The notes beneath the pieces are model-generated. The model made no database searches, was not told where the DNA came from, and saw only the letters and a list, made by a program, of their open reading frames with translations. 64,000 nt of DNA from contig JBHHVU010000008.1 of the NCBI GenBank assembly GCA_046754465.1, positions 17,214-81,213 of the forward strand, read 5' to 3'. This DNA comes from Nitrospinaceae bacterium. GTDB lineage: Bacteria > Nitrospinota > Nitrospinia > Nitrospinales > VA-1. The first letter of the stretch is position 1; every line of letters begins with the position of its first letter. The position numbers and the translations under genes were made by a program. Of the stretch, positions 1 through 64,000 are shown piece by piece.

Positions 1-9
1 AGACTGATT

Positions 10-1071
10 TTGGATTTCGCCGTCGTGACAGGGTCGTTGGGATTGATCGGATCCGAAGCCGTCCGGTTTCTGGACGCAAAGGGGATGCGGGTCCTCGGCG
101 TGGATAACGACATGCGCCGCGCGTTTTTCGGCGACGCTGCTTCCAGCCTCTGGAACCGGGACGCGCTGGAAAAGGATTGCCCCGGTTACCGGCACCATCC
201 GCTGGACATCCGGTCCGAAAAAGACATGGACCGTTTGTTCGGCGAATACGGCGGGGACATCAAACTCATCATCCATGCCGCCGCGCAGCCTTCCCACGAC
301 TGGGCCGCCAAGGATCCGGCGACGGATTTCACGATCAACGCCAACGGTACGCTGGTGCTTCTGGAGAGGACGCGCCGGTATTGTCCGGAAGCGGTGTTCA
401 TTCATTTGTCCACCAACAAGGTTTACGGGGACCGGCCCAACTCGCTTCCCCTGGTGGAGATGGAAACCCGGTGGGAACTGGAGAGCACACACCCCTACCA
501 TGAACACGGGATCGACGAGTCGATGAGCATCGACCAGAGCACGCACTCCGTGTTCGGCGCCTCGAAGGCCGCGGCGGATCTCCTGGTGCAGGAGTACGGA
601 AGATATTTCGGAATCCGCACCGCCTGTTTCCGGGGGGGATGCCTCACCGGCTCCCGGCACGCCGGCACGGAATTGCACGGATTCCTCTCCTACCTGATGA
701 TCCGCGCCATACAAAGGAAACCTTATACGGTTTACGGTTATAAGGGGAAGCAGGTGCGGGACAACATCCACAGTTACGACCTCGTCAACGCCCTCTACCA
801 TTTTTACCGGAATCCGGGAACGGGCAAGGTATACAACATGGGCGGCGGGCGGAACAGCAACTGTTCCATGCTCGAGGCCATCGCCCTGTGCGAAGAAATT
901 TCCGGCAACTGGATCGATTGGAAGTATGAAGACTCGCCCCGGGTCGGGGATCACATCTGGTGGGTGAGCGACGTTCGCCGCTTTAAGAAAGATCACCCGG
1001 AGTGGGATTACCAATACGATTTGCGCCGGACCCTGGAAGAGATCCACCACGGTTTGGCCGAGCGGATTTGA
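10..1071 (+). CDS. NAD-dependent epimerase/dehydratase (extended SDR, sugar-nucleotide epimerase-like)
   Basis: 353-aa ORF with an N-terminal Rossmann GxxGxxG ([11 protein letters not shown]) plus STNKVYGD and [11 protein letters not shown] core blocks typical of extended SDRs. Start is uncertain: TTG at 10, and the frame stays open to the window edge. Confidence 0.8.
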
Positions 1072-1168
1072 GCCGGTCCGGTTCCCTGGCGTTCCGGATT
1101 AAAGGGAGGTCTGCCGGGCGGCAGCCGGAAGGGGGGCAGGGGACCCCGAACATCTCCCAACGTCAATA

Positions 1169-2446
1169 TCAAAAGGGATCGTCCGGATTTCTCTTTAACA
1201 GCACGCTGGAAATTTCGCTGGGAATGCCGTCGCGGATGATGGTCAGGCGGACCTTGTTGCCGGGGGCGAGGCCCAGCATTTTCCTGCGGAAGATGATAAA
1301 GTTTTTGAGGGGCTGGCCGTCCATTTTAACGATAATGTCTTTCGGCTTTATTCCCGATTTTTCTGCGGGACTGCCTTTTTCAACTTCCTTCACCAGCAGC
1401 GCGCCCGCTTCGTCGTAATTCAATTCCACTGCATCCTGGAGGCTCAGGGGAACCGCCTTGATTCCCAGCCATCCCCGATCCGTTTGGCCCAGGACTAGCA
1501 TCGGCATCACCTCTTTAACGGTGTTGACCGGAACGGCGAATCCGATCAATTGCGCCTCGGTCACGATGGCGGTGTTGATACCCACCACTTCCCCGTAAAG
1601 GTTGAGAAGGGGCCCGCCGCTGCTGCCAGGGTTGATGGCGGAATCGGTCTGAAGGAAGTTGGCGTATTGGTCGTTCATCCGGGGCGACACCCGTTCCTTG
1701 GCGCTGATGATTCCCGACGTCACGGAGTGTCTCAATCCCAACGGATTGCCAATGGCCAGAACCAGTTCCCCGGTTCGCAAACTGTCCGAATTGCCGAGCG
1801 GCAGGATGGTGAGAAGGTGATCGGGTTCTATTTTGATCAGTGCGGTGTCCGTGAGGCGGTCCATCCCGATTATTTTGGCGGGATACTCTTTTCTTTCCTC
1901 GGAGAGCAGCACCCGGATGTCCAAGGCGTTTTGAATCACGTGCGCGTTGGTGAGGATGTAGCCCTGCTCGTTGATGATGAATCCGGAGCCGAGGCTGAGC
2001 CCCTCGGTTTTGAAGGGGATGGGAACCTGAAAGGGGACGATCTCGAAAAGGGTGGAAATGACGGGGATCTTGATGGGCAGGAGATCGTTGGGGGCGATCC
2101 CGAACTTGGCCTCCCTTTCTTCCAGCCTGAGGGTGTAAATATTCACCACACCGTCTTTCACTTTTTCCGTCAGGTCCGCGAAGGTGTTGTTGTGAATGAC
2201 AATTTGTTTGCTTTTTTCCGCCGCCGTTTCCTCGAACCAGAAATTTTTCAGGTTGAGTTCCTGGAAGGAGATTTCCTTGAACCGTTTGTCGAAAATAGGC
2301 GCTTCCGAATTGACCAGGGATTCGTTCGTTTCCTTGGGGGTCTTCGAGAGGGTGCACCCCGTGGCGGTTAGGAAGATCGAGAGAAAAAACGTCAGCGCCG
2401 TTGAGGGAATAGGCCGGAGGAGGGAAAGGGTGTTTTTGGTTTTCAT
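1169..2446 (-). CDS. HtrA/DegP-family periplasmic serine protease with one PDZ domain
   Basis: Trypsin-like triad context (ILTNAHV; DSAINPGSSGGPLLN) and a C-terminal PDZ-like segment. I chose the internal ATG at 2446 (MKTKNTL...) because it gives a hydrophobic signal peptide ending ...LTATGC. The 520-aa ORF-track version adds an implausible Arg/Gly-rich extension. Confidence 0.9.
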   Translation of the reverse strand: MKTKNTLSLLRPIPSTALTFFLSIFLTATGCTLSKTPKETNESLVNSEAPIFDKRFKEISFQELNLKNFWFEETAAEKSKQIVIHNNTFADLTEKVKDGVVNIYTLRLEEREAKFGIAPNDLLPIKIPVISTLFEIVPFQVPIPFKTEGLSLGSGFIINEQGYILTNAHVIQNALDIRVLLSEERKEYPAKIIGMDRLTDTALIKIEPDHLLTILPLGNSDSLRTGELVLAIGNPLGLRHSVTSGIISAKERVSPRMNDQYANFLQTDSAINPGSSGGPLLNLYGEVVGINTAIVTEAQLIGFAVPVNTVKEVMPMLVLGQTDRGWLGIKAVPLSLQDAVELNYDEAGALLVKEVEKGSPAEKSGIKPKDIIVKMDGQPLKNFIIFRRKMLGLAPGNKVRLTIIRDGIPSEISSVLLKRNPDDPF

Positions 2447-2508
2447 GATTCTGGCCCGATAGTTTATAGGGTTTGACTTTTTTTTATTGATGGGGCGAGC
2501 GGTATTTT

Positions 2509-3306
2509 TTAATAGGGATTCAGATTGACCCCGCCGTCGACGGTAAAATGCGTTCCGGTGATCCAGCACGCCCGGTCGGAGGCTAAAAACAGGACCAGGC
2601 CCGAGACATCCTCCGGCATTCCCATTCGTTTCAGGAGGACCTGGTCCGCGGTATGGGAGCGGATTTCCTCGGTCATCGCCTTCAAATCCTTTCCCGATTG
2701 TTGGCTGGCGAGTTGGGCTTCGAGCACCCAAGACCGGGTCCAGACCGGACCCGGGGCCACCGAATTGACCAGGATTTTATCCGGAGCCAGGGTTTGCGCG
2801 AGGGAGACGGTGAAATTGGACAAGGCGGCTTTCATGGCGCTGTAATGGGGAAACATTTCTCCGGGGCGGGAACCGGCAATAGAGGTGATGTTGATGATCC
2901 TCGGTGCGCCGGAATGCTTGAGCGTGGGAAGGAACAGCCGCGAAAGACGCACCGCCGGCATGAGGTTGATGTTGAAGGAATCCTGCCAGTCCTGGTCGGA
3001 GATTTCCAGAAAATTTCCCATTTTCACAATCGAGCCGACGTTATTGACCAGAACATCCAGTCCGCCAAAATCTTCCATGACCCGGTCGTGGAGGGATTGT
3101 ATGTCATCCCGTTTCGTGAGGTCCGCCGGGAGGAATAAATGCCCGGTCCCTTCGGCTTCCGAGGCTAGGGCGGAGAGCCGGTTTTCGGACCGGGCGCATC
3201 CGGCCACCCGGGCTCCCGACCGGGCGAAATCCAGCGCCAGAGTCCGGCCGATTCCCTCCCCGATGCCGGTAATGAGAACTTTCCGGCCTTCCAGATTCAT
3301 ATCCAT
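2509..3306 (-). CDS. short-chain dehydrogenase/reductase (classical SDR)
   Basis: TGxxxGIG motif (ITGIGEGIGRT), NNVG block and catalytic YxxxK (YSAMKAAL); 265 aa. Confidence 0.85.
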   Translation of the reverse strand: MDMNLEGRKVLITGIGEGIGRTLALDFARSGARVAGCARSENRLSALASEAEGTGHLFLPADLTKRDDIQSLHDRVMEDFGGLDVLVNNVGSIVKMGNFLEISDQDWQDSFNINLMPAVRLSRLFLPTLKHSGAPRIINITSIAGSRPGEMFPHYSAMKAALSNFTVSLAQTLAPDKILVNSVAPGPVWTRSWVLEAQLASQQSGKDLKAMTEEIRSHTADQVLLKRMGMPEDVSGLVLFLASDRACWITGTHFTVDGGVNLNPY

Positions 3307-3353
3307 GATAAAATCCTCGCTTCCTTCAACCTGTCAGTTCTCTTCCGGCATCG

Positions 3354-3710
3354 ATGGATCCCGAACTTATAGAAAAGATCACGGCATCTCCTTCACTGCC
3401 CTGGGTATTCACCGCGATCGGGTTTCATGTCATCAACGCATTTCTGGGGACCTTCATGGCATTCGTGGATCGAACAGACCTCTTGGTCAAAATCCACCGA
3501 TGGGTGTATATCAGTGTCCTGGTTAGTCTGGCGGGTTTCCTGGTTCTCAATCATATCCACTCGGCCAATACTCCATGGGACTATCTTATATTTATTTACT
3601 TTATCACAATCATCCCGATCAGCAAACGTTGGGATGTTCTCGTGCATGCGCTTTTTTCTATCGTGGGCCTGACGCTGCTTCCCGTGCTGATTCTTTTGCA
3701 ACTGTTTTGA
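3354..3710 (+). CDS. hypothetical small membrane protein (about 4 TM helices)
   Basis: 118-aa ORF with four hydrophobic stretches and no recognisable motif. Confidence 0.45.
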   Translation: MDPELIEKITASPSLPWVFTAIGFHVINAFLGTFMAFVDRTDLLVKIHRWVYISVLVSLAGFLVLNHIHSANTPWDYLIFIYFITIIPISKRWDVLVHALFSIVGLTLLPVLILLQLF

Positions 3711-3894
3711 ACTTTCCTCCTTGATGAATCATGATGCCGCGGATGGGTGACATTTTTGTGGCGTTGAGGATATTTTTGTTTTCCGGCGGGAACCTGGAAA
3801 AATCAATAATGGGTTGCGGACAACCGGGAACTTTTAGTAGGAGGAGTATACGGGGAAGGGTAAAACGATAAATAAACCGTTGTTTATTTACAGA

Positions 3895-4200
3895 TCACTC
3901 CTGGACGGCGGATTTGACGGTGATATCGCCATAGACTTTAGCCCGGCACCCCAGCTTCTGGTTGGGTCCGAGCTTGTGGAGTTTTTCGATGAAGGTTTGG
4001 GGATCGACGTTTTCCATGGGTTCGACTTCGATAAGGCAGGTGCCGCAGACTCCCATTCCCCGACAGTTGAGGTACTTATTCATTCCCCGGTAGATCTCGA
4101 TATCTTTATAGGCCGCGGCTTGGCGCAAATTGGCCCCATAGCCGGCCTTGAAGGTAGTGGTCTCGTTGGTCTCGGTATTGTGTACGGTTATTTTCGGCAT
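3895..4200 (-). CDS. 2Fe-2S ferredoxin-like protein
   Basis: Cys pattern C-x5-C-x2-C-x29-C (CRGMGVCGTC...LGC), resembling plant-type [2Fe-2S] ferredoxins. Start is taken at the internal ATG 4200 (MPKITVHN). It lies 90 nt downstream of cysN(C) on the same strand. Confidence 0.7.
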   Translation of the reverse strand: MPKITVHNTETNETTTFKAGYGANLRQAAAYKDIEIYRGMNKYLNCRGMGVCGTCLIEVEPMENVDPQTFIEKLHKLGPNQKLGCRAKVYGDITVKSAVQE

Positions 4201-4290
4201 AGCAAAAAACTTTCCCCCGATACATCGATCCGTTGTTAGCCCGTTTGCATGAAGGGGTAATTCTGCATGAGAATAGAAAAAAGTCAATCC

Positions 4291-6123
4291 TTAAATCGAA
4301 TAATTGTGTCCCACGAGGATTTTTTTGCTCTTCAAGTATTTGTAAATCTTGCCGGCGGCCTCGGCTTCATTTTTGGCCTCCTTCGGGGTGAGAACCACAT
4401 CCGATTTGGCCATCGGGCCGGGGGTGTTGGTGATCTGGATATCTACGACGGGGTAAGGTTCCGCGAGCAGGCGGATGTCGGCATCCTCCTCCTGGTTGAA
4501 CGCATTGGAAGTGGAAATCACCACATGTCCCGCGTCGAGGAAGAGTTTGGCGACTTCGCCGAACCGGCGCACCGTTTCTCCATCGGAATAGGAATGTTCC
4601 TTTTCATTGATGTCCGCCGCGACTCCCAGACGTACATTTCGTCTGTCGAGGAGGTAGCTCTGGAAATTCAGTTTAAAAAGTTTTTCCTCCAGGTGCCGGG
4701 CGAGGTTGGCTTTCCCGATTCCGCTCTCGCCGGAGATGAGGATGAGGGCGGCCCGGTGCCCGTTGCGGTAAGCCCGTTCCTCGGATTTGATGTTACTTTG
4801 CACCCAGTTGAAGTTGCGGTACCGAATCTCCTGCCTCAGTTTATCCTCTTTATTGGAGGGGGTGTAGGTGATGATGATTCCGCCGCCGCAAACGTCGTAT
4901 TCATCGACCATGACGAACCGCCCGGTGGTAGCGCTGGAGCCGAACAGATCAAAAACCACCGGTTTCCGTGTTTTCAAGGTGATTTCCCCCACATCATTTT
5001 TGGCAATGAAATCTTGATCGGCGAGGGTTTCCAAGGTGGAGGCATCGATGACCCGCTTGAATTCCACCACCTCGCAGGGCACCTCCTGGGTGGTCAGTTT
5101 CAAGGTATAGGTTTTTCCTTTTTCCAGCCGCCGTTTTCCCATCCAGAACAGGTTGACGTCGAAGGTGCTGGACACGATGGGTAATTCGTCGACCCGGCTG
5201 GCCAGGTCGCCGCGTTCCACGAAAATCTGGTCCTCCAGGGTGAAGCCAATGGATTGAGAAGCCTGCGCCTCGACCGGGGGTTCGTCCACGCTCCAGGCTT
5301 CGATGGTTTTGACCACACCTTTCTTGTTGGACGGGGAAAATACGAGATGATCCCCCACCTTCAATCTGCCAGCCTCGACCCTTCCGGCGATGATGCGCCT
5401 ATGATCGAATTTATACACGTCCTGAACCGGGAAGCGGAACGGGAGATGACTGGGCGGAGCTTTTTCCTCGAACTGGTCCAGCATTTCCAGGATCGTTGGT
5501 CCCTTGTACCAGGGCATTTCGTTATCGCGTTTGGCGATGTTGACTCCCTGTTTGGCGGAAACGGGGATGAATGCCCGGGCCTCGACTCCCAGGGATTCCA
5601 GAAAGGAAACGTATTCGGCCTTGATCCTGAAGAACACTTCCGGATCGTAGTCGACCAGGTCCATTTTGTTGACGACGACCGCCACCTGGGTGAGGCCGAG
5701 CAATTTCAGAATATACCCGTGCCGACGCGTTTGCTCCTGGACCCCCTCGTACGCGTCGATCAAAAGGAGGGCGGTATCCGCGTTGGCCGCGCCCGTCACC
5801 ATGTTTTTGAGAAACTCCTTGTGTCCGGGCGCGTCGATGATGACGTAATGCCGTTTCCGGGTTTTGAAAAATATCTGGGACGTGTCGATGGTGATCCCCT
5901 GGTCCTGCTCCTCTTCAAGAGCGTCGAGCAGGAAGGCGAATTCAAACGCCTTGCCCTGACGTTCGCAGATGTCCTTCACGAAATCCAGCTTCCCATCGGG
6001 CAGACTCCCTGTGTCCGAGAGCAGCCGGCCCACCAGCGTGGATTTGCCGTGATCGACGTGACCGACTATGACCAGCCGCATTTGCCGTCCGGAAATAGCG
6101 GTGGCGCTTCCGTTATCGTTCAT
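4291..6123 (-). CDS. cysN: sulfate adenylyltransferase subunit 1 (CysN GTPase) fused to an APS-kinase-like C-terminal domain
   Basis: GTPase G1 motif GHVDHGKSTLVGRLL, plus DAPGH and NKMD blocks. The C-terminal 161 aa align to CysC but with altered motifs. ATG at 6123 overlaps the cysD stop (TAATG). Confidence 0.85.
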   Translation of the reverse strand: MNDNGSATAISGRQMRLVIVGHVDHGKSTLVGRLLSDTGSLPDGKLDFVKDICERQGKAFEFAFLLDALEEEQDQGITIDTSQIFFKTRKRHYVIIDAPGHKEFLKNMVTGAANADTALLLIDAYEGVQEQTRRHGYILKLLGLTQVAVVVNKMDLVDYDPEVFFRIKAEYVSFLESLGVEARAFIPVSAKQGVNIAKRDNEMPWYKGPTILEMLDQFEEKAPPSHLPFRFPVQDVYKFDHRRIIAGRVEAGRLKVGDHLVFSPSNKKGVVKTIEAWSVDEPPVEAQASQSIGFTLEDQIFVERGDLASRVDELPIVSSTFDVNLFWMGKRRLEKGKTYTLKLTTQEVPCEVVEFKRVIDASTLETLADQDFIAKNDVGEITLKTRKPVVFDLFGSSATTGRFVMVDEYDVCGGGIIITYTPSNKEDKLRQEIRYRNFNWVQSNIKSEERAYRNGHRAALILISGESGIGKANLARHLEEKLFKLNFQSYLLDRRNVRLGVAADINEKEHSYSDGETVRRFGEVAKLFLDAGHVVISTSNAFNQEEDADIRLLAEPYPVVDIQITNTPGPMAKSDVVLTPKEAKNEAEAAGKIYKYLKSKKILVGHNYSI

Positions 6124-6929
6124 TACATGTAACCTCGTGCGCGGAGTTTCTGCATGGCGTAGGTGTCTTCCTGATCCTGCGCCCGGCCAGAGCGTTCGGC
6201 CGTGGTGATTTTGTTTTTCAGTTCGTCGACGATTTCCTCCACGGTGCGGGCGGAGGAATCGATCGAGCCGGTACAGGGTGCGCAACCCAGGGACCGGTAC
6301 CGTTTCCCTTCCTCATTGGCGAAATAGAGATCGATGATCGGAATTTTTTCGCGCAGGATGTATTCCCAAACGTTCAATTCGGTCCAGTGCAGAATCGGAT
6401 GAATGCGGATGTGGGTGCCTTCCTTGAAGGTGGTTTTGAACTGGTCCCAGAGTTCCGGGGGCTGGTCCTTGAAGTTCCACTCGAAATTTTTGTCGCGCGG
6501 GGAAAAATACCTTTCCTTGGCCCGGGTTCCCTCTTCGTCCCGCCGAATCCCCAGGATCAACCCCGTGTAGCCTTTTTCAACCATGATCTGGTGCAGTCCC
6601 TGGGTTTTCAAGGCCTCGCAGCAAACCATGCGGCCCAGGGTGTGATTCATTCCCTCCTCCAGCGCCTTTTTGTTTTGACCGACAACGAGGTTCAGGTTCC
6701 ATTCCTTTGCCACTCGGTCGCGGTACTCGATCATCGAGGGAATTTTGTAACTGGTATCGATGTGGACCAACGGAATGGGGCAGTGTCCGAAAAACGCCTT
6801 GCGCGCCAGCCACACCAGTACCGTCGAGTCCTTTCCAATGGACCAGAGCATGGCGAGATTTTTGAAATTTTTGTAGGCCTCGCGAAGAATGAAAATGCTT
6901 TGGTTTTCCAGATCGTCCAAATGATCCAT
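6123..6929 (-). CDS. cysD: sulfate adenylyltransferase subunit 2
   Basis: PAPS-reductase/ATP-PPase fold signature ([15 protein letters not shown]); 268 aa; translationally coupled to cysN. Confidence 0.9.
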
Positions 6930-7026
6930 GGTGGTGCAACCCTTCAGGTTGAATGAAAGTAAATATATGGATAACTACACTTTATCTCGATGAGGCCGGG
7001 GACGCAAGAGTTAAGGTCGAACGCCC

Positions 7027-7057
7027 AAAAAAGAAACGGTCCGCCCCCGCCGTTCTT
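7027..7057 (-). terminator. possible intrinsic terminator after the DUF2851 gene
   Basis: On the minus strand, an imperfect stem AACGG/CCGTT (extendable with one bulge) has a 10-nt G-rich loop and is followed by TTTCTTTTTT. It sits about 85 nt after the stop at 7142. Confidence 0.35.
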
Positions 7058-7141
7058 GAGTCCTTCCGTCCCTCTGAAAATCCGGGAACCTGCCGCGTCC
7101 GCCGCGGCGAGGGGATTTCGATTCCCGCGCCCGGGGGGCCG

Positions 7142-8701
7142 TCAGGAAAAATATTTCGTGACCACATCGGGAAATTGACAACGGAGACAGTTATTTTCGT
7201 TCTGGGTGCAAAAATCCTGGTACACCTGCATCAATCCCTGAATTTGCTTGTCGTTGGAAAGCACCTTAAGCATTTTTTCTTCGTTTCCGAAGATGTAATG
7301 TTTCATGAACCGCATCAGCCTGTTGTCGCTGGTTTTTTTTCCCGATTGGAAAATCCGGTGGAGGGCGGCTTCCAATTCCACCGACTTGCTTGCCCGGGCA
7401 TAAATCAAACCAATGGGAATCGCGATGTTGATGATGATTTCCCTGGACCGGGAGGGGCCGATGAGCTGCTGGGCGAGGCGGAGTGGTTTGCCTCCGGGTG
7501 AATAATGGCTGGCCCAGTAATCCGCCGCATCCACGCAAAAGAAATCGTTCAGTGTTCGCGGAACGCGGACAGTATACCCCTTGTTTCCCGAAAGCGAAAT
7601 CGCGGATTGAAGTTCCCCGAGATAATCGCCGAACAGGCCGTTCGATTCGTGACGGACGAGGAGATGGGCGAGACCGGCGATTCTTCGGTAAGGAAAATTC
7701 GCGGGGCGGATGCCCCCAAACTTCCAGTCCCGGGCCTCCAGGCGGGACGCGGGAAGCCGCCCGCGGTATAGGTTCCAAATCCCGCGGACCTTCTCGAAAT
7801 AGTTCCGGTCCTTGGTCGGCAGGCCTGCCGTGTCGAAGGATTTAGAATCGATCAGGCCGGCCATGCCAAACAAAAGGGCTTGAAGATGAATCAACTTCCC
7901 CGGTTTCCCGATCCTGGACGGAATAAGTTTCTTCAGGGCGGCCAGCGGCAGGGTCTCCGCCAGGGTCTGGAAGGGCTCCTTATTGTTGGGATAACCGAGC
8001 GCTTCCGCGACCCCTTCGTACAGGGTTTGTTCATAACCGTTGATGATGACCCGGTCGTGGAACCGCTCCATCTTCCTGAAGACGCGGGCATCGCCCGCGG
8101 CGTTCAGCAAGTGCGCCAGTTTTTCCTGGGAAAGCTTCGACAGGGGTTTGTGGCAAAGCCCGTAATTGAATTGGTGCAGGACCGGATAGCTGTCAAAATC
8201 CAACTCGTCGGTCAGTTCCATAATTCCCTTGGTCAAATAATCTTTTAATTCCAGTTCATAAATAAATTCGCCGGGCTGGGGATGGGGTTTTTGGGGGATG
8301 CGGTGGTGGGCGGGGCGGCGTTTCCCTCGTCCCTTCCACAGAAATACATGCAGGACGACCTTGTCAAAATCGGGATTGGCGGAATGGCCGTGCGTTTTCC
8401 AGTCCGTCGAATAGACATGGATTTCCACATCGCCTTCGTAAGTGATTCCATTTACCTTGATCACGGCGGATCTGAAATCCGGCCCCGGGCCAAAGTTCCA
8501 ATATCCCGGGAACAGGATTTCCAGGTTTTCCTGGTCCGTGGTTTTCAAGGCCCCTGAATGGAACAGCTGATCGTTCCAAATACAGCGGATCGTTTTTTCT
8601 GGAACACGGACCCCGGTTTCCTCCTCGCGGACCTGCACCTGGGAAAACCAGTGGGTGAATTGGAGATAAATTTCCGAGAACAGCTCTTGCGTGGCGATCA
8701 T
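7142..8701 (-). CDS. DUF2851 family protein
   Basis: Characteristic block FPGYWNFGPGPDFRSAVIKVNG..GDVEIHVYSTDWKTHGHSANPDFDKVVLHV. ATG at 8701 overlaps the cysS stop (ATGA). Confidence 0.8.
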   Translation of the reverse strand: MIATQELFSEIYLQFTHWFSQVQVREEETGVRVPEKTIRCIWNDQLFHSGALKTTDQENLEILFPGYWNFGPGPDFRSAVIKVNGITYEGDVEIHVYSTDWKTHGHSANPDFDKVVLHVFLWKGRGKRRPAHHRIPQKPHPQPGEFIYELELKDYLTKGIMELTDELDFDSYPVLHQFNYGLCHKPLSKLSQEKLAHLLNAAGDARVFRKMERFHDRVIINGYEQTLYEGVAEALGYPNNKEPFQTLAETLPLAALKKLIPSRIGKPGKLIHLQALLFGMAGLIDSKSFDTAGLPTKDRNYFEKVRGIWNLYRGRLPASRLEARDWKFGGIRPANFPYRRIAGLAHLLVRHESNGLFGDYLGELQSAISLSGNKGYTVRVPRTLNDFFCVDAADYWASHYSPGGKPLRLAQQLIGPSRSREIIINIAIPIGLIYARASKSVELEAALHRIFQSGKKTSDNRLMRFMKHYIFGNEEKMLKVLSNDKQIQGLMQVYQDFCTQNENNCLRCQFPDVVTKYFS

Positions 8702-10149
8702 TGGAGTTTCCATTCCGTGCCGTGCGGCGTGTCCTCCAGGACAACGCCCATCTGGGCGAGTTGGTCCCGGCATTGATCGGCCCGGCTCCAATCCCTGGAT
8801 TTCCTGGCGGCGTTTCTCTGGGCGATGAGTTCCTCGATCTTTTTGGTATCCAGGTGGCGTTCGCGGTTTTTCAACTCAAAGAGTTCCGCGCGGTATTGTT
8901 CGGGGCTTCTGAAAAACAGGCCCAGCACACGGCCGGACTCTTCCAGGGCTTTCCGGCTGATGCCGAGAGCCTCCAGTGGGTTGGGGCCGCCGGTGGGTTC
9001 ATGGACCTGTTTGTTCAGGCGCCGCAGTTCCTCGTTCATGTGGGCCAGGGCCACGGCGGTATTGAAGTCGTCGTTCATCGCCGCCTCGAATTTCTGAATG
9101 AAGGGATAATCACGAAGTTTTTCCCGCGAACCGTGGACCGGATGCCCATTTTTTTCCTTGATAATTTCATCGGCGGCAGCCAAGCCTTCATAAAACCGGG
9201 TCAGCACTTTTTCGGCGTCCCGCAGGTTGTCCTCGGAAAAATCAATGGGGTTTCGGTAATGGCTGCTGATCAGAAAGAGTCTCAGGACTTCCGGGTGGTG
9301 TTGTTTATAAATTTCCCGGATGGTGAAGAAATTGCCCAGCGATTTGGACATTTTCTCCTTGTCGATATTGACGAATCCGTTGTGTATCCAGAACCGGACA
9401 GGCGGTTTCCCCGAAGCCCCCCGGGATTGGGCAATTTCATTTTCGTGGTGGGGGAAGATCAGGTCCTTTCCGCCGCCGTGGATATCGAAGGTTTCTCCCA
9501 GATATTTCCTTCCCATCGCCGAACATTCGATGTGCCAACCGGGACGGCCCGGACCCCAGGGACTCTCCCATGCCGGTTCTTCCGGCTTGCTCCGTTTCCA
9601 CAAGGCGAAATCGAGGGGATCGCGTTTGTTTGCGTTCACTTCCACACGCGCCCCGGCTAAAAGATCCTCGGTGTTTTTTCCCGAAAGCCTGCCGTAATCC
9701 TGGAAGGCCTTGACGGAAAAGAAAACGTCTCCATTCGCTTCATAGGCCATCTCCTTATCGATGAGGGAGCGGATCATCCCGATCATTTCGGGGATATGGT
9801 CGGTGGCCTTGGGTTCCAGGGTGGGTTCCGCGATATTCAGTTTCCCCATGTCTTCATAAAAGGCATCGATGTATTTTCGGGTCAGTTCCGTCCAGAGGAT
9901 GTTTTCTTCCTGGGCTCTTTTGATGATCTTGTCGTCGATATCCGTGAAGTTCCGGGCGTAGGTCACCTCGTATCCCAGGTATTTCAAATACCGGTAGATG
10001 GTATCGAAAACGGCCGCCGCCCGTGCGTGCCCCACATGGCAGAAATCGTAAACGGTGACGCCACAGACGTACATTCCGACCCGGTTGTCCCGGATCGGGA
10101 TGAAGGCCTCCTTTTGCCTCGACAGGGAGTTGTAGATACGTAAACTCAT
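8698..10149 (-). CDS. cysS: cysteine--tRNA ligase
   Basis: Class I aaRS HIGH-type motif (CHVGHARA) and KMSKS (KMSKSLGN). ATG at 10149 is preferred over the TTG at 10158. Confidence 0.95.
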   Translation of the reverse strand: MSLRIYNSLSRQKEAFIPIRDNRVGMYVCGVTVYDFCHVGHARAAAVFDTIYRYLKYLGYEVTYARNFTDIDDKIIKRAQEENILWTELTRKYIDAFYEDMGKLNIAEPTLEPKATDHIPEMIGMIRSLIDKEMAYEANGDVFFSVKAFQDYGRLSGKNTEDLLAGARVEVNANKRDPLDFALWKRSKPEEPAWESPWGPGRPGWHIECSAMGRKYLGETFDIHGGGKDLIFPHHENEIAQSRGASGKPPVRFWIHNGFVNIDKEKMSKSLGNFFTIREIYKQHHPEVLRLFLISSHYRNPIDFSEDNLRDAEKVLTRFYEGLAAADEIIKEKNGHPVHGSREKLRDYPFIQKFEAAMNDDFNTAVALAHMNEELRRLNKQVHEPTGGPNPLEALGISRKALEESGRVLGLFFRSPEQYRAELFELKNRERHLDTKKIEELIAQRNAARKSRDWSRADQCRDQLAQMGVVLEDTPHGTEWKLQ

Positions 10150-10298
10150 GGCAGTCAAATTAGCATTCCCCCGCGGGCAAAGTCAAAAAAAAGCTCTGGT
10201 GATTAAAAGAGACCGATTGGACGCAAAACTATCCGGAAAACGGCTGTGGGGTAGAATATGGAAATATCACGGAAATGTGCCGGAAGAGGGGTTCCCCC

Positions 10299-12266
10299 TC
10301 ACTTTTTCGTAAAATCCGGGTTCAGGCGGGCTTGGAGTTCCCGGACGTTGTTGCGCAGTTGGCTGATGGCGGTTTTCACTTTATTTTTCAGGGAGGCTTC
10401 GGTGACGTCTCCCTTGGAAACCCCGATCCCTTGAATTTGTTTGCGAATATCGTCCAGTTTTTTTTCCAGAAAGAGACTGCGTTTCATACTGAAGCTTTTG
10501 GCGATGGCCCCTTTCAATCCCTCCCCGGCATAGTGCTTGGTGACGGCCATGAGGGCTCTCTTGGTGGGAATGGATTTCTTTCCCTCGCTCCAGCCTATTA
10601 CGGCCTCGTTCAATTCCTTTTCGATATTGTCCACGACGGCATCGTAATCGATGGGATCGACCAGGTCGTTGATATCACCGGGGTTGGAATCTGTCTTTAT
10701 ATCGAAATTAAGAGTTTGACCGGTCCCCTTAAGGTCGACGGACTTGATATTGGCTTCCACCTCCTCCGGCTTGAGGCGGGGGTGCCAGACATACAGGAGG
10801 TACGCCTGGCTTTTCACGTGGTCGAAGGAATACTCTCCCTTGGCATCGGGTTGGGCATAATATCCGTTCGGCACCACGAAAAGAGTTCCAAACATGCTTT
10901 TGTGAAGGTTGCATCGAAGGACGACGGGTCCCGCCTGGGTCATCTTGATACTCTTGGATGCGCCCCCGGCCATCGCCCCCAGGTTGAACTGGTTGTTCCG
11001 GGACTTGGAATAAATATTATGCACCTCCACGTCTTCGTTGACGAAGGTAACGGTGGACCCCACGGGGATCACTGTGTGCTCGGGCAGAAAATGCAGGTCC
11101 TTTTGGCGGATCGTGAATTCCCCTGCTTTCTGTCCGGGAACCTTGAGTTTGGTATTGGTCTCCAGCAACACCACCCCGGGAGAGGACAGAGGTTTTCCAT
11201 TGAGCAGGATTTTTCCGCTGATGGAAGTGGTTTCCTTGGTTGTTTTGGACCCCTCCATCTTCTGGCCGGATTTTTCGGGTTTTTTCGCAACCTCGGTTGG
11301 TTCCGGAGGGGGTGCCGGGACGGTTTTAGCTTCCTGGACCGGTTCCTGTTTTTTGGACGGCTCGCCGAATTTTTTGGAAGAAGAGGGTTGATACCGGCCC
11401 AGGGCGGTCAAAAGCTGAATCACGAACGGTTTTTCAAAACTCTTGTCGATCGCGATGGCTTTTTCAAAATGCGGGGCGGCCTCCTCGAATTTCTTCTGCA
11501 AACTGAGAACCACGCCCAGGTTGAAGTAGGCGGGAGCAAACTGGGGTTGCAAGGCAATGGCCTTGCGGTAGCTTTCTATTTCCTGATCGTATAATTTTTT
11601 CTGGCCGTAGCCTTTGCCCAGGTAGTTGTAGGCCGTGAAATGCTTAGGATCCAATTCAACGGTTTTTTTGAACAACCGGATCGCTTCATCCGAATTTCTT
11701 TCCTGCAGGGCCGACATGCCCCAGTTGAAGGTGATTTCGGCGTCCTTGGGGGCCAGTTCATGGGCGCGGGCGAATTTTTTGTTGGCCCCCTTGTATTTTT
11801 TCTGCATCTTGAGCGCCGTGGCCCAAATGGAGAATACCTCCGGGGAATTGGGACTGATCCCGGCGGCCTTTTCAAATTCCATCTCGCCTGCGTTGAATTT
11901 CCCCTGTTCCGTCAATTCGATGCCCCGGGAAATGTGTTCCATGGTTTTCCGCGGGAGATTGCCACCCGGGGCGGGAAGGTCCCCGGTTTCCTCCGGCGGA
12001 TCCGATTCGTGGGAAATTTTATCCAGGTCCAGGGGCGGGGAGGATTCCTGCGTCTCTTCCGCCGTGGCCGAGGTTTTCTGAAACGGGGTGTATGGTTCCA
12101 GTTGGCTGGCGGGAACCGAGAATTTCATCAGCGCCCAAAGTCCAATGCCGATCAATCCTGTCCAGAACAGGGGCTGGCCCACCCGTTTCCATAGCGGCTG
12201 GGATTTCCAGGGCTTTGAGTCCATTCTCGCGCCGGATTTTTTTCTTTTAATTTTTTTGGGGCTCAT
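10299..12266 (-). CDS. membrane-anchored TPR repeat protein with a cupredoxin (type-1 copper-like) domain
   Basis: N-terminal basic segment plus one TM helix; TPR repeats at about residues 110-290; a Pro/Lys-rich linker; then a cupredoxin-like block VGSTVTFVNEDVEVHNIYS ... RCNLHKSMFG (H416, C452, H455, M458). Confidence 0.7.
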   Translation of the reverse strand: MSPKKIKRKKSGARMDSKPWKSQPLWKRVGQPLFWTGLIGIGLWALMKFSVPASQLEPYTPFQKTSATAEETQESSPPLDLDKISHESDPPEETGDLPAPGGNLPRKTMEHISRGIELTEQGKFNAGEMEFEKAAGISPNSPEVFSIWATALKMQKKYKGANKKFARAHELAPKDAEITFNWGMSALQERNSDEAIRLFKKTVELDPKHFTAYNYLGKGYGQKKLYDQEIESYRKAIALQPQFAPAYFNLGVVLSLQKKFEEAAPHFEKAIAIDKSFEKPFVIQLLTALGRYQPSSSKKFGEPSKKQEPVQEAKTVPAPPPEPTEVAKKPEKSGQKMEGSKTTKETTSISGKILLNGKPLSSPGVVLLETNTKLKVPGQKAGEFTIRQKDLHFLPEHTVIPVGSTVTFVNEDVEVHNIYSKSRNNQFNLGAMAGGASKSIKMTQAGPVVLRCNLHKSMFGTLFVVPNGYYAQPDAKGEYSFDHVKSQAYLLYVWHPRLKPEEVEANIKSVDLKGTGQTLNFDIKTDSNPGDINDLVDPIDYDAVVDNIEKELNEAVIGWSEGKKSIPTKRALMAVTKHYAGEGLKGAIAKSFSMKRSLFLEKKLDDIRKQIQGIGVSKGDVTEASLKNKVKTAISQLRNNVRELQARLNPDFTKK

Positions 12267-12337
12267 GGGAATCGGGAAAATTTCCTCTCGGGGCCGGTTT
12301 CAGGACCGGATCATTAAAGTATCAATTCATTCAGAAG

Positions 12338-12607
12338 CTATTCAGCCCCTCCCACCTTATAATCCGAGGCCAGCCTGGGTTGGGGGAGCTTGAAAATATC
12401 CGTGTTAGGCAGTTCGTCGAACGTCACCGGTTTCTTTTTGGATGCGGCGGAGACGCCTTGTATTTTCGAGGAAAAAGTGGAGAGCCTGGGTGTCACTCGC
12501 GGTGAATCACATTCCGGACAGATGGTTTCCTCTTTTTTCGCGCTGGTGGGTTGCAGAAGAGTAAACTCCTTTTGGCATTCCTCACAATAATATTCATAAA
12601 GGGGCAT
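12338..12607 (-). CDS. FmdB-family zinc-ribbon protein
   Basis: MPLYEYYCEECQKEF....CPECDS: the canonical FmdB N-terminus with two CxxC pairs. Start is at ATG 12607. Confidence 0.85.
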   Translation of the reverse strand: MPLYEYYCEECQKEFTLLQPTSAKKEETICPECDSPRVTPRLSTFSSKIQGVSAASKKKPVTFDELPNTDIFKLPQPRLASDYKVGGAE

Positions 12608-12778
12608 GCGGTTCCTCGAACGCAAATTAATTATCTGGTTGAAAAATGACGGATATTAGGATTAAATCATAGCACCAAACAGCCTGTCAATGGATTTTAG
12701 AACCTTTGGTTCCGTTCCGCAAGGGGCGGGAGCCTCCCCTGCACCCGGAAAAATCCGGAAATTCGCCGGTTTTATCAA

Positions 12779-13960
12779 ATGAAACTTCAAGCCTCCAAAA
12801 TTTCCGCGGAAAGAGACCTGTTCACGGCGTTAAAAGGAAAGTTCGGGTTTTTGCCCTGCCAGATGATCGAGCAGGCCTATCTTCAGGGCTTCATTCATTC
12901 CGAATCGCCGATTTTCCGGTCCCAGTTCCAACCCGTAAGCCTGGATTTGCGCCTGGGACCCAAAGCATACCGGATCCAGTGCAGTTTTTTGCCGGAAAAT
13001 GAATCCGTCGAGGAAAAACTCAAACACGTCCAACTGTATGAATTTGATCTCCAGGGGACCCATGGGGTTCTGGAAAAAGGCGCCATCTATCTGATTCCCC
13101 TTTTGGAAGAATTGGATTTTCCGCCCTCGTTTTACGGCCTGGCCAATCCGAAAAGCTCCACGGGCCGGCTGGATATGTTCACGCGGGTCATCGTGGACCA
13201 AGGACATCGCTTCGATGAAATCCCCCGCGGTTACAAGGGCAAGATGTATCTGGAAGTCATTCCCCGGTCCTTCCCGGTGCGGGTGAAGGCGGGGTTATCC
13301 CTCAACCAGCTGCGAATCGCCAATGGCACCTCCATCACTTTGGGAAAACAGGCCTTGGGGCCCGATTACAAAAAATATCCCATCCTCTTCGACCGCAACG
13401 GATTCGAAATTCCCTTTGAAAACGTGAAGGTCGATGCGGGTTTGTTTGTCAGCGTTGACCTGACGGGGGAAGAAAAGGATTCCACCATCGCTTATAAGGC
13501 CAAGACTAATTCCAATATCATCGACCTTACGAAACTCAATCACTACGACCCCCTGGAATTCTGGGAGCCCGTCGTTCGGCCCAGGAACCATCGGCTGATC
13601 TTAGAGCCGGAATGTTTTTACATCATGATGTCGAAGGAAAAGATTTGCGTCTGGCCCCACTGGCTGGCCGAAATGGTGGCCTACGAACCCAACAGCGGCG
13701 AGCTTCGGACCCATTACGCCGGGTTTTTCGATCCGGGTTTCGGCTGGGATGGCAGCGAATCGCGGATGAACCAGGGCACGTGCGCGGTCATGGAAGTGCG
13801 GCCCCACGACGTTCCCTTCATGGTGGAAGACGGCCAGACCTTTTGCCGGCTGAAATTTGAAAAAGTCGTCGAGCGCCCGGAAAAGGTGTATGGAAAAAAA
13901 ATCGATTCTCATTACCATTCCCAAGGGCTGGCCCTGAGCAAGTATTTTAAACAGGGATGA
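12779..13960 (+). CDS. 2'-deoxycytidine 5'-triphosphate deaminase family protein (long DCD-type)
   Basis: 393 aa. The block QPVSLDLRLGPKAYRIQCSFLP and overall length match my recollection of the long DCD family. Not verified by search. Confidence 0.6.
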   Translation: MKLQASKISAERDLFTALKGKFGFLPCQMIEQAYLQGFIHSESPIFRSQFQPVSLDLRLGPKAYRIQCSFLPENESVEEKLKHVQLYEFDLQGTHGVLEKGAIYLIPLLEELDFPPSFYGLANPKSSTGRLDMFTRVIVDQGHRFDEIPRGYKGKMYLEVIPRSFPVRVKAGLSLNQLRIANGTSITLGKQALGPDYKKYPILFDRNGFEIPFENVKVDAGLFVSVDLTGEEKDSTIAYKAKTNSNIIDLTKLNHYDPLEFWEPVVRPRNHRLILEPECFYIMMSKEKICVWPHWLAEMVAYEPNSGELRTHYAGFFDPGFGWDGSESRMNQGTCAVMEVRPHDVPFMVEDGQTFCRLKFEKVVERPEKVYGKKIDSHYHSQGLALSKYFKQG

Positions 13961-14085
13961 TCCCGGGCTCCTCTCCATCCCTCCTGCTCCCAAGGCGTTT
14001 TTCCAATCCCGTTCCGGAAAAATTTAGTTTTGCACCATGTTGGGATTGACTATAGAATAACCTTGAAAACAACAGGAAAGAACCC

Positions 14086-14823
14086 TTGGAACAGGAAGAA
14101 TTAAAAGCCATCATCGAAAACGTGCTTCTGGCTTCGGACCAACCGGTGACGCCCGACGCCCTGCAGAAGACCGTCATGAATGGCACGGAAAAAGCCGTGT
14201 TGCGAGCCGTCCTCGAGGAATTGCGGGAAGAGTACCAGTCCAGGAATCTGCAAATCCTGGAAGTGGCCGAGGGGTACCAACTTTGCACCCGGCATGAATA
14301 TTCCGATTGGATTCGCAAATATCTCAAGCTCGATAAAACGGCCAAGCTTTCGCAACCCGGAATCGACACCCTTTCCATCATAGCCTACAAACAGCCCCTC
14401 ACCCGGCAGGAGGTGGAAGAGATCCGCGGGGTGGACTCCAGTGGTGTCATCAAGACCTTGCTGGAGAAAAATGTGATCGGCCCCGCCGGACGGAAAAAGG
14501 TTCCCGGAAGACCCATAATGTACCGGACCACCCGAAAGTTCCTGGAGTATTTCGGGCTCCGGGACTTGAGCGAATTACCCACATTGGAAGACTTCAAGGA
14601 AGAACTCTCCGGGGAAGCGGATTCCCCGACCCAGACGGAAATCGATTTTGAGGAAGGCGCCCCGGCAGGCCTCTCCTCCGAGGGCGTTGGGGCGGAATCC
14701 CGGGACAACGTGGAACCGCCAAAACCGGAGCCGGAAACAGATTCCGAAGAAAGCGTTGACGATTCCAACGGAAAGGTTCCAGGTTCCGCGATCCCCGAAG
14801 AGGAAGCCGATCTTGAAAAATAA
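14086..14823 (+). CDS. scpB: SMC-ScpAB condensin subunit ScpB
   Basis: Two winged-helix blocks (AIIENVLLASDQPV...; LSQPGIDTLSIIAYKQPLTRQEVEEIRGVDSSGVIKTLLEKNVI; GRPIMYRTTRKFLEYFGL) and an acidic tail. TTG start. Confidence 0.8.
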   Translation: MEQEELKAIIENVLLASDQPVTPDALQKTVMNGTEKAVLRAVLEELREEYQSRNLQILEVAEGYQLCTRHEYSDWIRKYLKLDKTAKLSQPGIDTLSIIAYKQPLTRQEVEEIRGVDSSGVIKTLLEKNVIGPAGRKKVPGRPIMYRTTRKFLEYFGLRDLSELPTLEDFKEELSGEADSPTQTEIDFEEGAPAGLSSEGVGAESRDNVEPPKPEPETDSEESVDDSNGKVPGSAIPEEEADLEK

Positions 14824-14850
14824 AGTTCCTTTCCGGAATCCCCATGGAAA

Positions 14851-15585
14851 ATGAAGATGCGTTTGCAAAAGGTCATAGCCGATGCGGGGCTCGCGTCCCG
14901 CCGGGAAGCGGAACGCTGGATCGCCGAGGGAAAAGTGCGGGTCAACGGCAGCGTCGTCCGGCAAGCGGGGGTCCTCGCCGACCCGGAACAGGACAGGATT
15001 CGTGTTAACGGGAAATTGATTCCCCCGTCCCGGGATAAGACTTACATGGTCCTGAACAAACCCCCCGGGTGCCTGACCACCATGGTGAAAGACCCGCGCG
15101 GCCGGCGGACCGTGATGGACTTTTTAAAAAAAGTGCCCGCCCGCGTGTTTCCCGTCGGCAGGCTCGACTACCATACCCAGGGATTGTTATTGTTCACCAA
15201 TGATGGGAACCTGTCCCGAAAACTGCTTGCCCCCAAATCCCGGGTGGAACGCACCTATCAGGTAAAAGTCCGGGGAATTCCCGAGGAAAAGGCGCTCAAC
15301 AAGCTTCGGAAAGGGATCCGGCTGGATTACCAACCCACCGCACCCATCCAAACCCAGGTTCTCAGGATCACCGGAAAAAACTGTGTCCTCACCATGAAAC
15401 TGGTGGAAGGAAAAAACCGGCACATCAAGCGGGTTTGTGAGAAGATCGGGCATCCCGTGATCAAGTTGAAAAGAACCCATTTCGGCAAAATAAACCTGAC
15501 CGGCCTGCCCCTCGGGGCCTACCGGTTCCTCACCCCCCGCGAAATGCGCTCCCTGTTTGACGCTGTCAGGAAGAATGACCGTTAG
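14851..15585 (+). CDS. pseudouridine synthase, RsuA/RluB family (S4 domain plus catalytic domain)
   Basis: S4-like N-terminus (RLQKVIADAGLASRREAERWI..GKVRVNG) and catalytic motif GRLDYHTQGLLLFTNDG. Confidence 0.85.
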   Translation: MKMRLQKVIADAGLASRREAERWIAEGKVRVNGSVVRQAGVLADPEQDRIRVNGKLIPPSRDKTYMVLNKPPGCLTTMVKDPRGRRTVMDFLKKVPARVFPVGRLDYHTQGLLLFTNDGNLSRKLLAPKSRVERTYQVKVRGIPEEKALNKLRKGIRLDYQPTAPIQTQVLRITGKNCVLTMKLVEGKNRHIKRVCEKIGHPVIKLKRTHFGKINLTGLPLGAYRFLTPREMRSLFDAVRKNDR

Positions 15586-15587
15586 CG

Positions 15588-16676
15588 GTGAGGGCCTTGG
15601 CGCAAGCTTCCATCCTTTTACCGGAAGGCCGTTCGATGGGTGGTTTTAATATCCTGACACAAAGAATTTCCGAGGTCTCATCCGTGGCAGCCTTTCACAC
15701 CAAATTAATCATTCCCGTCCTTGTCCTCCTAGGGATAGCCGGTTTAAATTCGCCGCGGGAGGCCGCCACCGAGGCCCAGACGCCGGTTCAAAACACCTAC
15801 GAGGTGAGTGCTCGTGTGGATGTGACCCACGGCAAATTCCAGGCCGCCAGAAAACAGGCCGTAACCCGGGCCATGAAATCCGCTGTCGAGGAAGCCTTAC
15901 GGGATTTGATGGGTGACCAAACTTTCGATACCAAGCGTCCCGGTCTCGCCAGGATGCTTGGGGACCCCAAACCCTACGTCCAGAGTTACCGGTTCCTCCG
16001 CGCGTATGATGATCCCGTCGAAAAGGTGACGGAAGTGACCTTGGAAGTGAGCCTGTTTCCCAATGCCGTAAGAAAATCCTTGAACCGCCTGGGAATGATC
16101 CCCGGGGAGGAAAGTGCGAAAAACGTGGTCATCCTGATTCGGGAAAAAAGTTTTACCTCCAAGAATGCGGCGCCGTTTTGGGATACCGTGCCTATCTCCG
16201 AAACCGCGTTGGTTCGCAATTTCACCGAAGCGAGGGTCCAGGTCATCCCGCGTGATTCGATCGTCGAGGAGGTGCCGGAAGAAACCGTGCTCAATGCCAT
16301 CAAGGGAAATTTGAACGATGCGGTCACAATCGGCTTGAAAGCGGGGGCGGATATCGTTATCGTGGGCAGCGCGGTGTCCACCCGATTGGAGACCCCCGGT
16401 GTGCGGAGGCTGACCACCGTGCGGACCAATATCAGCGTTCGGGTCATATCTGTTTCCAATTCCGGTGTCATGGCGGCGAAAAGCGATTTTGCCACCGCCC
16501 AAAAAGCGGATCCCCTGGAAGGTGAACTGGAGGCCTTTGGTGTGGTGAGTAAAAAAATATCCGATTTTCTCCTGCCAACGCTGGGCCGTTACTGGAAGGT
16601 GGGAACCGGCCCCCGCCCACCCGCTCCCGCCGCCCGCAAACCCGCGGCGCCTTCTTTACCGTTGAGCGATCTCTAA
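15588..16676 (+). CDS. hypothetical exported/anchored protein (possibly DUF2066-like)
   Basis: Hydrophobic N-terminal segment (LIIPVLVLLGIAGL) and a Pro-rich tail. The YEVSARV...QAVTRAMKSAVEEAL pattern resembles DUF2066 from memory only. Start is uncertain (GTG 15588 or ATG 15636). Confidence 0.4.
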   Translation: MRALAQASILLPEGRSMGGFNILTQRISEVSSVAAFHTKLIIPVLVLLGIAGLNSPREAATEAQTPVQNTYEVSARVDVTHGKFQAARKQAVTRAMKSAVEEALRDLMGDQTFDTKRPGLARMLGDPKPYVQSYRFLRAYDDPVEKVTEVTLEVSLFPNAVRKSLNRLGMIPGEESAKNVVILIREKSFTSKNAAPFWDTVPISETALVRNFTEARVQVIPRDSIVEEVPEETVLNAIKGNLNDAVTIGLKAGADIVIVGSAVSTRLETPGVRRLTTVRTNISVRVISVSNSGVMAAKSDFATAQKADPLEGELEAFGVVSKKISDFLLPTLGRYWKVGTGPRPPAPAARKPAAPSLPLSDL

Positions 16677-16679
16677 CGC

Positions 16680-17750
16680 ATGGACCGGGAAAAAAGTAAA
16701 CAGGCCCTCATCATCACCCTCGTCACCCTCGCCCTCCTGTTGGTGGTTTTTTATTATGCCCGGCACGTGGCCGTTCCCTTTTTTGTTGCCTTTGCCCTGG
16801 CCTACCTTTTGGATCCCGTCGTCGACCGGCTGGAATCTTTTAAAATCTCCCGCACCTTTTCGGTTATTATTCTGATGCTGCTTTTCTTTTCCGTGTGTTT
16901 GGCTGGCGGAATTCTTATTTTCCCCATCCTGCGCGTGCAGGCGGAAAACTTGACGCAAAACCTTCCCCAATACCTCGCGGTGGTTCAGGAGTGGCTCCGG
17001 CCCCTGCTGGAAAAAGTGGCCGGATTGGACCCTTCCCGAATCCAGGAATACCTGAATGAAGGAATCGGAAAATTCGGCGAATTGCCCCTGAAAATACTGA
17101 CCGTGACCTCGTCCTTCCTCTGGGATTCCGTTTCCAGCCTGTTCAACATGATCCTCATGGTGGCCAATGTGGTCATCATTCCCGTGGTCATGTTTTATCT
17201 TCTCCGGGATTTCGACCGGATCAACGAAAAACTGCTGGCCCTCGTGCCCCCACGGTTCAAGGAGAAAACCCTGGAAACCGTCCGGGAGATCGACCGCGTC
17301 CTCGCCAGTTTCGTTCGGGGTCAACTGATGGTGGCCCTGTTGATGGGCGTGTTGTATTCCCTGGGTTTGTATTTGTGCGGGACTCCCCTGAGCCTGTTTA
17401 TCGGGCTGGTGGCGGGACTGGCCAACCTCGTGCCTTATTTGGGAATCATCGTGGGTTTCATTCCGGCGGCTCTTTTGACCTATCTGCAGACCCGGGGAGG
17501 GCTCCCGGTGCTGGAAGTGGTGGGAGTGTTCGCCGCCGTGCAAATCCTGGAGGGGATGGTGATCACCCCCCGGATTCTGGGAACCAATATTGGACTGCAC
17601 CCCGTGGCGGTCATTTTCGCCGTACTGCTGGGAGGCGAACTCTTTGGGCTGGCGGGCATCATCCTGGGAGTCCCCGCCGTGGCGGTGCTCAATGTCCTGT
17701 TCAACAGGGGATTGATGCAATACAAAAAGTCCACCTTTTACACCAGCTGA
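16680..17750 (+). CDS. AI-2E family transporter (PerM/UPF0118)
   Basis: 356 aa with about 8 TM helices, the typical N-terminal FFVAFALAYLLDPVV block and C-terminal GL.G..LGVP. Confidence 0.8.
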   Translation: MDREKSKQALIITLVTLALLLVVFYYARHVAVPFFVAFALAYLLDPVVDRLESFKISRTFSVIILMLLFFSVCLAGGILIFPILRVQAENLTQNLPQYLAVVQEWLRPLLEKVAGLDPSRIQEYLNEGIGKFGELPLKILTVTSSFLWDSVSSLFNMILMVANVVIIPVVMFYLLRDFDRINEKLLALVPPRFKEKTLETVREIDRVLASFVRGQLMVALLMGVLYSLGLYLCGTPLSLFIGLVAGLANLVPYLGIIVGFIPAALLTYLQTRGGLPVLEVVGVFAAVQILEGMVITPRILGTNIGLHPVAVIFAVLLGGELFGLAGIILGVPAVAVLNVLFNRGLMQYKKSTFYTS

Positions 17751-17855
17751 CCACCCGGCCGGTGACGGGCCTTGTTTCTAAATAAAAGAGGGATCCCGCG
17801 GTCCCCGGCAAGAGGCAACCACAGGCTGAACCGGATGAGGCGGTTTTTCTGAAAT

Positions 17856-18212
17856 CTACTTACATTGTTTTGGGGATTTTGGCTTTTTGTCCGGTGTCGT
17901 GAGAATACCGATGACACCGCCCACCACGGCACTGGTTTTCTCGCTTCCCAAAGGTTGCACCACGGACCCAACGACTGCTCCCACCGCTCCCCGTGTCACC
18001 ATTTTTTCAAATTTCCTGTAGCTCACAATGGTAGAGGTTTGATCGGACTTGATGCAGGGAGAGTTTTTGAAGTGGACAGAACTGGTGTCGCCGTTTTTGT
18101 GGACTTTGGGGGTCCCGGCGTTTTTCATCCAAAGGACTTGGGTGTCCTTGGCTTCCAGGGTGGAAACGGAGCCAAGAAAAAGCACCAGTCCCAACAAAAT
18201 AGATATCCGCAT
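17856..18212 (-). CDS. small secreted protein with a glycine-zipper segment
   Basis: Signal peptide MRISILLGLVLFLGSVSTLEA and a GAVGAVVGSVV...VVGGVIG motif. Confidence 0.5.
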   Translation of the reverse strand: MRISILLGLVLFLGSVSTLEAKDTQVLWMKNAGTPKVHKNGDTSSVHFKNSPCIKSDQTSTIVSYRKFEKMVTRGAVGAVVGSVVQPLGSEKTSAVVGGVIGILTTPDKKPKSPKQCK

Positions 18213-18401
18213 GAAACCTCCAGGGAAGAGGGGATTTTTCTTTACAAGAAGAGAGTTTACACGATGGATATTACAAAAAGATCAAGTCCGGGTTACAGTT
18301 TGGTTATTTAATACACCGGCCGGAAGGGGAGGATGTGCCGGGTATCGCCGGTGTTTCCCCTGGAATCAAACGTGGGAACCGCTGCCCCCTGGAGGCGAGG
18401 G

Positions 18402-19469
18402 TCAAACGTATTGGTAACGCATGTTTCGTCTTTGGGGAACAAAGCCGCCATCGGTGATGAGCCGGCGAAGATCTTCCTCGTTGAGGCAGTGAATGGTTCC
18501 CGCGGCGCGCACGACGTTTTCCTCGAGCATGGTGCTTCCCATGTCGTTGGCCCCGTAATACAGGGCGACCTGACCGATCTTGGGTCCCTGGGTGACCCAG
18601 GAGGACTGAATGTTGTCGAAATTGTCCAGCACGATCCGGCTGATGGCCAGGGTTTTCAAATAGTCGAGCCCGCTGACCGGGGTTTTGATTCCCATATCCC
18701 GGCTCAACTCCGTGTTCCCGGGTTGAAAGGGCCAGGGGATGAAGGCGGTGAATCCGCCGGTTTTGTCCTGTTGTTCGCGGATTCGTATCAGGTGCTCCAC
18801 CCGGTCATCCAGGGTTTCCACGTGCCCGAACATCATGGTGGCCGTGGTGGGGATTCCCATTCCGTGGGCCAGGTCCATCACTTCGAGCCACTGATCGGTG
18901 GAACATTTATAGGGACTGATCTTTTTCCGCACCCGGTCCACTAGAATTTCGCCGCCGCCGCCTGGAATGGAGTCGAGCCCGGCCGCATGCAGACGTTCCA
19001 GGGTCTCCTGGAGCGTTATTTTAGAAATCTTGGCCGTGAAGACCATTTCCGGAGGGGACAAGGCGTGCAAATGAATATCGTACCGTTCCTTGATTTTTCG
19101 GAACAGGTCTTCGAAATACTCGATCCGGAGGTCGATATGGTGTCCCCCCTGCAGAAGAATCTGCCGCCCCCCCAGCGCGAGGGTTTCCTCTATTTTTTTG
19201 CCGATGGTTTCAAAGGGAAGGACATAGGAGTCGGTGTCCTTTTCCTTGCGGTAGAAGGCGCAAAAGGTGCAATCGGTGACGCAGATGTTGGTATAGTTGA
19301 TGTTGCGGTCGACTATATAGGTGATCACCCGGGCTTTTCTTTTTTTCCGCGCGATCCGGGAGGCCACGTTTCCCAGGAGAAGGATATCCGGCACCGAAAA
19401 CAGCTGGACGGCCTCGGCGTGGTGGATCCTTTCGCCATCGAGGGCTTTTTGGAGGATGGTTTCCCACAT
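18402..19469 (-). CDS. radical SAM enzyme of the MqnC/MqnE/CofH family (futalosine-pathway menaquinone biosynthesis)
   Basis: VDRNINYTNICVTDCTFCAFYR (CxxxCxxC in the family-typical context); about 355 aa. ATG 19469 is preferred over TTG 19475. I cannot separate MqnC from MqnE by eye. Confidence 0.75.
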   Translation of the reverse strand: MWETILQKALDGERIHHAEAVQLFSVPDILLLGNVASRIARKKRKARVITYIVDRNINYTNICVTDCTFCAFYRKEKDTDSYVLPFETIGKKIEETLALGGRQILLQGGHHIDLRIEYFEDLFRKIKERYDIHLHALSPPEMVFTAKISKITLQETLERLHAAGLDSIPGGGGEILVDRVRKKISPYKCSTDQWLEVMDLAHGMGIPTTATMMFGHVETLDDRVEHLIRIREQQDKTGGFTAFIPWPFQPGNTELSRDMGIKTPVSGLDYLKTLAISRIVLDNFDNIQSSWVTQGPKIGQVALYYGANDMGSTMLEENVVRAAGTIHCLNEEDLRRLITDGGFVPQRRNMRYQYV

Positions 19470-19471
19470 GG

Positions 19472-19858
19472 TCAACCGTTGGTATGAATTTCCAGGTGAT
19501 TGTAATCCGGGTCGGTGAAATAGATGGATTCCCCGTCGCCGCGCCGGACGGGTCCGCTGTCGATGGTCACGTTATTTTTTTTAAGTTCTTCGATGATTTT
19601 CGCGAATTGATCCCGCTTGGTTTTGAAAGCCAGATGCATGTACCCCGTTTCGCTCAAATGATCCAACGCCTCCTTCATTTCCATGCCAGGGGATTCGAAC
19701 AGGGCGATGGCGGCGTTTCCCGCGTCCAGCATGAGGTGCCTCAACCCCTTGGAAAACCTCCGGGAGACCTTGAACCCCAGAACCCCGGTGTAAAACTGTT
19801 CCGCCCGGTCCAGGTCGCGAACATTGAGTGCGATGTGGTGGATGCCTTCGAGCCGCAT
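19472..19858 (-). CDS. VOC family protein (glyoxalase/bleomycin-resistance/dioxygenase fold)
   Basis: MRLEGIHHIALNVRDLDRAEQFYTGVLGFKV is a typical VOC N-terminus. The internal ATG 19858 is chosen. Confidence 0.75.
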   Translation of the reverse strand: MRLEGIHHIALNVRDLDRAEQFYTGVLGFKVSRRFSKGLRHLMLDAGNAAIALFESPGMEMKEALDHLSETGYMHLAFKTKRDQFAKIIEELKKNNVTIDSGPVRRGDGESIYFTDPDYNHLEIHTNG

Positions 19859-19883
19859 GGTTGGCCGTGAGAGGAGTGCCCGT

Positions 19884-20249
19884 TTATAACGTGCCGTCCC
19901 CGGTACCGAGTGAGGGGGCGACGATGCCGTCCATGCCCGTGTCTCCCATGGCTTCTTCATCCGTGATGACGAAGATATGGTAGCCGAACGTGGTTTTGAC
20001 CGGGCCCCGCAGTTCGTGCACCGGGGCCGCCATCGCCGCCTTGTAAAGCTCCGGGGCGCTGGTGTGAACCTCCAGGGTGCCTAGATCGCCACCATTGTGA
20101 CGGGTCCCGCAGGCGCTGTACTTTTTGGCCAGTTTGGCGAAACTCTTCATCATCTGACCGTAATTCTCGTAGGATTTCAGGTGTTCCAGCAAAACGTCCG
20201 CCACCTCCTTGGTGGTCAACACGATGTGGCTGATTTGAAGTGATCTCAT
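19884..20249 (-). CDS. parvulin-type peptidyl-prolyl cis-trans isomerase
   Basis: ISHIVL...AKKYSACGTRHNGGDLG....PVKTTFGYHIF rotamase signature; 121 aa. Confidence 0.7.
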   Translation of the reverse strand: MRSLQISHIVLTTKEVADVLLEHLKSYENYGQMMKSFAKLAKKYSACGTRHNGGDLGTLEVHTSAPELYKAAMAAPVHELRGPVKTTFGYHIFVITDEEAMGDTGMDGIVAPSLGTGDGTL

Positions 20250-20385
20250 GGGTTCAATACTCTTAAATTAAATATTCCAAAGCGCAAATCACCTGCAAAC
20301 TCTATAAGTCCCGAATCATGGATTTTTAAATTTTAGCGGTTTTGAGGAAATATACAAGGAATACTTTGGCAAACCGGCAGGCGGC

Positions 20386-21201
20386 TCAAAGTCCGAAACT
20401 GACCATGCTCATCAACCGGGGAACCAGTTTGGGCCGGGCGAGCCGGGGATCGTATCCCATCAGCCGCCGGTTGTTTTCACGCAGGCACAGGTTGATGAAA
20501 TCCTTGGGGGACATGCCGGATTTCTCATGCTTCCGAGCCTGGATCGTGAAGGCCGATCCCCCCATGTTCTTTAAATCCATCAACCGGGACCACGCCGCGG
20601 CCCAGAACGCCCACATCGTTGACAGATAATGCAGAGGCTGGAGGAGAAACGGCCGGGTCTGGCGCATGTACAAAATCCAGTTCTGGATGAACAGGATGTG
20701 TCTGGCCTCTTCCTGAACGATCGGTTCCATGACCCGGATCAATTCCAGCGGATAGTCCCCGGTGGATTTGGAAATCTCAAGGAATCCGAAGGCAAAAAAG
20801 GAGTCGATACATTCCCCCGCTCCCGTGCGGAGAAAACCCCATTCCAGATTGCCAGGCAGCGGGTTGTCGGGGATTTCCTTGAAGGGAATATTGTATCGAT
20901 TGAGAAAGTATTTGAGAATATCGGCGTGCCGCCTTTCCTCATAACCTTGAAGGGCCATCGCTTTCTTGAGAAGCGGATCGGTGATTTCTTCGGAATAAGC
21001 CTTGAGTTTGTGGAAAACCTGGCTCTCGGTGTGGACGGCATAGTCCCATATGGGAAAGTCCGCCAGTTTTTGAATCGTTTCTTCTTTCAGATCCGGCCAG
21101 GCCAGTTCTTCGGGACGAAACGGTTGGTGGGTATCAATAAAAAACCGGCAAAACAGATTTTTGTGTTCTTCCGTTCCGTATTCCATGGCGGCAGGAGACA
21201 C
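20386..21201 (-). CDS. ferritin-like di-iron carboxylate protein
   Basis: Two EExxH motifs (GYEERRHADIL; VQEEARHILF), each preceded by an acidic helix residue. This is the pattern of four-helix-bundle di-iron oxygenases/desaturases. Confidence 0.6.
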   Translation of the reverse strand: MSPAAMEYGTEEHKNLFCRFFIDTHQPFRPEELAWPDLKEETIQKLADFPIWDYAVHTESQVFHKLKAYSEEITDPLLKKAMALQGYEERRHADILKYFLNRYNIPFKEIPDNPLPGNLEWGFLRTGAGECIDSFFAFGFLEISKSTGDYPLELIRVMEPIVQEEARHILFIQNWILYMRQTRPFLLQPLHYLSTMWAFWAAAWSRLMDLKNMGGSAFTIQARKHEKSGMSPKDFINLCLRENNRRLMGYDPRLARPKLVPRLMSMVSFGL

Positions 21202-21328
21202 CAGTCAATCGTTTGATCTTTCATGAGGGGTTCAAAAAAAAAACACTTATTTTTAGCATAGAAGGAAAAGGGTGTCCAAATTTTTTTGCCGCCCCCGCGA
21301 AGCCCGGGGGAAATGGGGCGAGGCGGGC

Positions 21329-22873
21329 TCACTTTCCGGTGGGCACAGCGAAATGGGTTTCGATGGCCTCCACCAGCCCCTCCACCGTGTACTGTTCGGG
21401 AATGATTTCCACCCGCAACCCCTCGTCCTGGGCGGTTTTCGCGGTGATGGGTCCGATGGCCGCTATCTTGACCCCCTCGAGCAGGGGCCTGCGGTCCGAT
21501 CCTATGAGCTGGAGAAAATTCGTCACTGTCGAAGAAGAGGTGAAGGTGACCATGTCGATACTTCTCGCCTTCAGCCGGTTGAAAAGGTCTTCATTTTTCG
21601 TTTCCGGGGGCAGGGTCCGGTAGGCGGATACCACATCCACCTCCGCACCGAGAGAGCGAAGTTTTTCCGGCAGGATTTCCCGGGCGACGGCGGCGCGGGG
21701 GATCAGGAACCGTTTTCCCCGCACCTCTTCCTGTTCCAGCCGGGCGATCAGCGATTCGGCCACAAAGTCATCCGGCACCACATCCACCCGGATACCAAGA
21801 TCGCGGACCGCCCGCTCGGTTTTGGGTCCGATGGCGTACACGCGGACCCCCCTGAGTTCCCGGATATCTTTTTCGTTTTCTTTCAGCCGGCGGATGAAAA
21901 ACCGGACGCCGTTGGCGCTGGTGAAGATCAGCCCAGAATACTGGGAAAGTTGTTCAAGAGCCCGGTCCAGCGGAGCCCAATCCTCCGGCGGCACCGTGCG
22001 GATCACCGGAAAGGAGAAAGGCTCGGCGCCCCGTTCCTGCAGGAGATTGATGAAGGTTTCCGACTGCTCTTCCGCCCGTGTGATCACCACGGTTTTCCCG
22101 AACAGGGGCAGGGTTTCGTACCAATCGATGAGGGGCTTGAGGTGGACCACCTCGCCGATGATCGTCAACGCGGGGGGGGAAATTTTTTCCTTCAGGGCGA
22201 TGCCGACGATAGTCTCCAGCGTTCCCGTCCATGTCTTCTGTCGGGAAGTGGTGCCCCACTGAACGACTGCGATGGGGGTCGCGGGGTTCTTGCCGAACTT
22301 CATGAGGTTTTCGCAAATCTGCCGAAGTTTCCTGGCTCCCATGAGGAAGACCAGCGTGCCGGAACGGCTGGCGATCTTTTCCCAGTCGATGCGGATATCC
22401 TTCTGGTTCTTTTCGTTGCTTCCCGTGATGATGGAAACGGAGGAGGAGTGATCCCGGTGCGTGAGCGGGATTCCCGCGTAAGCCGAAACTCCCACGGGAG
22501 AGGTGACGCCAGGGACCACAATAAAGGGGATCCCGGCCCGTTTCAGTTCCTGCGCCTCTTCCCCGCCCCGGCCGAAGATGAAGGGATCTCCGCCCTTGAG
22601 ACGGACGACGGTTTTTCCCTCGCGGGCCTTCTGAACGAGGAGTGCGTTGATCTCCTCCTGGGGCAGCGAGGCGCATCCTGCCCTTTTCCCGGCGTAGATG
22701 GTTTCTGTGTCCTCCCGGCCGAAGCGGATCATGGCCAGGTTGACCAGGTGGTCGTAAATAATGACGTCCGCCCGTTGCAGCCACTCTTTTCCCCGTAGCG
22801 TGAGGAGGCCCACGTCCCCCGGCCCGGCCCCGACCAGAATGACTCGTCCTTTTTTGGGAGAAGGATCAACCAT
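21329..22873 (-). CDS. uroporphyrinogen-III C-methyltransferase fused to uroporphyrinogen-III synthase (CobA/HemD)
   Basis: N-terminal SUMT motif VILVGAGPGDVGLLTLRG..ADVIIYD and a C-terminal HemD-like half. ATG 22873 overlaps the rsmA 3' end by 8 nt. Confidence 0.85.
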   Translation of the reverse strand: MVDPSPKKGRVILVGAGPGDVGLLTLRGKEWLQRADVIIYDHLVNLAMIRFGREDTETIYAGKRAGCASLPQEEINALLVQKAREGKTVVRLKGGDPFIFGRGGEEAQELKRAGIPFIVVPGVTSPVGVSAYAGIPLTHRDHSSSVSIITGSNEKNQKDIRIDWEKIASRSGTLVFLMGARKLRQICENLMKFGKNPATPIAVVQWGTTSRQKTWTGTLETIVGIALKEKISPPALTIIGEVVHLKPLIDWYETLPLFGKTVVITRAEEQSETFINLLQERGAEPFSFPVIRTVPPEDWAPLDRALEQLSQYSGLIFTSANGVRFFIRRLKENEKDIRELRGVRVYAIGPKTERAVRDLGIRVDVVPDDFVAESLIARLEQEEVRGKRFLIPRAAVAREILPEKLRSLGAEVDVVSAYRTLPPETKNEDLFNRLKARSIDMVTFTSSSTVTNFLQLIGSDRRPLLEGVKIAAIGPITAKTAQDEGLRVEIIPEQYTVEGLVEAIETHFAVPTGK

Positions 22874-23651
22874 GGATCGCGTGAAGGTAGTTGGAAAGGG
22901 TGGCAAAATCTTCCAGCGACAGGGTTTCGCCCCGGCGGGACAGGTCGATGCCTCCGAGGCGCGTTTTTCCGTTGTCCTGACGAAACTGATTTTCCCAGAT
23001 TTTCAAATTGTTTTTCAACATTTTCCGTTTGTGGAAGAAGGCGGCGTTGACGATTTTAAAGAACATCTTTTCGTCTTCCACCCGCACCCTCGGTTGCGGC
23101 AAGGGGGTGAGGCGGACCAGCGACGAGTCAATTTTGGGCGGCGGGAAAAAAGACGTCCGGCCGATTTCCATGAGCCGTTCCACATGACAGTGAAACTGCA
23201 CGAACACCGTGAGCGAGCCATATTCTTTTTGGCCCGGAAGGGCGCATAACCGCTGAGCCACCTCCCGTTGCAGCATCACGGTCATGTCGATGAGACGGGA
23301 CTGATAACTGATGAGCCGTTTCAAGATGTGCGTCGCCGCGTAATAGGGCAGGTTGGAAACCACCTTGTACCGGGGGCCGGGAAGGCCGTAGTCGAACCGG
23401 GTGGCGTCGGCCTTCAACAACCGAAAATTTTCCCGTCCCGTGAACCTTTTTTCGAGTTCGGCGCACAGCCGGGGGTCGATCTCGAGGGCCGTCAGAGGGT
23501 CCGCTTTTTCCAGCAGGAGAGAGGTCAGAATCCCCTTGCCCGGCCCGATTTCCAAGACGGCATCGCCCTGGGAAAGATTGGCGCATTGAACGATTTCACA
23601 GGCGATGTCTTCGTCGATGAGAAAATTTTGACCCAGGGGGCGTTTCTTCAT
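22866..23651 (-). CDS. rsmA: 16S rRNA (adenine1518/1519-N6)-dimethyltransferase
   Basis: LGQNFLID...VLEIGPGKGILT is the KsgA signature. ATGA overlap with the pdxA stop. Confidence 0.9.
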   Translation of the reverse strand: MKKRPLGQNFLIDEDIACEIVQCANLSQGDAVLEIGPGKGILTSLLLEKADPLTALEIDPRLCAELEKRFTGRENFRLLKADATRFDYGLPGPRYKVVSNLPYYAATHILKRLISYQSRLIDMTVMLQREVAQRLCALPGQKEYGSLTVFVQFHCHVERLMEIGRTSFFPPPKIDSSLVRLTPLPQPRVRVEDEKMFFKIVNAAFFHKRKMLKNNLKIWENQFRQDNGKTRLGGIDLSRRGETLSLEDFATLSNYLHAIHG

Positions 23652-24652
23652 GGTGCGGCGAAAATGGATTTTGAAAGCGATACCGCGGCCCGAATGGCGG
23701 ATTTGAGGCTTTCCGGCGAGGCGGTTCCCGTCCCGGCGATATCGTAGGCCGTGCCGTGGTCCACCGAGGTGCGGATGATCGGCAGCCCCAGGGTGATGTT
23801 GACCGCGGCGCCCATGGATTCCATTTTCACGGGGATCATGCCCTGGTCGTGATACATGGTGACGATGGCGTCGTACCGGTCAAACGCGTTACGGGCGAAC
23901 AGGGAATCCGCTGAAAAGGGACCGTCCGCGTGAAGCCCCTCGTTGCGCACCGTTTCCAATGCGGGAAGAATCGCGGTGATTTCTTCTTCGCCGAAGATGC
24001 CTCCCTCACCACAATGCGGATTCAGTCCGGTAACGGCGATCCGGGGATGTTCACAAACATGCCGCGACAGCCATCGATGGGTCAGCCGGACCGTTTTGGC
24101 GACTCCGTCCGCGGTTATTCGGGAGGCAATGCCTTTTAACGGGACATGGGTGGTGACCAGGACGACGCGCAGCTTGCGCCCGGCCAGCATCAGGGCGACA
24201 TCCGAGGTATGGGTGAACTCCGCCAGCATTTCCGTATGGCCGGGATAGGGATAACCGGCCAGATGAATGCTCTGCTTGTTGATGGGCGCGGTGGTGAGGG
24301 CGTCGACCTCCTTTTTAAGGGCGAGGTTCACCGCCGCCCGGATGTATTCGACCGAGGCTTGGCCCCCCCGGGCAGAGGGACGGCCCCAGTCCAGGGTTTC
24401 GGACACATTGTCCAGGTCGATCAGGTCGATCACGCCTGGTTGGCAACGGGCTTCGCGGGGGGAGGCGATGGAGCGAACGGACACGGCGGGGGCGCTTTGG
24501 CGGCAAACCGATTGCATGAATCCGGCCGCGCCAATCACCACCGCCCGGCACACCCCGGACCATTCATCCTCCAGGAAAGCCTTGGCGATGACTTCGGGGC
24601 CGACCCCGGCGGGATCCCCCATCGTTATCGCGATTCTTGGCAGGTGCTCCAA
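23648..24652 (-). CDS. pdxA: 4-hydroxythreonine-4-phosphate dehydrogenase
   Basis: IAITMGDPAGVGPEV, GYPYPGHTE and MYHDQG blocks. Confidence 0.9.
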   Translation of the reverse strand: MEHLPRIAITMGDPAGVGPEVIAKAFLEDEWSGVCRAVVIGAAGFMQSVCRQSAPAVSVRSIASPREARCQPGVIDLIDLDNVSETLDWGRPSARGGQASVEYIRAAVNLALKKEVDALTTAPINKQSIHLAGYPYPGHTEMLAEFTHTSDVALMLAGRKLRVVLVTTHVPLKGIASRITADGVAKTVRLTHRWLSRHVCEHPRIAVTGLNPHCGEGGIFGEEEITAILPALETVRNEGLHADGPFSADSLFARNAFDRYDAIVTMYHDQGMIPVKMESMGAAVNITLGLPIIRTSVDHGTAYDIAGTGTASPESLKSAIRAAVSLSKSIFAAP

Positions 24653-24738
24653 AACTCAAAATCCAGTTCAGGCGGTGATCGTTTCCAGCCCGGAAATAAC
24701 GGCGCCAGGGTTTTAAAATGTTCCGGGAACCTCGCCGG

Positions 24739-26388
24739 TCATTTGGTCAACTTATGAATCCTTGCATGACCCTTTGCCGTGGCGGGACGCGGACTGGCGG
24801 CGAGGACTTCCTTGCTCACGGTTTTTTCGTATTCCTTGAAGTTCTCCACAAATTGCCGCGCCAGTTCCCGGGCTTTTTCATCGTAGCTATCCGGGTTTTT
24901 CCAAGTGTTCCTGGGGTTGAGAACTTCCTTGGGAACGTCCTCTACGTTTTCGGGAATGTGGAGACCGAAAACTGGGTCCTTGAACGTGGGCACATTGTTC
25001 AACTTGTCGTCCAGGATGGATTTGATCATGGCCCGGGTATAGGCGATTTCCATGCGGCGTCCCACGCCATAGGCCCCGCCGGTCCATCCCGTATTGACCA
25101 GCCAGCAGTCCACGTTGTGGGTGGCGATTTTTTCACCCAGCATATTGGCGTACACGGACGGGTGCAGGGTCATGAACGGCGCGCCGAAACAGGTGCTGAA
25201 TATTGCCGTGGGTTCCCGGCTGAGTCCTTTTTCCGTGCCGGCGACCTTGGCGGTGTATCCCGAAATGAAATGATACATGGCCTGTTCCGGCGTCAATTTG
25301 GCTACGGGGGGCATGATCCCGTAGGCGTCGCAGGTCAGCATGATCACGTTTTTCGGGTGGCCCCCCATCCCGGAGCGGTTGGCGTTTTCAATATGGGTGA
25401 TGGGGTAACTGGCGCGGGTGTTCTCTGTCAGGCTGGAATCATCGAGATTGTATCTGCGGGTGTCATGGTCCACGCACACGTTTTCGAGGATGGTGCCGAA
25501 CCGCCGGGTGCATTCGAAAATGGCCGGTTCCGCCTCCTGGGACAGACGGATGACCTTGGCGTAACATCCCCCCTCGAAATTGAAGACTCCCTTATCGCTC
25601 CACCCGTGTTCGTCGTCGCCAATCAGGATCCTGTGTGGGTCCGCCGACAGGGTGGTTTTCCCGGTTCCCGACAGGCCGAAAAAGATGGCCGTCTCCCCGG
25701 AGGGCTCCATATTCGCCGAACAATGCATGGAAAGTACGTTGTGCTTCTGGGGAAGAAGGTAGTTGAGGACCGAGAAAACGGATTTTTTGATCTCCCCCGC
25801 ATAGCTGGTGCCGCCTATCAGCACCAACTGTTTGCCATAGTCGACGATGACGAATACTTCCGAATTGGTCCCGTCGATGGCCGGGACCGCCTTGAAATGC
25901 GGTACGTGGATGACTGTAAACGCGGGGACATGCGATTCTAACTTTGCCAGATCCTTGATCTGAACGAACATGTTCCTGGCAAAGAGACTGTGCCAGGCCT
26001 GTTCCGTGATTACCCGGATATGGAGTTGATGCTCCGGGTCCGCGCCGGCGTAGCAGTCCTGCACATAAATTTCCCTTCCCTGGAGGTAAGCCAGCACCCG
26101 GGAATACAAGGCGTCGAATTGATCCACGCTAAAAGGCTTGTTGACCTTTCCCCACCAGATGTTTTCCTGGCTGGAAGGCTCCTGGACGCTGAATTTGTCG
26201 TTGGGGGCGCGCCCGGTGTATTCTCCCGTGGTGACGCAAATCGGTCCCAGGTGGGAAACAATGCCTTCCTTGTTGCGAATGATGTGTTCATAAAGAACTG
26301 GAGTCGAAAGGTTCCAGTAGATCTTTTTGGTATTTCTTATGCCATGGTGTTCCAATCCCACCTTGTGCTTTAAGATTTTCTGGGGCAT
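24739..26388 (-). CDS. pckA: phosphoenolpyruvate carboxykinase (ATP)
   Basis: TGEYTGRAPNDKF, kinase-1a GLSGTGKTTLS and IGDDEHGW blocks; 549 aa. Confidence 0.92.
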   Translation of the reverse strand: MPQKILKHKVGLEHHGIRNTKKIYWNLSTPVLYEHIIRNKEGIVSHLGPICVTTGEYTGRAPNDKFSVQEPSSQENIWWGKVNKPFSVDQFDALYSRVLAYLQGREIYVQDCYAGADPEHQLHIRVITEQAWHSLFARNMFVQIKDLAKLESHVPAFTVIHVPHFKAVPAIDGTNSEVFVIVDYGKQLVLIGGTSYAGEIKKSVFSVLNYLLPQKHNVLSMHCSANMEPSGETAIFFGLSGTGKTTLSADPHRILIGDDEHGWSDKGVFNFEGGCYAKVIRLSQEAEPAIFECTRRFGTILENVCVDHDTRRYNLDDSSLTENTRASYPITHIENANRSGMGGHPKNVIMLTCDAYGIMPPVAKLTPEQAMYHFISGYTAKVAGTEKGLSREPTAIFSTCFGAPFMTLHPSVYANMLGEKIATHNVDCWLVNTGWTGGAYGVGRRMEIAYTRAMIKSILDDKLNNVPTFKDPVFGLHIPENVEDVPKEVLNPRNTWKNPDSYDEKARELARQFVENFKEYEKTVSKEVLAASPRPATAKGHARIHKLTK

Positions 26389-26648
26389 GAAAAAGTCTCC
26401 TCTAGGGCAAAAATCCTTTGTAAAAAATATTTAGACGGGAAATATGGGAAAGCGTTATATTTCTCATTGAAAAGTATGGGAAATTTTCTAAAATAAGCGG
26501 CTGATAAGGCTTATTTTAACACATATCAGCCCTTCCATAATATGATATTTCCCCTCTCGTCCGGGTTTTCCCGGACCGGACGCGGCCTACAGTCCGTTTT
26601 TCCCCCATTCCAGGGAGTTTGAGGTCCCGGGGACGCCCCCTTTGGAAA

Positions 26649-27563
26649 ATGAAATTCTTCGACCGAAAATATGATCCCACCCGCTTCGAGATCCTGGATA
26701 AGGCCCGGAGCCGGTTCAACGAAATCTACGTGATTCAAAATGGCTCCCGGCGAGAAATGTTCTTTAAGGGCGAGGGCAATTTTTATCTTCAAAGCAGTTT
26801 CGACCTGCGTCGGATGGAATCCCTGATACTGGTTTATTCCCGAATGATGCTGGCATCGCTTTTGTTTCGGCCTGCGCCGCGCCGGATTTTAATGATCGGC
26901 CTGGGCGGCGGCTCGATCGCGGACTGGCTCCACCAACGGTTTCCCGAAGGCCATCTCGATGTGGTGGAGGTGGATGAAAAAGTCGTCGAGTTCTGCGGAA
27001 AATATTTCTTTCTGAAGGAGACCGGGAATTTCAAGGTCCACGTGGGGGATGGACGCGTCTTCGTTCAGAATCAGCGTGGAAAGGATCCTTATGATCTCGT
27101 ATTGCTAGATGCCTTTAAAAGCGGTTCCATTCCTTTTCACCTGAAGACGTCGGAATTTTACGAGGAAATTCGGGAGATTCTTTCACCGGGCGGGGTGGTG
27201 GCATCCAATCTGTATGGCAAAAGCAACCCGTTGAAACCCAAGGATCGCAACACCTTTGCCCACGTTTTCCCACAGGTTTACTGCTTTCAGGACCCGGAAG
27301 CGGTGGCTACGGTGCTGGTGGCGGTGGATCAGGATAAACCCTGGCCGGGATCGGACCTCCGCAAAGCCGCCGGAGCCCAGCAAAGTTCGTTGCCCTTTTC
27401 CCCGGCCGATCTGGAGGCCATGTTCCAGCCCGGTATGTTCAAGGATGAAGCCTTGGGGATGTTTCGGGATGAGTTTTCGGGAAAAGATTTTATGCGGGTT
27501 GTTAAGGCGAATAACACCCGGTCCGGCGGCGATTCAACCTACCCGATCAAAAGTCATAACTGA
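26649..27563 (+). CDS. spermidine synthase-like class I methyltransferase-fold protein
   Basis: ILMIGLGGGSIADWL ... VVEVDEKVVEFC ... GDGRVFV ... YDLVLLDAF pattern of PABS/spermidine-synthase-like proteins. ATG 26649 is chosen. Confidence 0.6.
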   Translation: MKFFDRKYDPTRFEILDKARSRFNEIYVIQNGSRREMFFKGEGNFYLQSSFDLRRMESLILVYSRMMLASLLFRPAPRRILMIGLGGGSIADWLHQRFPEGHLDVVEVDEKVVEFCGKYFFLKETGNFKVHVGDGRVFVQNQRGKDPYDLVLLDAFKSGSIPFHLKTSEFYEEIREILSPGGVVASNLYGKSNPLKPKDRNTFAHVFPQVYCFQDPEAVATVLVAVDQDKPWPGSDLRKAAGAQQSSLPFSPADLEAMFQPGMFKDEALGMFRDEFSGKDFMRVVKANNTRSGGDSTYPIKSHN

Positions 27564-27577
27564 ATGCCGGGTTGACC

Positions 27578-30500
27578 TCAGGAAAAGTTTGGGACAGTAA
27601 GTTCAAGGGCTTGGATTCGACTGTTGTCGAAATCGGCGGCAAATAATAGGTTCCCATGGATGGATAATCCTCCAATCTTCCCGAACTGTCCCGCCCGTTT
27701 ACCAGGATTCCGGTAAATGGATACCACCTCCAGTTTCGAGTTGAGGTGAAGGATTTGATGGTACCAGTAATCCGTCGCGAAGATCCCATAGCCGGGATGG
27801 CGGGTCAGGAAATAGATTTCTTCGCACGCGAGACTTCCTTTATGGAGGCCGTTGATTAATCGGTGTTCCGAACTGAAATGCTTCAAAACATAGTTCGACC
27901 GGTCACTGACCAGGTACTCGCCGTCTTCCAGGCAGTACACGCTGACCGGCTCAAATAAATCCTCCGGCGCTTCCCCCCGCCGTTTTATGGAGCGGACAAG
28001 TTTCCCCTTTGAATCGTAGATTTGGATACGGTGATGATTGGGGTCCGCCGCCCAAACCCGGTTTTCCCTGTCGATGGAAAGGGAAAATATCGCCCCCAGC
28101 CTTTGTTCTGGTTCTTCCCGGTCTCCGAAAGACAGAACGAATTCCCCTTCGCGCGTAAATTTTTGGATGCGCGCGTTTTTTTCCTCCCCGACATAGATAA
28201 ACCCTTCACGGTCCAATTGAAGGCACGTTGGAAATCTGAAAAATCCCGGGGAGTTTCCCCAGCCCCCGAAGTGGGAAAGATAACCGCCCTCGGCAGAGAA
28301 CCGGTAAATTTGATGATGGTCGTAATCGGCAACGAGCAATTCCCCCTCTGGGGAATGAGCGATCCCATAAGGTTTCAAGAACTCCCCATGTCGCGGACCG
28401 TTTTTCCAGAATGAGAATTTGAATTTCAGCCCGGAGGAATTTCCGACGGGAAAGCCGCCGGTCTCCCCGGTCATTGGCCCGCATTCAAACAGCTTGTTCA
28501 CAAGGGCTCTGGCTTTGAACGCCCGCTCCAGACCGGATTCCAACTGTTCCAACGAGGCCTGGGTTTGGCCCAGTTGTTTCTGGGTTTCCATGAATTGATC
28601 CAGGTCGCCGGCGGACGGGGCCAGGTCCGTGGCTTCCAAAACCCCGGTCAACCGGGATACCTCAAAAACCCGAGTTTTTCGATCCCGGAGGTCTCCTTCG
28701 ATTTTTTCTTCCAGCTCCGATTGATGGGATTTTATTGCGGCAACCAAGGGTTCCACGGCGGAAGGGGGTTTGCTGTTTTTGCTTGAAATCAGCAGGGAGA
28801 AACCGAGGATCAGCCTGCAAAGGTTGTTGGCCTCATTGATTCCCAGGGTAAGGATCATCCGCCGTAGCAGGTTCATCTGAAATTCTAAAACGGCGATGTT
28901 GTTCTGAAGGGTGATCGGCGTTTTTTTGTCCTGGGGATTGACATGATTTAATTTGGCGTCCAGTTCCTGTTTTTGCCGGGTCAAGGTTTCCAATTGCCGG
29001 GAAATTTCCTGGTATTTGATTTCGTAAACCGTTTGATGATGCAAAATTTTCAGGAGCCGTTCGGCCCATTCCCCGCTCTGGTTTCCTATGGCCTTAAGGG
29101 GATACCCTTCGCCTCCGCAAACCAGTCTCGATTCATCTTTTTTGAGGAGCATCCCTTCGATCCGGACCGCGCGCGTTATATCTTCCAAATTCAATTCCTC
29201 CGAATCAAACTCGACGGGGGAAAAATCTTCGACCCCGATATCCCGCGTCCGGACAGGGTCCTGCGTATCCCAGCTGGCGATCCGGGTATCGGTCAGGTCT
29301 TTCAGCATGATCTCCAGGGAGGTGTGAAGCGGCCAATCTTCCTGAAACCCCAGCAACAATTTGGGAGGGGTTTCAGCACCCGGGGGGTCCAAGAACCCTC
29401 TCTGAAGGATCTTTTTTATTGTTGCCTCTTTGGGGAATTGAAGAGCCGCCCCTTTAAGAATACCCAGCAGGGTGCGCAGTTCGAACTGCAGGTGTTTGAG
29501 AACGTCCATCGCTCTGCGGTTGCCGTTGAACCGTGTGAGGAAGGTTTCCCATTTTTCCCGGTGGTCCGGCATCTCACCAAAAGCCTGCACCATGGCTTCC
29601 TCATTTTTTTCTCGTTCATCCATGATGCGAATCATGATTTGACAGAGGGAGGCGTACCGGTTTTCCATCGTTTGCAGGCACGGGGCGAGGCTGGCAGGGT
29701 CCCGCCCCGAGTTCAGGATATTGCCGAGGTATTCCGAAAACTTCTGGGCGGTTTTCCGGTAAAAATAGAACAGAACGCGAATTTCACGAAAAAGGGTTTT
29801 GTCGCGCTTCTCGGCCTCGAACAGCTCCCGGTTGAACTCCCGAGGGTCTCCCTTGTCTTCGAGAATCGATTGCTGTTCCGCGATCAAGCGGACGTTGTGT
29901 TCCCTCGCTGCCGCCTCCCATTTCCGGTGGCAATCGAGAACCGCCTGGCGGTCCGCGTCGAGGCGCCGGCCCAGAAGCTCCAGACCCTGGCGCGGCAAAT
30001 CCCCGGTCACGGCATCCTCCCCCCTGATGGCCCGGCGGCTGAAGTCCATGAGAAGGTCCACTGCGTCATGGCTGGGGACCTCCCCGCCGGTATTTTTCTT
30101 GGCGAGGGTCCGCGCCGCATTCTGCAAAGCACGCACCGCATTTGGGGTGTCCCCCTTTTCTTCCAGCAGCCGAGCCATCTGAAAGAGGAGTTCCCAGTTG
30201 CCGGGATCGTTCTGAATGCGCCGGTTGAGCAGGCTCTCCTGGGATTCCACCGGAGCCTGGAACTGAAGGATGTGCGTGTCGAATGTCAACCCCACGTGCA
30301 GGACTCCCCGGGGATCGATGGCTGTGAGACAGGGCGCTTGGATGAGCGCCGTCCCTTCCACCCCCCGCGAATCGAAAAGGAACCCTCCGTAGGAGGTGAA
30401 TCCCTGAATCCGGTCATTGTTGAGGTCGGCGACGTATAACAGATCGTTGGGACCCACGGCCACGCAAAGCGGATATTCAAACTGGGCCGGACCCGTTCCC

Positions 30501-31219
30501 CGTTCCCCGAAAGCCAGAACCTGGTTCCATTCCCGGTCGAATTTAACGATTCGGTGGTTGCCGCTGTCGGAAATAAAAAAGTTTCCCAGGCTGTCCCGGG
30601 CGATGGAAGTGGGAAATTCAAAAATCGGTGGAGCAAACAGGTGAGACGGCGTTTCAAAAATGCAAGCGAGTTGTTCCTCCAGGACCGTTCCGCGGGTTCC
30701 CACCCATCCCAGAGAGTCTCCGTCGGGACTGAAGAATTGAATCCGGTGGTTGTATCGCTCGACGACGATGAGCCGGCCGGAAGGATCGATGAGAAGGTCG
30801 TAAGGTTCGTTCAATTGGCCCCGTCCCTCGCCACAGGAGCCGAAGACGGCCAAGGGGTTTCCCTGCCGATCGAATTTTTGCACCCGGTGGTTCCAACTGT
30901 CCGCCACATAGATGTTGCCGTCCGCGTCTACGGCGGTTCCCTTCGGGTAATGGAGTTCGCCCGGTTTGCCGCCTTTCCCGCCAAAACACCGGATGAGCCG
31001 GTGATCCGCATCGTAAATTTGAATCCGGTGATTGAAATCGTCGGCGACGATCAGGTTCCCTTCCGGAGTAAAAGCGAAACCGGAGGGAGGAGACGGTTCC
31101 GTACCCGCCCCCTCCTGGGGGCGGAAGGAGTTTTCAAAATGAATGAGGGGTCCTGGATCCGTAAAGGACCGAATGGCTTGATCCAGGGATGAATCGGAAG
31201 ACGGAGTCATGCGGGGCAC
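27578..31219 (-). CDS. large cytoplasmic protein: N-terminal NHL beta-propeller, about 570-aa helical linker, C-terminal NHL beta-propeller
   Basis: NHL signatures in the N-terminal third (FNHRIQIYD, WNHRVQKFD, YNHRIQFFS, GNHRIVKFD, NNDRIQGF) and again in the C-terminal third (DHHQIYRF, KNARIQKFT, PNHHRIQIYD, SNYVLKHF, WYHQILHL, DNSRIQAL). No signal peptide. Start is GTG 31219 or ATG 31210. Confidence 0.8.
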   Translation of the reverse strand: MPRMTPSSDSSLDQAIRSFTDPGPLIHFENSFRPQEGAGTEPSPPSGFAFTPEGNLIVADDFNHRIQIYDADHRLIRCFGGKGGKPGELHYPKGTAVDADGNIYVADSWNHRVQKFDRQGNPLAVFGSCGEGRGQLNEPYDLLIDPSGRLIVVERYNHRIQFFSPDGDSLGWVGTRGTVLEEQLACIFETPSHLFAPPIFEFPTSIARDSLGNFFISDSGNHRIVKFDREWNQVLAFGERGTGPAQFEYPLCVAVGPNDLLYVADLNNDRIQGFTSYGGFLFDSRGVEGTALIQAPCLTAIDPRGVLHVGLTFDTHILQFQAPVESQESLLNRRIQNDPGNWELLFQMARLLEEKGDTPNAVRALQNAARTLAKKNTGGEVPSHDAVDLLMDFSRRAIRGEDAVTGDLPRQGLELLGRRLDADRQAVLDCHRKWEAAAREHNVRLIAEQQSILEDKGDPREFNRELFEAEKRDKTLFREIRVLFYFYRKTAQKFSEYLGNILNSGRDPASLAPCLQTMENRYASLCQIMIRIMDEREKNEEAMVQAFGEMPDHREKWETFLTRFNGNRRAMDVLKHLQFELRTLLGILKGAALQFPKEATIKKILQRGFLDPPGAETPPKLLLGFQEDWPLHTSLEIMLKDLTDTRIASWDTQDPVRTRDIGVEDFSPVEFDSEELNLEDITRAVRIEGMLLKKDESRLVCGGEGYPLKAIGNQSGEWAERLLKILHHQTVYEIKYQEISRQLETLTRQKQELDAKLNHVNPQDKKTPITLQNNIAVLEFQMNLLRRMILTLGINEANNLCRLILGFSLLISSKNSKPPSAVEPLVAAIKSHQSELEEKIEGDLRDRKTRVFEVSRLTGVLEATDLAPSAGDLDQFMETQKQLGQTQASLEQLESGLERAFKARALVNKLFECGPMTGETGGFPVGNSSGLKFKFSFWKNGPRHGEFLKPYGIAHSPEGELLVADYDHHQIYRFSAEGGYLSHFGGWGNSPGFFRFPTCLQLDREGFIYVGEEKNARIQKFTREGEFVLSFGDREEPEQRLGAIFSLSIDRENRVWAADPNHHRIQIYDSKGKLVRSIKRRGEAPEDLFEPVSVYCLEDGEYLVSDRSNYVLKHFSSEHRLINGLHKGSLACEEIYFLTRHPGYGIFATDYWYHQILHLNSKLEVVSIYRNPGKRAGQFGKIGGLSIHGNLLFAADFDNSRIQALELTVPNFS

Positions 31220-31344
31220 GGAGGAAATTTTTGGATGATTTTAGATACGTCGGCAAGTTCCGGGGGGAATTTAATCATAACCAATGGTTGATTACAATAG
31301 ATTTCGGCCTGTGCCGGCATAGCGAAGTCATTTGCCAATATAAA

Positions 31345-32871
31345 CTAAGGTGCGGCCGCCGTGGAAGCCTCAATTTCAAAATCCGGAACACCTTGATCCC
31401 ATTCACGGTTGTTTAAACAGGAATCCAAGTTGAATTTTTTATTCCCTAAAACGGGTTTGGGGTTTTCCTCCAGCATGAGCAAAAGGTAAAGATAGGCAAA
31501 AGCCATTTGGTGGTTAAAACAGTATTGCACAGCCAATTTCATGCAAGATAAGGCCTGAGTATAATTTTTTTGCATCAACCTTATTTCACCCAGGTGAAAA
31601 TAGGTTTTACCCCTGATTTCCGGGTTGATTTTTAAATTTAAAACTTTTGCAAACAATTTTTCCGCTTCACTTACCTTGTTGTGTTGTTTTAATTCGGAAG
31701 CAGTGTGGTAAAGGGAGATGAATTCAGGCGCTGCCCCCTTGTTTTCAGGATTATTGTATAAATCGGCGCAGGTTTGGGAAAATTGTTTGAGATTTATAGC
31801 CCAACAATTCTGACAGGCGTGCGGAATTTTTTCTCCGTTGGAACAGAAATGCGTATAGAGAAAATATCTCATGGGAAATGAATTCCAGGAATTGTTATTT
31901 GGGCTCTCCGAGATATTCATAGGCAGTTCGATAGGCCCGCAACAAATATTTGGTTTGTTTTTGCCATGAAAATTTATCCAGTTGTCCACATAAGGGCAGG
32001 TCCCGACGGAATCCTGCATTTTCTTTGTGTGTCCCAGGAACGTAATATGCATTTCCTCCCTATCCCACCGGGAAATGAGGGAATTTATTTTCCTCTTGGA
32101 TTCCTCAAAGTTGCTGAAAATGGATTTTTTGTACAGGTATTCACTAAAGGGAAGCATGGAAGACAACATGATATCCCTGATGCCCTTTCTTGATGCCGTT
32201 TGAATGACCTCATCCAGGTTATCAATATTTTCTCCGTTAATTGCGATGAGCAGCACCACAACAGGCAACGTGCTGTTTAATTCCCTTTTTTCTCTTTGAA
32301 CGATTTCAGCTTTTTCCCAAAATTTTTGGATATAGCTCTTTTCCCCGGCACCGTGCCCAAGGGTTGTTTCCCCGTCAAAAGAAAGGGTGAGAATTTTAAG
32401 TTTGGATTGAATAAGGGACCGGATCCTTTTTTTATTTAGAGGGACTCCGCTGGTATAAATTTGGGATTCCTTCTCTTTGATTTTCCCCAGAAAATAGGTC
32501 GTATGGGGTGACTCAAGGGTTTCCCCTGCACCCACAAAAATAATGTTGGACGCGGATTCCAACCAGGGGGACAATTGGTCGAATTGTTCTGGAAGAAAAT
32601 ACTTGTAATCATCAAACAAAAAAGTTCGATCATGAAAACCTGAATTGCACATCCTACATCCGAGGCCACAGGTATATGAAGAGTTGATGGTGATAAATTT
32701 CGGTTTCTCAGCCTCTAAGTCTTTGAGAGGAAGGGATTTGTTTTTCACCTTTTTCAAAAGATCCGAAAGAAGCCTTAAATCTCTCGAAGGATTTTTCAAG
32801 AGAAATCGAGCCCGGTCTAAATCGTCCGACAGAATGAAATGGGCCGACTCTTCTTTTAAGCTCTGAAACAT
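31345..32871 (-). CDS. radical SAM protein with a Cys-rich auxiliary segment and C-terminal TPR-like repeats (paralog B)
   Basis: CGLGCRMC (CxxxCxxC), VGAGETL, a downstream C-x17-CC ... C-x2-C-W cysteine constellation, and a C-terminal TPR-like helical region. ATG 32871 is preceded by AAAGGAA. Confidence 0.8.
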   Translation of the reverse strand: MFQSLKEESAHFILSDDLDRARFLLKNPSRDLRLLSDLLKKVKNKSLPLKDLEAEKPKFITINSSYTCGLGCRMCNSGFHDRTFLFDDYKYFLPEQFDQLSPWLESASNIIFVGAGETLESPHTTYFLGKIKEKESQIYTSGVPLNKKRIRSLIQSKLKILTLSFDGETTLGHGAGEKSYIQKFWEKAEIVQREKRELNSTLPVVVLLIAINGENIDNLDEVIQTASRKGIRDIMLSSMLPFSEYLYKKSIFSNFEESKRKINSLISRWDREEMHITFLGHTKKMQDSVGTCPYVDNWINFHGKNKPNICCGPIELPMNISESPNNNSWNSFPMRYFLYTHFCSNGEKIPHACQNCWAINLKQFSQTCADLYNNPENKGAAPEFISLYHTASELKQHNKVSEAEKLFAKVLNLKINPEIRGKTYFHLGEIRLMQKNYTQALSCMKLAVQYCFNHQMAFAYLYLLLMLEENPKPVLGNKKFNLDSCLNNREWDQGVPDFEIEASTAAAP

Positions 32872-32886
32872 AAAATTCCTTTCTTT

Positions 32887-34425
32887 TTAGGAGCATTTGC
32901 ACCGGACGTTTAAAAAAGGGTTCAAGGAGCTGAAGTCGATTTTCCCCGGCCTATAAGGGGAATGTTCGGCGAAGTGGTTGAGGTGGTCTGATTTTAAAGT
33001 TCTCCTTTTTTCTCTTTCTTTGGTTTTTCCTGTGAGTACCAGCAAAAGGTAAAGATAGGTAAAGGCCATTTGATGATCAAAGCAATTCCGCACCGTCAGC
33101 TTCATGTAGGACAAGGCTTCTGGATAGTTCTTGTTTTTTATCCGCAATTCTCCCAGATGAAAAAAAACTTTACCTTTAAGGGAAATATTCTGGGTGATAT
33201 CCAAAATCCTTGAGAACATCTCTTCAGCTTCCGTCTCACGGTTTTCTCTTTTTAAATTTGAGGCGGTTCGATACAGACTGAGAGTTTCCTGGAAGTTTTC
33301 CCCGCGGGTGAAAGATGTTGTTGCGCTCTCGCAATATTTTTGGGGGTCCATGATCCAACAGTTTTGACAGGCAAGGGGAAGTTTTGTTGGGTCGGAAGAA
33401 AAATGCAGGTATCGGAAATAGCGAAATGGAAAAGAATTCCAATACGTTTCGGGTGAAAGGTTCCGGGTTTCCAGGGGCAGGGTTATGGGCCCGCAACATA
33501 TCGAGGGTTGATTGCGGTTCAAGTTGAATATCAGATGTTTGTCTACGAAATAACATGTCTCCGTTCTTTCCTGCATTTGTTCTTCTTCAAATATTCTGAT
33601 ATGCATGCCCCGGGCATTTCCTTTTCTGATCGCCTTATTAATCTTTTCCCTTGAATCATTTAGATTAGAAAATATAGATTTCTCGAACAGGCGCTCGTTC
33701 CAGGGAATCATGAAAATCAAATCAACGATCCGGATTTCATGGGAATAAGCGGTTTGGAAAATATCATCCAAGTATTCCAGGTTTTCTCTATCCAAAGCAA
33801 GGGTCATCATTGCGATTGGATGATTGCAGGATAGTTCCCGTTTTGTTTCCTGGAAAACTTTCAATTTTTCCCAAAATTTTTGAATATATTTTTCATTTCC
33901 GGCGCCATGGCCAACAGCGGTTTTCCCATCAAAGGAGAAGTTGATATATTGAAGTTTGGATTGGATCAGCCTTATTGTTTTTTCCCTGTTTAGGGGGACC
34001 CCACTGGTGGTGATAAAAGAAATCTTGCCATTTAGTTGCTTAATAAATTCATAGAGGTATGGAGAGTCCAGCGTTTCTCCCATACCTACCAATACGACAT
34101 GTGATGCGGATTTTATCCAGGGGGATAATTGTTCAAACTCTTTTGGCTGCAGATATTTATAACCTGGAAAAAGGTAAGTGCGGTCCGAAAACCCCGCATT
34201 ACACATCTCACAACCGACCCCACAAGTATAAGAAACAGAAGTGCTGATGATTTTTGGGAGTGTCGCTCTGAAAATTTTTAGAGGGGCCTCTTTCCCGGTT
34301 GCCTTCATCAATAGGTCCCGCAGTAGGTTTAATCCGCGGGATTGCTGCCGGATAAGCCCGCGAGCCTTTTCCAGGTCATCCACAAATATGGATTGGATAA
34401 TCTCTTTTTTTATGTTGGGTGGCAA
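32887..34425 (-). CDS. radical SAM protein with a Cys-rich auxiliary segment and C-terminal TPR-like repeats (paralog A)
   Basis: CGVGCEMC, VGMGETL, C-x18-CC ... C-x2-C-W, and a TPR-like C-terminus. TTG start at 34425 is preceded by GAGGAA. About half the residues are identical to paralog B by eye. Confidence 0.8.
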   Translation of the reverse strand: MPPNIKKEIIQSIFVDDLEKARGLIRQQSRGLNLLRDLLMKATGKEAPLKIFRATLPKIISTSVSYTCGVGCEMCNAGFSDRTYLFPGYKYLQPKEFEQLSPWIKSASHVVLVGMGETLDSPYLYEFIKQLNGKISFITTSGVPLNREKTIRLIQSKLQYINFSFDGKTAVGHGAGNEKYIQKFWEKLKVFQETKRELSCNHPIAMMTLALDRENLEYLDDIFQTAYSHEIRIVDLIFMIPWNERLFEKSIFSNLNDSREKINKAIRKGNARGMHIRIFEEEQMQERTETCYFVDKHLIFNLNRNQPSICCGPITLPLETRNLSPETYWNSFPFRYFRYLHFSSDPTKLPLACQNCWIMDPQKYCESATTSFTRGENFQETLSLYRTASNLKRENRETEAEEMFSRILDITQNISLKGKVFFHLGELRIKNKNYPEALSYMKLTVRNCFDHQMAFTYLYLLLVLTGKTKEREKRRTLKSDHLNHFAEHSPYRPGKIDFSSLNPFLNVRCKCS

Positions 34426-34467
34426 AGAGGTTTCCTCTGGAATTTTTTTTTAGTTATTTTATCGAGC

Positions 34468-34495
34468 AAAAAAAATCTGATCCTTTTTGTGGATC
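34468..34495 (-). terminator. weak candidate terminator between methyltransferase B and the radical SAM genes
   Basis: On the minus strand, a 5-bp stem GATCC/GGATC with a 7-nt loop is followed by AGATTTTTTTT. The stem is short. Confidence 0.3.
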
Positions 34496-34577
34496 GGTAA
34501 AAAAAGAAAGATAATCCTGAGTATTGTAAACAGTCCTGGATGACCTTCCTGGGAGGAGAACCCAATCCCCCGCTGCT

Positions 34578-35636
34578 TCACATTCTGGTGACGACGCTGA
34601 GCATCCACAACCCCTGGGGATTGACGTGGGAGGAATATTTTTTGAATCCAAAACCGTGATAATTGAGAAAATGGATCAGGTCTTCCTCCTTGAACCACAG
34701 GCTCTCTCCCGTGACGCCCGACAGTCCGTCTTCCCAGCCCCCCTCGGGATAAACTTCGAACGTGTAGGTCCCGCTTTCCAGGGTCACGTCGCGGGTTTTG
34801 CGTCCGGGGGGGGAATGGTCAGAGGAGATATGACCGCACAGGACGATGGTATCGCTGTGTTCCATGCAGGTTTTCAGGAGCCACCAGGGCTTGTCCGAAT
34901 GATAGAACACCCCCGCGCAAAAAATGATGTCAATTTTTTCCGTCACCAGTTGGGGGAACAGGTGCATATCCCCCAGGATCAGTTCGTAGTTCCGCCAGTT
35001 GTAGAGGGACCGGATCACTGATGTCTTCGCGTAATTCAGAGGGCGGGCTTCCAGCCCGATGACTTTCCGGGGTTTCTGATCCATGATCATGACTGTGTCG
35101 TGCCCTTCAAAGGGTCCCAGTTCCAGAACCGTCTTGTTTTGAAAATCGACTCCGGGCGGGACCGGGTGCCAATAGGGCGATTCCCCCGCCAGGGGAGACA
35201 ACCCGCGACCGAAAAGAAAATCGTCGAACTGGAAATTTAGTGGATCGCGCAGTTCCTCGATCAGGGAATAAGTTCTCAGCAGGGTTTTCAGGTGGATTGT
35301 CCGGCAGGGGCACAGGGACTGGATTTTGAGAAAGGTGTCGTACAACTGGCTAGCCTCCGCGCTGGAAGCAATGACGACCACATCCTCCGCTTTCAATTCG
35401 GACAGTTCTGTCATGGGCCGGATGAGGTGACCCTCCAGGGTGTCTTTTTCACGATACGCATCCTCCTCGAAAACACCGATCAAGGGGATATCGGTATTTT
35501 CGAGGGCCATCAAAAAAAGCGACGCGGAAGCCTTCGTGCCCACCACGGCAATGCAGCCGTTCAACTGTTTGCACTGGGCATAAATACAGCGCCGTAAAAT
35601 CGCGTTATCGAGTGGGAGTTTTCCGGGATCTGTCAT
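34578..35636 (-). CDS. class I SAM-dependent methyltransferase with an N-terminal Rossmann-like domain (paralog B)
   Basis: Motif I VLELGPFEGHDT, IIFCAGVFYH, and an N-terminal IAVVGTKASASLFL...IPLIGVFEED domain. ATG 35636 lies 1 nt after the paralog A stop. Confidence 0.75.
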   Translation of the reverse strand: MTDPGKLPLDNAILRRCIYAQCKQLNGCIAVVGTKASASLFLMALENTDIPLIGVFEEDAYREKDTLEGHLIRPMTELSELKAEDVVVIASSAEASQLYDTFLKIQSLCPCRTIHLKTLLRTYSLIEELRDPLNFQFDDFLFGRGLSPLAGESPYWHPVPPGVDFQNKTVLELGPFEGHDTVMIMDQKPRKVIGLEARPLNYAKTSVIRSLYNWRNYELILGDMHLFPQLVTEKIDIIFCAGVFYHSDKPWWLLKTCMEHSDTIVLCGHISSDHSPPGRKTRDVTLESGTYTFEVYPEGGWEDGLSGVTGESLWFKEEDLIHFLNYHGFGFKKYSSHVNPQGLWMLSVVTRM

Positions 35637-35637
35637 C

Positions 35638-36702
35638 TTATTTTTTGGAGGAGGAATGGGTTTTTGTCACGACGCTGAAAATCCAGAGTCCGGTCCCTTC
35701 GATGACGGTGGAACCGTAGGATTCGTAATGGAATCCATAATAGTTCAGAAACCGGATCAGGTCTTTTTCAGCAAACCAAAGGCTGCAGGGAGTCAACCCC
35801 GATAAACCGTCGCCATCTTCCGGGTATTCCTCGAAATGATACGTTCCGCTTTCCAGGGTCACGTCGCGGGTTTTGCGTCCGGGGGGTGAATCCCCGGAGG
35901 CCACGTGGCCGCACAGAACAATGGTTTCACTGTGTTGCATACAAGTTTGCAGCAGCCACCAGGGTTTGTCCGAATGATAGAATACCCCGGAGCAGAAAAT
36001 AATGTCTATTTCATCTTTTATCAGGTGGGGGAAAAGATGCATGTCACCCAGAACCAACTCATGGTTTTGCCATTTGTAAAGAGACCGCATCACGGAGGTT
36101 TTGGCATAATTCAACGGCCGGGCTTCCAGACTGATCACTTTTTTGGGTTTCAGGCTCATGAGCATGACGGTGTTGTTTCCTTCAAAGGGTCCCAACTCCA
36201 GAACTGTCTTGTTTTGAAAATCGACCCCGGGCGGGACCGGGTGCCAATAGGGCGATTCCTCCTCCAGGGGAGACAAGCCGCGGCCGAAAAGAAAATCGTC
36301 GAACCGGAATATCAGTGGATCGCGCAGTTCCTCGATCAGGGAATAAGTTCCCAGCAGGGTTTTCAGGTGGATCGTCCGGCAGGGGCACAGGGAGCGGATT
36401 TTTTGGAAAGTATCGTACAATTCAGTCGCCTCGGCGCTGGAGGCGATGACGACCACATCCTCGGGTTTCAGCAGGGACAGTTCGTTCAGGGATCGAACCG
36501 CATGACCCTCGAAAAATTTTTGGTGACGGAACGCGTCGACCTCATACACCCCCAGGACTGGGATCTCGGTGCCGCCAAGGATCTTCAGCAGGAAAGACGC
36601 GGAGGATCGGGTGCCCACGACCGCGATGCGCGCGTTGTACTTCTTGCACTGCCGGTAAACCAGCCGCTCCAACCGATCTTGAACCTCCCGCCGGGATGCC
36701 AC
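35638..36702 (-). CDS. class I SAM-dependent methyltransferase with an N-terminal Rossmann-like domain (paralog A)
   Basis: Same architecture (VLELGPFEGNNT; IIFCSGVFYH). Start is set at GTG 36702 (SD GGGAGGA 10 nt upstream), giving 354 aa against 352 aa for paralog B. The 445-aa ORF-track version overlaps the upstream GT2 gene. Confidence 0.7.
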   Translation of the reverse strand: MASRREVQDRLERLVYRQCKKYNARIAVVGTRSSASFLLKILGGTEIPVLGVYEVDAFRHQKFFEGHAVRSLNELSLLKPEDVVVIASSAEATELYDTFQKIRSLCPCRTIHLKTLLGTYSLIEELRDPLIFRFDDFLFGRGLSPLEEESPYWHPVPPGVDFQNKTVLELGPFEGNNTVMLMSLKPKKVISLEARPLNYAKTSVMRSLYKWQNHELVLGDMHLFPHLIKDEIDIIFCSGVFYHSDKPWWLLQTCMQHSETIVLCGHVASGDSPPGRKTRDVTLESGTYHFEEYPEDGDGLSGLTPCSLWFAEKDLIRFLNYYGFHYESYGSTVIEGTGLWIFSVVTKTHSSSKK

Positions 36703-36719
36703 GTCCGTTGCGTCCTCCC

Positions 36720-37658
36720 TCAATGAGTGATCATCAGTTTTTCGATCTCGGCATCGGGAACGGTCCTTGTCCTCTGGATGCGGTAGCGGCGCGCCAGCAG
36801 GGGAACGAGCTTCATCATGGCGGCGAACTTGCTTTTCAAGAGGACCGCGCCCTGCCCCCGGTAAGAAAAGTATTTGATGTCCGCTAGCTGGTGTTTCAGG
36901 ATGGTGAAGAAATATTTGAAGTACATTCCCAGGGACAAGTTTTTGATCAGGACATAAATATCGTTGCGCTTGCACAGGTAGACGTACCGGTCGCTATAGA
37001 GTCCCACCGTGGCCGTGCCGATGTGGTAGACCTTGGCTTGTGGCAAGTAGACGGCCTGGAATCCCTGGAGCTGACCGCGCATGTTCAGGTCCACGTCCTC
37101 GGCGAAGATGAAGAAATCCTCGTCGAAAACACCCACCGTGTCGAACAGTTCCCGGCGGTAGATTCCGGCCCCGGCGCAGGCGCCGAAAACGTATTCCTCC
37201 CGGTCGTACTGACCGGCGTCTTTTTCACCCTGCCCCCGCCCGCCGCCGGACGACCAGGCGTGGAACAGGTCGCCGGTGTTGTAAAAGGTGTCCCGTTGGT
37301 CCAGGAACATCATCTTGGTGGTTCCCATACCGCATTCCGGGTGCCGCTCCATGCCTTCGTAAAGCTGGGTGATCCAGCCGGGTTCCACCTCGATGTCGTT
37401 GTTGAGGAGGCAGATGTAATCCCCGCGTGCGGCCTGGATGCCCCGGTTGCAGGCCGTCGCGAACCCCATGTTCTCCGGCAGTTTGACCAGGCGGACCCAG
37501 GGGTATTCCTCCTCCACCAGTTCGCGGGATCCGTCCACCGAGCCATTATCCACCACGATCACTTCAAAAGCGCCGAAGGTGGACGCCGCGAGGGAATCCA
37601 GACACATCCCGATAAAACGGATTCCGTTCCAGTTGGGTACGATAACGCTGACTTTCAA
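36720..37658 (-). CDS. GT2 family glycosyltransferase
   Basis: VSVIVPNWNG...VIVVDNGSVDGS...NMGFATACNRG...LNNDIEV (GT-A fold, DxD-type). TTG start is preceded by AAGGAGG. Confidence 0.85.
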   Translation of the reverse strand: MKVSVIVPNWNGIRFIGMCLDSLAASTFGAFEVIVVDNGSVDGSRELVEEEYPWVRLVKLPENMGFATACNRGIQAARGDYICLLNNDIEVEPGWITQLYEGMERHPECGMGTTKMMFLDQRDTFYNTGDLFHAWSSGGGRGQGEKDAGQYDREEYVFGACAGAGIYRRELFDTVGVFDEDFFIFAEDVDLNMRGQLQGFQAVYLPQAKVYHIGTATVGLYSDRYVYLCKRNDIYVLIKNLSLGMYFKYFFTILKHQLADIKYFSYRGQGAVLLKSKFAAMMKLVPLLARRYRIQRTRTVPDAEIEKLMITH

Positions 37659-37695
37659 GGGAAGCCTCCTTTTTAAAATTTAAGGGGGACCGGCA

Positions 37696-40131
37696 TTAAC
37701 AAGCTTCGGATGCCGGACGCTGTTCCGTCGCCGGGGCTTTTTCGTCCTCTGAGCGATCCCGTTGCGGGCGGGTCAGGAGATTCCTGGCGCCCTCATGAGA
37801 GGGGTCCAGTTTCAGGCATCGCCGGGCAAATTCTTTTTTTTGTTCGCCAGAGGACAACCGCGCCAGGCGAAACCAGGCCCCGGCGCGGATATGGCCGTAG
37901 GTGTCCGCCGAACGGGCGGCTTGCTCAAAAAGCGAGAAGGCCCTTTCGGGTTCGCCCATTCGTTCGAGCGCGGAGGCCCTGGCGTAGAGCAGCAGGGAAT
38001 TTTCCGGGTCCTGTTGTAAATAATGACCGAGGGTCTCGTGCTCCGGCCGTTGGTCCGCGTCCAGCCTGGCGAGGGCCACCGCCGCCTGCGTCTGCAGCCA
38101 TTCACGGTCTTTGCGGTTCCCGGTGTTGGCGGCTTCGGCGAATACGCGCCTCAGGCCTTCCCGGTCCTTCAATTCCGTCAACGATTCCATCAGGGATTGC
38201 CAGGCGTCGTGCCGGTTCGGAACCAGCGTCCGGAACCGTTCGAACCCCGCGGCCGCCTCCCGGTGGTTCCCGCGTTTCTGGTGGTGGAGGGCGGTCAGGT
38301 AGATCGTCTCCGTATTTTCCCCGAACCGCCGCGTCTCTTCCGCGAGTAAGTCCCCCGCCGTGTCCAGTTGCCCGAGCCTGATTTTCTGTTTGGCGAGCAT
38401 GAGGCGGACGTGCTCACAGAGAGGTTGCTCGTCGAGGGCCTTTTCAAAGGCGCGGGCGGCTTCTTCCGGCCGGTTGCCTTGATCGAGGATCTCCCCCATG
38501 TAGATGAGGCCCATCCAGTCATGCGGATTGAGCCGGACGAGTTTCCGGCATTCTTTCAGGGCGGTGGCGGGTTTTCCCCGCGCGAGGTCGGAGCGGTCGA
38601 TGCGGGGGGCGTGCCAGTCTCCCGCCGTCAACGCTTCCAGGATGCGCATCTTGTCTTTCCAGGGCAGGGAGAGGGGGTCCGTAGCGGCCGGGGCGCGTCG
38701 CGCCAGCCGATAGAGGCCAAACCGGGCGAGCACCGCTTTGACCGGTTCATATCCCAGGCCGGTCACTTCTTCCAGGAGCCCGAGGTCGAGGTCGGGAAAG
38801 GATTTTATGAGATAAACCGGTTTGTGGCGGACCAGTCCGCCGATGACGCTGTCAAAAAAGCCGGTCAGGGCCGGGGTGTCCCACGGGCCGATCGTATGAT
38901 GGAGAAAATTATCCGCGGCGGGCAGGTCCGTGTAGTGATAGAGCTGGGAAAAGGTTCCCCAGACGAAAATCCGTTCGCCGGACTCCCCGCGCCTCTTTAC
39001 CAGGCGTTTCAAAATTTTTCCCAGATGGGGAAGGTAAATATATTGGTCGAATTTTTCATAGCGCGCCAAGGTTTCGGGGTGGGCTGGCCGCAAGTAAAAA
39101 TCGCGAAGGCTGTAAAGGTTCCACAGCGTGAGTCCCAGAAAAACGGCGAAACCTCCCGCCGCGGCGGGTCCTCCCACCTGGTGCAGTCCGTCCATCGCCA
39201 GTCCGCCTCCCAGGGCCAGCAGGGCCAGCCAGGGAAGGTAATGATACCGGGAAAAACCCCGCTGGGCGAAAATCATGAACAAGGTGACCCCGGTGAAGGG
39301 AACGAACCAGATGCCATGGCCTCCCAGGAAAGAGGGGATCAAACCGGGGGCTCCGAGGACCCAGAGCGGAAGTGTTTGCAGGATCAGGTGGCGAATTTCA
39401 CGGGCCACGCTGAAGTACATGGACTTGGTGCGGGTCAACCGCAGGGTGGTGGCCATCCGAGTCCGCATTTGCGCGCGGGAGGCAGCATCCCAAAACCCCA
39501 GTTTCCATTCGATGCCGTTGGAAACGGTGAACGGCAGGCAGCAGGCCAGGATAAAAACGGCCATGGGTTGCAAACCCCATTGCAAGGCGATCACCGGGGT
39601 CAAGGCCGCGGCGTACAAGCCGGTGGTGTATTTGGGGATGGTGGCGAGGCCAAAGCACGCTCCGGCCCAGAACACGGCCTCGGGTCCCTGGGTCAAAAAA
39701 GCCAAACCCAGCAAGGTCCACGGAATGTAAAACTGCTCGTGATTGAAGGAACCCGCGGTGAGATCGGGAGAGGTCCCGTAACACGCGTGCAACAGACCCC
39801 CGCCCAAAGCCGCCCAGGGATTCTGCGTCATCGCCATCAGCGCACCGTAAATGACCAGGGAAGCGGCGACATGAAACACGGTTTGCAGGTGGCGGATTCT
39901 CCGCACCCCCCCGGCGGAGTTTCCGTACAGTTTGTCCAAAAGGAGCATCCGCCAGATGGGAATGCCGATGATCTGCAAATCCCGTTTCCATTGGAATCCC
40001 CGATCGGCGAACCGGGCCCGGTAGGTATAAATGGCGAAATCGTCGTCCAGGGGGAAATCCCGGAAAGGGAGGCGGCATGCCACGCCCGTCAAAATGATCA
40101 GGAGCGGAAAGGTGACCTGTAAGATATCCAT
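37696..40131 (-). CDS. polytopic membrane protein (GT-C-like) fused to C-terminal TPR repeats
   Basis: The first ~480 aa have many TM helices, with an acidic first-loop motif (FPLDDDFAIY). The last ~330 aa are TPR repeats. Confidence 0.55.
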   Translation of the reverse strand: MDILQVTFPLLIILTGVACRLPFRDFPLDDDFAIYTYRARFADRGFQWKRDLQIIGIPIWRMLLLDKLYGNSAGGVRRIRHLQTVFHVAASLVIYGALMAMTQNPWAALGGGLLHACYGTSPDLTAGSFNHEQFYIPWTLLGLAFLTQGPEAVFWAGACFGLATIPKYTTGLYAAALTPVIALQWGLQPMAVFILACCLPFTVSNGIEWKLGFWDAASRAQMRTRMATTLRLTRTKSMYFSVAREIRHLILQTLPLWVLGAPGLIPSFLGGHGIWFVPFTGVTLFMIFAQRGFSRYHYLPWLALLALGGGLAMDGLHQVGGPAAAGGFAVFLGLTLWNLYSLRDFYLRPAHPETLARYEKFDQYIYLPHLGKILKRLVKRRGESGERIFVWGTFSQLYHYTDLPAADNFLHHTIGPWDTPALTGFFDSVIGGLVRHKPVYLIKSFPDLDLGLLEEVTGLGYEPVKAVLARFGLYRLARRAPAATDPLSLPWKDKMRILEALTAGDWHAPRIDRSDLARGKPATALKECRKLVRLNPHDWMGLIYMGEILDQGNRPEEAARAFEKALDEQPLCEHVRLMLAKQKIRLGQLDTAGDLLAEETRRFGENTETIYLTALHHQKRGNHREAAAGFERFRTLVPNRHDAWQSLMESLTELKDREGLRRVFAEAANTGNRKDREWLQTQAAVALARLDADQRPEHETLGHYLQQDPENSLLLYARASALERMGEPERAFSLFEQAARSADTYGHIRAGAWFRLARLSSGEQKKEFARRCLKLDPSHEGARNLLTRPQRDRSEDEKAPATEQRPASEAC

Positions 40132-40346
40132 TTCTTGACGATTTCGGTGAGGGATCGGTTAGGGTTTCCGAGCCGGGGGATGCCCCGGATTCTTCCCAAA
40201 CCGCCAACCCGGCTCCAAATCCCCCTATTAAGTAAAGATCGGAATAAATAGCGAACAGCTTTAGGGAAAGGACCCCCCGGCGGGGAACGGGCCGGAAGAA
40301 GGAAAACATGGGATCCATTGAGTCATCGCGAGTTATGGCTGACTGT

Positions 40347-41306
40347 TCAGGAGGTCCCGGATTTTGGCACTTTCATGAAAAGAAGTTTCAATTTTAGGGA
40401 TACCGAGTCCTCCACCCCCCGCCATGGTCGGCCCGTCACCCGTTTGAACAGGGACCGGATGATGCCCATGCAGAAAGTCAGGCAGTAAAGGAACCGCAAA
40501 ATCACGTTCCAGCCTGGGGAATAATATTTGGAGAAAAAATAGAGATTGCTTTTGTAGGTTTCGAGGATTACCCTTTCCCTGATTTCGGGCTGATGCGTGC
40601 TTTTTCCCCGCAGATGTTTTACGGAAGTGTCCGGGAAAAAACAGATCTTTTGCCCCCGGCTCCGAGCCCGCCGGCAGAAATCGTCTTCCTCGTTGTATAA
40701 GAAATAATTTTCATCCAACAAGCCCACGGCCTTGTCGAAAAGTTTTCTCCGGATCACGAAACAGGCTCCGCCGACGACCTCCACTTCCCGGGTTTGGAGA
40801 GGTCCCATGCGCTTGAATTCATCGGCGGATGGATATTTTCCCAGAATCTTCAGGATCGCGTCGCGGGGCGTGTCTTCCCAAAGCCGCATGGAGCAGAGCC
40901 GGTCCCGGGAATCGATGATGGCCGGACTCAGGATGGAAAATTCCGGCCGGCTTCTCAGGAAGCGGATGATTTTTAAAAAGGAGTTTTCAACGAGTAGCGT
41001 ATCGGGGTTCAGTAAAACGATGAACTCCCCCCGCGAAAGGAGAATGGCCTGGTTGTTGGCGGCGGAAAACCCGCGGTTTTCGGTGTTCTCTATCAGGCGG
41101 ACTTCCGGGAAATGTTCTTTCACCGCCTCCACGCTGCCATCGGTGGAATGATTGTCCACCACGAAGATTTCGAAAGAAAGGTCCGGGGTGTGCTCATGAA
41201 CCGATCGCAGGCACTCGATCAAAATATCCCGGGTATTGAAATTGACGACGATGATGGACAGGTCCAGCGAGGGTGGGTGGGTGAATTTGCAGGGTCGGGG
41301 GGTCAA
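40347..41306 (-). CDS. GT2 family glycosyltransferase
   Basis: LSIIVVNFNT...IFVVDNHSTDGS...NRGFSAANNQ...LNPDT. TTG start. Confidence 0.85.
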   Translation of the reverse strand: MTPRPCKFTHPPSLDLSIIVVNFNTRDILIECLRSVHEHTPDLSFEIFVVDNHSTDGSVEAVKEHFPEVRLIENTENRGFSAANNQAILLSRGEFIVLLNPDTLLVENSFLKIIRFLRSRPEFSILSPAIIDSRDRLCSMRLWEDTPRDAILKILGKYPSADEFKRMGPLQTREVEVVGGACFVIRRKLFDKAVGLLDENYFLYNEEDDFCRRARSRGQKICFFPDTSVKHLRGKSTHQPEIRERVILETYKSNLYFFSKYYSPGWNVILRFLYCLTFCMGIIRSLFKRVTGRPWRGVEDSVSLKLKLLFMKVPKSGTS

Positions 41307-41470
41307 GCCGGAATCCTTTAAGATTAATTTCCCGGAGTATTTTAAATCATTTGAGGGAAAAGGGAGGATTTAATTCCACGCCATGGGCGCGGGTGGCGCG
41401 TCTTGCTTTCCAGGCGGGAATTGGAGAAAATAGGCTGAAAAGGGATTGTTCATTTTTCAAGGAGAGAAGG

Positions 41471-42593
41471 ATGCTCGACGATTATAAAAAGGAATATGAG
41501 GACCTGAGGCGGCGAATCGATCTTTTGCGGGGGTATCTTTGACGTCGATAATCATTTGAAGGAAATGGAAGGCCTCGACATCGAGGTGGCGCGTTCCGGA
41601 TTTTGGGACGACAATGAATCCGCTCAAAAGATTCTGCAAAGGCGCTCCACCCTGCAGCGCACCGTCAATGTCTGGAAAGAACTGCACCAGGAAGGCGAGG
41701 ACCTCGGGGCGATGGTCGAATTGGCCGAGGAAGAGGAGGATGAGTCCCTGTCGGCCGAAATCAAGACGTCCCTCACCCGCCTCCGCGAAAAAATATCCCA
41801 GGCCGAGTTGAAGGCGATGTTGTCCGGCGAAAAGGATTTTAACAACGCCATCATGTCCATCAACTCCGGAGCCGGGGGAACGGAATCCCAGGACTGGGCT
41901 CAGATGATCCTGCGAATGTACATGCGCTGGGCCGACCGGAACGGGTACAAATCGGAAATCCTGGACATACAGTACGGGGAGGAAGCGGGGATCAAGAGCG
42001 CCACGCTTCTCTTCACCGGGGATTACGCCTTTGGATATTTGAAGGCGGAGATCGGTGTCCACCGTCTCGTGCGGATCTCGCCCTTCGACGCCAACAAACG
42101 CCGCCACACCTCGTTCGCGTCGGTCTTTGTCTACCCGGAAATCCAGGATGAAATCGACGTGGAGATCAAGGACGATGATTTGAAGATCGATGTCTACCGC
42201 GCCTCCGGGCCTGGCGGGCAGGGTGTGAACACGACCGACTCCGCGGTGCGGCTCACCCACATCCCCACCGGCATCATCGTCCAGTGCCAGAACGAACGGT
42301 CCCAATATAAAAACAAGGCTTCGGCCATGAAGGTTCTGAAATCCCGTCTTTACGAACTGGAAATGGAAAAACAGGAAGAAGAAAAAAAGGTGATGGAGAA
42401 ACAGAAAAAGAAAATCGAGTGGGGCAGCCAGATCCGGTCCTATGTCCTGCACCCTTACCGCATGGCCAAGGACCTGCGCACGGGCGTGGAAATCGGCAAC
42501 GTGGATGCCGTGCTGGACGGTGATCTGGGACCCTTCATCGAGGCCTGCCTGCTGCAACAAAGCGGAAAACGCCTGGCTTCCTCGAAAAACTGA
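41471..42593 (+). CDS. prfB: peptide chain release factor 2, requiring a programmed +1 frameshift (join 41471..41539, 41541..42593)
   Basis: Frame 0 encodes MLDDYKKEYEDLRRRIDLLRGYL then TGA. The +1 frame continues with the SPF motif (RISPFDA) and GGQ (GPGGQGVN). The joined product is 373 aa. RBS AAGGAGA lies upstream of ATG 41471. Confidence 0.95.
41527..41543 (+). promoter_or_regulatory. RF2 autoregulatory +1 frameshift site
   Basis: GCGGGGGTATCTTTGAC contains an internal SD-like GGGGG, a 3-nt spacer, the slippery CTT and an in-frame TGA followed by C. From the GGGGG onward it matches the E. coli site as I recall it. Confidence 0.9.
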
Positions 42594-42595
42594 CC

Positions 42596-43675
42596 ATGAA
42601 ACCCATCTTTCATCCCACCTTGGTGAACGATCCTTTCGGGGACCCCGGCCTGCTGGTACAGTTTCTTTTCGAGAAGCGGGCGATTTTGTTTGATCTGGGG
42701 GAGATTTCCTCCATTCCCAACAGCACGCTTTTGAAAGTCACCCATGTTTTCGTCAGCCACACCCACATCGATCATTTTTACGGATTCGACCGTCTGCTGC
42801 GCATCGTCTTCGGCCGAGGTAAATCCATTTACCTATACGGCCCCAGCAATTTTATCGCCAATGTGGAAGGTAAATTGGCCGGGTTTACCTGGAACCTTGT
42901 CGACCGGTACAACGAGTCCATTACCATCGAGGTGGTGGAAGTGCACGAGGACCATTTGCGCCGGGCGCGGTTCCGGGCGATCGACCGGTTCCGAAAAAGC
43001 GCGGAAAGCCGGGAATCCTTCACCGGCGGCATTCTGGTTCAGGAGCCTTCGTTCACGGTGCGGACGGCCATTCTGGAGCACCGGGTTCCCTGCCTGGCTT
43101 TCACCCTGAAGGAACGGTTTCATGTGAATATCAAAAAAGATCGGCTGCAAGCCCTGAGTTATCCCGCTGGACCCTGGCTTCACCGGTTGAAGCAAAAGAT
43201 CTTCGAGGAAAAACCGGACGACTTCCCGATCCAGGTTCCCTCCCTGGATAACGGCGAACACCAGACCCGGGAAATCCCTCTTGGAAACCTCAAACGGGAC
43301 GTAGTAATGATTTCTCCCGGACAAAAAATCGGTTACGTGGTGGACACGTTATTCAACGAACGCAACAAGAAGAAGATCGTGGATCTCGTGCGGGGGGCCG
43401 ATGTCTTTTTCTGCGAATCGCCTTTTTCCGCCGACGAGACCGAGCGGGCCCGGGAACGGTGTCATCTGACTTCCCGCCAGGCGGGAATCCTGGCGAGGGA
43501 AGCCGGGGTCCGGCAATTGCGGCCCTTTCACTTCTCGCCCAGGCACACCGGTTGCGGAGCCCAGCTCTACCGGGAAGCGGAAGAAGCCTTCCGGGGAGAT
43601 CCGGCGCCGTCTTCAACACCTTCCCCTCGCGGACGGGAGGAAACCGTTCCGGAAGTGGAGGCCCATAAACCCTGA
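42596..43675 (+). CDS. MBL-fold metallo-hydrolase (RNase Z-like)
   Basis: HxHxDH motif (VSHTHIDHFYG); starts 2 nt after the prfB stop. Confidence 0.7.
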   Translation: MKPIFHPTLVNDPFGDPGLLVQFLFEKRAILFDLGEISSIPNSTLLKVTHVFVSHTHIDHFYGFDRLLRIVFGRGKSIYLYGPSNFIANVEGKLAGFTWNLVDRYNESITIEVVEVHEDHLRRARFRAIDRFRKSAESRESFTGGILVQEPSFTVRTAILEHRVPCLAFTLKERFHVNIKKDRLQALSYPAGPWLHRLKQKIFEEKPDDFPIQVPSLDNGEHQTREIPLGNLKRDVVMISPGQKIGYVVDTLFNERNKKKIVDLVRGADVFFCESPFSADETERARERCHLTSRQAGILAREAGVRQLRPFHFSPRHTGCGAQLYREAEEAFRGDPAPSSTPSPRGREETVPEVEAHKP

Positions 43676-43773
43676 TCGAGCTTGAATACCAAGGGGCGGG
43701 TTTCCAACCCGTCCGCGCGATTTCCCTTGGGGCCGGGTTTCAATCCCCCCCTCCCACAAATTCATCTCCGGGA

Positions 43774-44484
43774 ATGAGTCCTATGACCACCGGTTCCCCA
43801 GAACCCAAATCCAGTCCTTCCATCGCCTCCTGGTTGAATCTCAAGCTGCGGCAGATCTTCTTCCCCGGGTCCAGGAATTATTGGGAAGCCCGGTACGGAC
43901 TGGGCGGAAACTCCGGGGCCGGGTCCTTTGGAAAATTCGCCGAATTCAAGGCTGGGATCCTCAACGATTTTGTCCAGAAAAACCATGTCCGGTCGGTGAT
44001 CGAATTCGGCTGCGGCGACGGCCACCAGTTGTCCCATGCCCGGTATCCGGAATATATCGGCCTCGATGTTTCCCCTTCGGCTATCGGCCGCTGCACGGAA
44101 CGATTCAAGGATGATCCGGACAAAAGTTTTTTCCTGTACAGTCCCTTTGCTTTCGCGGACCGGGCCGGTTTGTTCAAGGCCGACCTGTCCCTGTCGTTGG
44201 ACGTCATTTATCATTTGGTCGAGGATGATGTCTATCAAACCTATATGGGGCATCTCTTCGGGGCCGCGGGAAAGTACGTGATCGTCTACGCGAGTGATGT
44301 CGATCAAGGGGGAGGAGTCCATGCCCGGCACGTGCGGCACCGGAATTTCACCCGATTCGTCGAGGAGCGGTTCCCCGGCTGGAACCTGGCGGAAAAGATC
44401 AAGAATCCGTATCCCGGGAAAGGGAATTTTGGCGCAGGCTCGTTCGCCGATTTCTTCATCTACCAATCCCGTAACAAACCCTAG
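43774..44484 (+). CDS. class I SAM-dependent methyltransferase
   Basis: Motif I VIEFGCGDGHQL, then IGLDVSPSAI. Confidence 0.75.
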   Translation: MSPMTTGSPEPKSSPSIASWLNLKLRQIFFPGSRNYWEARYGLGGNSGAGSFGKFAEFKAGILNDFVQKNHVRSVIEFGCGDGHQLSHARYPEYIGLDVSPSAIGRCTERFKDDPDKSFFLYSPFAFADRAGLFKADLSLSLDVIYHLVEDDVYQTYMGHLFGAAGKYVIVYASDVDQGGGVHARHVRHRNFTRFVEERFPGWNLAEKIKNPYPGKGNFGAGSFADFFIYQSRNKP

Positions 44485-44546
44485 CCTGATTTGGGCGGGA
44501 CATTTTTCCACACCCTTGAAACAATTCCCTGAACTTTGAGTGCCGG

Positions 44547-46535
44547 ATGGTTTTAATCGATTTCGGATCCCTGATGATTCTGGCCTTTCTGGCGGTGGGT
44601 GCGCTGAAGGTGATCCGGTCCGCCTGGGAAAAGCTTGCGCTCTCCTTTCTGCTGGCTCTTGGTTTGAAAAGCTTGTTCCTGTTTGGTCTGATCGTTTTTC
44701 ATGTCCGTCCCGATAAATATGTCCAGTTGGGTCTGAGCCTGGCCGCCCTGATGGGGGTGGCCGGGTGGGTGATGATTGGGCGCCGCGCCCTGGGTGCCAG
44801 GGGTTCGGGTTCCTGGGGTGGCGAGGATTCCCCGCCACCACGCGCGGTGGCCGGGGTGCTCGCGGCCCTGTTTATCTTGAGCGCTGTCAACGCGTTTTTT
44901 TTCCCCATTACCGAGGCGGACGGAATTTGGTACCACATCAAGGGAATGGTTTATTACCACGAGGCCCGGTTCGACTCGCCCGCCATCATCACCCAGTTCC
45001 GGCAGTATCCTCCGCTGGTTCCCCTGCTTTTCGCCGGTTGGATGGGCTGGGAGGGGGAGCTGGTGAAAATGATCTTCCCGTTCATTTACCTGGCGCTGGT
45101 CGTTCTGTTTTATTTCCGGGTCCGGGACCAATCGGGGAATGCCAGGAACGCGGCGGCGTTTGCCCTGGTTCTCGGAACGACGCCTTATTTCTGGTGGCAC
45201 AGCGTCTTGCCGTTTCTGGACCTGACCGCCGCATGCCTGTATTCCCTCGGGGCGCTTTACTGGTTCTCCCTCATTCGGAATTTGTTGCATGAGGATCCCA
45301 AGGCTTCCTCCAGAACGGAGATTCCCCTGTCCCTGCTGAGCGGAATATTTTTCGGATTGTCGGCGTGGACCCGGTTGGAATTTGTTCTTTACGAGGCGAT
45401 CCCCCTGCTTCTCACATTTTATGTGTTGAACCGGACTGCCCTGCTGGACCGAGCCCGGAAGAAAAAAATATTTCTCGCCCTGGCCGTGCCGGCGCTGATA
45501 TTCCCCTCCCTCTGGTTCCTGACGCTCCTTTCGTTTGAATCCCCCTGGGATCACCGCGTGGTGGCCGTGTCGGGAGCCTGCGCCGCATTGTGGCTGCTGG
45601 TGCCGGCTTTCCTGACGGGACGCATCCGTTGCGAGCGCCGGGTCCTTGTCCCGGCGGGCCTCCTTGCCGGGATTTTCTTTTTGCTGTTCATCCTGGTTCG
45701 CGGTCCCGGGTCCGTTTCGCCGGGGACTTCGCTGCTGATCGCCGGGTTCCGGACCCTCGCGGTTCACGTTTTTTATTCCTTCACCGTCCTCACCGCGGTC
45801 ATCTTGGTATTGGAAAAACGGACCCGCCTGGCCGGGGCAAGAAAACTCATGGCCCTGTTTCTTATCTTTTTCCTAGCGATTCATTTCGCGATCTTTTCTT
45901 ACGCCGATCCCAAATGGGAAAATCTGGCCACTTATTTTATGGTGACGTTTGTTTATCCCGGAAACTCGGTCAATCTTTCCGATACGAGGGGAATGCTGGC
46001 GTTCTATCCCGTTCTTTTGTTTTTCGTGGCCGGGTCGCCGGGGTGGGAAAAAGTCTGGAGGGGAAAGGGGATGCGGTTGGGTCCGGATTTCCTTTACGGG
46101 ATCGCCGCGCTGAACCTTTGCGTGCTTTTGGTGATTTTTATTTATCCAAGAGCGCGGTTCATTGCCGCCCACTGGAAAGAGACACCCAGGATGTGGAAGG
46201 AATCCCCGGGAAGCTGGGACATGCCGAACCAGTTCGCGGAGACGTATCGGGTCGCTCATCGCGTCCGGGACCTGACGCTCGGCAACGCGACGGTGTTGCT
46301 GCCGCCCGGGGACCGCTTGGAAGGGTCTTTCCGTTCCGCGGCGGTCCAAGTGCTGTATCCCCGCAGGATCGTTTTTGGCGGGGAGGAGGCATTCGGGAAA
46401 TTATTGAAGGCGGGCCGCCGGATTCCTCACCTGTATTTCGTTTATGGTCCCAAGTGGCATTCGGAAGTTTGCGGAGAGAAACCCCGCGCCCGGTTGAACG
46501 ATGCGGGCTGGGGGATGTGCCGGTTAGACGATTAA
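44547..46535 (+). CDS. large polytopic membrane protein, possible GT-C-type glycosyltransferase
   Basis: 662 aa with more than 12 hydrophobic helices, an acidic/aromatic first loop (PITEADGIWYHIKG) and a soluble C-terminal ~130 aa. The family assignment is an inference. Confidence 0.45.
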   Translation: MVLIDFGSLMILAFLAVGALKVIRSAWEKLALSFLLALGLKSLFLFGLIVFHVRPDKYVQLGLSLAALMGVAGWVMIGRRALGARGSGSWGGEDSPPPRAVAGVLAALFILSAVNAFFFPITEADGIWYHIKGMVYYHEARFDSPAIITQFRQYPPLVPLLFAGWMGWEGELVKMIFPFIYLALVVLFYFRVRDQSGNARNAAAFALVLGTTPYFWWHSVLPFLDLTAACLYSLGALYWFSLIRNLLHEDPKASSRTEIPLSLLSGIFFGLSAWTRLEFVLYEAIPLLLTFYVLNRTALLDRARKKKIFLALAVPALIFPSLWFLTLLSFESPWDHRVVAVSGACAALWLLVPAFLTGRIRCERRVLVPAGLLAGIFFLLFILVRGPGSVSPGTSLLIAGFRTLAVHVFYSFTVLTAVILVLEKRTRLAGARKLMALFLIFFLAIHFAIFSYADPKWENLATYFMVTFVYPGNSVNLSDTRGMLAFYPVLLFFVAGSPGWEKVWRGKGMRLGPDFLYGIAALNLCVLLVIFIYPRARFIAAHWKETPRMWKESPGSWDMPNQFAETYRVAHRVRDLTLGNATVLLPPGDRLEGSFRSAAVQVLYPRRIVFGGEEAFGKLLKAGRRIPHLYFVYGPKWHSEVCGEKPRARLNDAGWGMCRLDD

Positions 46536-47483
46536 GGAATCCCGGCCGCGGTTCACGGGCTCCGGAACCAGGATGTGTTTGAACATCCCCGCCAGAAGCA
46601 CCGTCCAGAGCAAAACAAACAATCGGTCGATGAGGGTGGCCAGCAAACCCTCGTTGAATCCTATGCCCACCAGTTGCGAGAAAAATGCCACCGCCAGTTC
46701 CCGCGCCCCCACGTCACTTTGAAAGATCGGCAAAACGGATACAAGAATAACGACGGTGCTGAAAAGAAAGCAGTATTCCAGGGCGACATCCAGGCCGAGC
46801 ACCTGGCAGGCAACATAGAACCGCAGGGAAGTCAGGACGATCAACACCAGGTTGTGGGCGCACAGAGTGAAAAACAGGGTCCGGTTTTCCAAAATGCGGT
46901 TCAAGGCGTTTACCGCCCGCACCAGCGCGTTTAGAATCCAATGGTCCCGGTTTTTCATGCGGAACCTTCCCCGCATGAAAAGAAGCAAAATGATGGCGGC
47001 GAAAAGGTAAACCCCCGCCAGCGGTTGCAGTCCCGCCCCTTTGGCGGCCACGAGCCAGCAGGAGACGATGCCTCCCGTCACGGATGCGGTGAATAGCAGG
47101 ATCAACTGGTCGGCTCCCAGGGAACCCACGAAGGACATATAGGGGAACTGGTGTTTTCGTTTCAGATAATTCGACGTTACGAGCGAACCCGCCTTGAAAA
47201 GGACATTGTTCAGCGTGGTGGTGATCGAGGACAGGCCGAACCATTCCTTGAATTCCAGGGACAGGTTGAAAAACCGGGTCAGGTATTTCAGCTTGGAGCC
47301 GTTGATGCCGACCGAGATCACCACCAGCACGAACAGGGATAGGAACTGAATCACGGAAATCTCCCGGACGATATAAAGCTCCTTGTGGTATTTGGCCAGG
47401 AAAAATCCGAACACCCCCAACAGAATCATGGTGATCAGGAATTTCATGAGTTTTTGGGGGTTTACGGGCATGGGTTTCAGCAC
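46524..47483 (-). CDS. flippase-like membrane protein (LPG-synthase TM / UPF0104-like)
   Basis: 319 aa with about 8 TM helices. Layout and the N-terminal basic region resemble the MprF TM-domain family, from memory. Its 3' end overlaps the convergent gene by 12 nt. Confidence 0.5.
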   Translation of the reverse strand: MLKPMPVNPQKLMKFLITMILLGVFGFFLAKYHKELYIVREISVIQFLSLFVLVVISVGINGSKLKYLTRFFNLSLEFKEWFGLSSITTTLNNVLFKAGSLVTSNYLKRKHQFPYMSFVGSLGADQLILLFTASVTGGIVSCWLVAAKGAGLQPLAGVYLFAAIILLLFMRGRFRMKNRDHWILNALVRAVNALNRILENRTLFFTLCAHNLVLIVLTSLRFYVACQVLGLDVALEYCFLFSTVVILVSVLPIFQSDVGARELAVAFFSQLVGIGFNEGLLATLIDRLFVLLWTVLLAGMFKHILVPEPVNRGRDSLIV

Positions 47484-47516
47484 GATCCGGTTTTGGAACC
47501 TGTCATTAAAAATGAG

Positions 47517-48845
47517 TCAGGGAACCCGGCGGTCCAATGGGTTTCCCCGCTCCCGGGGGGCTGGGGACAGGGGGAAAACTTCACTGTAAGTCTCCAAAAA
47601 GGTTTGCGCGGTTTTTTCCCAAGAGTAATGGTTTTCCACGAGTTCCCTTCCGTTGCGGGTCAATTCGTTTCTCAAGGCGGGGTTTTCCGACAGGAGCAAG
47701 ATTTTCCCGGCGAGGGATTCCGGTTTTCTCTGCGGGACAAGCAGGCCGGTCCGGCAGTCCCGGACCACGCCGGAGACGCCCCCGACGTCGGAAGCCACAA
47801 CCGCCGTCCGCGAAGCCATGGCTTCCAGAAAGACCACGCCCTGGCCTTCGGTATCGCCTTCCTCGGTGACCACCGAGGGTCCGATGAAAATATCCGCCGT
47901 GGCGAAAAATTCTGCCAGTTCCACCCCGAACCGGCTTCCCGGGAAAAGGACCGACTGCGTGAGATTGAGCCGACGCACCAGCCGGCCCAACTCGTCCGCG
48001 CAGGGGCCGAATCCGATCAGGACCAGTTTGGCGCGGGGACGTTTTTTCAGGATCAGCGGCATGGCCTGGATGAGGTACTGGAACCCTTTTTTCTCCGCGA
48101 ACCGGCCCACCCCCAGCAGAAACAGGTCCTCAATATCCAGTTGAATCCTGATCTCCGGATTGTATCGGTCCGGATGAAACAGGGTGGTGTCCACCCCCAT
48201 GGGGATGAGTTTGAGGGGCACCTTTTCGCCCAGGCTCTCGACCGCTTTCCGGGTGGAGACGCTGTTGACGGTGCACAGGCGGGCCCGCTTCAGGGCAAAG
48301 TTCCTGAGCCGGTTCATCAGGGAATGATTCCGGAAAGAAAAAACGTCTCCCCCGTGGGCGGTTAAGATATAGGGAACGCGGCTCCAAACATTAAAGAGTG
48401 CGGTGAAAAATCCTTGCGGGATGAGCCAGTGGCAGTGAATGAAGTTGATTTGCAGGCGGCGGGCCGTCCGGCACAGGAAATAGAATTGCGCCAGGAGGAA
48501 AAAGGGAAGCTGCAGGCGGGCCAGGCAACTGCTGTTCAGCTTGGGCAGGATGCCGCCGTCATAACAAAGCCTTTGCCAGCATTTGGGGAAGAAATAGGGA
48601 AACCGGATGATCCGGACCCCATCCATTTCCTCGTACGTCCTGGCGCCGGGCGCGCCGGGGACGAGGACCCATAAAGAAACCTTTTTCGCCAGGTGTTTGG
48701 TGAGGTCGTGAACAAACCGGGGTTCCCGGTCGTTTTCCCGGCGGGGAAAGGTGGTGGCCAGCACCAGGACGCGAAGCTTTTTCAGCCGATGCGTTTCCCC
48801 GGTGGCCGGGGCGGCTGGTTGTTCCGCGGTGGTCCGCATGTCCAT
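47517..48845 (-). CDS. GT4 family glycosyltransferase
   Basis: GT-B signature near the C-terminus (EGQGVVFLEAMASRTAVVASDVGGVSGVV..G.TGLLV). ATG 48845 shares one base with the upstream TGA (TGATG). Confidence 0.85.
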   Translation of the reverse strand: MDMRTTAEQPAAPATGETHRLKKLRVLVLATTFPRRENDREPRFVHDLTKHLAKKVSLWVLVPGAPGARTYEEMDGVRIIRFPYFFPKCWQRLCYDGGILPKLNSSCLARLQLPFFLLAQFYFLCRTARRLQINFIHCHWLIPQGFFTALFNVWSRVPYILTAHGGDVFSFRNHSLMNRLRNFALKRARLCTVNSVSTRKAVESLGEKVPLKLIPMGVDTTLFHPDRYNPEIRIQLDIEDLFLLGVGRFAEKKGFQYLIQAMPLILKKRPRAKLVLIGFGPCADELGRLVRRLNLTQSVLFPGSRFGVELAEFFATADIFIGPSVVTEEGDTEGQGVVFLEAMASRTAVVASDVGGVSGVVRDCRTGLLVPQRKPESLAGKILLLSENPALRNELTRNGRELVENHYSWEKTAQTFLETYSEVFPLSPAPRERGNPLDRRVP

Positions 48846-49792
48846 CAATCCTTCGATTGGAGTTCTCCTTTTTTAATCCGGACCTGGATGTCCTCCAGGA
48901 GTTGGCGATTGATCGCGATCAATTCCGCCGCGATTCCCATCATGATGATCTGGAATCCGACGATCAGCAGAATGGCCGAAAGGATGAGGGATTGAACGTG
49001 TCCCTCGGTCCGTCCCTGAAAGAAAAAATAAAGGTACCGGCAGCCGATGCCGAATCCGGTCAGGAAAGACAACCCCCCCGCGATGGTGAACACCTTCAGC
49101 GGCTTGTACATGGAATAGACCTTGATGATCGTGACCAGCGTGCGTTGCAGGTAACAGCGGATGTTGGGAAACAGCCGGGATTCCCTCAGCTTTTTATGGG
49201 TCCGCACCGGGACATGGGCGATGGCCAGGTTTTTTTTGCCCGCGCTAATGATCGTCTCCACGGTATAAGTGAAATCGGAGACCACGTTGATTTGCAGGGC
49301 GGCTTCCCGGGAATAGGCGCGAAATCCGCTGGTGGCGTCGGGAACCTGGGTGCCGGAAAGCTGGCGCACGGCCCAGCTCCCCATTTTTTGCAAGAGGATT
49401 TTGAAAGGTGAGAAATGCCGGATGGTTTCCACCCGGCGGTCGCCGATCACGATGTCGGCCTTGCCTTCGAGGATGGGACCGATCAATTTTGCGATGTCCC
49501 CGCCGTGATACTGATTATCGGCATCGGTATTGACGATGATGTCCGCCCCCAGTTTCAGGGCATGGTTGATGCCGAAGCTGAAGGCCTTCGCCAGCCCTTT
49601 ATGGTTGGTGAGCCGGAGAACGTGGTTGACCCCCTGTTCGCGGGCGACCGTAGCCGTCCGGTCCGTGCTCCCGTCATCGATCACCAGGGTCTCAATGACG
49701 TCGATGCCCTCGATGGATTGGGGCAAATCCTTGAGGGTGGCCGGCAGGGTGGCTTCCTCGTTCAGGCAGGGGATCTGGATGATGAGCTTCAT
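48845..49792 (-). CDS. GT2 glycosyltransferase, polyprenol-phosphate sugar synthase-like (ArnC/DPM1-type with C-terminal TM helices)
   Basis: LIIQIPCLNEE...LVIDDGSTDRT...NTDADNQY, plus two C-terminal hydrophobic helices. Confidence 0.8.
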   Translation of the reverse strand: MKLIIQIPCLNEEATLPATLKDLPQSIEGIDVIETLVIDDGSTDRTATVAREQGVNHVLRLTNHKGLAKAFSFGINHALKLGADIIVNTDADNQYHGGDIAKLIGPILEGKADIVIGDRRVETIRHFSPFKILLQKMGSWAVRQLSGTQVPDATSGFRAYSREAALQINVVSDFTYTVETIISAGKKNLAIAHVPVRTHKKLRESRLFPNIRCYLQRTLVTIIKVYSMYKPLKVFTIAGGLSFLTGFGIGCRYLYFFFQGRTEGHVQSLILSAILLIVGFQIIMMGIAAELIAINRQLLEDIQVRIKKGELQSKD

Positions 49793-49819
49793 GCGGGCAA
49801 TCCATTCATTTATAAAGGT

Positions 49820-51478
49820 TCAAGAAGGGCTGTCACCGAGTTGATATATGACCACCTTATCGGCAAAACGCGGAGATTGGAAAAGGTGCAACTGGATATC
49901 GTAGGAATTGTTGATGCGCCAGGCCGGAACGTTCAATCGAATTTTCCTGTAGGGGTGCGAGTGAAGAATTTTTCTCAGCTTGAGAGTGACGGGGGAAGGG
50001 GGATCTTCCCGCTCGAGATACAGGTGGTCGCCTCGAAGAACGATCCAGTCCGGTTTGTCCCTATCGCTCAGTTCCTCGTTCGGGATCAGTTTCATCCCGG
50101 TATGGAACGCCAGGGATTCCGGTTCGTTATCAATATAACACGTAGCACGGGGAGTTCTATGAGTAATGAAAAACTCCACGATTCCGTCCAGGGGTCCCCG
50201 GTAGGGATGGGTGATCTCATACAAATGACGGTAATAAACCGAAGTGAACCGGATTTCCCTCATGAAGGTTTGATGCGCGTACCGGAGGTACCCGCTTTTT
50301 TCGATCCATTCCGGGCGCGGAGACAAAAGGTGTTTCACCGGCAGAAGGGGGCCCACGTGAACCCAATTGGTCACAACGAGGCATGCCGCCAAGGCCGAAC
50401 GGACCCAGCACCCTCCCCCGACGCAATCGGTGAGGGTTATCGCGAGTAAAATATAGAGCATGGGCAAAGCCGCGGCAACGTATTGCTGGAGGGGAATCGA
50501 GTGCAAGGAGGAAACTGTGAAAATGGACACACTGCAGATCATCAGGAGCCGTACATATTTCCGCAGGTTCCGGGGAGACTTCAGCCACAGGAAGGGCAAA
50601 AGTATGAAGGGAAAAATGTAGTTGTTGGCCTGGAACAGATAACCCGCGAAGTGCTTGAAAAATCCCGTTGCGGAGGAATCGATCAGTCCGCTGGTCGAAT
50701 GGTAGAACTCGGAGATTCTGGAAAACACGGGGACGATCACCGCCAACCAGGGGAGAGTGAACAGGGCGATGACGATTCCCGAAATCCAGACCTTGCGGAA
50801 ATTCTCCCTGGCGATGTTTTCCCGGTGCCATAAAAAATGGATGAGGATTCCCACAATGATCCCCGCGGACTCCACATACATGGTATGAAAAAACAGGATC
50901 GCCGTCAGGGTGAAGGGGACGGGATTCCAGTTCTTTTTCTCTAGGATTTGCGTGTAAAAGAACAGCAGGAGCAGGGTCAGTAAAACAGGGAGGGCGACAT
51001 ACCTTGCCGTGCGGAAATAAAGCAGGGCGGGAACCGACGAGGCCAGAAGGAAGGCGGAGAGGAAGGCGGTGGATGTCTTTTGGGTCCATTTCAGGGTCAG
51101 GAAATACTGGGCGGCCACGGAAACCATGCCCGCCAGGGCGAAAGGCAGGCGCGCCGCGAAGGAAGTTGCCCCCAGAAAACCCAGGGACAGCGCCTGCAAA
51201 TAATAAGGAACCCAGGTCCGGTATACGAAGAGGCCGCCATAAATATCCGCGTAGGGCATGGTGGAATTGATCCCGTCGGAATGGTGCGGCAGTCCGTACT
51301 TGAGAATGGTCGAGGCCACGAAAGTGTCGGCGCCCTCATCCACCTGTAGGACACTGTCCCCAAGGCCCAGGAAAATCAAAAGACCGGAGTAGGGAATCAG
51401 GAACCACAACGCGGGATGGGTTTTCAGGGCATTTATCAAGTTAGCCACGATACGGGACAGGATAACAGGCCGGGGCAA
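49820..51478 (-). CDS. GT-C-type membrane glycosyltransferase (ArnT/PMT_2-like)
   Basis: 552 aa, polytopic, with a first-loop acidic motif LQVDEGADTF. It lies directly upstream of an ArnC-like GT2. Start is uncertain (TTG 51478). Confidence 0.55.
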   Translation of the reverse strand: MPRPVILSRIVANLINALKTHPALWFLIPYSGLLIFLGLGDSVLQVDEGADTFVASTILKYGLPHHSDGINSTMPYADIYGGLFVYRTWVPYYLQALSLGFLGATSFAARLPFALAGMVSVAAQYFLTLKWTQKTSTAFLSAFLLASSVPALLYFRTARYVALPVLLTLLLLFFYTQILEKKNWNPVPFTLTAILFFHTMYVESAGIIVGILIHFLWHRENIARENFRKVWISGIVIALFTLPWLAVIVPVFSRISEFYHSTSGLIDSSATGFFKHFAGYLFQANNYIFPFILLPFLWLKSPRNLRKYVRLLMICSVSIFTVSSLHSIPLQQYVAAALPMLYILLAITLTDCVGGGCWVRSALAACLVVTNWVHVGPLLPVKHLLSPRPEWIEKSGYLRYAHQTFMREIRFTSVYYRHLYEITHPYRGPLDGIVEFFITHRTPRATCYIDNEPESLAFHTGMKLIPNEELSDRDKPDWIVLRGDHLYLEREDPPSPVTLKLRKILHSHPYRKIRLNVPAWRINNSYDIQLHLFQSPRFADKVVIYQLGDSPS

Positions 51479-51591
51479 GAGAATCGTAAAGCGGTCGTAT
51501 TATACCCGATCCCGGACCTGTGTGATATGATTCGGACAGCAATTTAAGGGGCTGACGGCACCCGATTTTTTCTAACCATCCAGATCCTGTT

Positions 51592-52335
51592 TTGAACTCC
51601 CAGACTCCCAACATTTCCGTGATTGTTCTGGCGTACCGGAGCGCGGAAACCATCGCCTCCTTTGTGGAGTCCCTGGTCCATCTTCTGGAGGCGCGGGAAC
51701 CGGATTGGGAAATCGTTCTTGTCGGTAATTATGTTCAGGGCGCCGGGGATAAAACCCCGGACGTGGTGCGAGCCCTGGCCGAAAAGGATCCCCGCATTTG
51801 CGCGGTCATCCGGGTGAAAGAGGGCATGATGGGATGGGATATGAAAACCGGCCTGGCGGCGGCCCGGGGAAGGACCCTGGCGGTGATCGACGGGGACGGC
51901 CAAATGCCGGCGGAGGATATCATCCGCGTGTACCAGTTACTCAAAAAGGAGAATCTCGCCCTGGCCAAGACTTACAGGGTCCAACGCGATGATGGGCCGT
52001 ACCGGAAATTCATTTCCGTGATTTACAATGCCATTTTTCGGATGCTGTTTCCCGGGTTGAATTGCCGGGACATCAATTCCAAACCCAAGATCCTGACCCG
52101 CGAAGCCTATGAGCGGCTGGACCTGAAATCGGACGGATGGTTCATCGATGCGGAGATCATGATTCAGGCCCGGCGGGAGAAGTTCAAGACCGGGGAAATC
52201 CAGACCGTGTTTCACAACCTGGATTCCCGTCCGTCCTTTGTAAAACCCTCTTCCATCCTGGAGTTTCTTGCCAACTTGATCTGGCATCGCCTTCTGGAGT
52301 TTTGGCCGGGAAAGAAGAACAGAAAAAAACAATAA
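51592..52335 (+). CDS. GT2 family glycosyltransferase
   Basis: ISVIVLAYRSAETI...VIDGDGQMP (DxD). Confidence 0.8.
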   Translation: MNSQTPNISVIVLAYRSAETIASFVESLVHLLEAREPDWEIVLVGNYVQGAGDKTPDVVRALAEKDPRICAVIRVKEGMMGWDMKTGLAAARGRTLAVIDGDGQMPAEDIIRVYQLLKKENLALAKTYRVQRDDGPYRKFISVIYNAIFRMLFPGLNCRDINSKPKILTREAYERLDLKSDGWFIDAEIMIQARREKFKTGEIQTVFHNLDSRPSFVKPSSILEFLANLIWHRLLEFWPGKKNRKKQ

Positions 52336-52421
52336 TCCCGGCCAGGGGGCGGGGGGTCTTCTCTTAACGTTCCGGAGGGGATACCCGATTGTTAACGGTT
52401 TCTTTATTTCCTACCCTATCC

Positions 52422-53297
52422 ATGAATATACTGGTAACCGGCGCCTCGGGAGGCTTCGGAAAAATACTGATTCCCCGATTGATCGAGGACAAAAATTTCA
52501 GGATCCGGGCGCTGGTTCACCGCGCCCCCTCTTCCGTCAAAGATTGTGAATCGGTGACTGGAGATTTGAACGATATCGGCTCATTGGAAGGCGCTGCCAG
52601 GGGAATGGATACGGTGGTCCATCTGGCGGCCCTTACCCATGCCCGCCGGGAAGAAGATTATACCCGGGTGAACGCGGAAGGAACCCTAAACCTGCTCCAG
52701 GCCAGTCGCCGGACGGGGATAAAACGCTTCATCTACGTCAGCTCGGGGGCGGCCCATCCCCGGGGAGGGGCTTATTCCGAAAGCAAGTTCCGGGCGGAAC
52801 AATATGTCAGGGAATCGGGACTGTCCTGGGTCATCCTGCGGCCGCGGGAGATCTACGGCCCCGGTTTTAGGGAGGGGATCCAGCAATTGATCCGCTGGGT
52901 CCGGAAATCCCCATTCATCCCGGTGATAGGAACGGGCCGTTATCCGATGAGCCCGGTTTTCGTGGATGACGTGATTGCCGCCACCGTGGCGGCTATCGGC
53001 CGCGATGACTTGGAGGGAAAGACCTTCGTTTTGGGGGGTCCAGAAGTGATGAGTTTCTCGGAGTTGATCGACCGGTTGGGCAGGTATTATGGCGCGAGGC
53101 CGGTCAAACTATTCGTCCCGGCCGGACTGGTCCGGACGACGGTGGATTTTCTCGCCCTGTTTAACGTGAATGTGTTGACCCGGGATCAAATCTCCAGGCT
53201 GATGTGCGACAAACCCGTGGAACTGGATTCTCCCGTGGGGTGGATCGATTACCACCCGCGTTCTTTGGAGGAGGGATTGAGCCGGTGCGGGGATTGA
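52422..53297 (+). CDS. NAD(P)-binding epimerase/NmrA-like protein
   Basis: MNILVTGASGGFGK Rossmann motif and YSESKFRAEQ (YxxxK). ATG 52422 is chosen. Confidence 0.75.
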   Translation: MNILVTGASGGFGKILIPRLIEDKNFRIRALVHRAPSSVKDCESVTGDLNDIGSLEGAARGMDTVVHLAALTHARREEDYTRVNAEGTLNLLQASRRTGIKRFIYVSSGAAHPRGGAYSESKFRAEQYVRESGLSWVILRPREIYGPGFREGIQQLIRWVRKSPFIPVIGTGRYPMSPVFVDDVIAATVAAIGRDDLEGKTFVLGGPEVMSFSELIDRLGRYYGARPVKLFVPAGLVRTTVDFLALFNVNVLTRDQISRLMCDKPVELDSPVGWIDYHPRSLEEGLSRCGD

Positions 53298-53346
53298 GCG
53301 TCGGCGTTCTTTTTTTCCCGCCTCCCGTCCCCTCCCCATACCCGCT

Positions 53347-54066
53347 CTATTTTTGAGCCGGGGGGTGGGGCTCCCCTTCCTGATTTTCTCCCATGATAAG
53401 GTATTGCCCTCCCAGGGGGAGCCATTCCAAAAAAGGTTCCAGGGGAATTAGAAATCGCAGGCTGTTGGGGAAAAAGGTGGTGAATAGCAGTTGAACCCGC
53501 GCCAGGGGGATCTCCCGGAACATCCGCTTGATTTTTCCCGGCGGGATCAGCACTGCGTCCTCATCGAACGGGCATTGATGGACGATCCATCGGGTGAAAG
53601 GATTCAACGGATTGTGTTCCCAGAGGATGAGTTTCCCCCTCCCGGTAAGCAGGTCGCTCAGTTCCTTAAGAATTTTTTTATGGCGGGGGGGTGGAATATG
53701 ATGAAACACGCAGGAGGCGAAAATGATATCGAACCGGGATTGTTTCCAGCCCGCCGAGTGAATTTCAAAAAACGCGTTGGAATTGGGAAACTTGGATTGT
53801 GCCTGGCGGACCATTTCATCGGAAAGGTCGGTTCCCACATAAGAGGCCGTGGGGAAATAATCATGAAAATGTTCGTACAGGTTGCCGGTTCCGCACCCGA
53901 AATCCAGGAAGTTCGCCGGTGCGTGGGCGAGGCCGGGAAAGAGTTTCCGCAACTTTTCCAATTTTGCGGTGACGAAATGCCCGGTATCGAATCCGGTCAC
54001 CCCCACCGCCTCATCCACCAGGGAGTTGTACTTTTTTGAGTATTGATCGAATTCAGGTTTCCCCAT
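53347..54066 (-). CDS. class I SAM-dependent methyltransferase
   Basis: Motif I FLDFGCGTGNL, then DIIFASCVFHH. Confidence 0.8.
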   Translation of the reverse strand: MGKPEFDQYSKKYNSLVDEAVGVTGFDTGHFVTAKLEKLRKLFPGLAHAPANFLDFGCGTGNLYEHFHDYFPTASYVGTDLSDEMVRQAQSKFPNSNAFFEIHSAGWKQSRFDIIFASCVFHHIPPPRHKKILKELSDLLTGRGKLILWEHNPLNPFTRWIVHQCPFDEDAVLIPPGKIKRMFREIPLARVQLLFTTFFPNSLRFLIPLEPFLEWLPLGGQYLIMGENQEGEPHPPAQK

Positions 54067-54072
54067 AAGCGA

Positions 54073-55208
54073 TTAAAGGGAACGGTAAAGTTCCAGGTAC
54101 TGTTGCATGACGTGGTCCCAGCCGAATTTTTTCCGGACGCATTGGCTGATATTTTCACCCATCTCCCGCCGGGTGTTGGCATCGCGAAGCCGTTCGATCC
54201 GGTCACGAATCGCCTCGGGGTCGCCGGGAACGAGAAACCCCGTTTCTCCGTCGCGTACAATTTCCCGGGCGACTCCCACCCGAGTGGCGATGATGGGCAG
54301 TCCGTGCGCGGCGGCTTCTAGAATGGGCTGGGCGAAATTTTCGTAACGCGAAGGGTAAACGAAAATATCCGCCTCATTATAATGCATGGGAAGCTCGCCG
54401 GGAGGTTTGGGACCGGTAAAAGTGACCTTGCTGGCGATGCCCAGGTCCGCGCACAGATTTTTCAATTCATTCAGGTAACCCGGTTTCGCCAAGCTGCTGG
54501 TCTCCTCTTCCCCCCCCACGAGGGTGACGTGAAAGGGAACGGAGAGTTTTTCCACCGCTCGCAATAGCAGCTCCACCCGGCGGACACGCGCCAACCGCCC
54601 GAGGAAAAGAATTTTTAACGAATTCCCTTCTTTTTTTGCCGCGCCGGGAGGAGGTTCCTCCACATCGATTCCCATGGGAATGATGCGCAGTTTTTCCCGG
54701 CGGATGCCGAACTCCACCGCGTCTTCATATTCCAGTTCGGAAGACACCACCACCGCGTCCGCTTTTCGGGCCGCGAGGCCCAGCGTCACTAAATCGTACA
54801 TCCGGTAGGGGATGCGTTGAAAGACGGAAGGGAGATATTTTTTATACCCCAAAAGGGATCCGTGGGTGTTCAGGATGAAGGGTTTGTTCTTCAGGAAGGA
54901 AAAAAAAAACCGCAATCGGTCTGGAAATTGCGGTAGTTGTGACTGTGGAGGATATCAAAATCCCCGAAGTGCCTCCACATGCCCAGGCTGATGCAATAAC
55001 GCATCACCCGCAACTGGATGGGAAACCGGGTGACGGTCACGCGGCCCAGCGTCTCTTGCCGGGGCAGCCCGGGGCTGACATCGCAATAGGTGGTCAATAC
55101 GGGGGAGGAGACCCCCAAGGCCTCGAGACGGCCGGATATCTGGAAGGCCTGGTTGGCGGGACCGCAGATATGGGGGAAAAACGTTTCGATGGTCCTAATG
55201 ACTTTCAA
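54073..55208 (-). pseudogene. GT4 glycosyltransferase interrupted by a frameshift in a T10 homopolymer
   Basis: The N-terminal ORF (55208..54891) ends ...DCGFFFPS*. The C-terminal ORF resumes in another frame as ...FFFSFLKNKPFILNTHGS and carries the GT-B C-terminal signature (ILEAAAHGLPIIATRVG). The junction is the A10 run at 54900-54909, and an 11th T would fuse them into about 378 aa. Confidence 0.8.
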
Positions 55209-55603
55209 AATTTTTCCAGGCGTGGTGAACTTGGGCTCCGAGATTGTTTGTCCATCAATTGTTCCAGGGACCTTTTTTCATAGTCCAGAATGCCGACGTG
55301 CTGGGTCAGCATCCGTACCTGATTGGTCAGGGCGGAAATTCTTATGGAAAAATGCAGGCAGATGACCATGAGAAAGATCAATCCCGAAAAAAACAGTGTC
55401 GAGGTAAACAAGGTGGCCCCCACCAAGTCGGAAATCCATACCAGCAAATCCTCGGAAATGGACAGCAGGAGCATCAGGGTGCCGGTGACGAGCCAGCCCA
55501 TCGAATATTCTTCGCTGAGGTGTTTGCGCCTCACCAACTCGAAGACATAGGCGACCAGGAAAATACAGATGAGGATGGCGATAATTCGTATTCTGGGCGG
55601 CAT
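55205..55603 (-). CDS. DUF2304 family small membrane protein
   Basis: 132 aa with an N-terminal RIIAILICIFLVAYVFELVRRKHLSEEYS pattern. It shows the typical pairing directly downstream of a GT2 gene. Confidence 0.7.
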   Translation of the reverse strand: MPPRIRIIAILICIFLVAYVFELVRRKHLSEEYSMGWLVTGTLMLLLSISEDLLVWISDLVGATLFTSTLFFSGLIFLMVICLHFSIRISALTNQVRMLTQHVGILDYEKRSLEQLMDKQSRSPSSPRLEKF

Positions 55604-55608
55604 GGCAG

Positions 55609-56436
55609 TTATCCCCGGGGTTTTTGCCTCAAAAGGGTGACGATGATCGATAAAAGCATCTTGAACACGTAATAAACGGTCTTGTGTCCATGGTGCATGG
55701 ACTTGTTGTCCGGGCTGGGGCGCATGGTCACCGGGATTTCACGGATTTTGAATCCGCTCCTGTGCAGCATGATGAGGAAATCGGCGTCCGGGAAGTCGGG
55801 GGGATAGTTGTCACCTGCCACGAAGGAGATGGCCCGCCCCTTCAACGCCTGGAATCCCGATGTGGGGTCTGTGACCTTTTGATGGCAAAAAAGCGAGGCC
55901 AATTGGCCGAAAATGAACATCCCCAAATGTTTGGGAAGGGAGGTCCGGTATTTGCCCTGGCCCAGGAAACGGGACCCGATGACCACGTCCAGGTCGCTTT
56001 TGTGAATTTCCTGAAGCAGATCGATGATGTGCTTGGGATCGTGCTGGCCGTCCGCATCCATTTGGACCACGATGGAGTAATTGTTTTTCATGGCATACAT
56101 GAAACCCGTCTGCAGGGCCACCCCGTATCCGGAATTGAAGGGGAGGGAAATGACGCGGGCCTGGTGGTCCCGGGCCACCCGGGCGGTGCCGTCGCTGGAG
56201 CCGTCGTTGACCACCAAAACGGGGATACCCGGGGTGGTGAGGTGGATTCCCTCCAAAACCGCGCCGAGATTTCTTTCCTCGTTGAAGGCGGGAATGACGA
56301 TGAGAGTTTTCCTGGTTCCCGGAAAAGGTAAAGGGGGACGGGAGGAAATAGACGCAATCCGCGCTTCCTGCGCCAGACTAACGACCGGCTTGGGGTATTG
56401 GACAGGCTGGGACTTTTTGCGTTGTAAAATGTTCAA
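55609..56436 (-). CDS. GT2 family glycosyltransferase (polyprenol-phosphate sugar synthase-like)
   Basis: LIVIPAFNEE...LVVNDGSSDGT...VQMDADGQHDP. Start is uncertain (TTG 56436). Confidence 0.85.
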   Translation of the reverse strand: MNILQRKKSQPVQYPKPVVSLAQEARIASISSRPPLPFPGTRKTLIVIPAFNEERNLGAVLEGIHLTTPGIPVLVVNDGSSDGTARVARDHQARVISLPFNSGYGVALQTGFMYAMKNNYSIVVQMDADGQHDPKHIIDLLQEIHKSDLDVVIGSRFLGQGKYRTSLPKHLGMFIFGQLASLFCHQKVTDPTSGFQALKGRAISFVAGDNYPPDFPDADFLIMLHRSGFKIREIPVTMRPSPDNKSMHHGHKTVYYVFKMLLSIIVTLLRQKPRG

Positions 56437-56705
56437 TGGTTTCGGCGTCTTTCAACAAAAATCCATGTGGGACTCCAACCCCTGCGGACCGAGAGCGGTC
56501 CGCCCCGGATCCGGGGCGGGATCCACGGGGTGAGTCCTGTGAGGACCTCTGCGCGGGATATTTGATCCAAGAACATGAACCCTCCTTTAAGATTCGGTTT
56601 TTATTAACATAAACTTGAATTGGAAATGCCGATTTGTCCTGTTTTAGCCAAAATAAATGAAAAAAATGAGCCGGGAACCCTGGAAGGGCTTTTGAGAATG
56701 GGAGG

Positions 56706-57743
56706 TCAGGCGAAGGACCGGTTGATGCGCCATATCATTTCATTCAACCGGCCAAAATGCCGTTTGTCGAAATTGAATACCAGCCGGGGCAACTCGGGGT
56801 ATTCCTCATTTCTCACTTCTTCCTGAAGAGGGGGAGAGGACTGGATGCGGCCCTGGACCAGGATATCCGAAAATTCCTCATTCAACTGGTCCACCAGGGC
56901 AGGGGAAAGGGGTTTGAGAAATCGTAAAATAGTTTTTCCCCGGACGTAGCGCAGGGAATGGTAGACCCGGTAAAACTCAAGAATATAGTCCCGGGCTTCT
57001 TCCACCGTCCTGGCTTCCTGCAGCAGCTTGCGATCGTCGGTGGAAATAAAACCTTTTTGGATTAAAACCGAGTCCACGAAGTCGAGCCAGGATTTCCAAT
57101 AGTCCCCGTTTTCCGGTTCCAACAACACGATGGGGCGCGGCAGGGTCTTTCCCGTTTGGAACAAAGTCAGGTTTTCGTACCCTTCATCCATGGTGCCGAA
57201 CCCCCCGGGAAGCAACACCGTGGCATCGGATTCCTTGATAAAAATCAGTTTTCGGGTGAAAAAATATTTAAAATTCATCAGTTTCGGGTCCCCGGCGATG
57301 TAGGGATTGGCCTGCTGCTCGAAAGGAAGTTTGATGTTGATGCCGAAGCTGTTTCCTTTTCCGGCGCCCCGGTTGGCGGCTTCCATGATCCCTCCCCCCG
57401 CTCCGGAAATCATCATGAATCCCCGTTCGACCAGTTGTCGCGAAAGCTCCAGGGTCATGGCATAACACGGGTCGGATTCCGGCGTCCGGGCCGAGCCGAA
57501 CACCATGACCTTCCGCACCTCCCGGTAGGGTTCAAAAATTTGGAAGGACGCGCGTAGTTCCCTCAAGGTGGTATGAATTAATTTGTAGTCGCCCATGTCA
57601 CAATGGTCCATGCCCAGTTGGACCGCCGTGGTAAGAATTTGCCGGAACTTTTCGTTGCATTTTCCCGCCGTGCACACTCCCGACAGTTCCTCGATCAACC
57701 CATCAATCCGGGCATCACCGATTCGATAATTCCTGTTGGCCAT
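56706..57743 (-). CDS. LOG/TIGR00730-family nucleotide 5'-monophosphate nucleosidase-like protein (long form)
   Basis: GAGGGIMEAANRGA and PGGFGTMDEGYE motifs, with N- and C-terminal extensions (345 aa). Confidence 0.8.
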   Translation of the reverse strand: MANRNYRIGDARIDGLIEELSGVCTAGKCNEKFRQILTTAVQLGMDHCDMGDYKLIHTTLRELRASFQIFEPYREVRKVMVFGSARTPESDPCYAMTLELSRQLVERGFMMISGAGGGIMEAANRGAGKGNSFGINIKLPFEQQANPYIAGDPKLMNFKYFFTRKLIFIKESDATVLLPGGFGTMDEGYENLTLFQTGKTLPRPIVLLEPENGDYWKSWLDFVDSVLIQKGFISTDDRKLLQEARTVEEARDYILEFYRVYHSLRYVRGKTILRFLKPLSPALVDQLNEEFSDILVQGRIQSSPPLQEEVRNEEYPELPRLVFNFDKRHFGRLNEMIWRINRSFA

Positions 57744-57965
57744 TTCGTTTTGATTTTAGAAGGTGGAAGGATGGAGGCAATCCCATAAAGGCCATACTTT
57801 AGCACCTTTAAAGCGGGAGGGAAAGGCCGGCGGGGCTCCAGAGGGCCTGAAAAAGAAGCCGGTGGAGTTTAAAGGCTTTTTTCAAGGCAAAATTGCTGAT
57901 AAAATTCAGGAATCGCGGAATGGTTCCAATATTAAATGGAATAGTTATGAGAGAGTGCACCGCTG

Positions 57966-58160
57966 ATGAATGATAAGGTTTTGATCATCTCCATCTTGAG
58001 TTTGCTTGGAATCGGAATAGTTGCCGTGCTGTTCATCGCCATCCCCTGGTGGATGGAAAGTGGAGGGGACTGGAAACAGACCCTTTTGGACGACGGTTTG
58101 ATTATCGGGGCGATCGCGTTTTTCGTATATGGTTTTTACATGAATACCAAGATGCATTAG
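57966..58160 (+). CDS. hypothetical small membrane protein (2 TM)
   Basis: 64-aa ORF with two hydrophobic helices and an ATG start. No other support. Confidence 0.35.
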   Translation: MNDKVLIISILSLLGIGIVAVLFIAIPWWMESGGDWKQTLLDDGLIIGAIAFFVYGFYMNTKMH

Positions 58161-58960
58161 AATCCGAATTTTTCCGGATGGCGAATCCGGAAGACGATCA
58201 CCAGGAAAATGCCCAGAGAGATTGCCACCCCGCAGAATCCCAAAAGAATCTCTCCGATATAAAATGTCACCGCCAGGTTGAAAAGCAAGACTCCGAAAAA
58301 AAGTCCCGGCCCCAGGAGCGCCTGGAAAGGGAAACTCCGGGGATGAGCAAGGGGCCGTTTGCGGTCGAGCCAGCGGGTGACCGCGCGGAAACTCGCGAGA
58401 ATGGCCGTTCCCACCAGAAACCAGCCCGCGAAATTGGTGAGGGGAATGTGGAAATACTCCCCTTCCTCCCGGTAGGTATAAATCTTTCCGAGAAACCACC
58501 GGTCCCCGTGAAAAGCCACGGGATCGATGATCACGTCCATCAGCATGAACAAGACCGCCCCGGTCAGAATGACCCGGACGGAGTCTTTTCGTGTTTCCGT
58601 CCCGGTTTCATCCCATCGGATATCCCAACCCTTTCTCTTCAAGGGGGTCCACAACAGGCGGCTCACCGTATAACTGATGTAGGAGAGGAAGGAATAGGAT
58701 AAGGAATCCATGAAAGGCACGTTGGAAATCCAAAGTTCCTGGCCGCGGGTGGTGTCGATGTAGGAATAGAACCCGTAGGGGAATCCATTGCGCGTCGAGG
58801 AATATTCCGAAAGAAAGGCGATCGAATAAGCGAGAACGGTGAATATCACCGACCGGACGATGCCCATATCGAGGATCGCGATGGTCAGATAAAGCGCCAG
58901 GAACACGAAAACGTAGGGGCGCAAAAGAACGGTTCCCCAAAGCAGCGCGACGGTGTCCAT
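58157..58960 (-). CDS. polytopic membrane protein, carotenoid-biosynthesis-protein (DUF422)-like
   Basis: Seven hydrophobic helices. The block STRNGFPYGFYSYID....LWISNVPFMDSLSYSF resembles the DUF422 G.PFG.Y.Y motif, from memory. ATG lies 1 nt after the upstream stop. Confidence 0.5.
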   Translation of the reverse strand: MDTVALLWGTVLLRPYVFVFLALYLTIAILDMGIVRSVIFTVLAYSIAFLSEYSSTRNGFPYGFYSYIDTTRGQELWISNVPFMDSLSYSFLSYISYTVSRLLWTPLKRKGWDIRWDETGTETRKDSVRVILTGAVLFMLMDVIIDPVAFHGDRWFLGKIYTYREEGEYFHIPLTNFAGWFLVGTAILASFRAVTRWLDRKRPLAHPRSFPFQALLGPGLFFGVLLFNLAVTFYIGEILLGFCGVAISLGIFLVIVFRIRHPEKFGF

Positions 58961-58961
58961 C

Positions 58962-59960
58962 TTATCTCGGGGGCGCCGGAAGCGAATGTTCCTGAAACCA
59001 GCGGACCGCCGCCGCCAGCGCGTCCTCCACCGGGTTTTGGGGAAGGCCGAGTTCCCGGACCGCCTTGGAAGAATCGAAGAACATGAAATATTTGGCCATG
59101 CGGACGCCCGCCAGGGGCACGGCCGGAGGGGACCCCGTCACATGGTTGGCCAGGGTTTCGCAGACCCAGCCCGCGGTCCAGGCAACCCAGTAGGGCATTT
59201 TGACCGTGGGGGCCTTGAGTCCGGTGATTTTTTCCAGGGCCGTCAGTATTTCCTTCAACGGCAGGTTGCGGTTGCCGAGGATGTAGCGTTCCCCGGGAAC
59301 CCCCTTCGCCTCCGCCAGGAGGTGGCCCCGGGCGCAGTCGGCGACATCGATCAAATTGAGGCCCGTATCCAGGTACGCTGGCATTTTCCGGTTCAAAAAA
59401 TCCAGAATGATCTTTCCCGTGGGAGTGGGTTTGATATCTCTCGGCCCCACCGGCGTGCTGGGATTGACGATGACCAGCGGAAGTCCTTTTTCATGGAATT
59501 CACGGGCCACGTTCTCGGCCTGGAATTTGGAGATCTTGTAATCGTTGCACAGCGTGGCGGGATCGAACGGCGTTTCTTCGTTAGCGAGGTCTCCGTCCCT
59601 GGACAGGCCGATACAGCCGACGGTGCTGGTATACACCACGCGGGTCAACCCCAAATCCAGCGCCGCTTCCAGGATGTTACGGGTCCCCTGGACATTGATG
59701 TCGTAAATGAGACGCCGGTTTTTATCCCATAAACTGTAATAGGCGCCGGCGTGGTAAAGGACATCGCAGCCTTTCAACGCCCGGCGAAGGGAATCCGAGT
59801 CACGCAGGTCGCCGTGGACGGCCTCAAGGTCCAGGCCGTCGATGTTCGCGGTGTCCGCGTTTTTTCGGACCAGAACCCGCACCTCCCGCCCGGTTTCCAA
59901 TAATTCCCTGATGATGGCCGACCCTAAAAATCCCGTGGCCCCGGTGACTAGTGTTTTCAT
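58962..59960 (-). CDS. NAD-dependent epimerase/dehydratase, HpnA (hopanoid-associated sugar epimerase)-like
   Basis: MKTLVTGATGFLGSAI, YTSTVG and YKISKFQAE (YxxxK). Overall resemblance to the dihydroflavonol-reductase-like HpnA subgroup is from memory. Confidence 0.7.
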   Translation of the reverse strand: MKTLVTGATGFLGSAIIRELLETGREVRVLVRKNADTANIDGLDLEAVHGDLRDSDSLRRALKGCDVLYHAGAYYSLWDKNRRLIYDINVQGTRNILEAALDLGLTRVVYTSTVGCIGLSRDGDLANEETPFDPATLCNDYKISKFQAENVAREFHEKGLPLVIVNPSTPVGPRDIKPTPTGKIILDFLNRKMPAYLDTGLNLIDVADCARGHLLAEAKGVPGERYILGNRNLPLKEILTALEKITGLKAPTVKMPYWVAWTAGWVCETLANHVTGSPPAVPLAGVRMAKYFMFFDSSKAVRELGLPQNPVEDALAAAVRWFQEHSLPAPPR

Positions 59961-60109
59961 TGTTGCAAGGAAAAAAACCTTCGTTGGACGGGTTCTGAAA
60001 GTGAATGGATGCTATTCGACGCCCGGAACGCATTCCATTCGCCGGGGGGGGTTCCGGCGGTTCCCCATTCAATCCGCCAGGGGTCCGCGGCGGGGTCCCG
60101 TTCCGCGGA

Positions 60110-61168
60110 TCAGATGAATATTTTGATATCGGCGGTCTTTTTCAGTTCCATCAAAAGCCGGTTTTTCTGCTTTTCGATTTCCACGTTTAAAAGGTGATTG
60201 AGAATATCCGCCTTGACATCCTTGAAGGGAACGATTTCGCTGGGAACCTTTCCGTTCAGTTTGAGGATGTGGAAGCCGAGGGGACTTTGGATCACTTCGC
60301 TGACTCCGCCGACCCTCAGTTTGGTCATGACCATCGCGATATTTGGAAGCGTCACCGCGGGATCCAGGGAACCCAAATCGCCACCCCGGTCCTTGGTCTT
60401 TTCGTCTTCGGAATACTTTTTGGCCAGGTCCGCGAAATCTTCACCCGCTTTCAGTTTCTCGGCCACGCTGTTGATCTTCATTTGGGCTTCGCGGTTGACT
60501 TCCGCGATCATCTTTTGCGCTTTTTTTTGGGAGGCGGGGTCCCCGGTTTTTCCCTGGGTGGCCGGGTCGAGGGTGGCCACGAAGATGTGGCTGATCTTGA
60601 ACAACTCTGGCCTTCTGAAGGAATCCGGATTTTTTTTATAAAACGCCTCGACCTGGGATTCCGCGACGTGGGTCTTCGGGGCGATTTCTTTACGCATGTA
60701 TTTTTCTATGACCAACTGTTTCTCGACGACTTCCCGCAAACCGGCCACGGTGAGTTTCTGCATCGCCAGGGTTCTTGCGAACAATTCCTCGCTGGGAAAC
60801 TGGTCCCGCATCTTTTTCATCTCATTTTCCACGATGTCCGGGCCGAGCATAATTCCCGCCTTGCGGGCTGTCTGGTACATCAGCTCCTGATCGATTTCCA
60901 CTTGCAGGAGTTCGCGGGCGATTTTTTCCTCCGATGCCGGAGTAATCTTCTGGCCCCGTTGAGCGGAAATAAACTTGTGGGTGGCCATTTTCCTTTGCAG
61001 CAGTTCCGAGGATAATTCCGTCCCGTTCACCGACGCAACGACTTTGGGCACCGCTTTTCCGTTGATTCGGAAAGCATTCTTTTTGGATTCGGCCCCCGGA
61101 GAGTGTGTGGGAATCAGGGCGGCGGCCAGGGCCAATACAACGACAAACTTCAGGTTTCCAGATTTCAT
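60110..61168 (-). CDS. periplasmic SurA/PrsA-like peptidyl-prolyl isomerase (parvulin domain)
   Basis: Signal peptide, a SurA-N-like helical region and a parvulin block (ISHIFV...AKKYSEDEKTKDRGGDLG...SPLGFHILK). Confidence 0.8.
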   Translation of the reverse strand: MKSGNLKFVVVLALAAALIPTHSPGAESKKNAFRINGKAVPKVVASVNGTELSSELLQRKMATHKFISAQRGQKITPASEEKIARELLQVEIDQELMYQTARKAGIMLGPDIVENEMKKMRDQFPSEELFARTLAMQKLTVAGLREVVEKQLVIEKYMRKEIAPKTHVAESQVEAFYKKNPDSFRRPELFKISHIFVATLDPATQGKTGDPASQKKAQKMIAEVNREAQMKINSVAEKLKAGEDFADLAKKYSEDEKTKDRGGDLGSLDPAVTLPNIAMVMTKLRVGGVSEVIQSPLGFHILKLNGKVPSEIVPFKDVKADILNHLLNVEIEKQKNRLLMELKKTADIKIFI

Positions 61169-61398
61169 GGGTTCCTCTCAGGTGTGTAATGGGTCAGAGG
61201 TAAAACAAGCCCCCTCAAATTATTTGCAACAGACCCTTCTCTCCAAGACATCAAAAGCCGGGTGGGCCATAAAGAAAATTCCGCGAACCCGGAAAATCCC
61301 CCTCCTGAAAAAGATAGCGTATGTCGGCAAGGATTTCCACATGGGATTTCAACCGCCGGGTTTTCCCGGGGAGAGGAGCCGTACGCAGGCAGGGCCGG

Positions 61399-62391
61399 TC
61401 AAACGGGGCCGGAGGATCCAGCCTTCGCGGTCTCCGGGTTTTCCGGTTCCAGTTTTTGCAGGCGGCGGTGGGCCAGCCAACCCATGAAAAGCACCATAAA
61501 GACCGCGGGTAAAATAAAGGATAAGCTGGCAGAGAAATAAAAACCGTGCCTTCCCCATGACTCCCAAACCGCCCAGCACGCCAGGGTGAGCCCCGGCAGG
61601 GGAATTCGCAAAAATCGCAGTCCCCTCCGCCGGCCGGTAATCAGTATTCCCCAACCCAAAAGAGGCATCAGGACCAGGAGGAAGGGAACTAATTCGATCG
61701 GCGCGAATTTCCTGATATGCGCCTTGGCGATTCCCTCGCCCCGTTTGATCCGCATCATGATGGCTTCATACCGGTCGCAACTGGGCTTGGAAAGGGGCCG
61801 GTCCCTGTTGCAGTCAAACTTGAAAATATCCAGGGCGCGTTGCAGGTCTCCCGTTTGATCGAGGCTATTTCCCAGATGGTAACAGGGGCCATAATCGCCG
61901 GGGTCGGGCGGACGGTAATCCTGCCGGCACAATCGTTCGAGATGACCATACCCCCTGGAATAAGCGGCGACCTTCAGGTATTCCTTGGCCAGGTAAAAAC
62001 ATACGAGGTCGTTTCCCGCCCGGCAACGGGATTCCAGTTTTTCGCTCGCCGTCTCCAGCCGGCCCATTTGTTTCGCGAGGGAAAGGAAGGGAGTGCAGGC
62101 GCGAAGATGGCCCTGCGTGAGATGATTTTCGCAGGCCGACCGGTAATATTCCAAGGCCCGGTCCAGGTTTCCCGCTTTTTGCTCCGCCAACCCAATCGAA
62201 AGACAATAGATCGTCACCCCCTTCAAACATTGCTCCCGGTAAGAATCCAGATCCGGGTCCTCGGCGGCGGCCCCCGGCTCCGGGGGGAAAATCAAAAGGG
62301 CCAGCCACGCGAGGGAAAAAATGAACCTGGCCCGCAAGGTTCCCCGGCGGCGCGCCCGGCCTGTTCTGGAAGTTCGATGAGGAATATTCAC
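61399..62391 (-). CDS. Cys-rich Sel1-like repeat (Hcp-like) protein with a C-terminal membrane anchor
   Basis: Signal peptide. Three or four repeats fit C-x7-C...G....A..Y...AC (e.g. CLKGVTIYCLSIGLAEQKAGNLDRALEYYRSAC). Three C-terminal hydrophobic helices. Confidence 0.55.
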   Translation of the reverse strand: MNIPHRTSRTGRARRRGTLRARFIFSLAWLALLIFPPEPGAAAEDPDLDSYREQCLKGVTIYCLSIGLAEQKAGNLDRALEYYRSACENHLTQGHLRACTPFLSLAKQMGRLETASEKLESRCRAGNDLVCFYLAKEYLKVAAYSRGYGHLERLCRQDYRPPDPGDYGPCYHLGNSLDQTGDLQRALDIFKFDCNRDRPLSKPSCDRYEAIMMRIKRGEGIAKAHIRKFAPIELVPFLLVLMPLLGWGILITGRRRGLRFLRIPLPGLTLACWAVWESWGRHGFYFSASLSFILPAVFMVLFMGWLAHRRLQKLEPENPETAKAGSSGPV

Positions 62392-62652
62392 AAAATGGTT
62401 TCCAATAAGGCCGTACCTTTCTTAGCTACAACTGTAATGGGGCTGGCGATGGACCCCTATAATTTTCGCACATCCGGGTTTTCCTGTCGATCCTGTCAAA
62501 CCACCCTCACCTCGATCCGTCACACCCTGTTTGTTCCCAGAGGGAGAGGAAGAAGTTCCTTCTCCCATGGGGAGCACCCACAGGCCGATTGCATGAAGGT
62601 AAGATCACTATTTAAATAATTTGCCTGCGTCGTGCTGGCATGGTGCTTGGAC

Positions 62653-62687
62653 AAAAAAAAGGGCCTATGCCGAAACGGCATAGGCCC
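62653..62687 (-). terminator. rho-independent terminator (minus strand)
   Basis: Perfect 12-bp stem GGGCCTATGCCG / CGGCATAGGCCC (62661-62672 / 62676-62687), followed on the minus strand by T8 (62660-62653). Confidence 0.8.
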
Positions 62688-62928
62688 TTGGTATATTTGA
62701 TGAAACGTGAAGGTATCGAATCGAACCCCTGGCCCTCGGATTGCGAATGTCAATCCAGGGATTTTGGGGAGGTTTGGATTTTGGGCGTGTATACCCTATC
62801 CGGGGTCAATGACCCCCTTTTCCTGCCCCCCTTTGTCCCTTGAATGAAGTGCGGGATCACCGGCCCCGTTTCCCGCCGCGAAACGGGTTCTGGACTTGGG
62901 GCCGGTGATCTTTCTGGGTCCGCAACGA

Positions 62929-64000
62929 TCATTTCAACACGGTCACCGTTTGGGCCGCCGTGCCCATACTGACTCCTCCGCTGAATGCCTCCGCCGCCGC
63001 CGTGGCCGGTCCTTCCTTATCCGCCTCTCCGGTCCAGGTTTGGCTCACGCTGCCGCCTGGCGGTACGTCCGCTGCCGCCACCGGGCTGCCGGGGTTGAAG
63101 TTCCTGACACGCCGGTCGGGGCTCACGTTGAAGGAAAGTTCCACGTTGGTCAGTGTCGACGTCCCAGTGTTGGTAAAAGTGACGGTGAACGATGCCAGGT
63201 TTCCCCGGGTGACCGAGGACGGCCCCGCGAGGGTGACCGAGCCCTGGGGCGGCGCCGCGGCCTGGGTGACCGTCACCAATACGGTATCGCTGGCGGAGGC
63301 CCCTCCATTGTCGATGACCATCAGTGTCAGATTGTGGTCGCCGATGGTGAGGGTCGTCGTCAACTGAGCGGCCGTGCCGAGCAGGACCGTTCCTTCGCGC
63401 CACTCATAACTGACGATGGAACCGTCTGGATCGGAAGATGCGCTGCCATCGATGACGACCGGCTCGGAGCCGCTGTTATCGGTGTCGGTCACGACTTTGT
63501 CCGCGCCCGCGTCCGCCATCGGCGACTCATTGGGATTGACCGTGAGCACGGCCGAGTCGGTGGCGGTGGCTCCGCCGCTGTCGGTGACGGTCAGGGTCAC
63601 GGTATGAGCACCGAGTCCCAGAGAGACGCCGAGAGTGGCGCCCGTTCCGAGAAGGGCGGCTCCCTCCCGCCATTCGTAGGAAACGATGGCGCCGTCCGGG
63701 TCCGAGGATGCGGAGCCGTCCAGGGTAAAGAACTCAACCTCATCGCCATTGCTGTCGCTGGCCGACTGGTCCGGTCCCGCCGCGGCGACCGGGTTTTGGT
63801 TGGAAACCACCGTCACGGTAACGAGATCGCTTGCGGTGGCCCCCTCGTTGTCGGTGACGGTCAGGCTGATGGTATGGACTCCGAGACCGAGGGACGCGTT
63901 GACCGTCGATGTATTGCCGATCACGGTGCCCCCCTCGCTCCACTGATATCCGGCAATGGTGCCGTCGGGATCGGAGGAACCGGTGCCATCCAGCGTTACC
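62929..64000 (-). CDS. PKD-repeat surface protein with a C-terminal CARDB/DUF11-like domain (5' end outside the window)
   Basis: Repeated DGSASSDPDG.IVSYEWREG....G......H.VTLTVTD.GGA blocks. The frame is open to position 64000. Confidence 0.8.
   Translation of the reverse strand, partial: VTLDGTGSSDPDGTIAGYQWSEGGTVIGNTSTVNASLGLGVHTISLTVTDNEGATASDLVTVTVVSNQNPVAAAGPDQSASDSNGDEVEFFTLDGSASSDPDGAIVSYEWREGAALLGTGATLGVSLGLGAHTVTLTVTDSGGATATDSAVLTVNPNESPMADAGADKVVTDTDNSGSEPVVIDGSASSDPDGSIVSYEWREGTVLLGTAAQLTTTLTIGDHNLTLMVIDNGGASASDTVLVTVTQAAAPPQGSVTLAGPSSVTRGNLASFTVTFTNTGTSTLTNVELSFNVSPDRRVRNFNPGSPVAAADVPPGGSVSQTWTGEADKEGPATAAAEAFSGGVSMGTAAQTVTVLK

What the first reader, a model, noticed from the sequence alone, without database searches (positions are those of the whole stretch)
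27578..31219. 1213-aa cytoplasmic protein with NHL propellers at both ends of a long helical spacer
Five to six NHL blades are readable at each terminus, for example FNHRIQIYD, WNHRVQKFD and YNHRIQFFS at the N-terminal end and PNHHRIQIYD, KNARIQKFT and DNSRIQAL at the C-terminal end. They are separated by about 570 aa of predicted helical sequence in which I recognise no catalytic motif. There is no signal peptide or TM helix. Most bacterial NHL proteins I know of are secreted or periplasmic single propellers, so a dumbbell-like intracellular double propeller is unusual. It is the last gene of the co-directional GT/MT/rSAM array (125-nt gap), so it could be a scaffold or even the substrate of the TPR-bearing enzymes upstream.
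Basis: partly seen in the sequence, partly recalled or inferred. Interest (0 to 1): 0.55.

Follow-up and report, generated by a model that had tools for sequence, protein, structure and literature searches.

The report
Nitrospinota-specific double NHL-propeller protein
This is a real, well-conserved 1,213-residue cytoplasmic protein found only in the marine nitrite-oxidising phylum Nitrospinota; it has two six-bladed NHL propellers around a helical core with no known relative, and it sits next to an ever-changing set of TPR-tagged modification enzymes, so it may be their common docking platform, although its function is untested.

Summary

- **The gene.** The ORF lies on the minus strand at 27578-31219. 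It encodes two six-bladed NHL propellers and a helical core of about 590 aa. AF2 gives pLDDT 88 and pTM 0.88.
- **Location.** Neither it nor the ten long homologues inspected has a signal peptide, and it has no TM helix.
- **Propellers.** They are closest to animal TRIM-NHL domains (27-34% identity, TM about 0.9).
- **Core.** The core is a folded domain, not a plain coiled coil. It has a TPR-like cap, two long four-helix bundles and a small insert. It has no homologue outside this family among 1.84 billion representative proteins, and no PDB fold match.
- **Distribution.** Every full-length member that carries an organism name is from Nitrospinota.
- **Neighbours.** The gene is the constant end of a hypervariable locus. 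That locus holds GT2, a PMT_2-like membrane GT with TPR, radical SAM enzymes (a Nitrospinota-restricted rSAM-TPR family, B12-rSAM, SPASM) and methyltransferases. Many of these enzymes carry TPR domains.
- **The window's rSAM pair.** It is a low-GC insertion, and eight of the relatives' loci examined have no rSAM. Even so, rSAM, MT, GT or TPR genes still flank the gene in six of seven rearranged contexts.

**Best reading (about 0.35):** a cytoplasmic hub for the TPR-tagged enzymes. Rivals are substrate, unrelated binding protein, enzyme, and exported protein. This is a new variant of a known kind and is moderately interesting.

The parts
27578..31219 (-). Complete CDS of the double-NHL protein: 1213 aa from GTG, or 1210 aa from Met4 in the NCBI model. 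The stop codon is at 27578-27580.
   Evidence: P0001, 100% identical, Nitrospinaceae MAG ACE5E9_03685
31142..31219 (-). Short soluble N-terminal tail (aa 1-26). It is a truncated version of the 50-80-aa helical N-terminal extension seen in longer homologues. It holds no signal peptide.
   Evidence: the first 9 model residues (ORF aa 14-22) have pLDDT below 50
30257..31141 (-). N-terminal six-bladed NHL beta-propeller (aa 27-321). It is the most conserved part of the protein, with mean column conservation 0.72.
   Evidence: Pfam NHL; AF2 strands; Foldseek match to TRIM-NHL, TM 0.88-0.91; conservation
30599..30700 (-). Family-specific insertion at the start of blade 4 (aa 174-207, GTRGTVLEEQLA...FEFPTSIA). 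It contains a short helix and several invariant residues. The FEFPT motif is kept even in the most diverged member (L087).
30029..30241 (-). TPR-like cap of short helix pairs (aa 327-397). It is the least conserved part (0.39).
   Evidence: AF2; weak Pfam TPR_17 hit at aa 335-361, E 0.0077
29438..29998 (-). First bundle of four long helices, 40-46 residues each (aa 408-594).
   Evidence: AF2 helices H395-440, 451-490, 495-536 and 540-581 in model numbering. It is not detectably homologous to bundle 2.
29087..29425 (-). Small mixed alpha/beta sub-domain (aa 599-711) with a conserved motif that reads SPVEFDSE in the window (consensus F.PV.FDSE).
28493..29077 (-). Second bundle of four long helices, 40-47 residues each (aa 715-909).
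   Evidence: AF2 H702-745, 753-799, 807-852 and 857-896 in model numbering
28805..28930 (-). The most conserved stretch of the central domain (aa 764-805, DKKTPITLQNNIAVLEFQMNLLRRMILTLGINEANNLCRLILG). D, F, R and N are invariant here. It is a candidate binding site.
   Evidence: invariant and near-invariant columns
28433..28477 (-). Disordered 15-residue linker (aa 915-929) between the helical core and the C-terminal propeller.
   Evidence: pLDDT below 50 at model residues 902-916
27602..28426 (-). C-terminal six-bladed NHL beta-propeller (aa 932-1206). It is homologous to the N-terminal one but less conserved (0.59).
   Evidence: (hhalign P1 against P2, E 3e-43)
31220..31344 (-). 125-nt intergenic gap upstream of the gene. 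Relatives also have a gap here, 133-520 nt. No sigma-70-like consensus was found on this strand.
31345..34425 (-). Two tandem paralogous radical SAM genes (508 and 512 aa, 47% identical). Each has CxxxCxxC at residue 68 and a second Cys cluster; a TPR tail was detected in the 508-aa copy. The pair forms a low-GC inserted cassette (0.41-0.44 against 0.52-0.63 in the flanks). The family is restricted to Nitrospinota.
34578..36675 (-). Two tandem CmoB-like class I methyltransferase genes (73% identical). The upstream copy probably starts about 100 codons inside the listed ORF.
36720..37658 (-). GT2 glycosyltransferase. It is the conserved upstream neighbour in Nitrospinaceae and Nitrospina loci (72-83% identity).
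37696..40131 (-). 811-aa protein. The N-terminal ~340 aa hold about 9-10 hydrophobic helices with a DDD motif after helix 1 and are homologous to a PMT_2 (GT-C) glycosyltransferase. The C-terminal part is a TPR domain (aa ~514-775).
   Evidence: PMT_2, E 0.01; aa 6-667 align to the L087 PMT_2-TPR protein, E 1.5e-44
40347..41306 (-). First GT2 glycosyltransferase of the array, divergent from prfA.
26619..27563 (+). Convergent spermidine-synthase-like gene (class I MT fold) that ends 14 nt from the NHL stop. It is conserved at this position in 19 Nitrospinaceae/Nitrospina loci and displaced by about 2.5 kb in one more (L026).
   Evidence: NF037959, 66.8 bits against a cut-off of 40

Best explanation
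The protein is a Nitrospinota-specific cytoplasmic scaffold.

**Anatomy.** Two TRIM-type six-bladed NHL propellers act as ligand-binding platforms. A family-specific ~590-aa helical core holds them in a defined geometry. The core has a TPR-like cap, two long four-helix bundles and a small alpha/beta insert.

**Context.** The protein is the one constant gene product at the end of a hypervariable tailoring locus. The enzymes in that locus change from genome to genome: radical SAM with an auxiliary cluster, B12-radical SAM, several methyltransferase families, GT2, GT1 and a PMT_2-like membrane GT. Many of them have acquired TPR domains independently.

**Proposed mechanism.** The NHL protein is the shared docking hub. 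The cytoplasmic TPR-tagged enzymes bind to it, which assembles whichever tailoring set a lineage carries. This probably happens near the membrane, where the GT2 and PMT_2-like enzymes build and transfer a (methylated) glycan.
- The highly conserved N-terminal propeller would hold the constant partner.
- The less conserved C-terminal propeller and helical core would hold the lineage-specific partners.

**Shown:** the anatomy, the cytoplasmic prediction, the phylum restriction and the genomic association.
**Inferred:** physical docking, the hub role, and the glycan nature of the pathway.
For: **Anatomy and confidence.**

**No export signal.** None in the protein or in ten long homologues.

**Core restricted to this family.** The central domain is found only in this architecture among 1.84e9 representative proteins (45 hits, all the same family or fragments of it).

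**Conserved position.** The gene sits at the end of the locus prfA<-|GT2, PMT_2-like-TPR, GT2, [cassette], NHL, <-SpeE-like in about 20 loci.

**Variable cassette with a constant theme.**
- B12-rSAM, with an MT24 gene beside it where that was checked (L011, L022), in L011, L014, L019, L021, L022 and L028.
- rSAM-SPASM plus rSAM-TPR in L007.
- B12-rSAM-TPR in L004 and L020.

**TPR fused to unrelated enzymes.** rSAM (window), B12-rSAM (L004, L020), GT1 (L004), GT2 (P0113 contig, L086), MT24 (L031) and PMT_2 (L087, window).

**The association survives rearrangement.**
- L016: rSAM upstream and YfhO downstream.
- L030: GT2 and rSAM downstream.
- L031: convergent MT24-TPR.
- L018: MT24. L006: FtsJ-like MT.
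- L087: convergent PMT_2-TPR plus two rSAM-TPR genes beside a very diverged member.

**Partner family.** The rSAM-TPR family is itself restricted to Nitrospinota and is usually on NHL-bearing contigs.

**Known behaviour of the fold.** TRIM-type NHL propellers are known protein- and RNA-binding platforms. This is established knowledge; the structural match is.
Against: - No physical interaction was tested or modelled.
- By analogy with PMT, ArnT and TMTC enzymes, the TPR domain of the PMT_2-like protein is expected on the periplasmic side. A cytoplasmic hub could not reach it there.
- The flanking housekeeping genes (prfA, PEPCK, pdxA, ksgA) are also syntenic. Part of the association within Nitrospinaceae could therefore be plain collinearity.
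- The gene is always preceded by a gap of at least 125 nt and may be transcribed on its own.
- One rearranged context (L017) has no such enzyme next to it, only an ankyrin-repeat protein.
- One rSAM-TPR homologue (L085) lies away from any NHL gene.
- The N-terminal propeller is strongly acidic (net charge -17 over 330 aa). This gives no clue to a TPR-binding motif, and no conserved terminal peptide motif was seen.
Confidence: 0.35

Rival explanations
1. The NHL protein is the substrate, not the scaffold. The TPR domains of the rSAM, MT and GT enzymes would recognise it as OGT, SPINDLY and TMTC recognise their protein substrates, and it would be methylated, cross-linked or glycosylated.
For: - The rSAM-TPR enzymes carry a second Cys cluster. 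Their closest matches are protein- or peptide-modifying maturases (W_rSAM_matur, rSAM_Geo_metal, PqqE, twitch).
- Their only constant, family-specific genomic partner is the NHL gene.
Against: - Eight loci have the NHL protein without any rSAM.
- No residue in the NHL proteins, Cys included, tracks the presence of the rSAM-TPR genes.
- Enzyme content varies as in glycan-tailoring cassettes rather than as a dedicated maturase would.
- The very high conservation of the N-terminal propeller does not single out a modification site.
Confidence: 0.2
2. The protein is functionally independent of its neighbours. It would be a cytoplasmic protein- or RNA-binding regulator or organiser that uses TRIM-like NHL platforms, and it sits next to a variable glycan locus only because gene order is conserved in this part of Nitrospinota genomes.
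For: - It has its own upstream gap of 125 nt or more in every genome checked.
- The surrounding unrelated housekeeping genes are equally syntenic.
- The propellers are 27-34% identical to the NHL domains of RNA-binding TRIM71 and Brat and of TRIM2, TRIM3 and Thin.
- L017 has no tailoring enzyme next to the gene.
Against: - Six of seven rearranged contexts still place an rSAM, MT, GT or TPR gene directly beside it. This includes a very diverged member in a convergent arrangement.
- The N-terminal propeller is strongly acidic, unlike the basic RNA-binding faces of Brat and TRIM71 (established knowledge).
Confidence: 0.2
3. One or both propellers are enzymes acting on the product of the locus. 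Possible activities are a lyase, lactonase or esterase, as in PAL, SMP-30/SGL, Vgb lyase or phytase-like propellers. The helical core would serve oligomerisation.
For: - There are partial Pfam hits to SGL (44 bits), Phytase-like, DUF5128 and Vgb_lyase, and a PDB hit to PAL.
- The N-terminal propeller is extremely conserved, with many invariant residues and a family-specific conserved insertion.
Against: - Apart from the family-specific blade-4 insertion, nearly all invariant residues are the canonical structural NHL positions (P-x-G, D, N-H-R-[IV]-Q, G).
- The enzyme-family hits cover only one or two blades and reflect the shared repeat.
- The best structural matches are non-catalytic TRIM-NHL domains.
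Confidence: 0.12
4. The protein is exported by a non-classical route and is an envelope or surface glycoprotein. It would be the acceptor of the PMT_2-like/TPR glycosyltransferase.
For: - Strain-variable GT, MT and rSAM cassettes are typical of surface-glycan loci.
- By family knowledge, the PMT_2-like enzyme should act on the periplasmic side.
- Most characterised bacterial NHL propellers are extracytoplasmic.
Against: - No Sec, Tat, lipoprotein, PEP-CTERM or other sorting signal is present in the window protein, and no N-terminal signal peptide or lipobox in the ten long homologues inspected.
- High sequence conservation is atypical of exposed surface proteins.
- No secretion-system genes are consistently nearby.
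Confidence: 0.05

Closest known systems
Metazoan TRIM-NHL proteins (TRIM71/LIN-41, TRIM32/Thin, TRIM2, TRIM3, Brat, Mei-P26)
   Same: Both have a six-bladed NHL propeller. Sequence identity is 27-34%, TM-score 0.87-0.91 and rmsd 2.4-2.9 A. In both, the propeller is attached to a long helical element and works in the cytoplasm as a binding platform.
   Different: This protein has no RING, B-box or filamin domain. It has two propellers in one chain, flanking a folded helical-bundle domain rather than a dimeric coiled coil. It is bacterial, and its N-terminal propeller is acidic.
Bacterial single-propeller NHL proteins (PknD sensor domain, ScyF, COG3391/'YncE-like')
   Same: They share the NHL repeat. 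The COG3391 annotation 'DNA-binding beta-propeller fold protein YncE' is what JGI gives the family.
   Different: Those proteins are extracytoplasmic single propellers with signal peptides, TM anchors or PEP-CTERM. The ScyF model scores 234.7 against a cut-off of 350. This protein has no export signal, two propellers and a unique core. The nearest non-family hits in genomes are short single-propeller genes of Chloroflexota and methanogens.
TPR-guided glycosyltransferases (OGT, SPINDLY, TMTC1-4; bacterial PMT_2/GT-C proteins with TPR)
   Same: The upstream 811-aa protein combines a PMT_2-like membrane domain with a TPR domain. The logic of TPR-mediated partner or substrate selection would apply to the locus.
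   Different: This comparison concerns the neighbours, not the NHL protein itself. No such system is known to use a double-NHL partner, and here TPR domains are also fused to radical SAM enzymes and methyltransferases.
Beta-propeller/alpha-solenoid membrane-coat-like proteins (protocoatomer; PVC bacteria)
   Same: Both combine a beta-propeller with a large all-helical domain.
   Different: The order here is propeller-helical-propeller. The helical part is long four-helix bundles, not a solenoid. Foldseek matches to nucleoporin, IFT and coat structures have TM <= 0.2.

Membership tests
NHL repeat family (Pfam PF01436) | Multiple ~40-residue NHL repeats scoring above the Pfam gathering threshold | tested here: met
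   E 5.9e-54, 178 bits against a cut-off of 20
NHL repeat family (Pfam PF01436) | The repeats fold into a six-bladed beta-propeller | tested here: met
   The AF2 model has 6 x 4 strands at each end with pLDDT mostly above 90. Foldseek TM is 0.87-0.91 to solved NHL domains.
TRIM-NHL proteins | [quoted passage not shown] | tested here: not met
   No RING or B-box Pfam hit at E <= 0.01. The region before the first propeller is only 26 aa.
ScyF (NF035926, scytonemin NHL/PEP-CTERM protein) | Score above the NCBIfam equivalog cut-off, and a PEP-CTERM sorting tail | tested here: not met
   234.7 bits against a cut-off of 350. The C-terminus ...ELTVPNFS has no PEP-CTERM motif or TM helix.
Secreted or periplasmic NHL/YncE-like propellers | N-terminal Sec or Tat signal peptide, or a lipobox | tested here: not met
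   There is no hydrophobic N-terminal segment, and the ORF cannot be extended upstream. Ten long homologues have soluble helical extensions.
Catalytic six-bladed propellers (PAL, SMP-30/SGL, Vgb lyase) | Full-length match to the enzyme family, and conserved metal or catalytic residues in the central pocket | tested here: inconclusive
   Only partial matches were found: SGL covers 81 of 246 profile positions, and Vgb_lyase scores 22 bits against a cut-off of 50.
Membrane-coat-like (beta-propeller + alpha-solenoid) proteins | An alpha-solenoid of stacked helix pairs following the propeller, structurally similar to coat or nucleoporin proteins | tested here: not met
   The central model consists of long four-helix bundles. 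The best Foldseek E-value is 5.7e-3 and TM <= 0.28, with only generic helical repeats matched.
Nitrospinota double-NHL family (defined here) | NHL propeller, ~590-aa helical core homologous to window aa 326-920, then NHL propeller, 1140-1270 aa in all | tested here: met
   More than 120 clusters cover 85-100% of the query, nearly all at least 94%. The central-domain HMM matches 22 translated loci at E <= 1e-105. L030 and L031 match weakly but collinearly. L087 shares only the architecture and the FEFPT motif.

The most novel reading that the evidence does not exclude
Nitrospinota would have a phylum-specific way of organising tailoring enzymes. A cytoplasmic NHL-helical-NHL hub would be recognised by TPR 'tags' fused to otherwise unrelated radical SAM enzymes, methyltransferases and glycosyltransferases. 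Lineages could then swap enzymes in and out of one assembly platform. This would be a modular recruitment system with no described bacterial counterpart, built around a helical domain of a new fold.
Probability: 0.2. Interest if true: 0.75.

Novelty: new variant of a known kind. Interest (0 to 1): 0.5.

Why it matters
Nitrospinota are the main nitrite oxidisers of the ocean, and very little of their lineage-specific biology is understood.

This family is one of the largest conserved proteins restricted to the phylum. Its central domain has no homologue or fold match elsewhere. It marks a locus whose enzyme content turns over rapidly between close relatives, which is the signature of a selected envelope or modification trait.

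If the hub idea holds, it would show a new way in which bacteria recruit interchangeable radical SAM, methyl- and glycosyl-transferases through TPR domains. It would also give a bacterial function for TRIM-type NHL propellers. If the idea fails, the protein remains a well-defined, structurally tractable phylum marker of unknown function.

Tried and rejected
**Searches that found nothing**
- Central region against PDB sequences. The single sequence gave only dynactin-2 at E 0.03. A 21-sequence profile gave nothing better than E 0.36.
- Foldseek of the central model against the PDB gave only generic helical repeats.
- Literature searches on Nitrospina plus NHL or propeller, and on NHL plus rSAM, TPR and GT, found nothing on this family.

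**Ideas tested and dropped**
- The two helical bundles as an internal duplication: no similarity (hhalign probability 0.1).
- An rSAM target residue in the NHL proteins: no column, Cys included, separates rSAM-linked members from rSAM-free members beyond phylogeny.
- The 367-aa minus-strand ORF at 41457-42560 as part of the array: it is spurious, and the real gene there is prfA on the plus strand.
- The rSAM pair as a universal partner: eight loci lack any rSAM.
- Membrane-coat-like, ScyF, YncE and TRIM membership: see the membership tests.

Full report
**1. The observation**

The ORF exists at exactly 27578-31219, but on the minus strand. Pfam NHL scores E 5.9e-54.

The ORF already begins at the first possible start codon after the upstream stop, so no hidden signal peptide can be added. 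The highest 19-residue hydropathy mean is 1.05, far below a TM helix. The identical protein is annotated as a hypothetical protein, ACE5E9_03685, of a Nitrospinaceae MAG. The 125-nt gap to the co-directional radical SAM gene is correct.

**2. Anatomy**

I aligned 54 full-length homologues (A1) and predicted residues 14-1213 with AlphaFold2. The model has mean pLDDT 88.3 and pTM 0.88.
- Each end is a six-bladed, four-stranded propeller closed by an N-terminal strand: ORF aa 27-321 and 932-1206.
- Between them lies an all-helical region (aa 327-909). It has four parts: short TPR-like helix pairs; four helices of 40-46 residues; a small helix/strand sub-domain; and four more helices of 40-47 residues.
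- A 15-residue disordered linker precedes the second propeller.
- A separate model of aa 326-920 gave the same picture (pLDDT 88.6, pTM 0.86).
- The high pTM of the full model argues for a fixed arrangement rather than a floppy dumbbell.

Conservation falls in this order: N-propeller 0.72, C-propeller 0.59, helical bundles 0.50, middle insert 0.44, TPR-like cap 0.39.

The two propellers are homologous to each other (hhalign E 3e-43). The two bundles are not detectably related.

The centre holds invariant residues. They are concentrated in DKKTPITLQNNIAVLEFQMNLLRRMILTLGINE (aa 764-796).

**3. What the parts resemble**

The propellers are closest to metazoan TRIM-NHL domains.
- The profile against PDB sequences gives E 7.5e-100 for Drosophila Thin, followed by TRIM71, TRIM3, TRIM2 and Brat.
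- Foldseek gives TM 0.87-0.91, rmsd 2.4-2.9 A and 27-34% identity for Thin, TRIM71, TRIM2 and TRIM3; Brat is lower at TM 0.80-0.83.
- There is no RING or B-box.

The central region has no relative.
- An exhaustive phmmer search of 1.84 billion representative proteins found 45 hits. All are the same architecture or fragments of it.
- PDB sequence searches were negative, both with the single sequence and with a profile.
- Foldseek against the PDB returned only generic helical repeats, with TM <= 0.28 and no E below 5e-3.

**4. Distribution**

More than 120 clusters at 90% identity cover at least 85% of the protein (nearly all at least 94%), at 38-51% identity. Every cluster that carries an organism name is Nitrospinota.

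In one genome per GTDB species, the full-length matches (L005-L031) are all Nitrospinota or unnamed. From L032 onward the hits are short single-propeller NHL genes of Chloroflexota, methanogens and others.

Two deep branches keep the architecture although the centre is barely or no longer detectable by HMM: L030/L031, and the partial L087 protein.

Ten longer homologues have a soluble helical N-terminal extension and no signal peptide or lipobox. So the family is predicted to be cytoplasmic.

**5. Genomic context**

In about 20 Nitrospinaceae and Nitrospina loci the order is: prfA (divergent), [GT2], ~810-aa TPR protein, GT2, a variable cassette, the NHL gene, a convergent spermidine-synthase-like gene, then PEPCK, pdxA and ksgA.

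The content of the cassette differs between loci.

| Loci | Cassette content |
|---|---|
| L001, L002, L003, L005 | nothing |
| L012 | one methyltransferase |
| L011, L014, L019, L021, L022, L028 | a 504-aa B12-radical SAM gene; an MT24 gene follows it in L011 and L022 |
| L007 | rSAM-SPASM plus an rSAM1-like gene |
| window | two CmoB-like MTs plus two rSAM-TPR genes |
| P0113 contig, L020, L086, L004 | larger sets |

In the window, the rSAM pair has GC 0.41-0.44 against 0.52-0.63 around it, so it is an insertion. The MT pair (73% identical) and the rSAM pair (47% identical) are tandem duplicates.

The ~810-aa 'TPR protein' has about 9-10 hydrophobic helices and a DDD motif after the first one. 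It has a weak PMT_2 hit (E 0.01). It aligns over aa 6-667 (E 1.5e-44) with a protein in L087 that has a confident PMT_2 hit plus TPR. So it is a GT-C-type membrane glycosyltransferase with a TPR domain.

**6. Is the neighbourhood meaningful?**

Two facts argue that it is more than collinearity.

First, in contexts where all other synteny is lost, enzymes of the same kinds are still adjacent:
- L016: an rSAM 41% identical to the window's, upstream, and YfhO-type GT-C proteins downstream.
- L030: GT2 and rSAM.
- L031: a convergent MT24-TPR.
- L018: MT24.
- L006: an FtsJ-like MT.
- L087: two rSAM-TPR genes, a sulfotransferase-like gene and PMT_2-TPR, convergent on a very diverged family member.
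- Only L017 lacks them.

Second, the rSAM-TPR family of the window is itself restricted to Nitrospinota. It has 40 hits at E <= 1e-10. Judging by matching contig lengths, seven of the 39 homologues appear to lie on NHL-bearing contigs, and L086 and L087 (shown directly) add two more; one exception is L085.

TPR domains are fused to at least six unrelated enzyme types in these loci: rSAM, B12-rSAM, GT1, GT2, MT24 and PMT_2. This suggests a common binding partner, and the NHL protein is the constant gene.

Against this:
- Eight loci have no rSAM.
- The gene always has its own upstream gap.
- Housekeeping neighbours are equally syntenic.
- By family knowledge, the PMT_2-linked TPR should be periplasmic.

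**7. Mechanism**

I commit to a cytoplasmic hub or adaptor for the TPR-tagged tailoring enzymes, at about 0.35. The anatomy, location, distribution and association are shown. The docking itself is inferred.

| Rival reading | Confidence | Main point for or against |
|---|---|---|
| Substrate of those enzymes | 0.2 | No residue tracks rSAM presence, and many members lack rSAM |
| Independent TRIM-like protein- or RNA-binding factor | 0.2 | The acidic N-propeller argues against RNA binding |
| A propeller enzyme | 0.12 | Only partial matches to SGL, PAL and Vgb; invariant residues outside the blade-4 insertion are the structural NHL positions |
| Non-classically exported glycoprotein | 0.05 | No sorting signal found |

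**8. Novelty and verdict**

The repeat type is ordinary. The double-propeller architecture, the family-exclusive helical core, the phylum restriction and the link to a TPR-decorated variable enzyme locus are not described in the searched literature.

I rate it a new variant of a known kind, with interest 0.5.

Noticed in passing
window 41457-42560 (-) versus 41556-42593 (+): The 367-aa minus-strand ORF that seems to extend the array has no family hit. The overlapping plus-strand ORF is peptide chain release factor 1 (PCRF E 4e-57, RF-1 E 1e-44). The array therefore starts at the GT2 gene at 40347-41306, divergent from prfA.
   Followed up: yes
window 37696-40131 (-): The '811-aa TPR protein' is a multi-helix membrane protein homologous to PMT_2 (GT-C) glycosyltransferases, with a C-terminal TPR domain. 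This is a bacterial counterpart of TMTC-like TPR-guided glycosyltransferases. The side of the membrane that holds the TPR domain is unresolved.
   Followed up: partly
window 31000-34500: The two rSAM-TPR genes form a sharp low-GC block (0.41-0.44 against 0.52-0.63). This is consistent with recent acquisition of the cassette from another Nitrospinota lineage.
   Followed up: partly
window 31345-34425 (-): The rSAM-TPR family (~500 aa) has CxxxCxxC at residue 68, a second Cys cluster at about 291-368 and a TPR tail. It appears restricted to Nitrospinota. Its closest curated models are metalloenzyme or peptide maturases, all far below their cut-offs. It is an uncharacterised radical SAM family in its own right.
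   Followed up: partly
L086 680-2651: In one Nitrospinaceae relative the locus contains three tandem paralogous 195-aa genes. Each has an N-terminal signal/anchor-like hydrophobic segment and a beta-rich C-terminal domain. They are possible exported substrates of the glycosylation enzymes. The window has no counterpart.
   Followed up: no
L016 4084-9698: In a CG11 Nitrospinae MAG the rSAM gene next to the NHL gene is preceded by two sulfatases and a type I phosphodiesterase. This raises the possibility that this rSAM subfamily matures sulfatase-type enzymes (anSME-like) in some lineages.
   Followed up: no
window 44547-51478: A second envelope-glycosylation cluster lies a few kb away. It holds a 662-aa protein with 11 TM-like peaks and no family hit, an LPG_synthase_TM protein, GT1, GT2 and a PMT_2 protein.
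   Followed up: no
window 26619-27563 (+): A spermidine-synthase-like gene converges on the NHL gene with only 14 nt between the stop codons. It is conserved at that position in 19 loci, and displaced by about 2.5 kb in one more (L026). In a divergent lineage (L031) an MT24-TPR methyltransferase takes the same position.
   Followed up: partly
L001 5855-6205; L002 4874-5734: Small genes for hydrophobic membrane proteins (98-116 aa) lie between the first GT2 and the PMT_2-like gene in two complete genomes. The window lacks them.
   Followed up: no

Follow-up and report, generated by a model that had tools for sequence, protein, structure and literature searches.

The locus lies in a 64-kb stretch of DNA (the window, WIN in the trees) from the metagenome-assembled genome of an uncultured Nitrospinaceae bacterium, the host. 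All features considered here are on the minus strand and are described in the direction of transcription. The conserved upstream flank consists of an 811-aa protein with a hydrophobic N-terminal half and a C-terminal TPR domain (37696-40131; labeled "GT-C" in an earlier, sequence-only reading and GT-C/TPR here) and a GT2 glycosyltransferase (36720-37658). Two methyltransferase genes follow: MT_B (35638-36702, 354 aa from a GTG at 36702) and MT_A (34578-35636, 352 aa), a Methyltransf_9/CmoB-like gene of host GC. The two are 73% identical, and MT_B is a tandem duplicate of MT_A that arose within the lineage. Next come two radical SAM genes: rSAM_B (32887-34425, 512 aa, TTG start, GC 0.424, GC3 0.474), identical to the NCBI MAG protein ACE5E9_03700 except for the called start codon, and rSAM_A (31345-32871, 508 aa, GC 0.411, GC3 0.472), in which a radical SAM core is followed by a C-terminal TPR domain. 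The conserved downstream neighbor is a gene for a 1213-aa NHL-repeat protein (27578-31219), with a host-like GC of 0.549.

The radical SAM pair and its gaps form a low-GC block (31220-34577) with 41.5% GC, compared with 55.4% in the rest of the window (z = -7.3 relative to all non-overlapping 3358-bp segments: mean 55.2%, sd 1.9%, minimum 51.3%). Two-breakpoint maximum-likelihood segmentation of 27-39 kb places the breakpoints at 31225 and 34530 (2-lnL support intervals 31215-31270 and 34513-34700), with 41.1% GC inside and 56.1% outside (LLR 107). Both transitions thus lie within or at the edge of the two intergenic gaps around the pair; the right-hand one could reach up to ~120 bp into the methyltransferase 3′ end. 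The sequence-only reading had described a sharp island coincident with the two genes and bounded by the gaps 31220-31344 and 34426-34577, and the calculation bears out both points. GC3 is 0.472 in ORF 31345-32871 and 0.474 in ORF 32887-34425 (z ~ -4), against 0.685 ± 0.054 (minimum 0.516) in the 44 other ORFs of the window, and GC1 is 0.42-0.44 against ~0.52-0.64 in nearly all of them. Relative synonymous codon usage (RSCU) of the block genes correlates with that of host genes at 0.32-0.46, whereas host genes correlate with the rest at 0.87 ± 0.08 (minimum 0.54). The dinucleotide relative-abundance distance is 123 for the block vs. 41 ± 12.5 (maximum 72) for host segments (z = 6.6), and the tetranucleotide distance deviates still further (z = 18.9). 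The pair is therefore foreign by every compositional measure (GC, GC3, RSCU, dinucleotide, tetranucleotide), with codon usage and oligonucleotide signature deviating independently of GC.

rSAM_A and rSAM_B are anciently diverged paralogues (47% identity); motifs and fold matches place them in the radical SAM superfamily. The CX3CX2C motif of rSAM_A is formed by C68/C72/C75 and the GGE-like motif by G114-x-G116-E117-T118. C68/C72/C75 and G114/G116/E117/T118 are invariant across 25 family sequences, and the family has four further invariant cysteines (292, 310, 353, 356). Both proteins have their full length, and the 47 invariant columns of the family are all conserved in each. The Pfam radical SAM profile (PF04055) scores 31.2 bits for rSAM_A (cut-off 29.5) and 26.0, below the cut-off, for rSAM_B, and the SPASM profile (PF13186) matches neither. 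Because a sequence profile search of the PDB gave only TPR proteins and a marginal radical SAM match, a fold search was needed. Its matches include PqqE, anSME and MoaA, and the AlphaFold model (pLDDT 84.9) best matches SPASM/twitch enzymes (Foldseek E 3e-8 to 1e-6, target TM 0.5-0.6). The model thus points to a SPASM/twitch-like radical SAM domain joined to a C-terminal TPR domain (rSAM-TPR family), with an auxiliary Fe-S cluster that is only putative. The family shares the CX3CX2C and GGE-like motifs and extra C-terminal cysteines with PqqE, anSME, SkfB, SuiB, EpeE and BlsE, but at only 12-16% identity. Unlike SPASM enzymes, it has just four invariant auxiliary cysteines and lacks a Pfam SPASM match, and its N-terminal three-helix extension and ~130-aa C-terminal TPR domain are absent from these proteins. 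Assignment to the tungsten-cofactor oxidoreductase radical SAM maturases (TIGR04317; 66.5 and 59.5 bits vs. an NCBIfam cut-off of 380) or to TIGR04311 (52.4 and 43.9 bits vs. 400) was rejected. Among the data searched here, the family comprises ~90 sequence clusters, in Nitrospinota only and without a characterized member; a literature search for it in Nitrospinae returned nothing relevant.

The order PEPCK-SpmS-NHL-[slot]-GT2-GT-C/TPR-prfB is syntenic across Nitrospinaceae. In the loci from other genomes compared with the window (L-numbers), the slot is filled by rSAM-TPR gene(s) or by a methyltransferase; both occur together only in the present genome. Five loci or locus pairs (L021/L022, L023/L024, L025, L029, L034) have a single methyltransferase gene adjoining NHL (GT2-MT-NHL), with a spacer of 84-208 bp and no radical SAM gene. 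The synteny comparison proposed in the sequence-only reading thus comes out on the side of acquisition. The first four are the nearest relatives of the host for every comparable flanking gene. Identity to the host NHL protein is 48-51% in methyltransferase-only relatives vs. 36-42% in rSAM-type loci; the corresponding values are 62% (L021, L025) vs. 49-56% for GT-C/TPR, 81-82% vs. 75-76% (55% in L011) for GT2 and 81-86% vs. 73-79% for PEPCK. The NHL tree resolves as (WIN,(L023,(L021,(L025,L029)))) at 100% bootstrap, with L034 as a more distant member of the same clade, and the methyltransferase tree has the same shape. Because its tree mirrors that of NHL, MT_A is native. Elsewhere the radical SAM genes are themselves the native occupants: L004 carries them in the slot upstream of NHL in the same B-then-A tandem order, and single or double copies occupy the homologous site in L005, L006, L008, L011, L013 and L015.

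Low GC is not a trait of the family, because the radical SAM genes of 11 other loci agree in composition with the sequence around them. In a set of 20 family genes outside the window, the GC of a gene tracks that of its flanks (slope 0.87, r = 0.92), and the two window genes lie 0.10-0.12 under this line (z = -4.1 and -3.7). In the 11 loci, family genes share the dinucleotide signature of their flanks (z -1.7 to +2.1), against z = 6.0 in the window. A family-intrinsic low GC was rejected on these grounds. Relatives do carry the genes at host-like composition (L008, 0.569 vs. 0.575; also L011 and L015), which the sequence-only reading had expected to count against acquisition. Such a finding argues for transfer and not against it, since a low GC then cannot be a property of the family as such. 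GC3 of the block falls on the GC3-versus-GC12 line of the family (z = 0.3-0.8), so no amelioration is detectable; as the test for it (excess GC3 for given GC1+2) was not significant, it allows no age estimate.

Directly after the MT_A stop lies a host-type stub (34558-34577; 65% GC over 34555-34577). In L021/L025 the methyltransferase-NHL spacer opens with a stretch (CACAGACGGATTGTGTTCC) to which this stub, AGCAGCGGGGGATTGGGTTC, is homologous by both position and sequence. On the other side, a trailer (31298-31344) separates the rSAM_A stop from a promoter-like box, TTGTAA-N17-TTAAAT (31269-31297; 12-mer TTATGATTAAAT at 31280-31269), which is conserved ahead of NHL in either type of locus and lies 3.27 kb downstream of the stub. 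The insertion therefore took place inside the ancestral methyltransferase-NHL spacer, and the right junction lies in or just upstream of the box. The NHL-proximal -35-like element resembles that of rSAM-type loci (CTATTGTAA vs. CTATTGTTA), a likeness that spans only ~9 nt. Acquisition into an existing operon had been proposed from the sequence: the insertion stands, but its site is the spacer between the GT/methyltransferase operon and a separately promoted NHL gene. Against all fetched loci, blastn-short with leader and trailer gave chance 12-14-mers and the promoter box only.

The leader of the block (34426-34557, 34% GC), upstream of rSAM_B, contains the weak hairpin with T8 that had been noted earlier (34495-34468). 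On the minus strand it reads GATCC-ACAAAAA-GGATC (34495-34479; 5-bp stem with 3 GC pairs, 7-nt loop), followed by T8 (34475-34468). The sequence also shows a -10-like hexamer, TAAAAT (34461-34456), and, ahead of the TTG codon that starts rSAM_B, a ribosome-binding site, AGAGGA. Terminator-like sites in the region are not in excess (6 vs. 6.9 ± 2.7 in shuffles), terminator and promoter consensus scans gave counts at or under chance, and the leader RNA fold is no more stable than shuffles (z = -1.36). The sequence-only reading had also raised the possibility that the island has its own transcription unit; the proposal that the hairpin with T8 delimits one has no statistical support. A riboswitch or leader RNA finds no support, because an Rfam scan of 30.8-35 kb (E ≤ 1) had zero matches; a search of both gaps for a small ORF encoding a precursor peptide found nothing credible.

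The phylogeny of the radical SAM genes is suggestive of incongruence with that of the host, and only suggestive, because the deeper nodes of the neighbor-joining tree have < 50% support; the closest relatives of the host lack the gene. Besides the host itself, only L008 in its clade bears rSAM, and rSAM_B was sister to the L008 gene in 0 of 100 bootstrap trees; rSAM_A groups with sequences from 35% GC contigs (P0002-P0008) at 86% bootstrap. The nearest homologues are only 52-53% identical. Codon usage of the block correlates best with Nitrospinaceae of 43-45% GC (L003, r = 0.77; L004, 0.67), and that of host genes matches L021 (0.94) and L008 (0.93). A donor search by dinucleotide signature found no sampled locus at the within-genome level (best 79, L003). 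The genes flanking the closest radical SAM homologues (L018, L019) match neither the window nor the other loci and thus carry no donor information.

The block is most probably a ~3.27-kb two-gene islet that a Nitrospinaceae lineage with 55% GC gained by lateral transfer. Its donor, which is unsampled, would have had ~42-45% GC and most likely also belonged to the Nitrospinaceae/Nitrospinota. Horizontal acquisition, as the sequence-only reading had suggested, is favored by the foreign composition and the empty site in the closest relatives, together with the split spacer and the native presence of the family at the homologous site elsewhere. Since rSAM-TPR genes are native at the same position in other Nitrospinaceae, the event is best seen as the transfer of a cassette from one homologous locus to another. 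The lack of any integrase, transposase, tRNA or repeats agrees with this view. The donor would have carried rSAM_B and then rSAM_A in tandem immediately upstream of its own NHL gene, as in sampled relatives. In the recipient, the pair landed in the short spacer between the native methyltransferase and NHL genes, within the NHL promoter region. One part of the split spacer is the stub of 20 nt that follows the methyltransferase stop, and the other is the promoter box beside NHL; the islet would extend roughly from 34557 to 31298/31281. Shared NHL-promoter/NHL sequence may have anchored one side by homology or microhomology, and the other side would have been joined illegitimately. Such homology-facilitated illegitimate recombination, here presumably after uptake of free DNA and without a mobile element, is a known route according to the accessible part of PMC3240628. 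Since the block shows no detectable amelioration, the event would be recent compared with the divergence from the methyltransferase-only relatives. Both enzymes are probably intact, with a putative protein, peptide or glycan substrate belonging to a variable "tailoring" locus and the TPR domain as a putative binding module. This kind of transfer is ordinary; it is mapped unusually cleanly here.

Vertical inheritance with differential loss is an unlikely account of the same pattern. The clade ancestor would have had both methyltransferase and rSAM, the methyltransferase-only relatives and L034 would have lost rSAM, e.g., by deletion between two ATTG(T/G) -35-like boxes, and low GC would reflect gene-specific constraint or selection for AT-rich codons. 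Two similar boxes of this kind do flank the block and could mediate a deletion. Gene-content parsimony alone does not separate a gain from retention plus two losses, because a native rSAM gene occupies the site in L008, a member of the same NHL clade, and the window is sister to, not nested in, the methyltransferase-only group. Family genes are also 0-0.04 lower in GC than their flanks in most relatives. However, the block genes deviate by 0.13-0.14, which is three to four residual standard deviations past the family trend, and no constraint forbids high GC, since family genes reach 52-57% in L008 and L011. In no other genome compared is the composition-normalized dinucleotide signature foreign, the neighboring genes in the same direction are fully host-like, and both the separation of rSAM_B from the L008 gene and the grouping of rSAM_A with genes from 35% GC contigs speak against this account.

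Delivery by a mobile element (an IS composite, integron-like cassette or phage/ICE fragment whose mobility genes and repeats decayed or never co-integrated) is about equally improbable. It would suit the sharp edges in intergenic DNA, and in other lineages further low-GC genes have entered the neighborhood: L011 has an AAA_21/AbiEii-like ATPase and L019 a Mrr-type nuclease beside rSAM. Yet the block holds two genes with a short leader and trailer only. The sequence-only reading had seen neither a tRNA nor obvious flanking direct repeats, and indeed there are no tRNAs in all 64 kb and no direct or inverted repeats bounding the block: a search for target-site duplications or terminal inverted repeats gave nothing but paralogy echoes spaced 1554 nt apart. 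Between 26.6 and 41.3 kb, no examined gene has an integrase or transposase domain, and no family homologues were found on IMG/VR viral contigs or PLSDB plasmids. A classical mobile genomic island (integrase/tRNA/direct-repeat type) was rejected on the absence of tRNA, bounding repeats and viral or plasmid homologues, the genes around the block being of GT, MT, rSAM and NHL type. Least probable, indeed very unlikely, is an assembly or binning chimera, in which the conserved flanks would have led to the joining of a piece from a co-occurring Nitrospinaceae genome of lower GC. The source is a metagenome-assembled genome, and the locus is syntenic among co-occurring relatives, with a 12-nt promoter box in common. 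But two further, independent Logan assemblies, SRR29324594 and SRR29324587, reproduce the block at 100% and 99.94% identity, one spanning both junctions and the other the NHL-side junction, although all Logan and MAG assemblies may come from related samples. The sequence shared at the junctions is far shorter than any assembler k-mer, and a simple swap of locus types would remove the methyltransferase genes, whereas the contig has both cassettes. For genome curation, this compositional break in a MAG is thus real and no chimera.

Surface-polysaccharide and glycoconjugate loci (O-antigen/capsule) contain variable low-GC regions that are swapped between conserved flanking genes. Similarly, the conserved GT2 and GT-C/TPR genes and NHL-SpmS-PEPCK enclose a lineage-variable slot here. 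In contrast to these loci, no genes for sugar-nucleotide synthesis, flippase or polymerase were identified, and the conserved partner, an NHL-repeat/coiled-coil protein that looks cytoplasmic, is no export machine. The islet interpretation has counterparts in genomic islets free of mobility genes, as far as the accessible part of PMC3240628 describes their mechanism: a small foreign block with sharp intergenic edges, an empty site in relatives, no integrase, tRNA or repeats, and one junction in sequence shared with the presumed donor locus. Here, the putative anchor is only a 12-29 nt promoter box, possibly with the NHL 5′ region. Cassette displacement at conserved loci is also described for Vibrio cholerae T6SS effector-immunity modules (accessible part of PMC5361080). 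There too, the incoming module takes a fixed position and older genes are kept beside it, as are the native methyltransferases here; no T6SS is present, and the analogy covers only the mode of locus evolution.

A broader reading is rather doubtful: the slot would be a cassette-exchange hot spot, rSAM-TPR a new protein- or glycan-modifying class and this genome an intermediate between old and new cassettes. The slot between GT2/GT-C-TPR and NHL may be dedicated to such exchange in Nitrospinaceae, and the swapped enzymes (CmoB-like methyltransferase, rSAM-TPR, SPASM rSAM, B12-rSAM, sulfotransferase) may serve to vary a single shared product or target, perhaps a glycoconjugate or the NHL protein itself. 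If so, rSAM-TPR would capture its substrate with the TPR domain in place of an RRE, and the present genome would be an intermediate caught in the act with the old and the new cassette. The transfer itself offers a clean, base-level case of gene-cassette movement without a mobile element between related lineages of the main marine nitrite oxidizers, most of them uncultured. Candidates for functional work are the rSAM-TPR family and the variable tailoring slot, which adjoins the gene of a conserved giant NHL-repeat protein.

Across the compared loci, the slot contents comprise CmoB-like methyltransferase, Methyltransf_24, B12-rSAM, SPASM rSAM, GT2-TPR, sulfotransferase and rSAM-TPR genes, and several cassettes among them have a lower GC than the genomes that carry them.

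The 64-kb window contains a single deep GC trough. In a 1-kb sliding profile, GC content falls to 40-44% between approximately 31.0 and 34.5 kb, against a background of 50-65%. The block at 31220-34577 has 41.5% GC, compared with 55.4% in the remainder of the window (z = -7.3), the minimum among other 3358-bp windows being 51.3%; this bears out the sequence-only reading of a sharp low-GC island coinciding with two radical SAM genes. By likelihood segmentation with two breakpoints, the block runs from 31225 to 34530, with support intervals (31215-31270 and 34513-34700) that match both intergenic gaps, where the transitions had been proposed to lie. The two genes, rSAM_A (31345-32871, 508 aa) and rSAM_B (32887-34425, 512 aa), are both ORFs of the minus strand. 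Their GC3 is 0.47, compared with a mean of 0.685 ± 0.054 for the 44 other ORFs, and GC1 and GC2 are likewise low. Codon usage of the block genes correlates with that of the host at r = 0.32-0.46 (host genes, 0.87 ± 0.08), and the block is foreign in its dinucleotide signature, normalised for GC (z = 6.6), as well as in its tetranucleotide usage (z = 18.9), so that each profile suggested for checking the island (GC3, codon and tetranucleotide) deviates.

Low GC content as a trait of the protein family is rejected, because family genes elsewhere match their own flanks. Over 20 family genes of other loci, gene GC follows flank GC (slope 0.87, r = 0.92), with gene-minus-flank offsets of about -0.05 to +0.06, mainly -0.04 to 0. 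Among loci fetched from relatives (numbered with the prefix L), the rSAM gene and its flanks have GC fractions of 0.569 and 0.575 in L008, 0.522 and 0.509 in L011, 0.477 and 0.478 in L015, and 0.41 and 0.445 in L004. The window rSAM genes lie 0.13-0.14 under their own flanks (z = -4.1 and -3.7 vs. the family trend). Family genes also share the dinucleotide signature of their flanks in 11 other loci (z from -1.7 to +2.1), compared with z = 6.0 in the window. The amino-acid fractions FYMINK (0.33-0.34) and GARP (0.18-0.19) of the window rSAM proteins are like those of homologues from genomes of 43-48% GC; homologues in 51-57% GC genomes have approximately 0.25 for each. Block GC3 falls on the family's line of GC3 against GC1+2, a comparison in which amelioration is not detectable, and the composition of the two genes therefore appears to be in equilibrium with a genome of about 42% GC. 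Codon usage of the two genes is nearest to that of non-family genes of Nitrospinaceae with 43-45% GC (L003, r = 0.77; L004, 0.67; L006, 0.60), while host genes are nearest to L021, L008 and L025 (0.89-0.94).

Both proteins contain the radical SAM motif CX3CX2C (C68/C72/C75), a GGE-like motif, further invariant cysteines (C292, C310, C353, C356) and a C-terminal TPR domain. The AlphaFold model of rSAM_A (pLDDT 84.9, pTM 0.86) finds its best structural matches in the SPASM/twitch enzymes PqqE, BlsE, anSME, SkfB, SuiB and EpeE, at 12-16% identity. Matches to NCBIfam "maturase" models are far under the cut-offs, and the rSAM-TPR family is therefore uncharacterised. Database searches yield 93 cluster representatives of the family; all taxon-named ones belong to Nitrospinae, Nitrospinaceae, Nitrospina or Ca. 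Nitromaritima. rSAM_A and rSAM_B share 47% identity and sit in separate old paralogue groups, being sisters in 0/100 bootstraps of the family trees. rSAM_A groups with the cluster representatives P0002-P0008 (86% bootstrap), a group with members on contigs of 35% GC. Save for the start codon called, rSAM_B is the protein of an NCBI Nitrospinaceae MAG, and its nearest relatives are P0034 and P0039 (52-53% identity), the latter on a contig of 44% GC.

Fifteen genome loci carrying the family were fetched and their genes mapped onto those of the window. The order PEPCK - SpmS-like (opposite strand) - NHL (NHL-repeat protein) - slot - GT2 - GT-C/TPR - (GT2) - prfB - MBL is kept across Nitrospinaceae. 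One or two rSAM-TPR genes occupy the slot in L004, L005, L006, L008, L013 and L015; in all of these except L013 such a gene directly precedes NHL and points the same way, and L004 also has the B-then-A tandem of the window. Both L011 copies point away from NHL. In the window the slot also contains two CmoB-like methyltransferase genes, MT_B and MT_A (34578-36702, minus strand). They are sisters in the methyltransferase tree and 73% identical, and relatives have one copy; they are therefore a native tandem duplication within the lineage. The true start of MT_B is a GTG at 36702, the mechanical ORF of this upstream copy running 256 bp into GT2. The window's methyltransferase is absent from all seven rSAM loci (L004, L005, L006, L008, L011, L013, L015), and there is no rSAM gene in the methyltransferase-type loci L021/L022, L023/L024, L025, L029 and L034. 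Its closest homologues (72-74% identity) are single genes followed by NHL after 84-208 bp, so that the proposed synteny comparison finds methyltransferase and NHL adjacent in the nearest relatives. L021/L022, L023/L024, L025 and L029 are nearest to the host for every comparable flanking gene. Identities to the window in methyltransferase-type vs. rSAM-type loci are 48-51% (L021, L023, L025, L029) vs. 36-42% for NHL, 62% (L021, L025) vs. 49-56% for GT-C/TPR, 81-82% vs. 75-76% for GT2 (55% in L011), 81-86% vs. 73-79% for PEPCK, and 56-59% vs. 44-50% for SpmS. The NHL tree has the topology (window,(L023,(L021,(L025,L029)))) with 100% bootstrap. L008 (rSAM type, 57% GC) and L034 (methyltransferase type, 41% GC) lie at the base of this clade, the remaining rSAM-type loci form a separate one, and the methyltransferase tree is shaped like the NHL tree.

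The spacer between methyltransferase and NHL is continuous in the nearest relatives and is therefore interrupted in the window by some 3.27 kb of foreign sequence. Directly after the methyltransferase stop, L021 reads CACAGACGGATTGTGTTCC and L025 reads CATAGAGTGGATTGTGTTCC, with CAATT(G/A)TGATTAAATCCC coming 4-5 nt later. The MT_A stop of the window precedes AGCAGCGGGGGATTGGGTTC (34577-34558), which occupies the equivalent position and shares 10 of the 11 core bases with the L021/L025 spacer; past it, the sequence turns to a leader of 34% GC. At the other end, a promoter-like box (TTGTnn-N17-TTAAAT, 31297-31269, minus strand) with the near-invariant 12-mer TTATGATTAAAT lies 49 nt before the NHL start. 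The box is kept upstream of NHL, exactly or with 1-2 changes, in the readable spacers of all relatives but L004 (L005, L006, L008, L011, L013, L015, L021, L023, L025), whatever gene precedes NHL. In the window its -35-like element and 5′ context (CTATTGTAA) are closer to those of L004-L006 (CTATTGTTA) than to the methyltransferase type (GGATTGTGT), and downstream of the -10-like element the sequence (TCCCC, AAAATCATCC) resembles methyltransferase-type loci. These approximately 9 nt of evidence suggest a right-hand crossover inside the NHL promoter that the two locus types share. An empty-site allele, with MT_A joined directly to this promoter, would read GGATTGGGTTC...TTATGATTAAAT within about 30 nt.

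The foreign composition and the empty site in the nearest relatives support, with refinements, the proposed horizontal acquisition of the pair: the block is best described as a two-gene islet free of mobility genes, moved between homologous loci of related lineages into the MT-NHL spacer. The incoming fragment would derive from a genome where the rSAM pair natively precedes NHL; it would have recombined through homology or microhomology on the NHL side and been joined illegitimately at the other end, about 20 nt past the methyltransferase stop. As read from the sequence, this pattern fits homology-facilitated illegitimate recombination, a mechanism defined in PMC3240628. Vertical retention with two losses elsewhere is allowed by gene-content parsimony: the rSAM of L008 is native, and the window branches as sister of the methyltransferase-only group instead of falling inside it. 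However, retention cannot account for an anomaly of composition and signature confined to two genes of the window genome. It also appears to be at odds with the rSAM gene trees, since vertical descent would predict rSAM_B to be sister to the L008 rSAM, which is never seen, and we consider it very unlikely.

Delivery by a mobile element that has since decayed has no positive evidence in its favor and is just as unlikely. As the sequence-only reading had noted, no repeats bound the block and there is no tRNA in the 64-kb window. Family homologues were found neither on IMG/VR viral contigs nor on PLSDB plasmids, an Rfam scan of the block region gave no match, and the two gaps hold no credible small ORFs. 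An assembly chimera, finally, is scarcely credible. It would not explain the presence of both cassettes together, and it is contradicted by independent Logan assemblies of two other runs (SRR29324594 and SRR29324587), which match at 100% (3926 bp, both junctions) and 99.94% identity (3248 bp, NHL-side junction). Methyltransferase and rSAM cassettes occur together only in the window and these two contigs of the same population. The transferred islet is a fresh instance of a well-known phenomenon; what remains of most interest is the rSAM-TPR family, which is uncharacterised, together with the variable slot beside the conserved NHL gene.

GT-C/TPR, GT2, MT_B and MT_A make up one compact unit, with 37, 17 and 1 nt between successive genes; rSAM_B and rSAM_A are a tight pair 15 nt apart, and NHL follows a conserved promoter-like box of its own. 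The weak hairpin with T8 reported for the upstream gap is present on the coding (minus) strand of the leader at 34495-34468, followed by a TAAAAT hexamer, and could act as terminator of the methyltransferase operon. However, terminator-like sites are no commoner here than in shuffled sequence, and the leader shows no unusual degree of structure. The rSAM pair could plausibly be transcribed as its own unit.

O-antigen and capsule loci are the comparison model for a variable region exchanged between conserved flanks. In other relatives the slot holds a SPASM rSAM (L015, 8807-9973, 42% GC in a 48% GC locus), Methyltransf_24 methyltransferases (L004, L006), B12-binding rSAMs (L004, L021), a GT2-TPR protein (L004) or a sulfotransferase (L012). 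The neighbourhood thus appears comparable to a variable region within a glycoconjugate or tailoring locus. Some relatives also carry, within their glycosyltransferase block, a B12-binding radical SAM gene that the window lacks (L021, 4753-6177; L004, 3831-5345); therefore the conserved part of the locus varies too. An AAA_21/AbiEii-like ATPase gene of 34% GC lies between SpmS-like and NHL in L011 (3976-5913, minus strand; 51% GC locus); it represents a low-GC insertion that arose independently in the equivalent neighbourhood of another lineage. Low-GC patches beside family members also include an Mrr-type nuclease gene of 39% GC in L019 (1554-3173), next to its rSAM, and a segment of 37-42% GC including a GT-C-like gene in L003 (6873-13613), adjoining genes of 49-55% GC. 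Upstream of the L004 slot there are three paralogous ORFs in tandem, each of about 195 aa (1173-3144; the copy tested has no Pfam match), and two ORFs of similar size (203 and 191 aa) occur in L006 (1560-2829). In Ca. Nitrohelix vancouverensis (L028, CP048620, 1798253-1819311) a methyltransferase homologue lies beside a type II CRISPR-Cas9 locus, an unrelated context; linkage of the methyltransferase to the GT/NHL locus is therefore not universal. Finally, the mechanical prfB (RF2) ORF of the window (41556-42593) lacks its N-terminus because the canonical +1 programmed frameshift motif CTTTGAC lies just upstream (41537-41543, plus strand).
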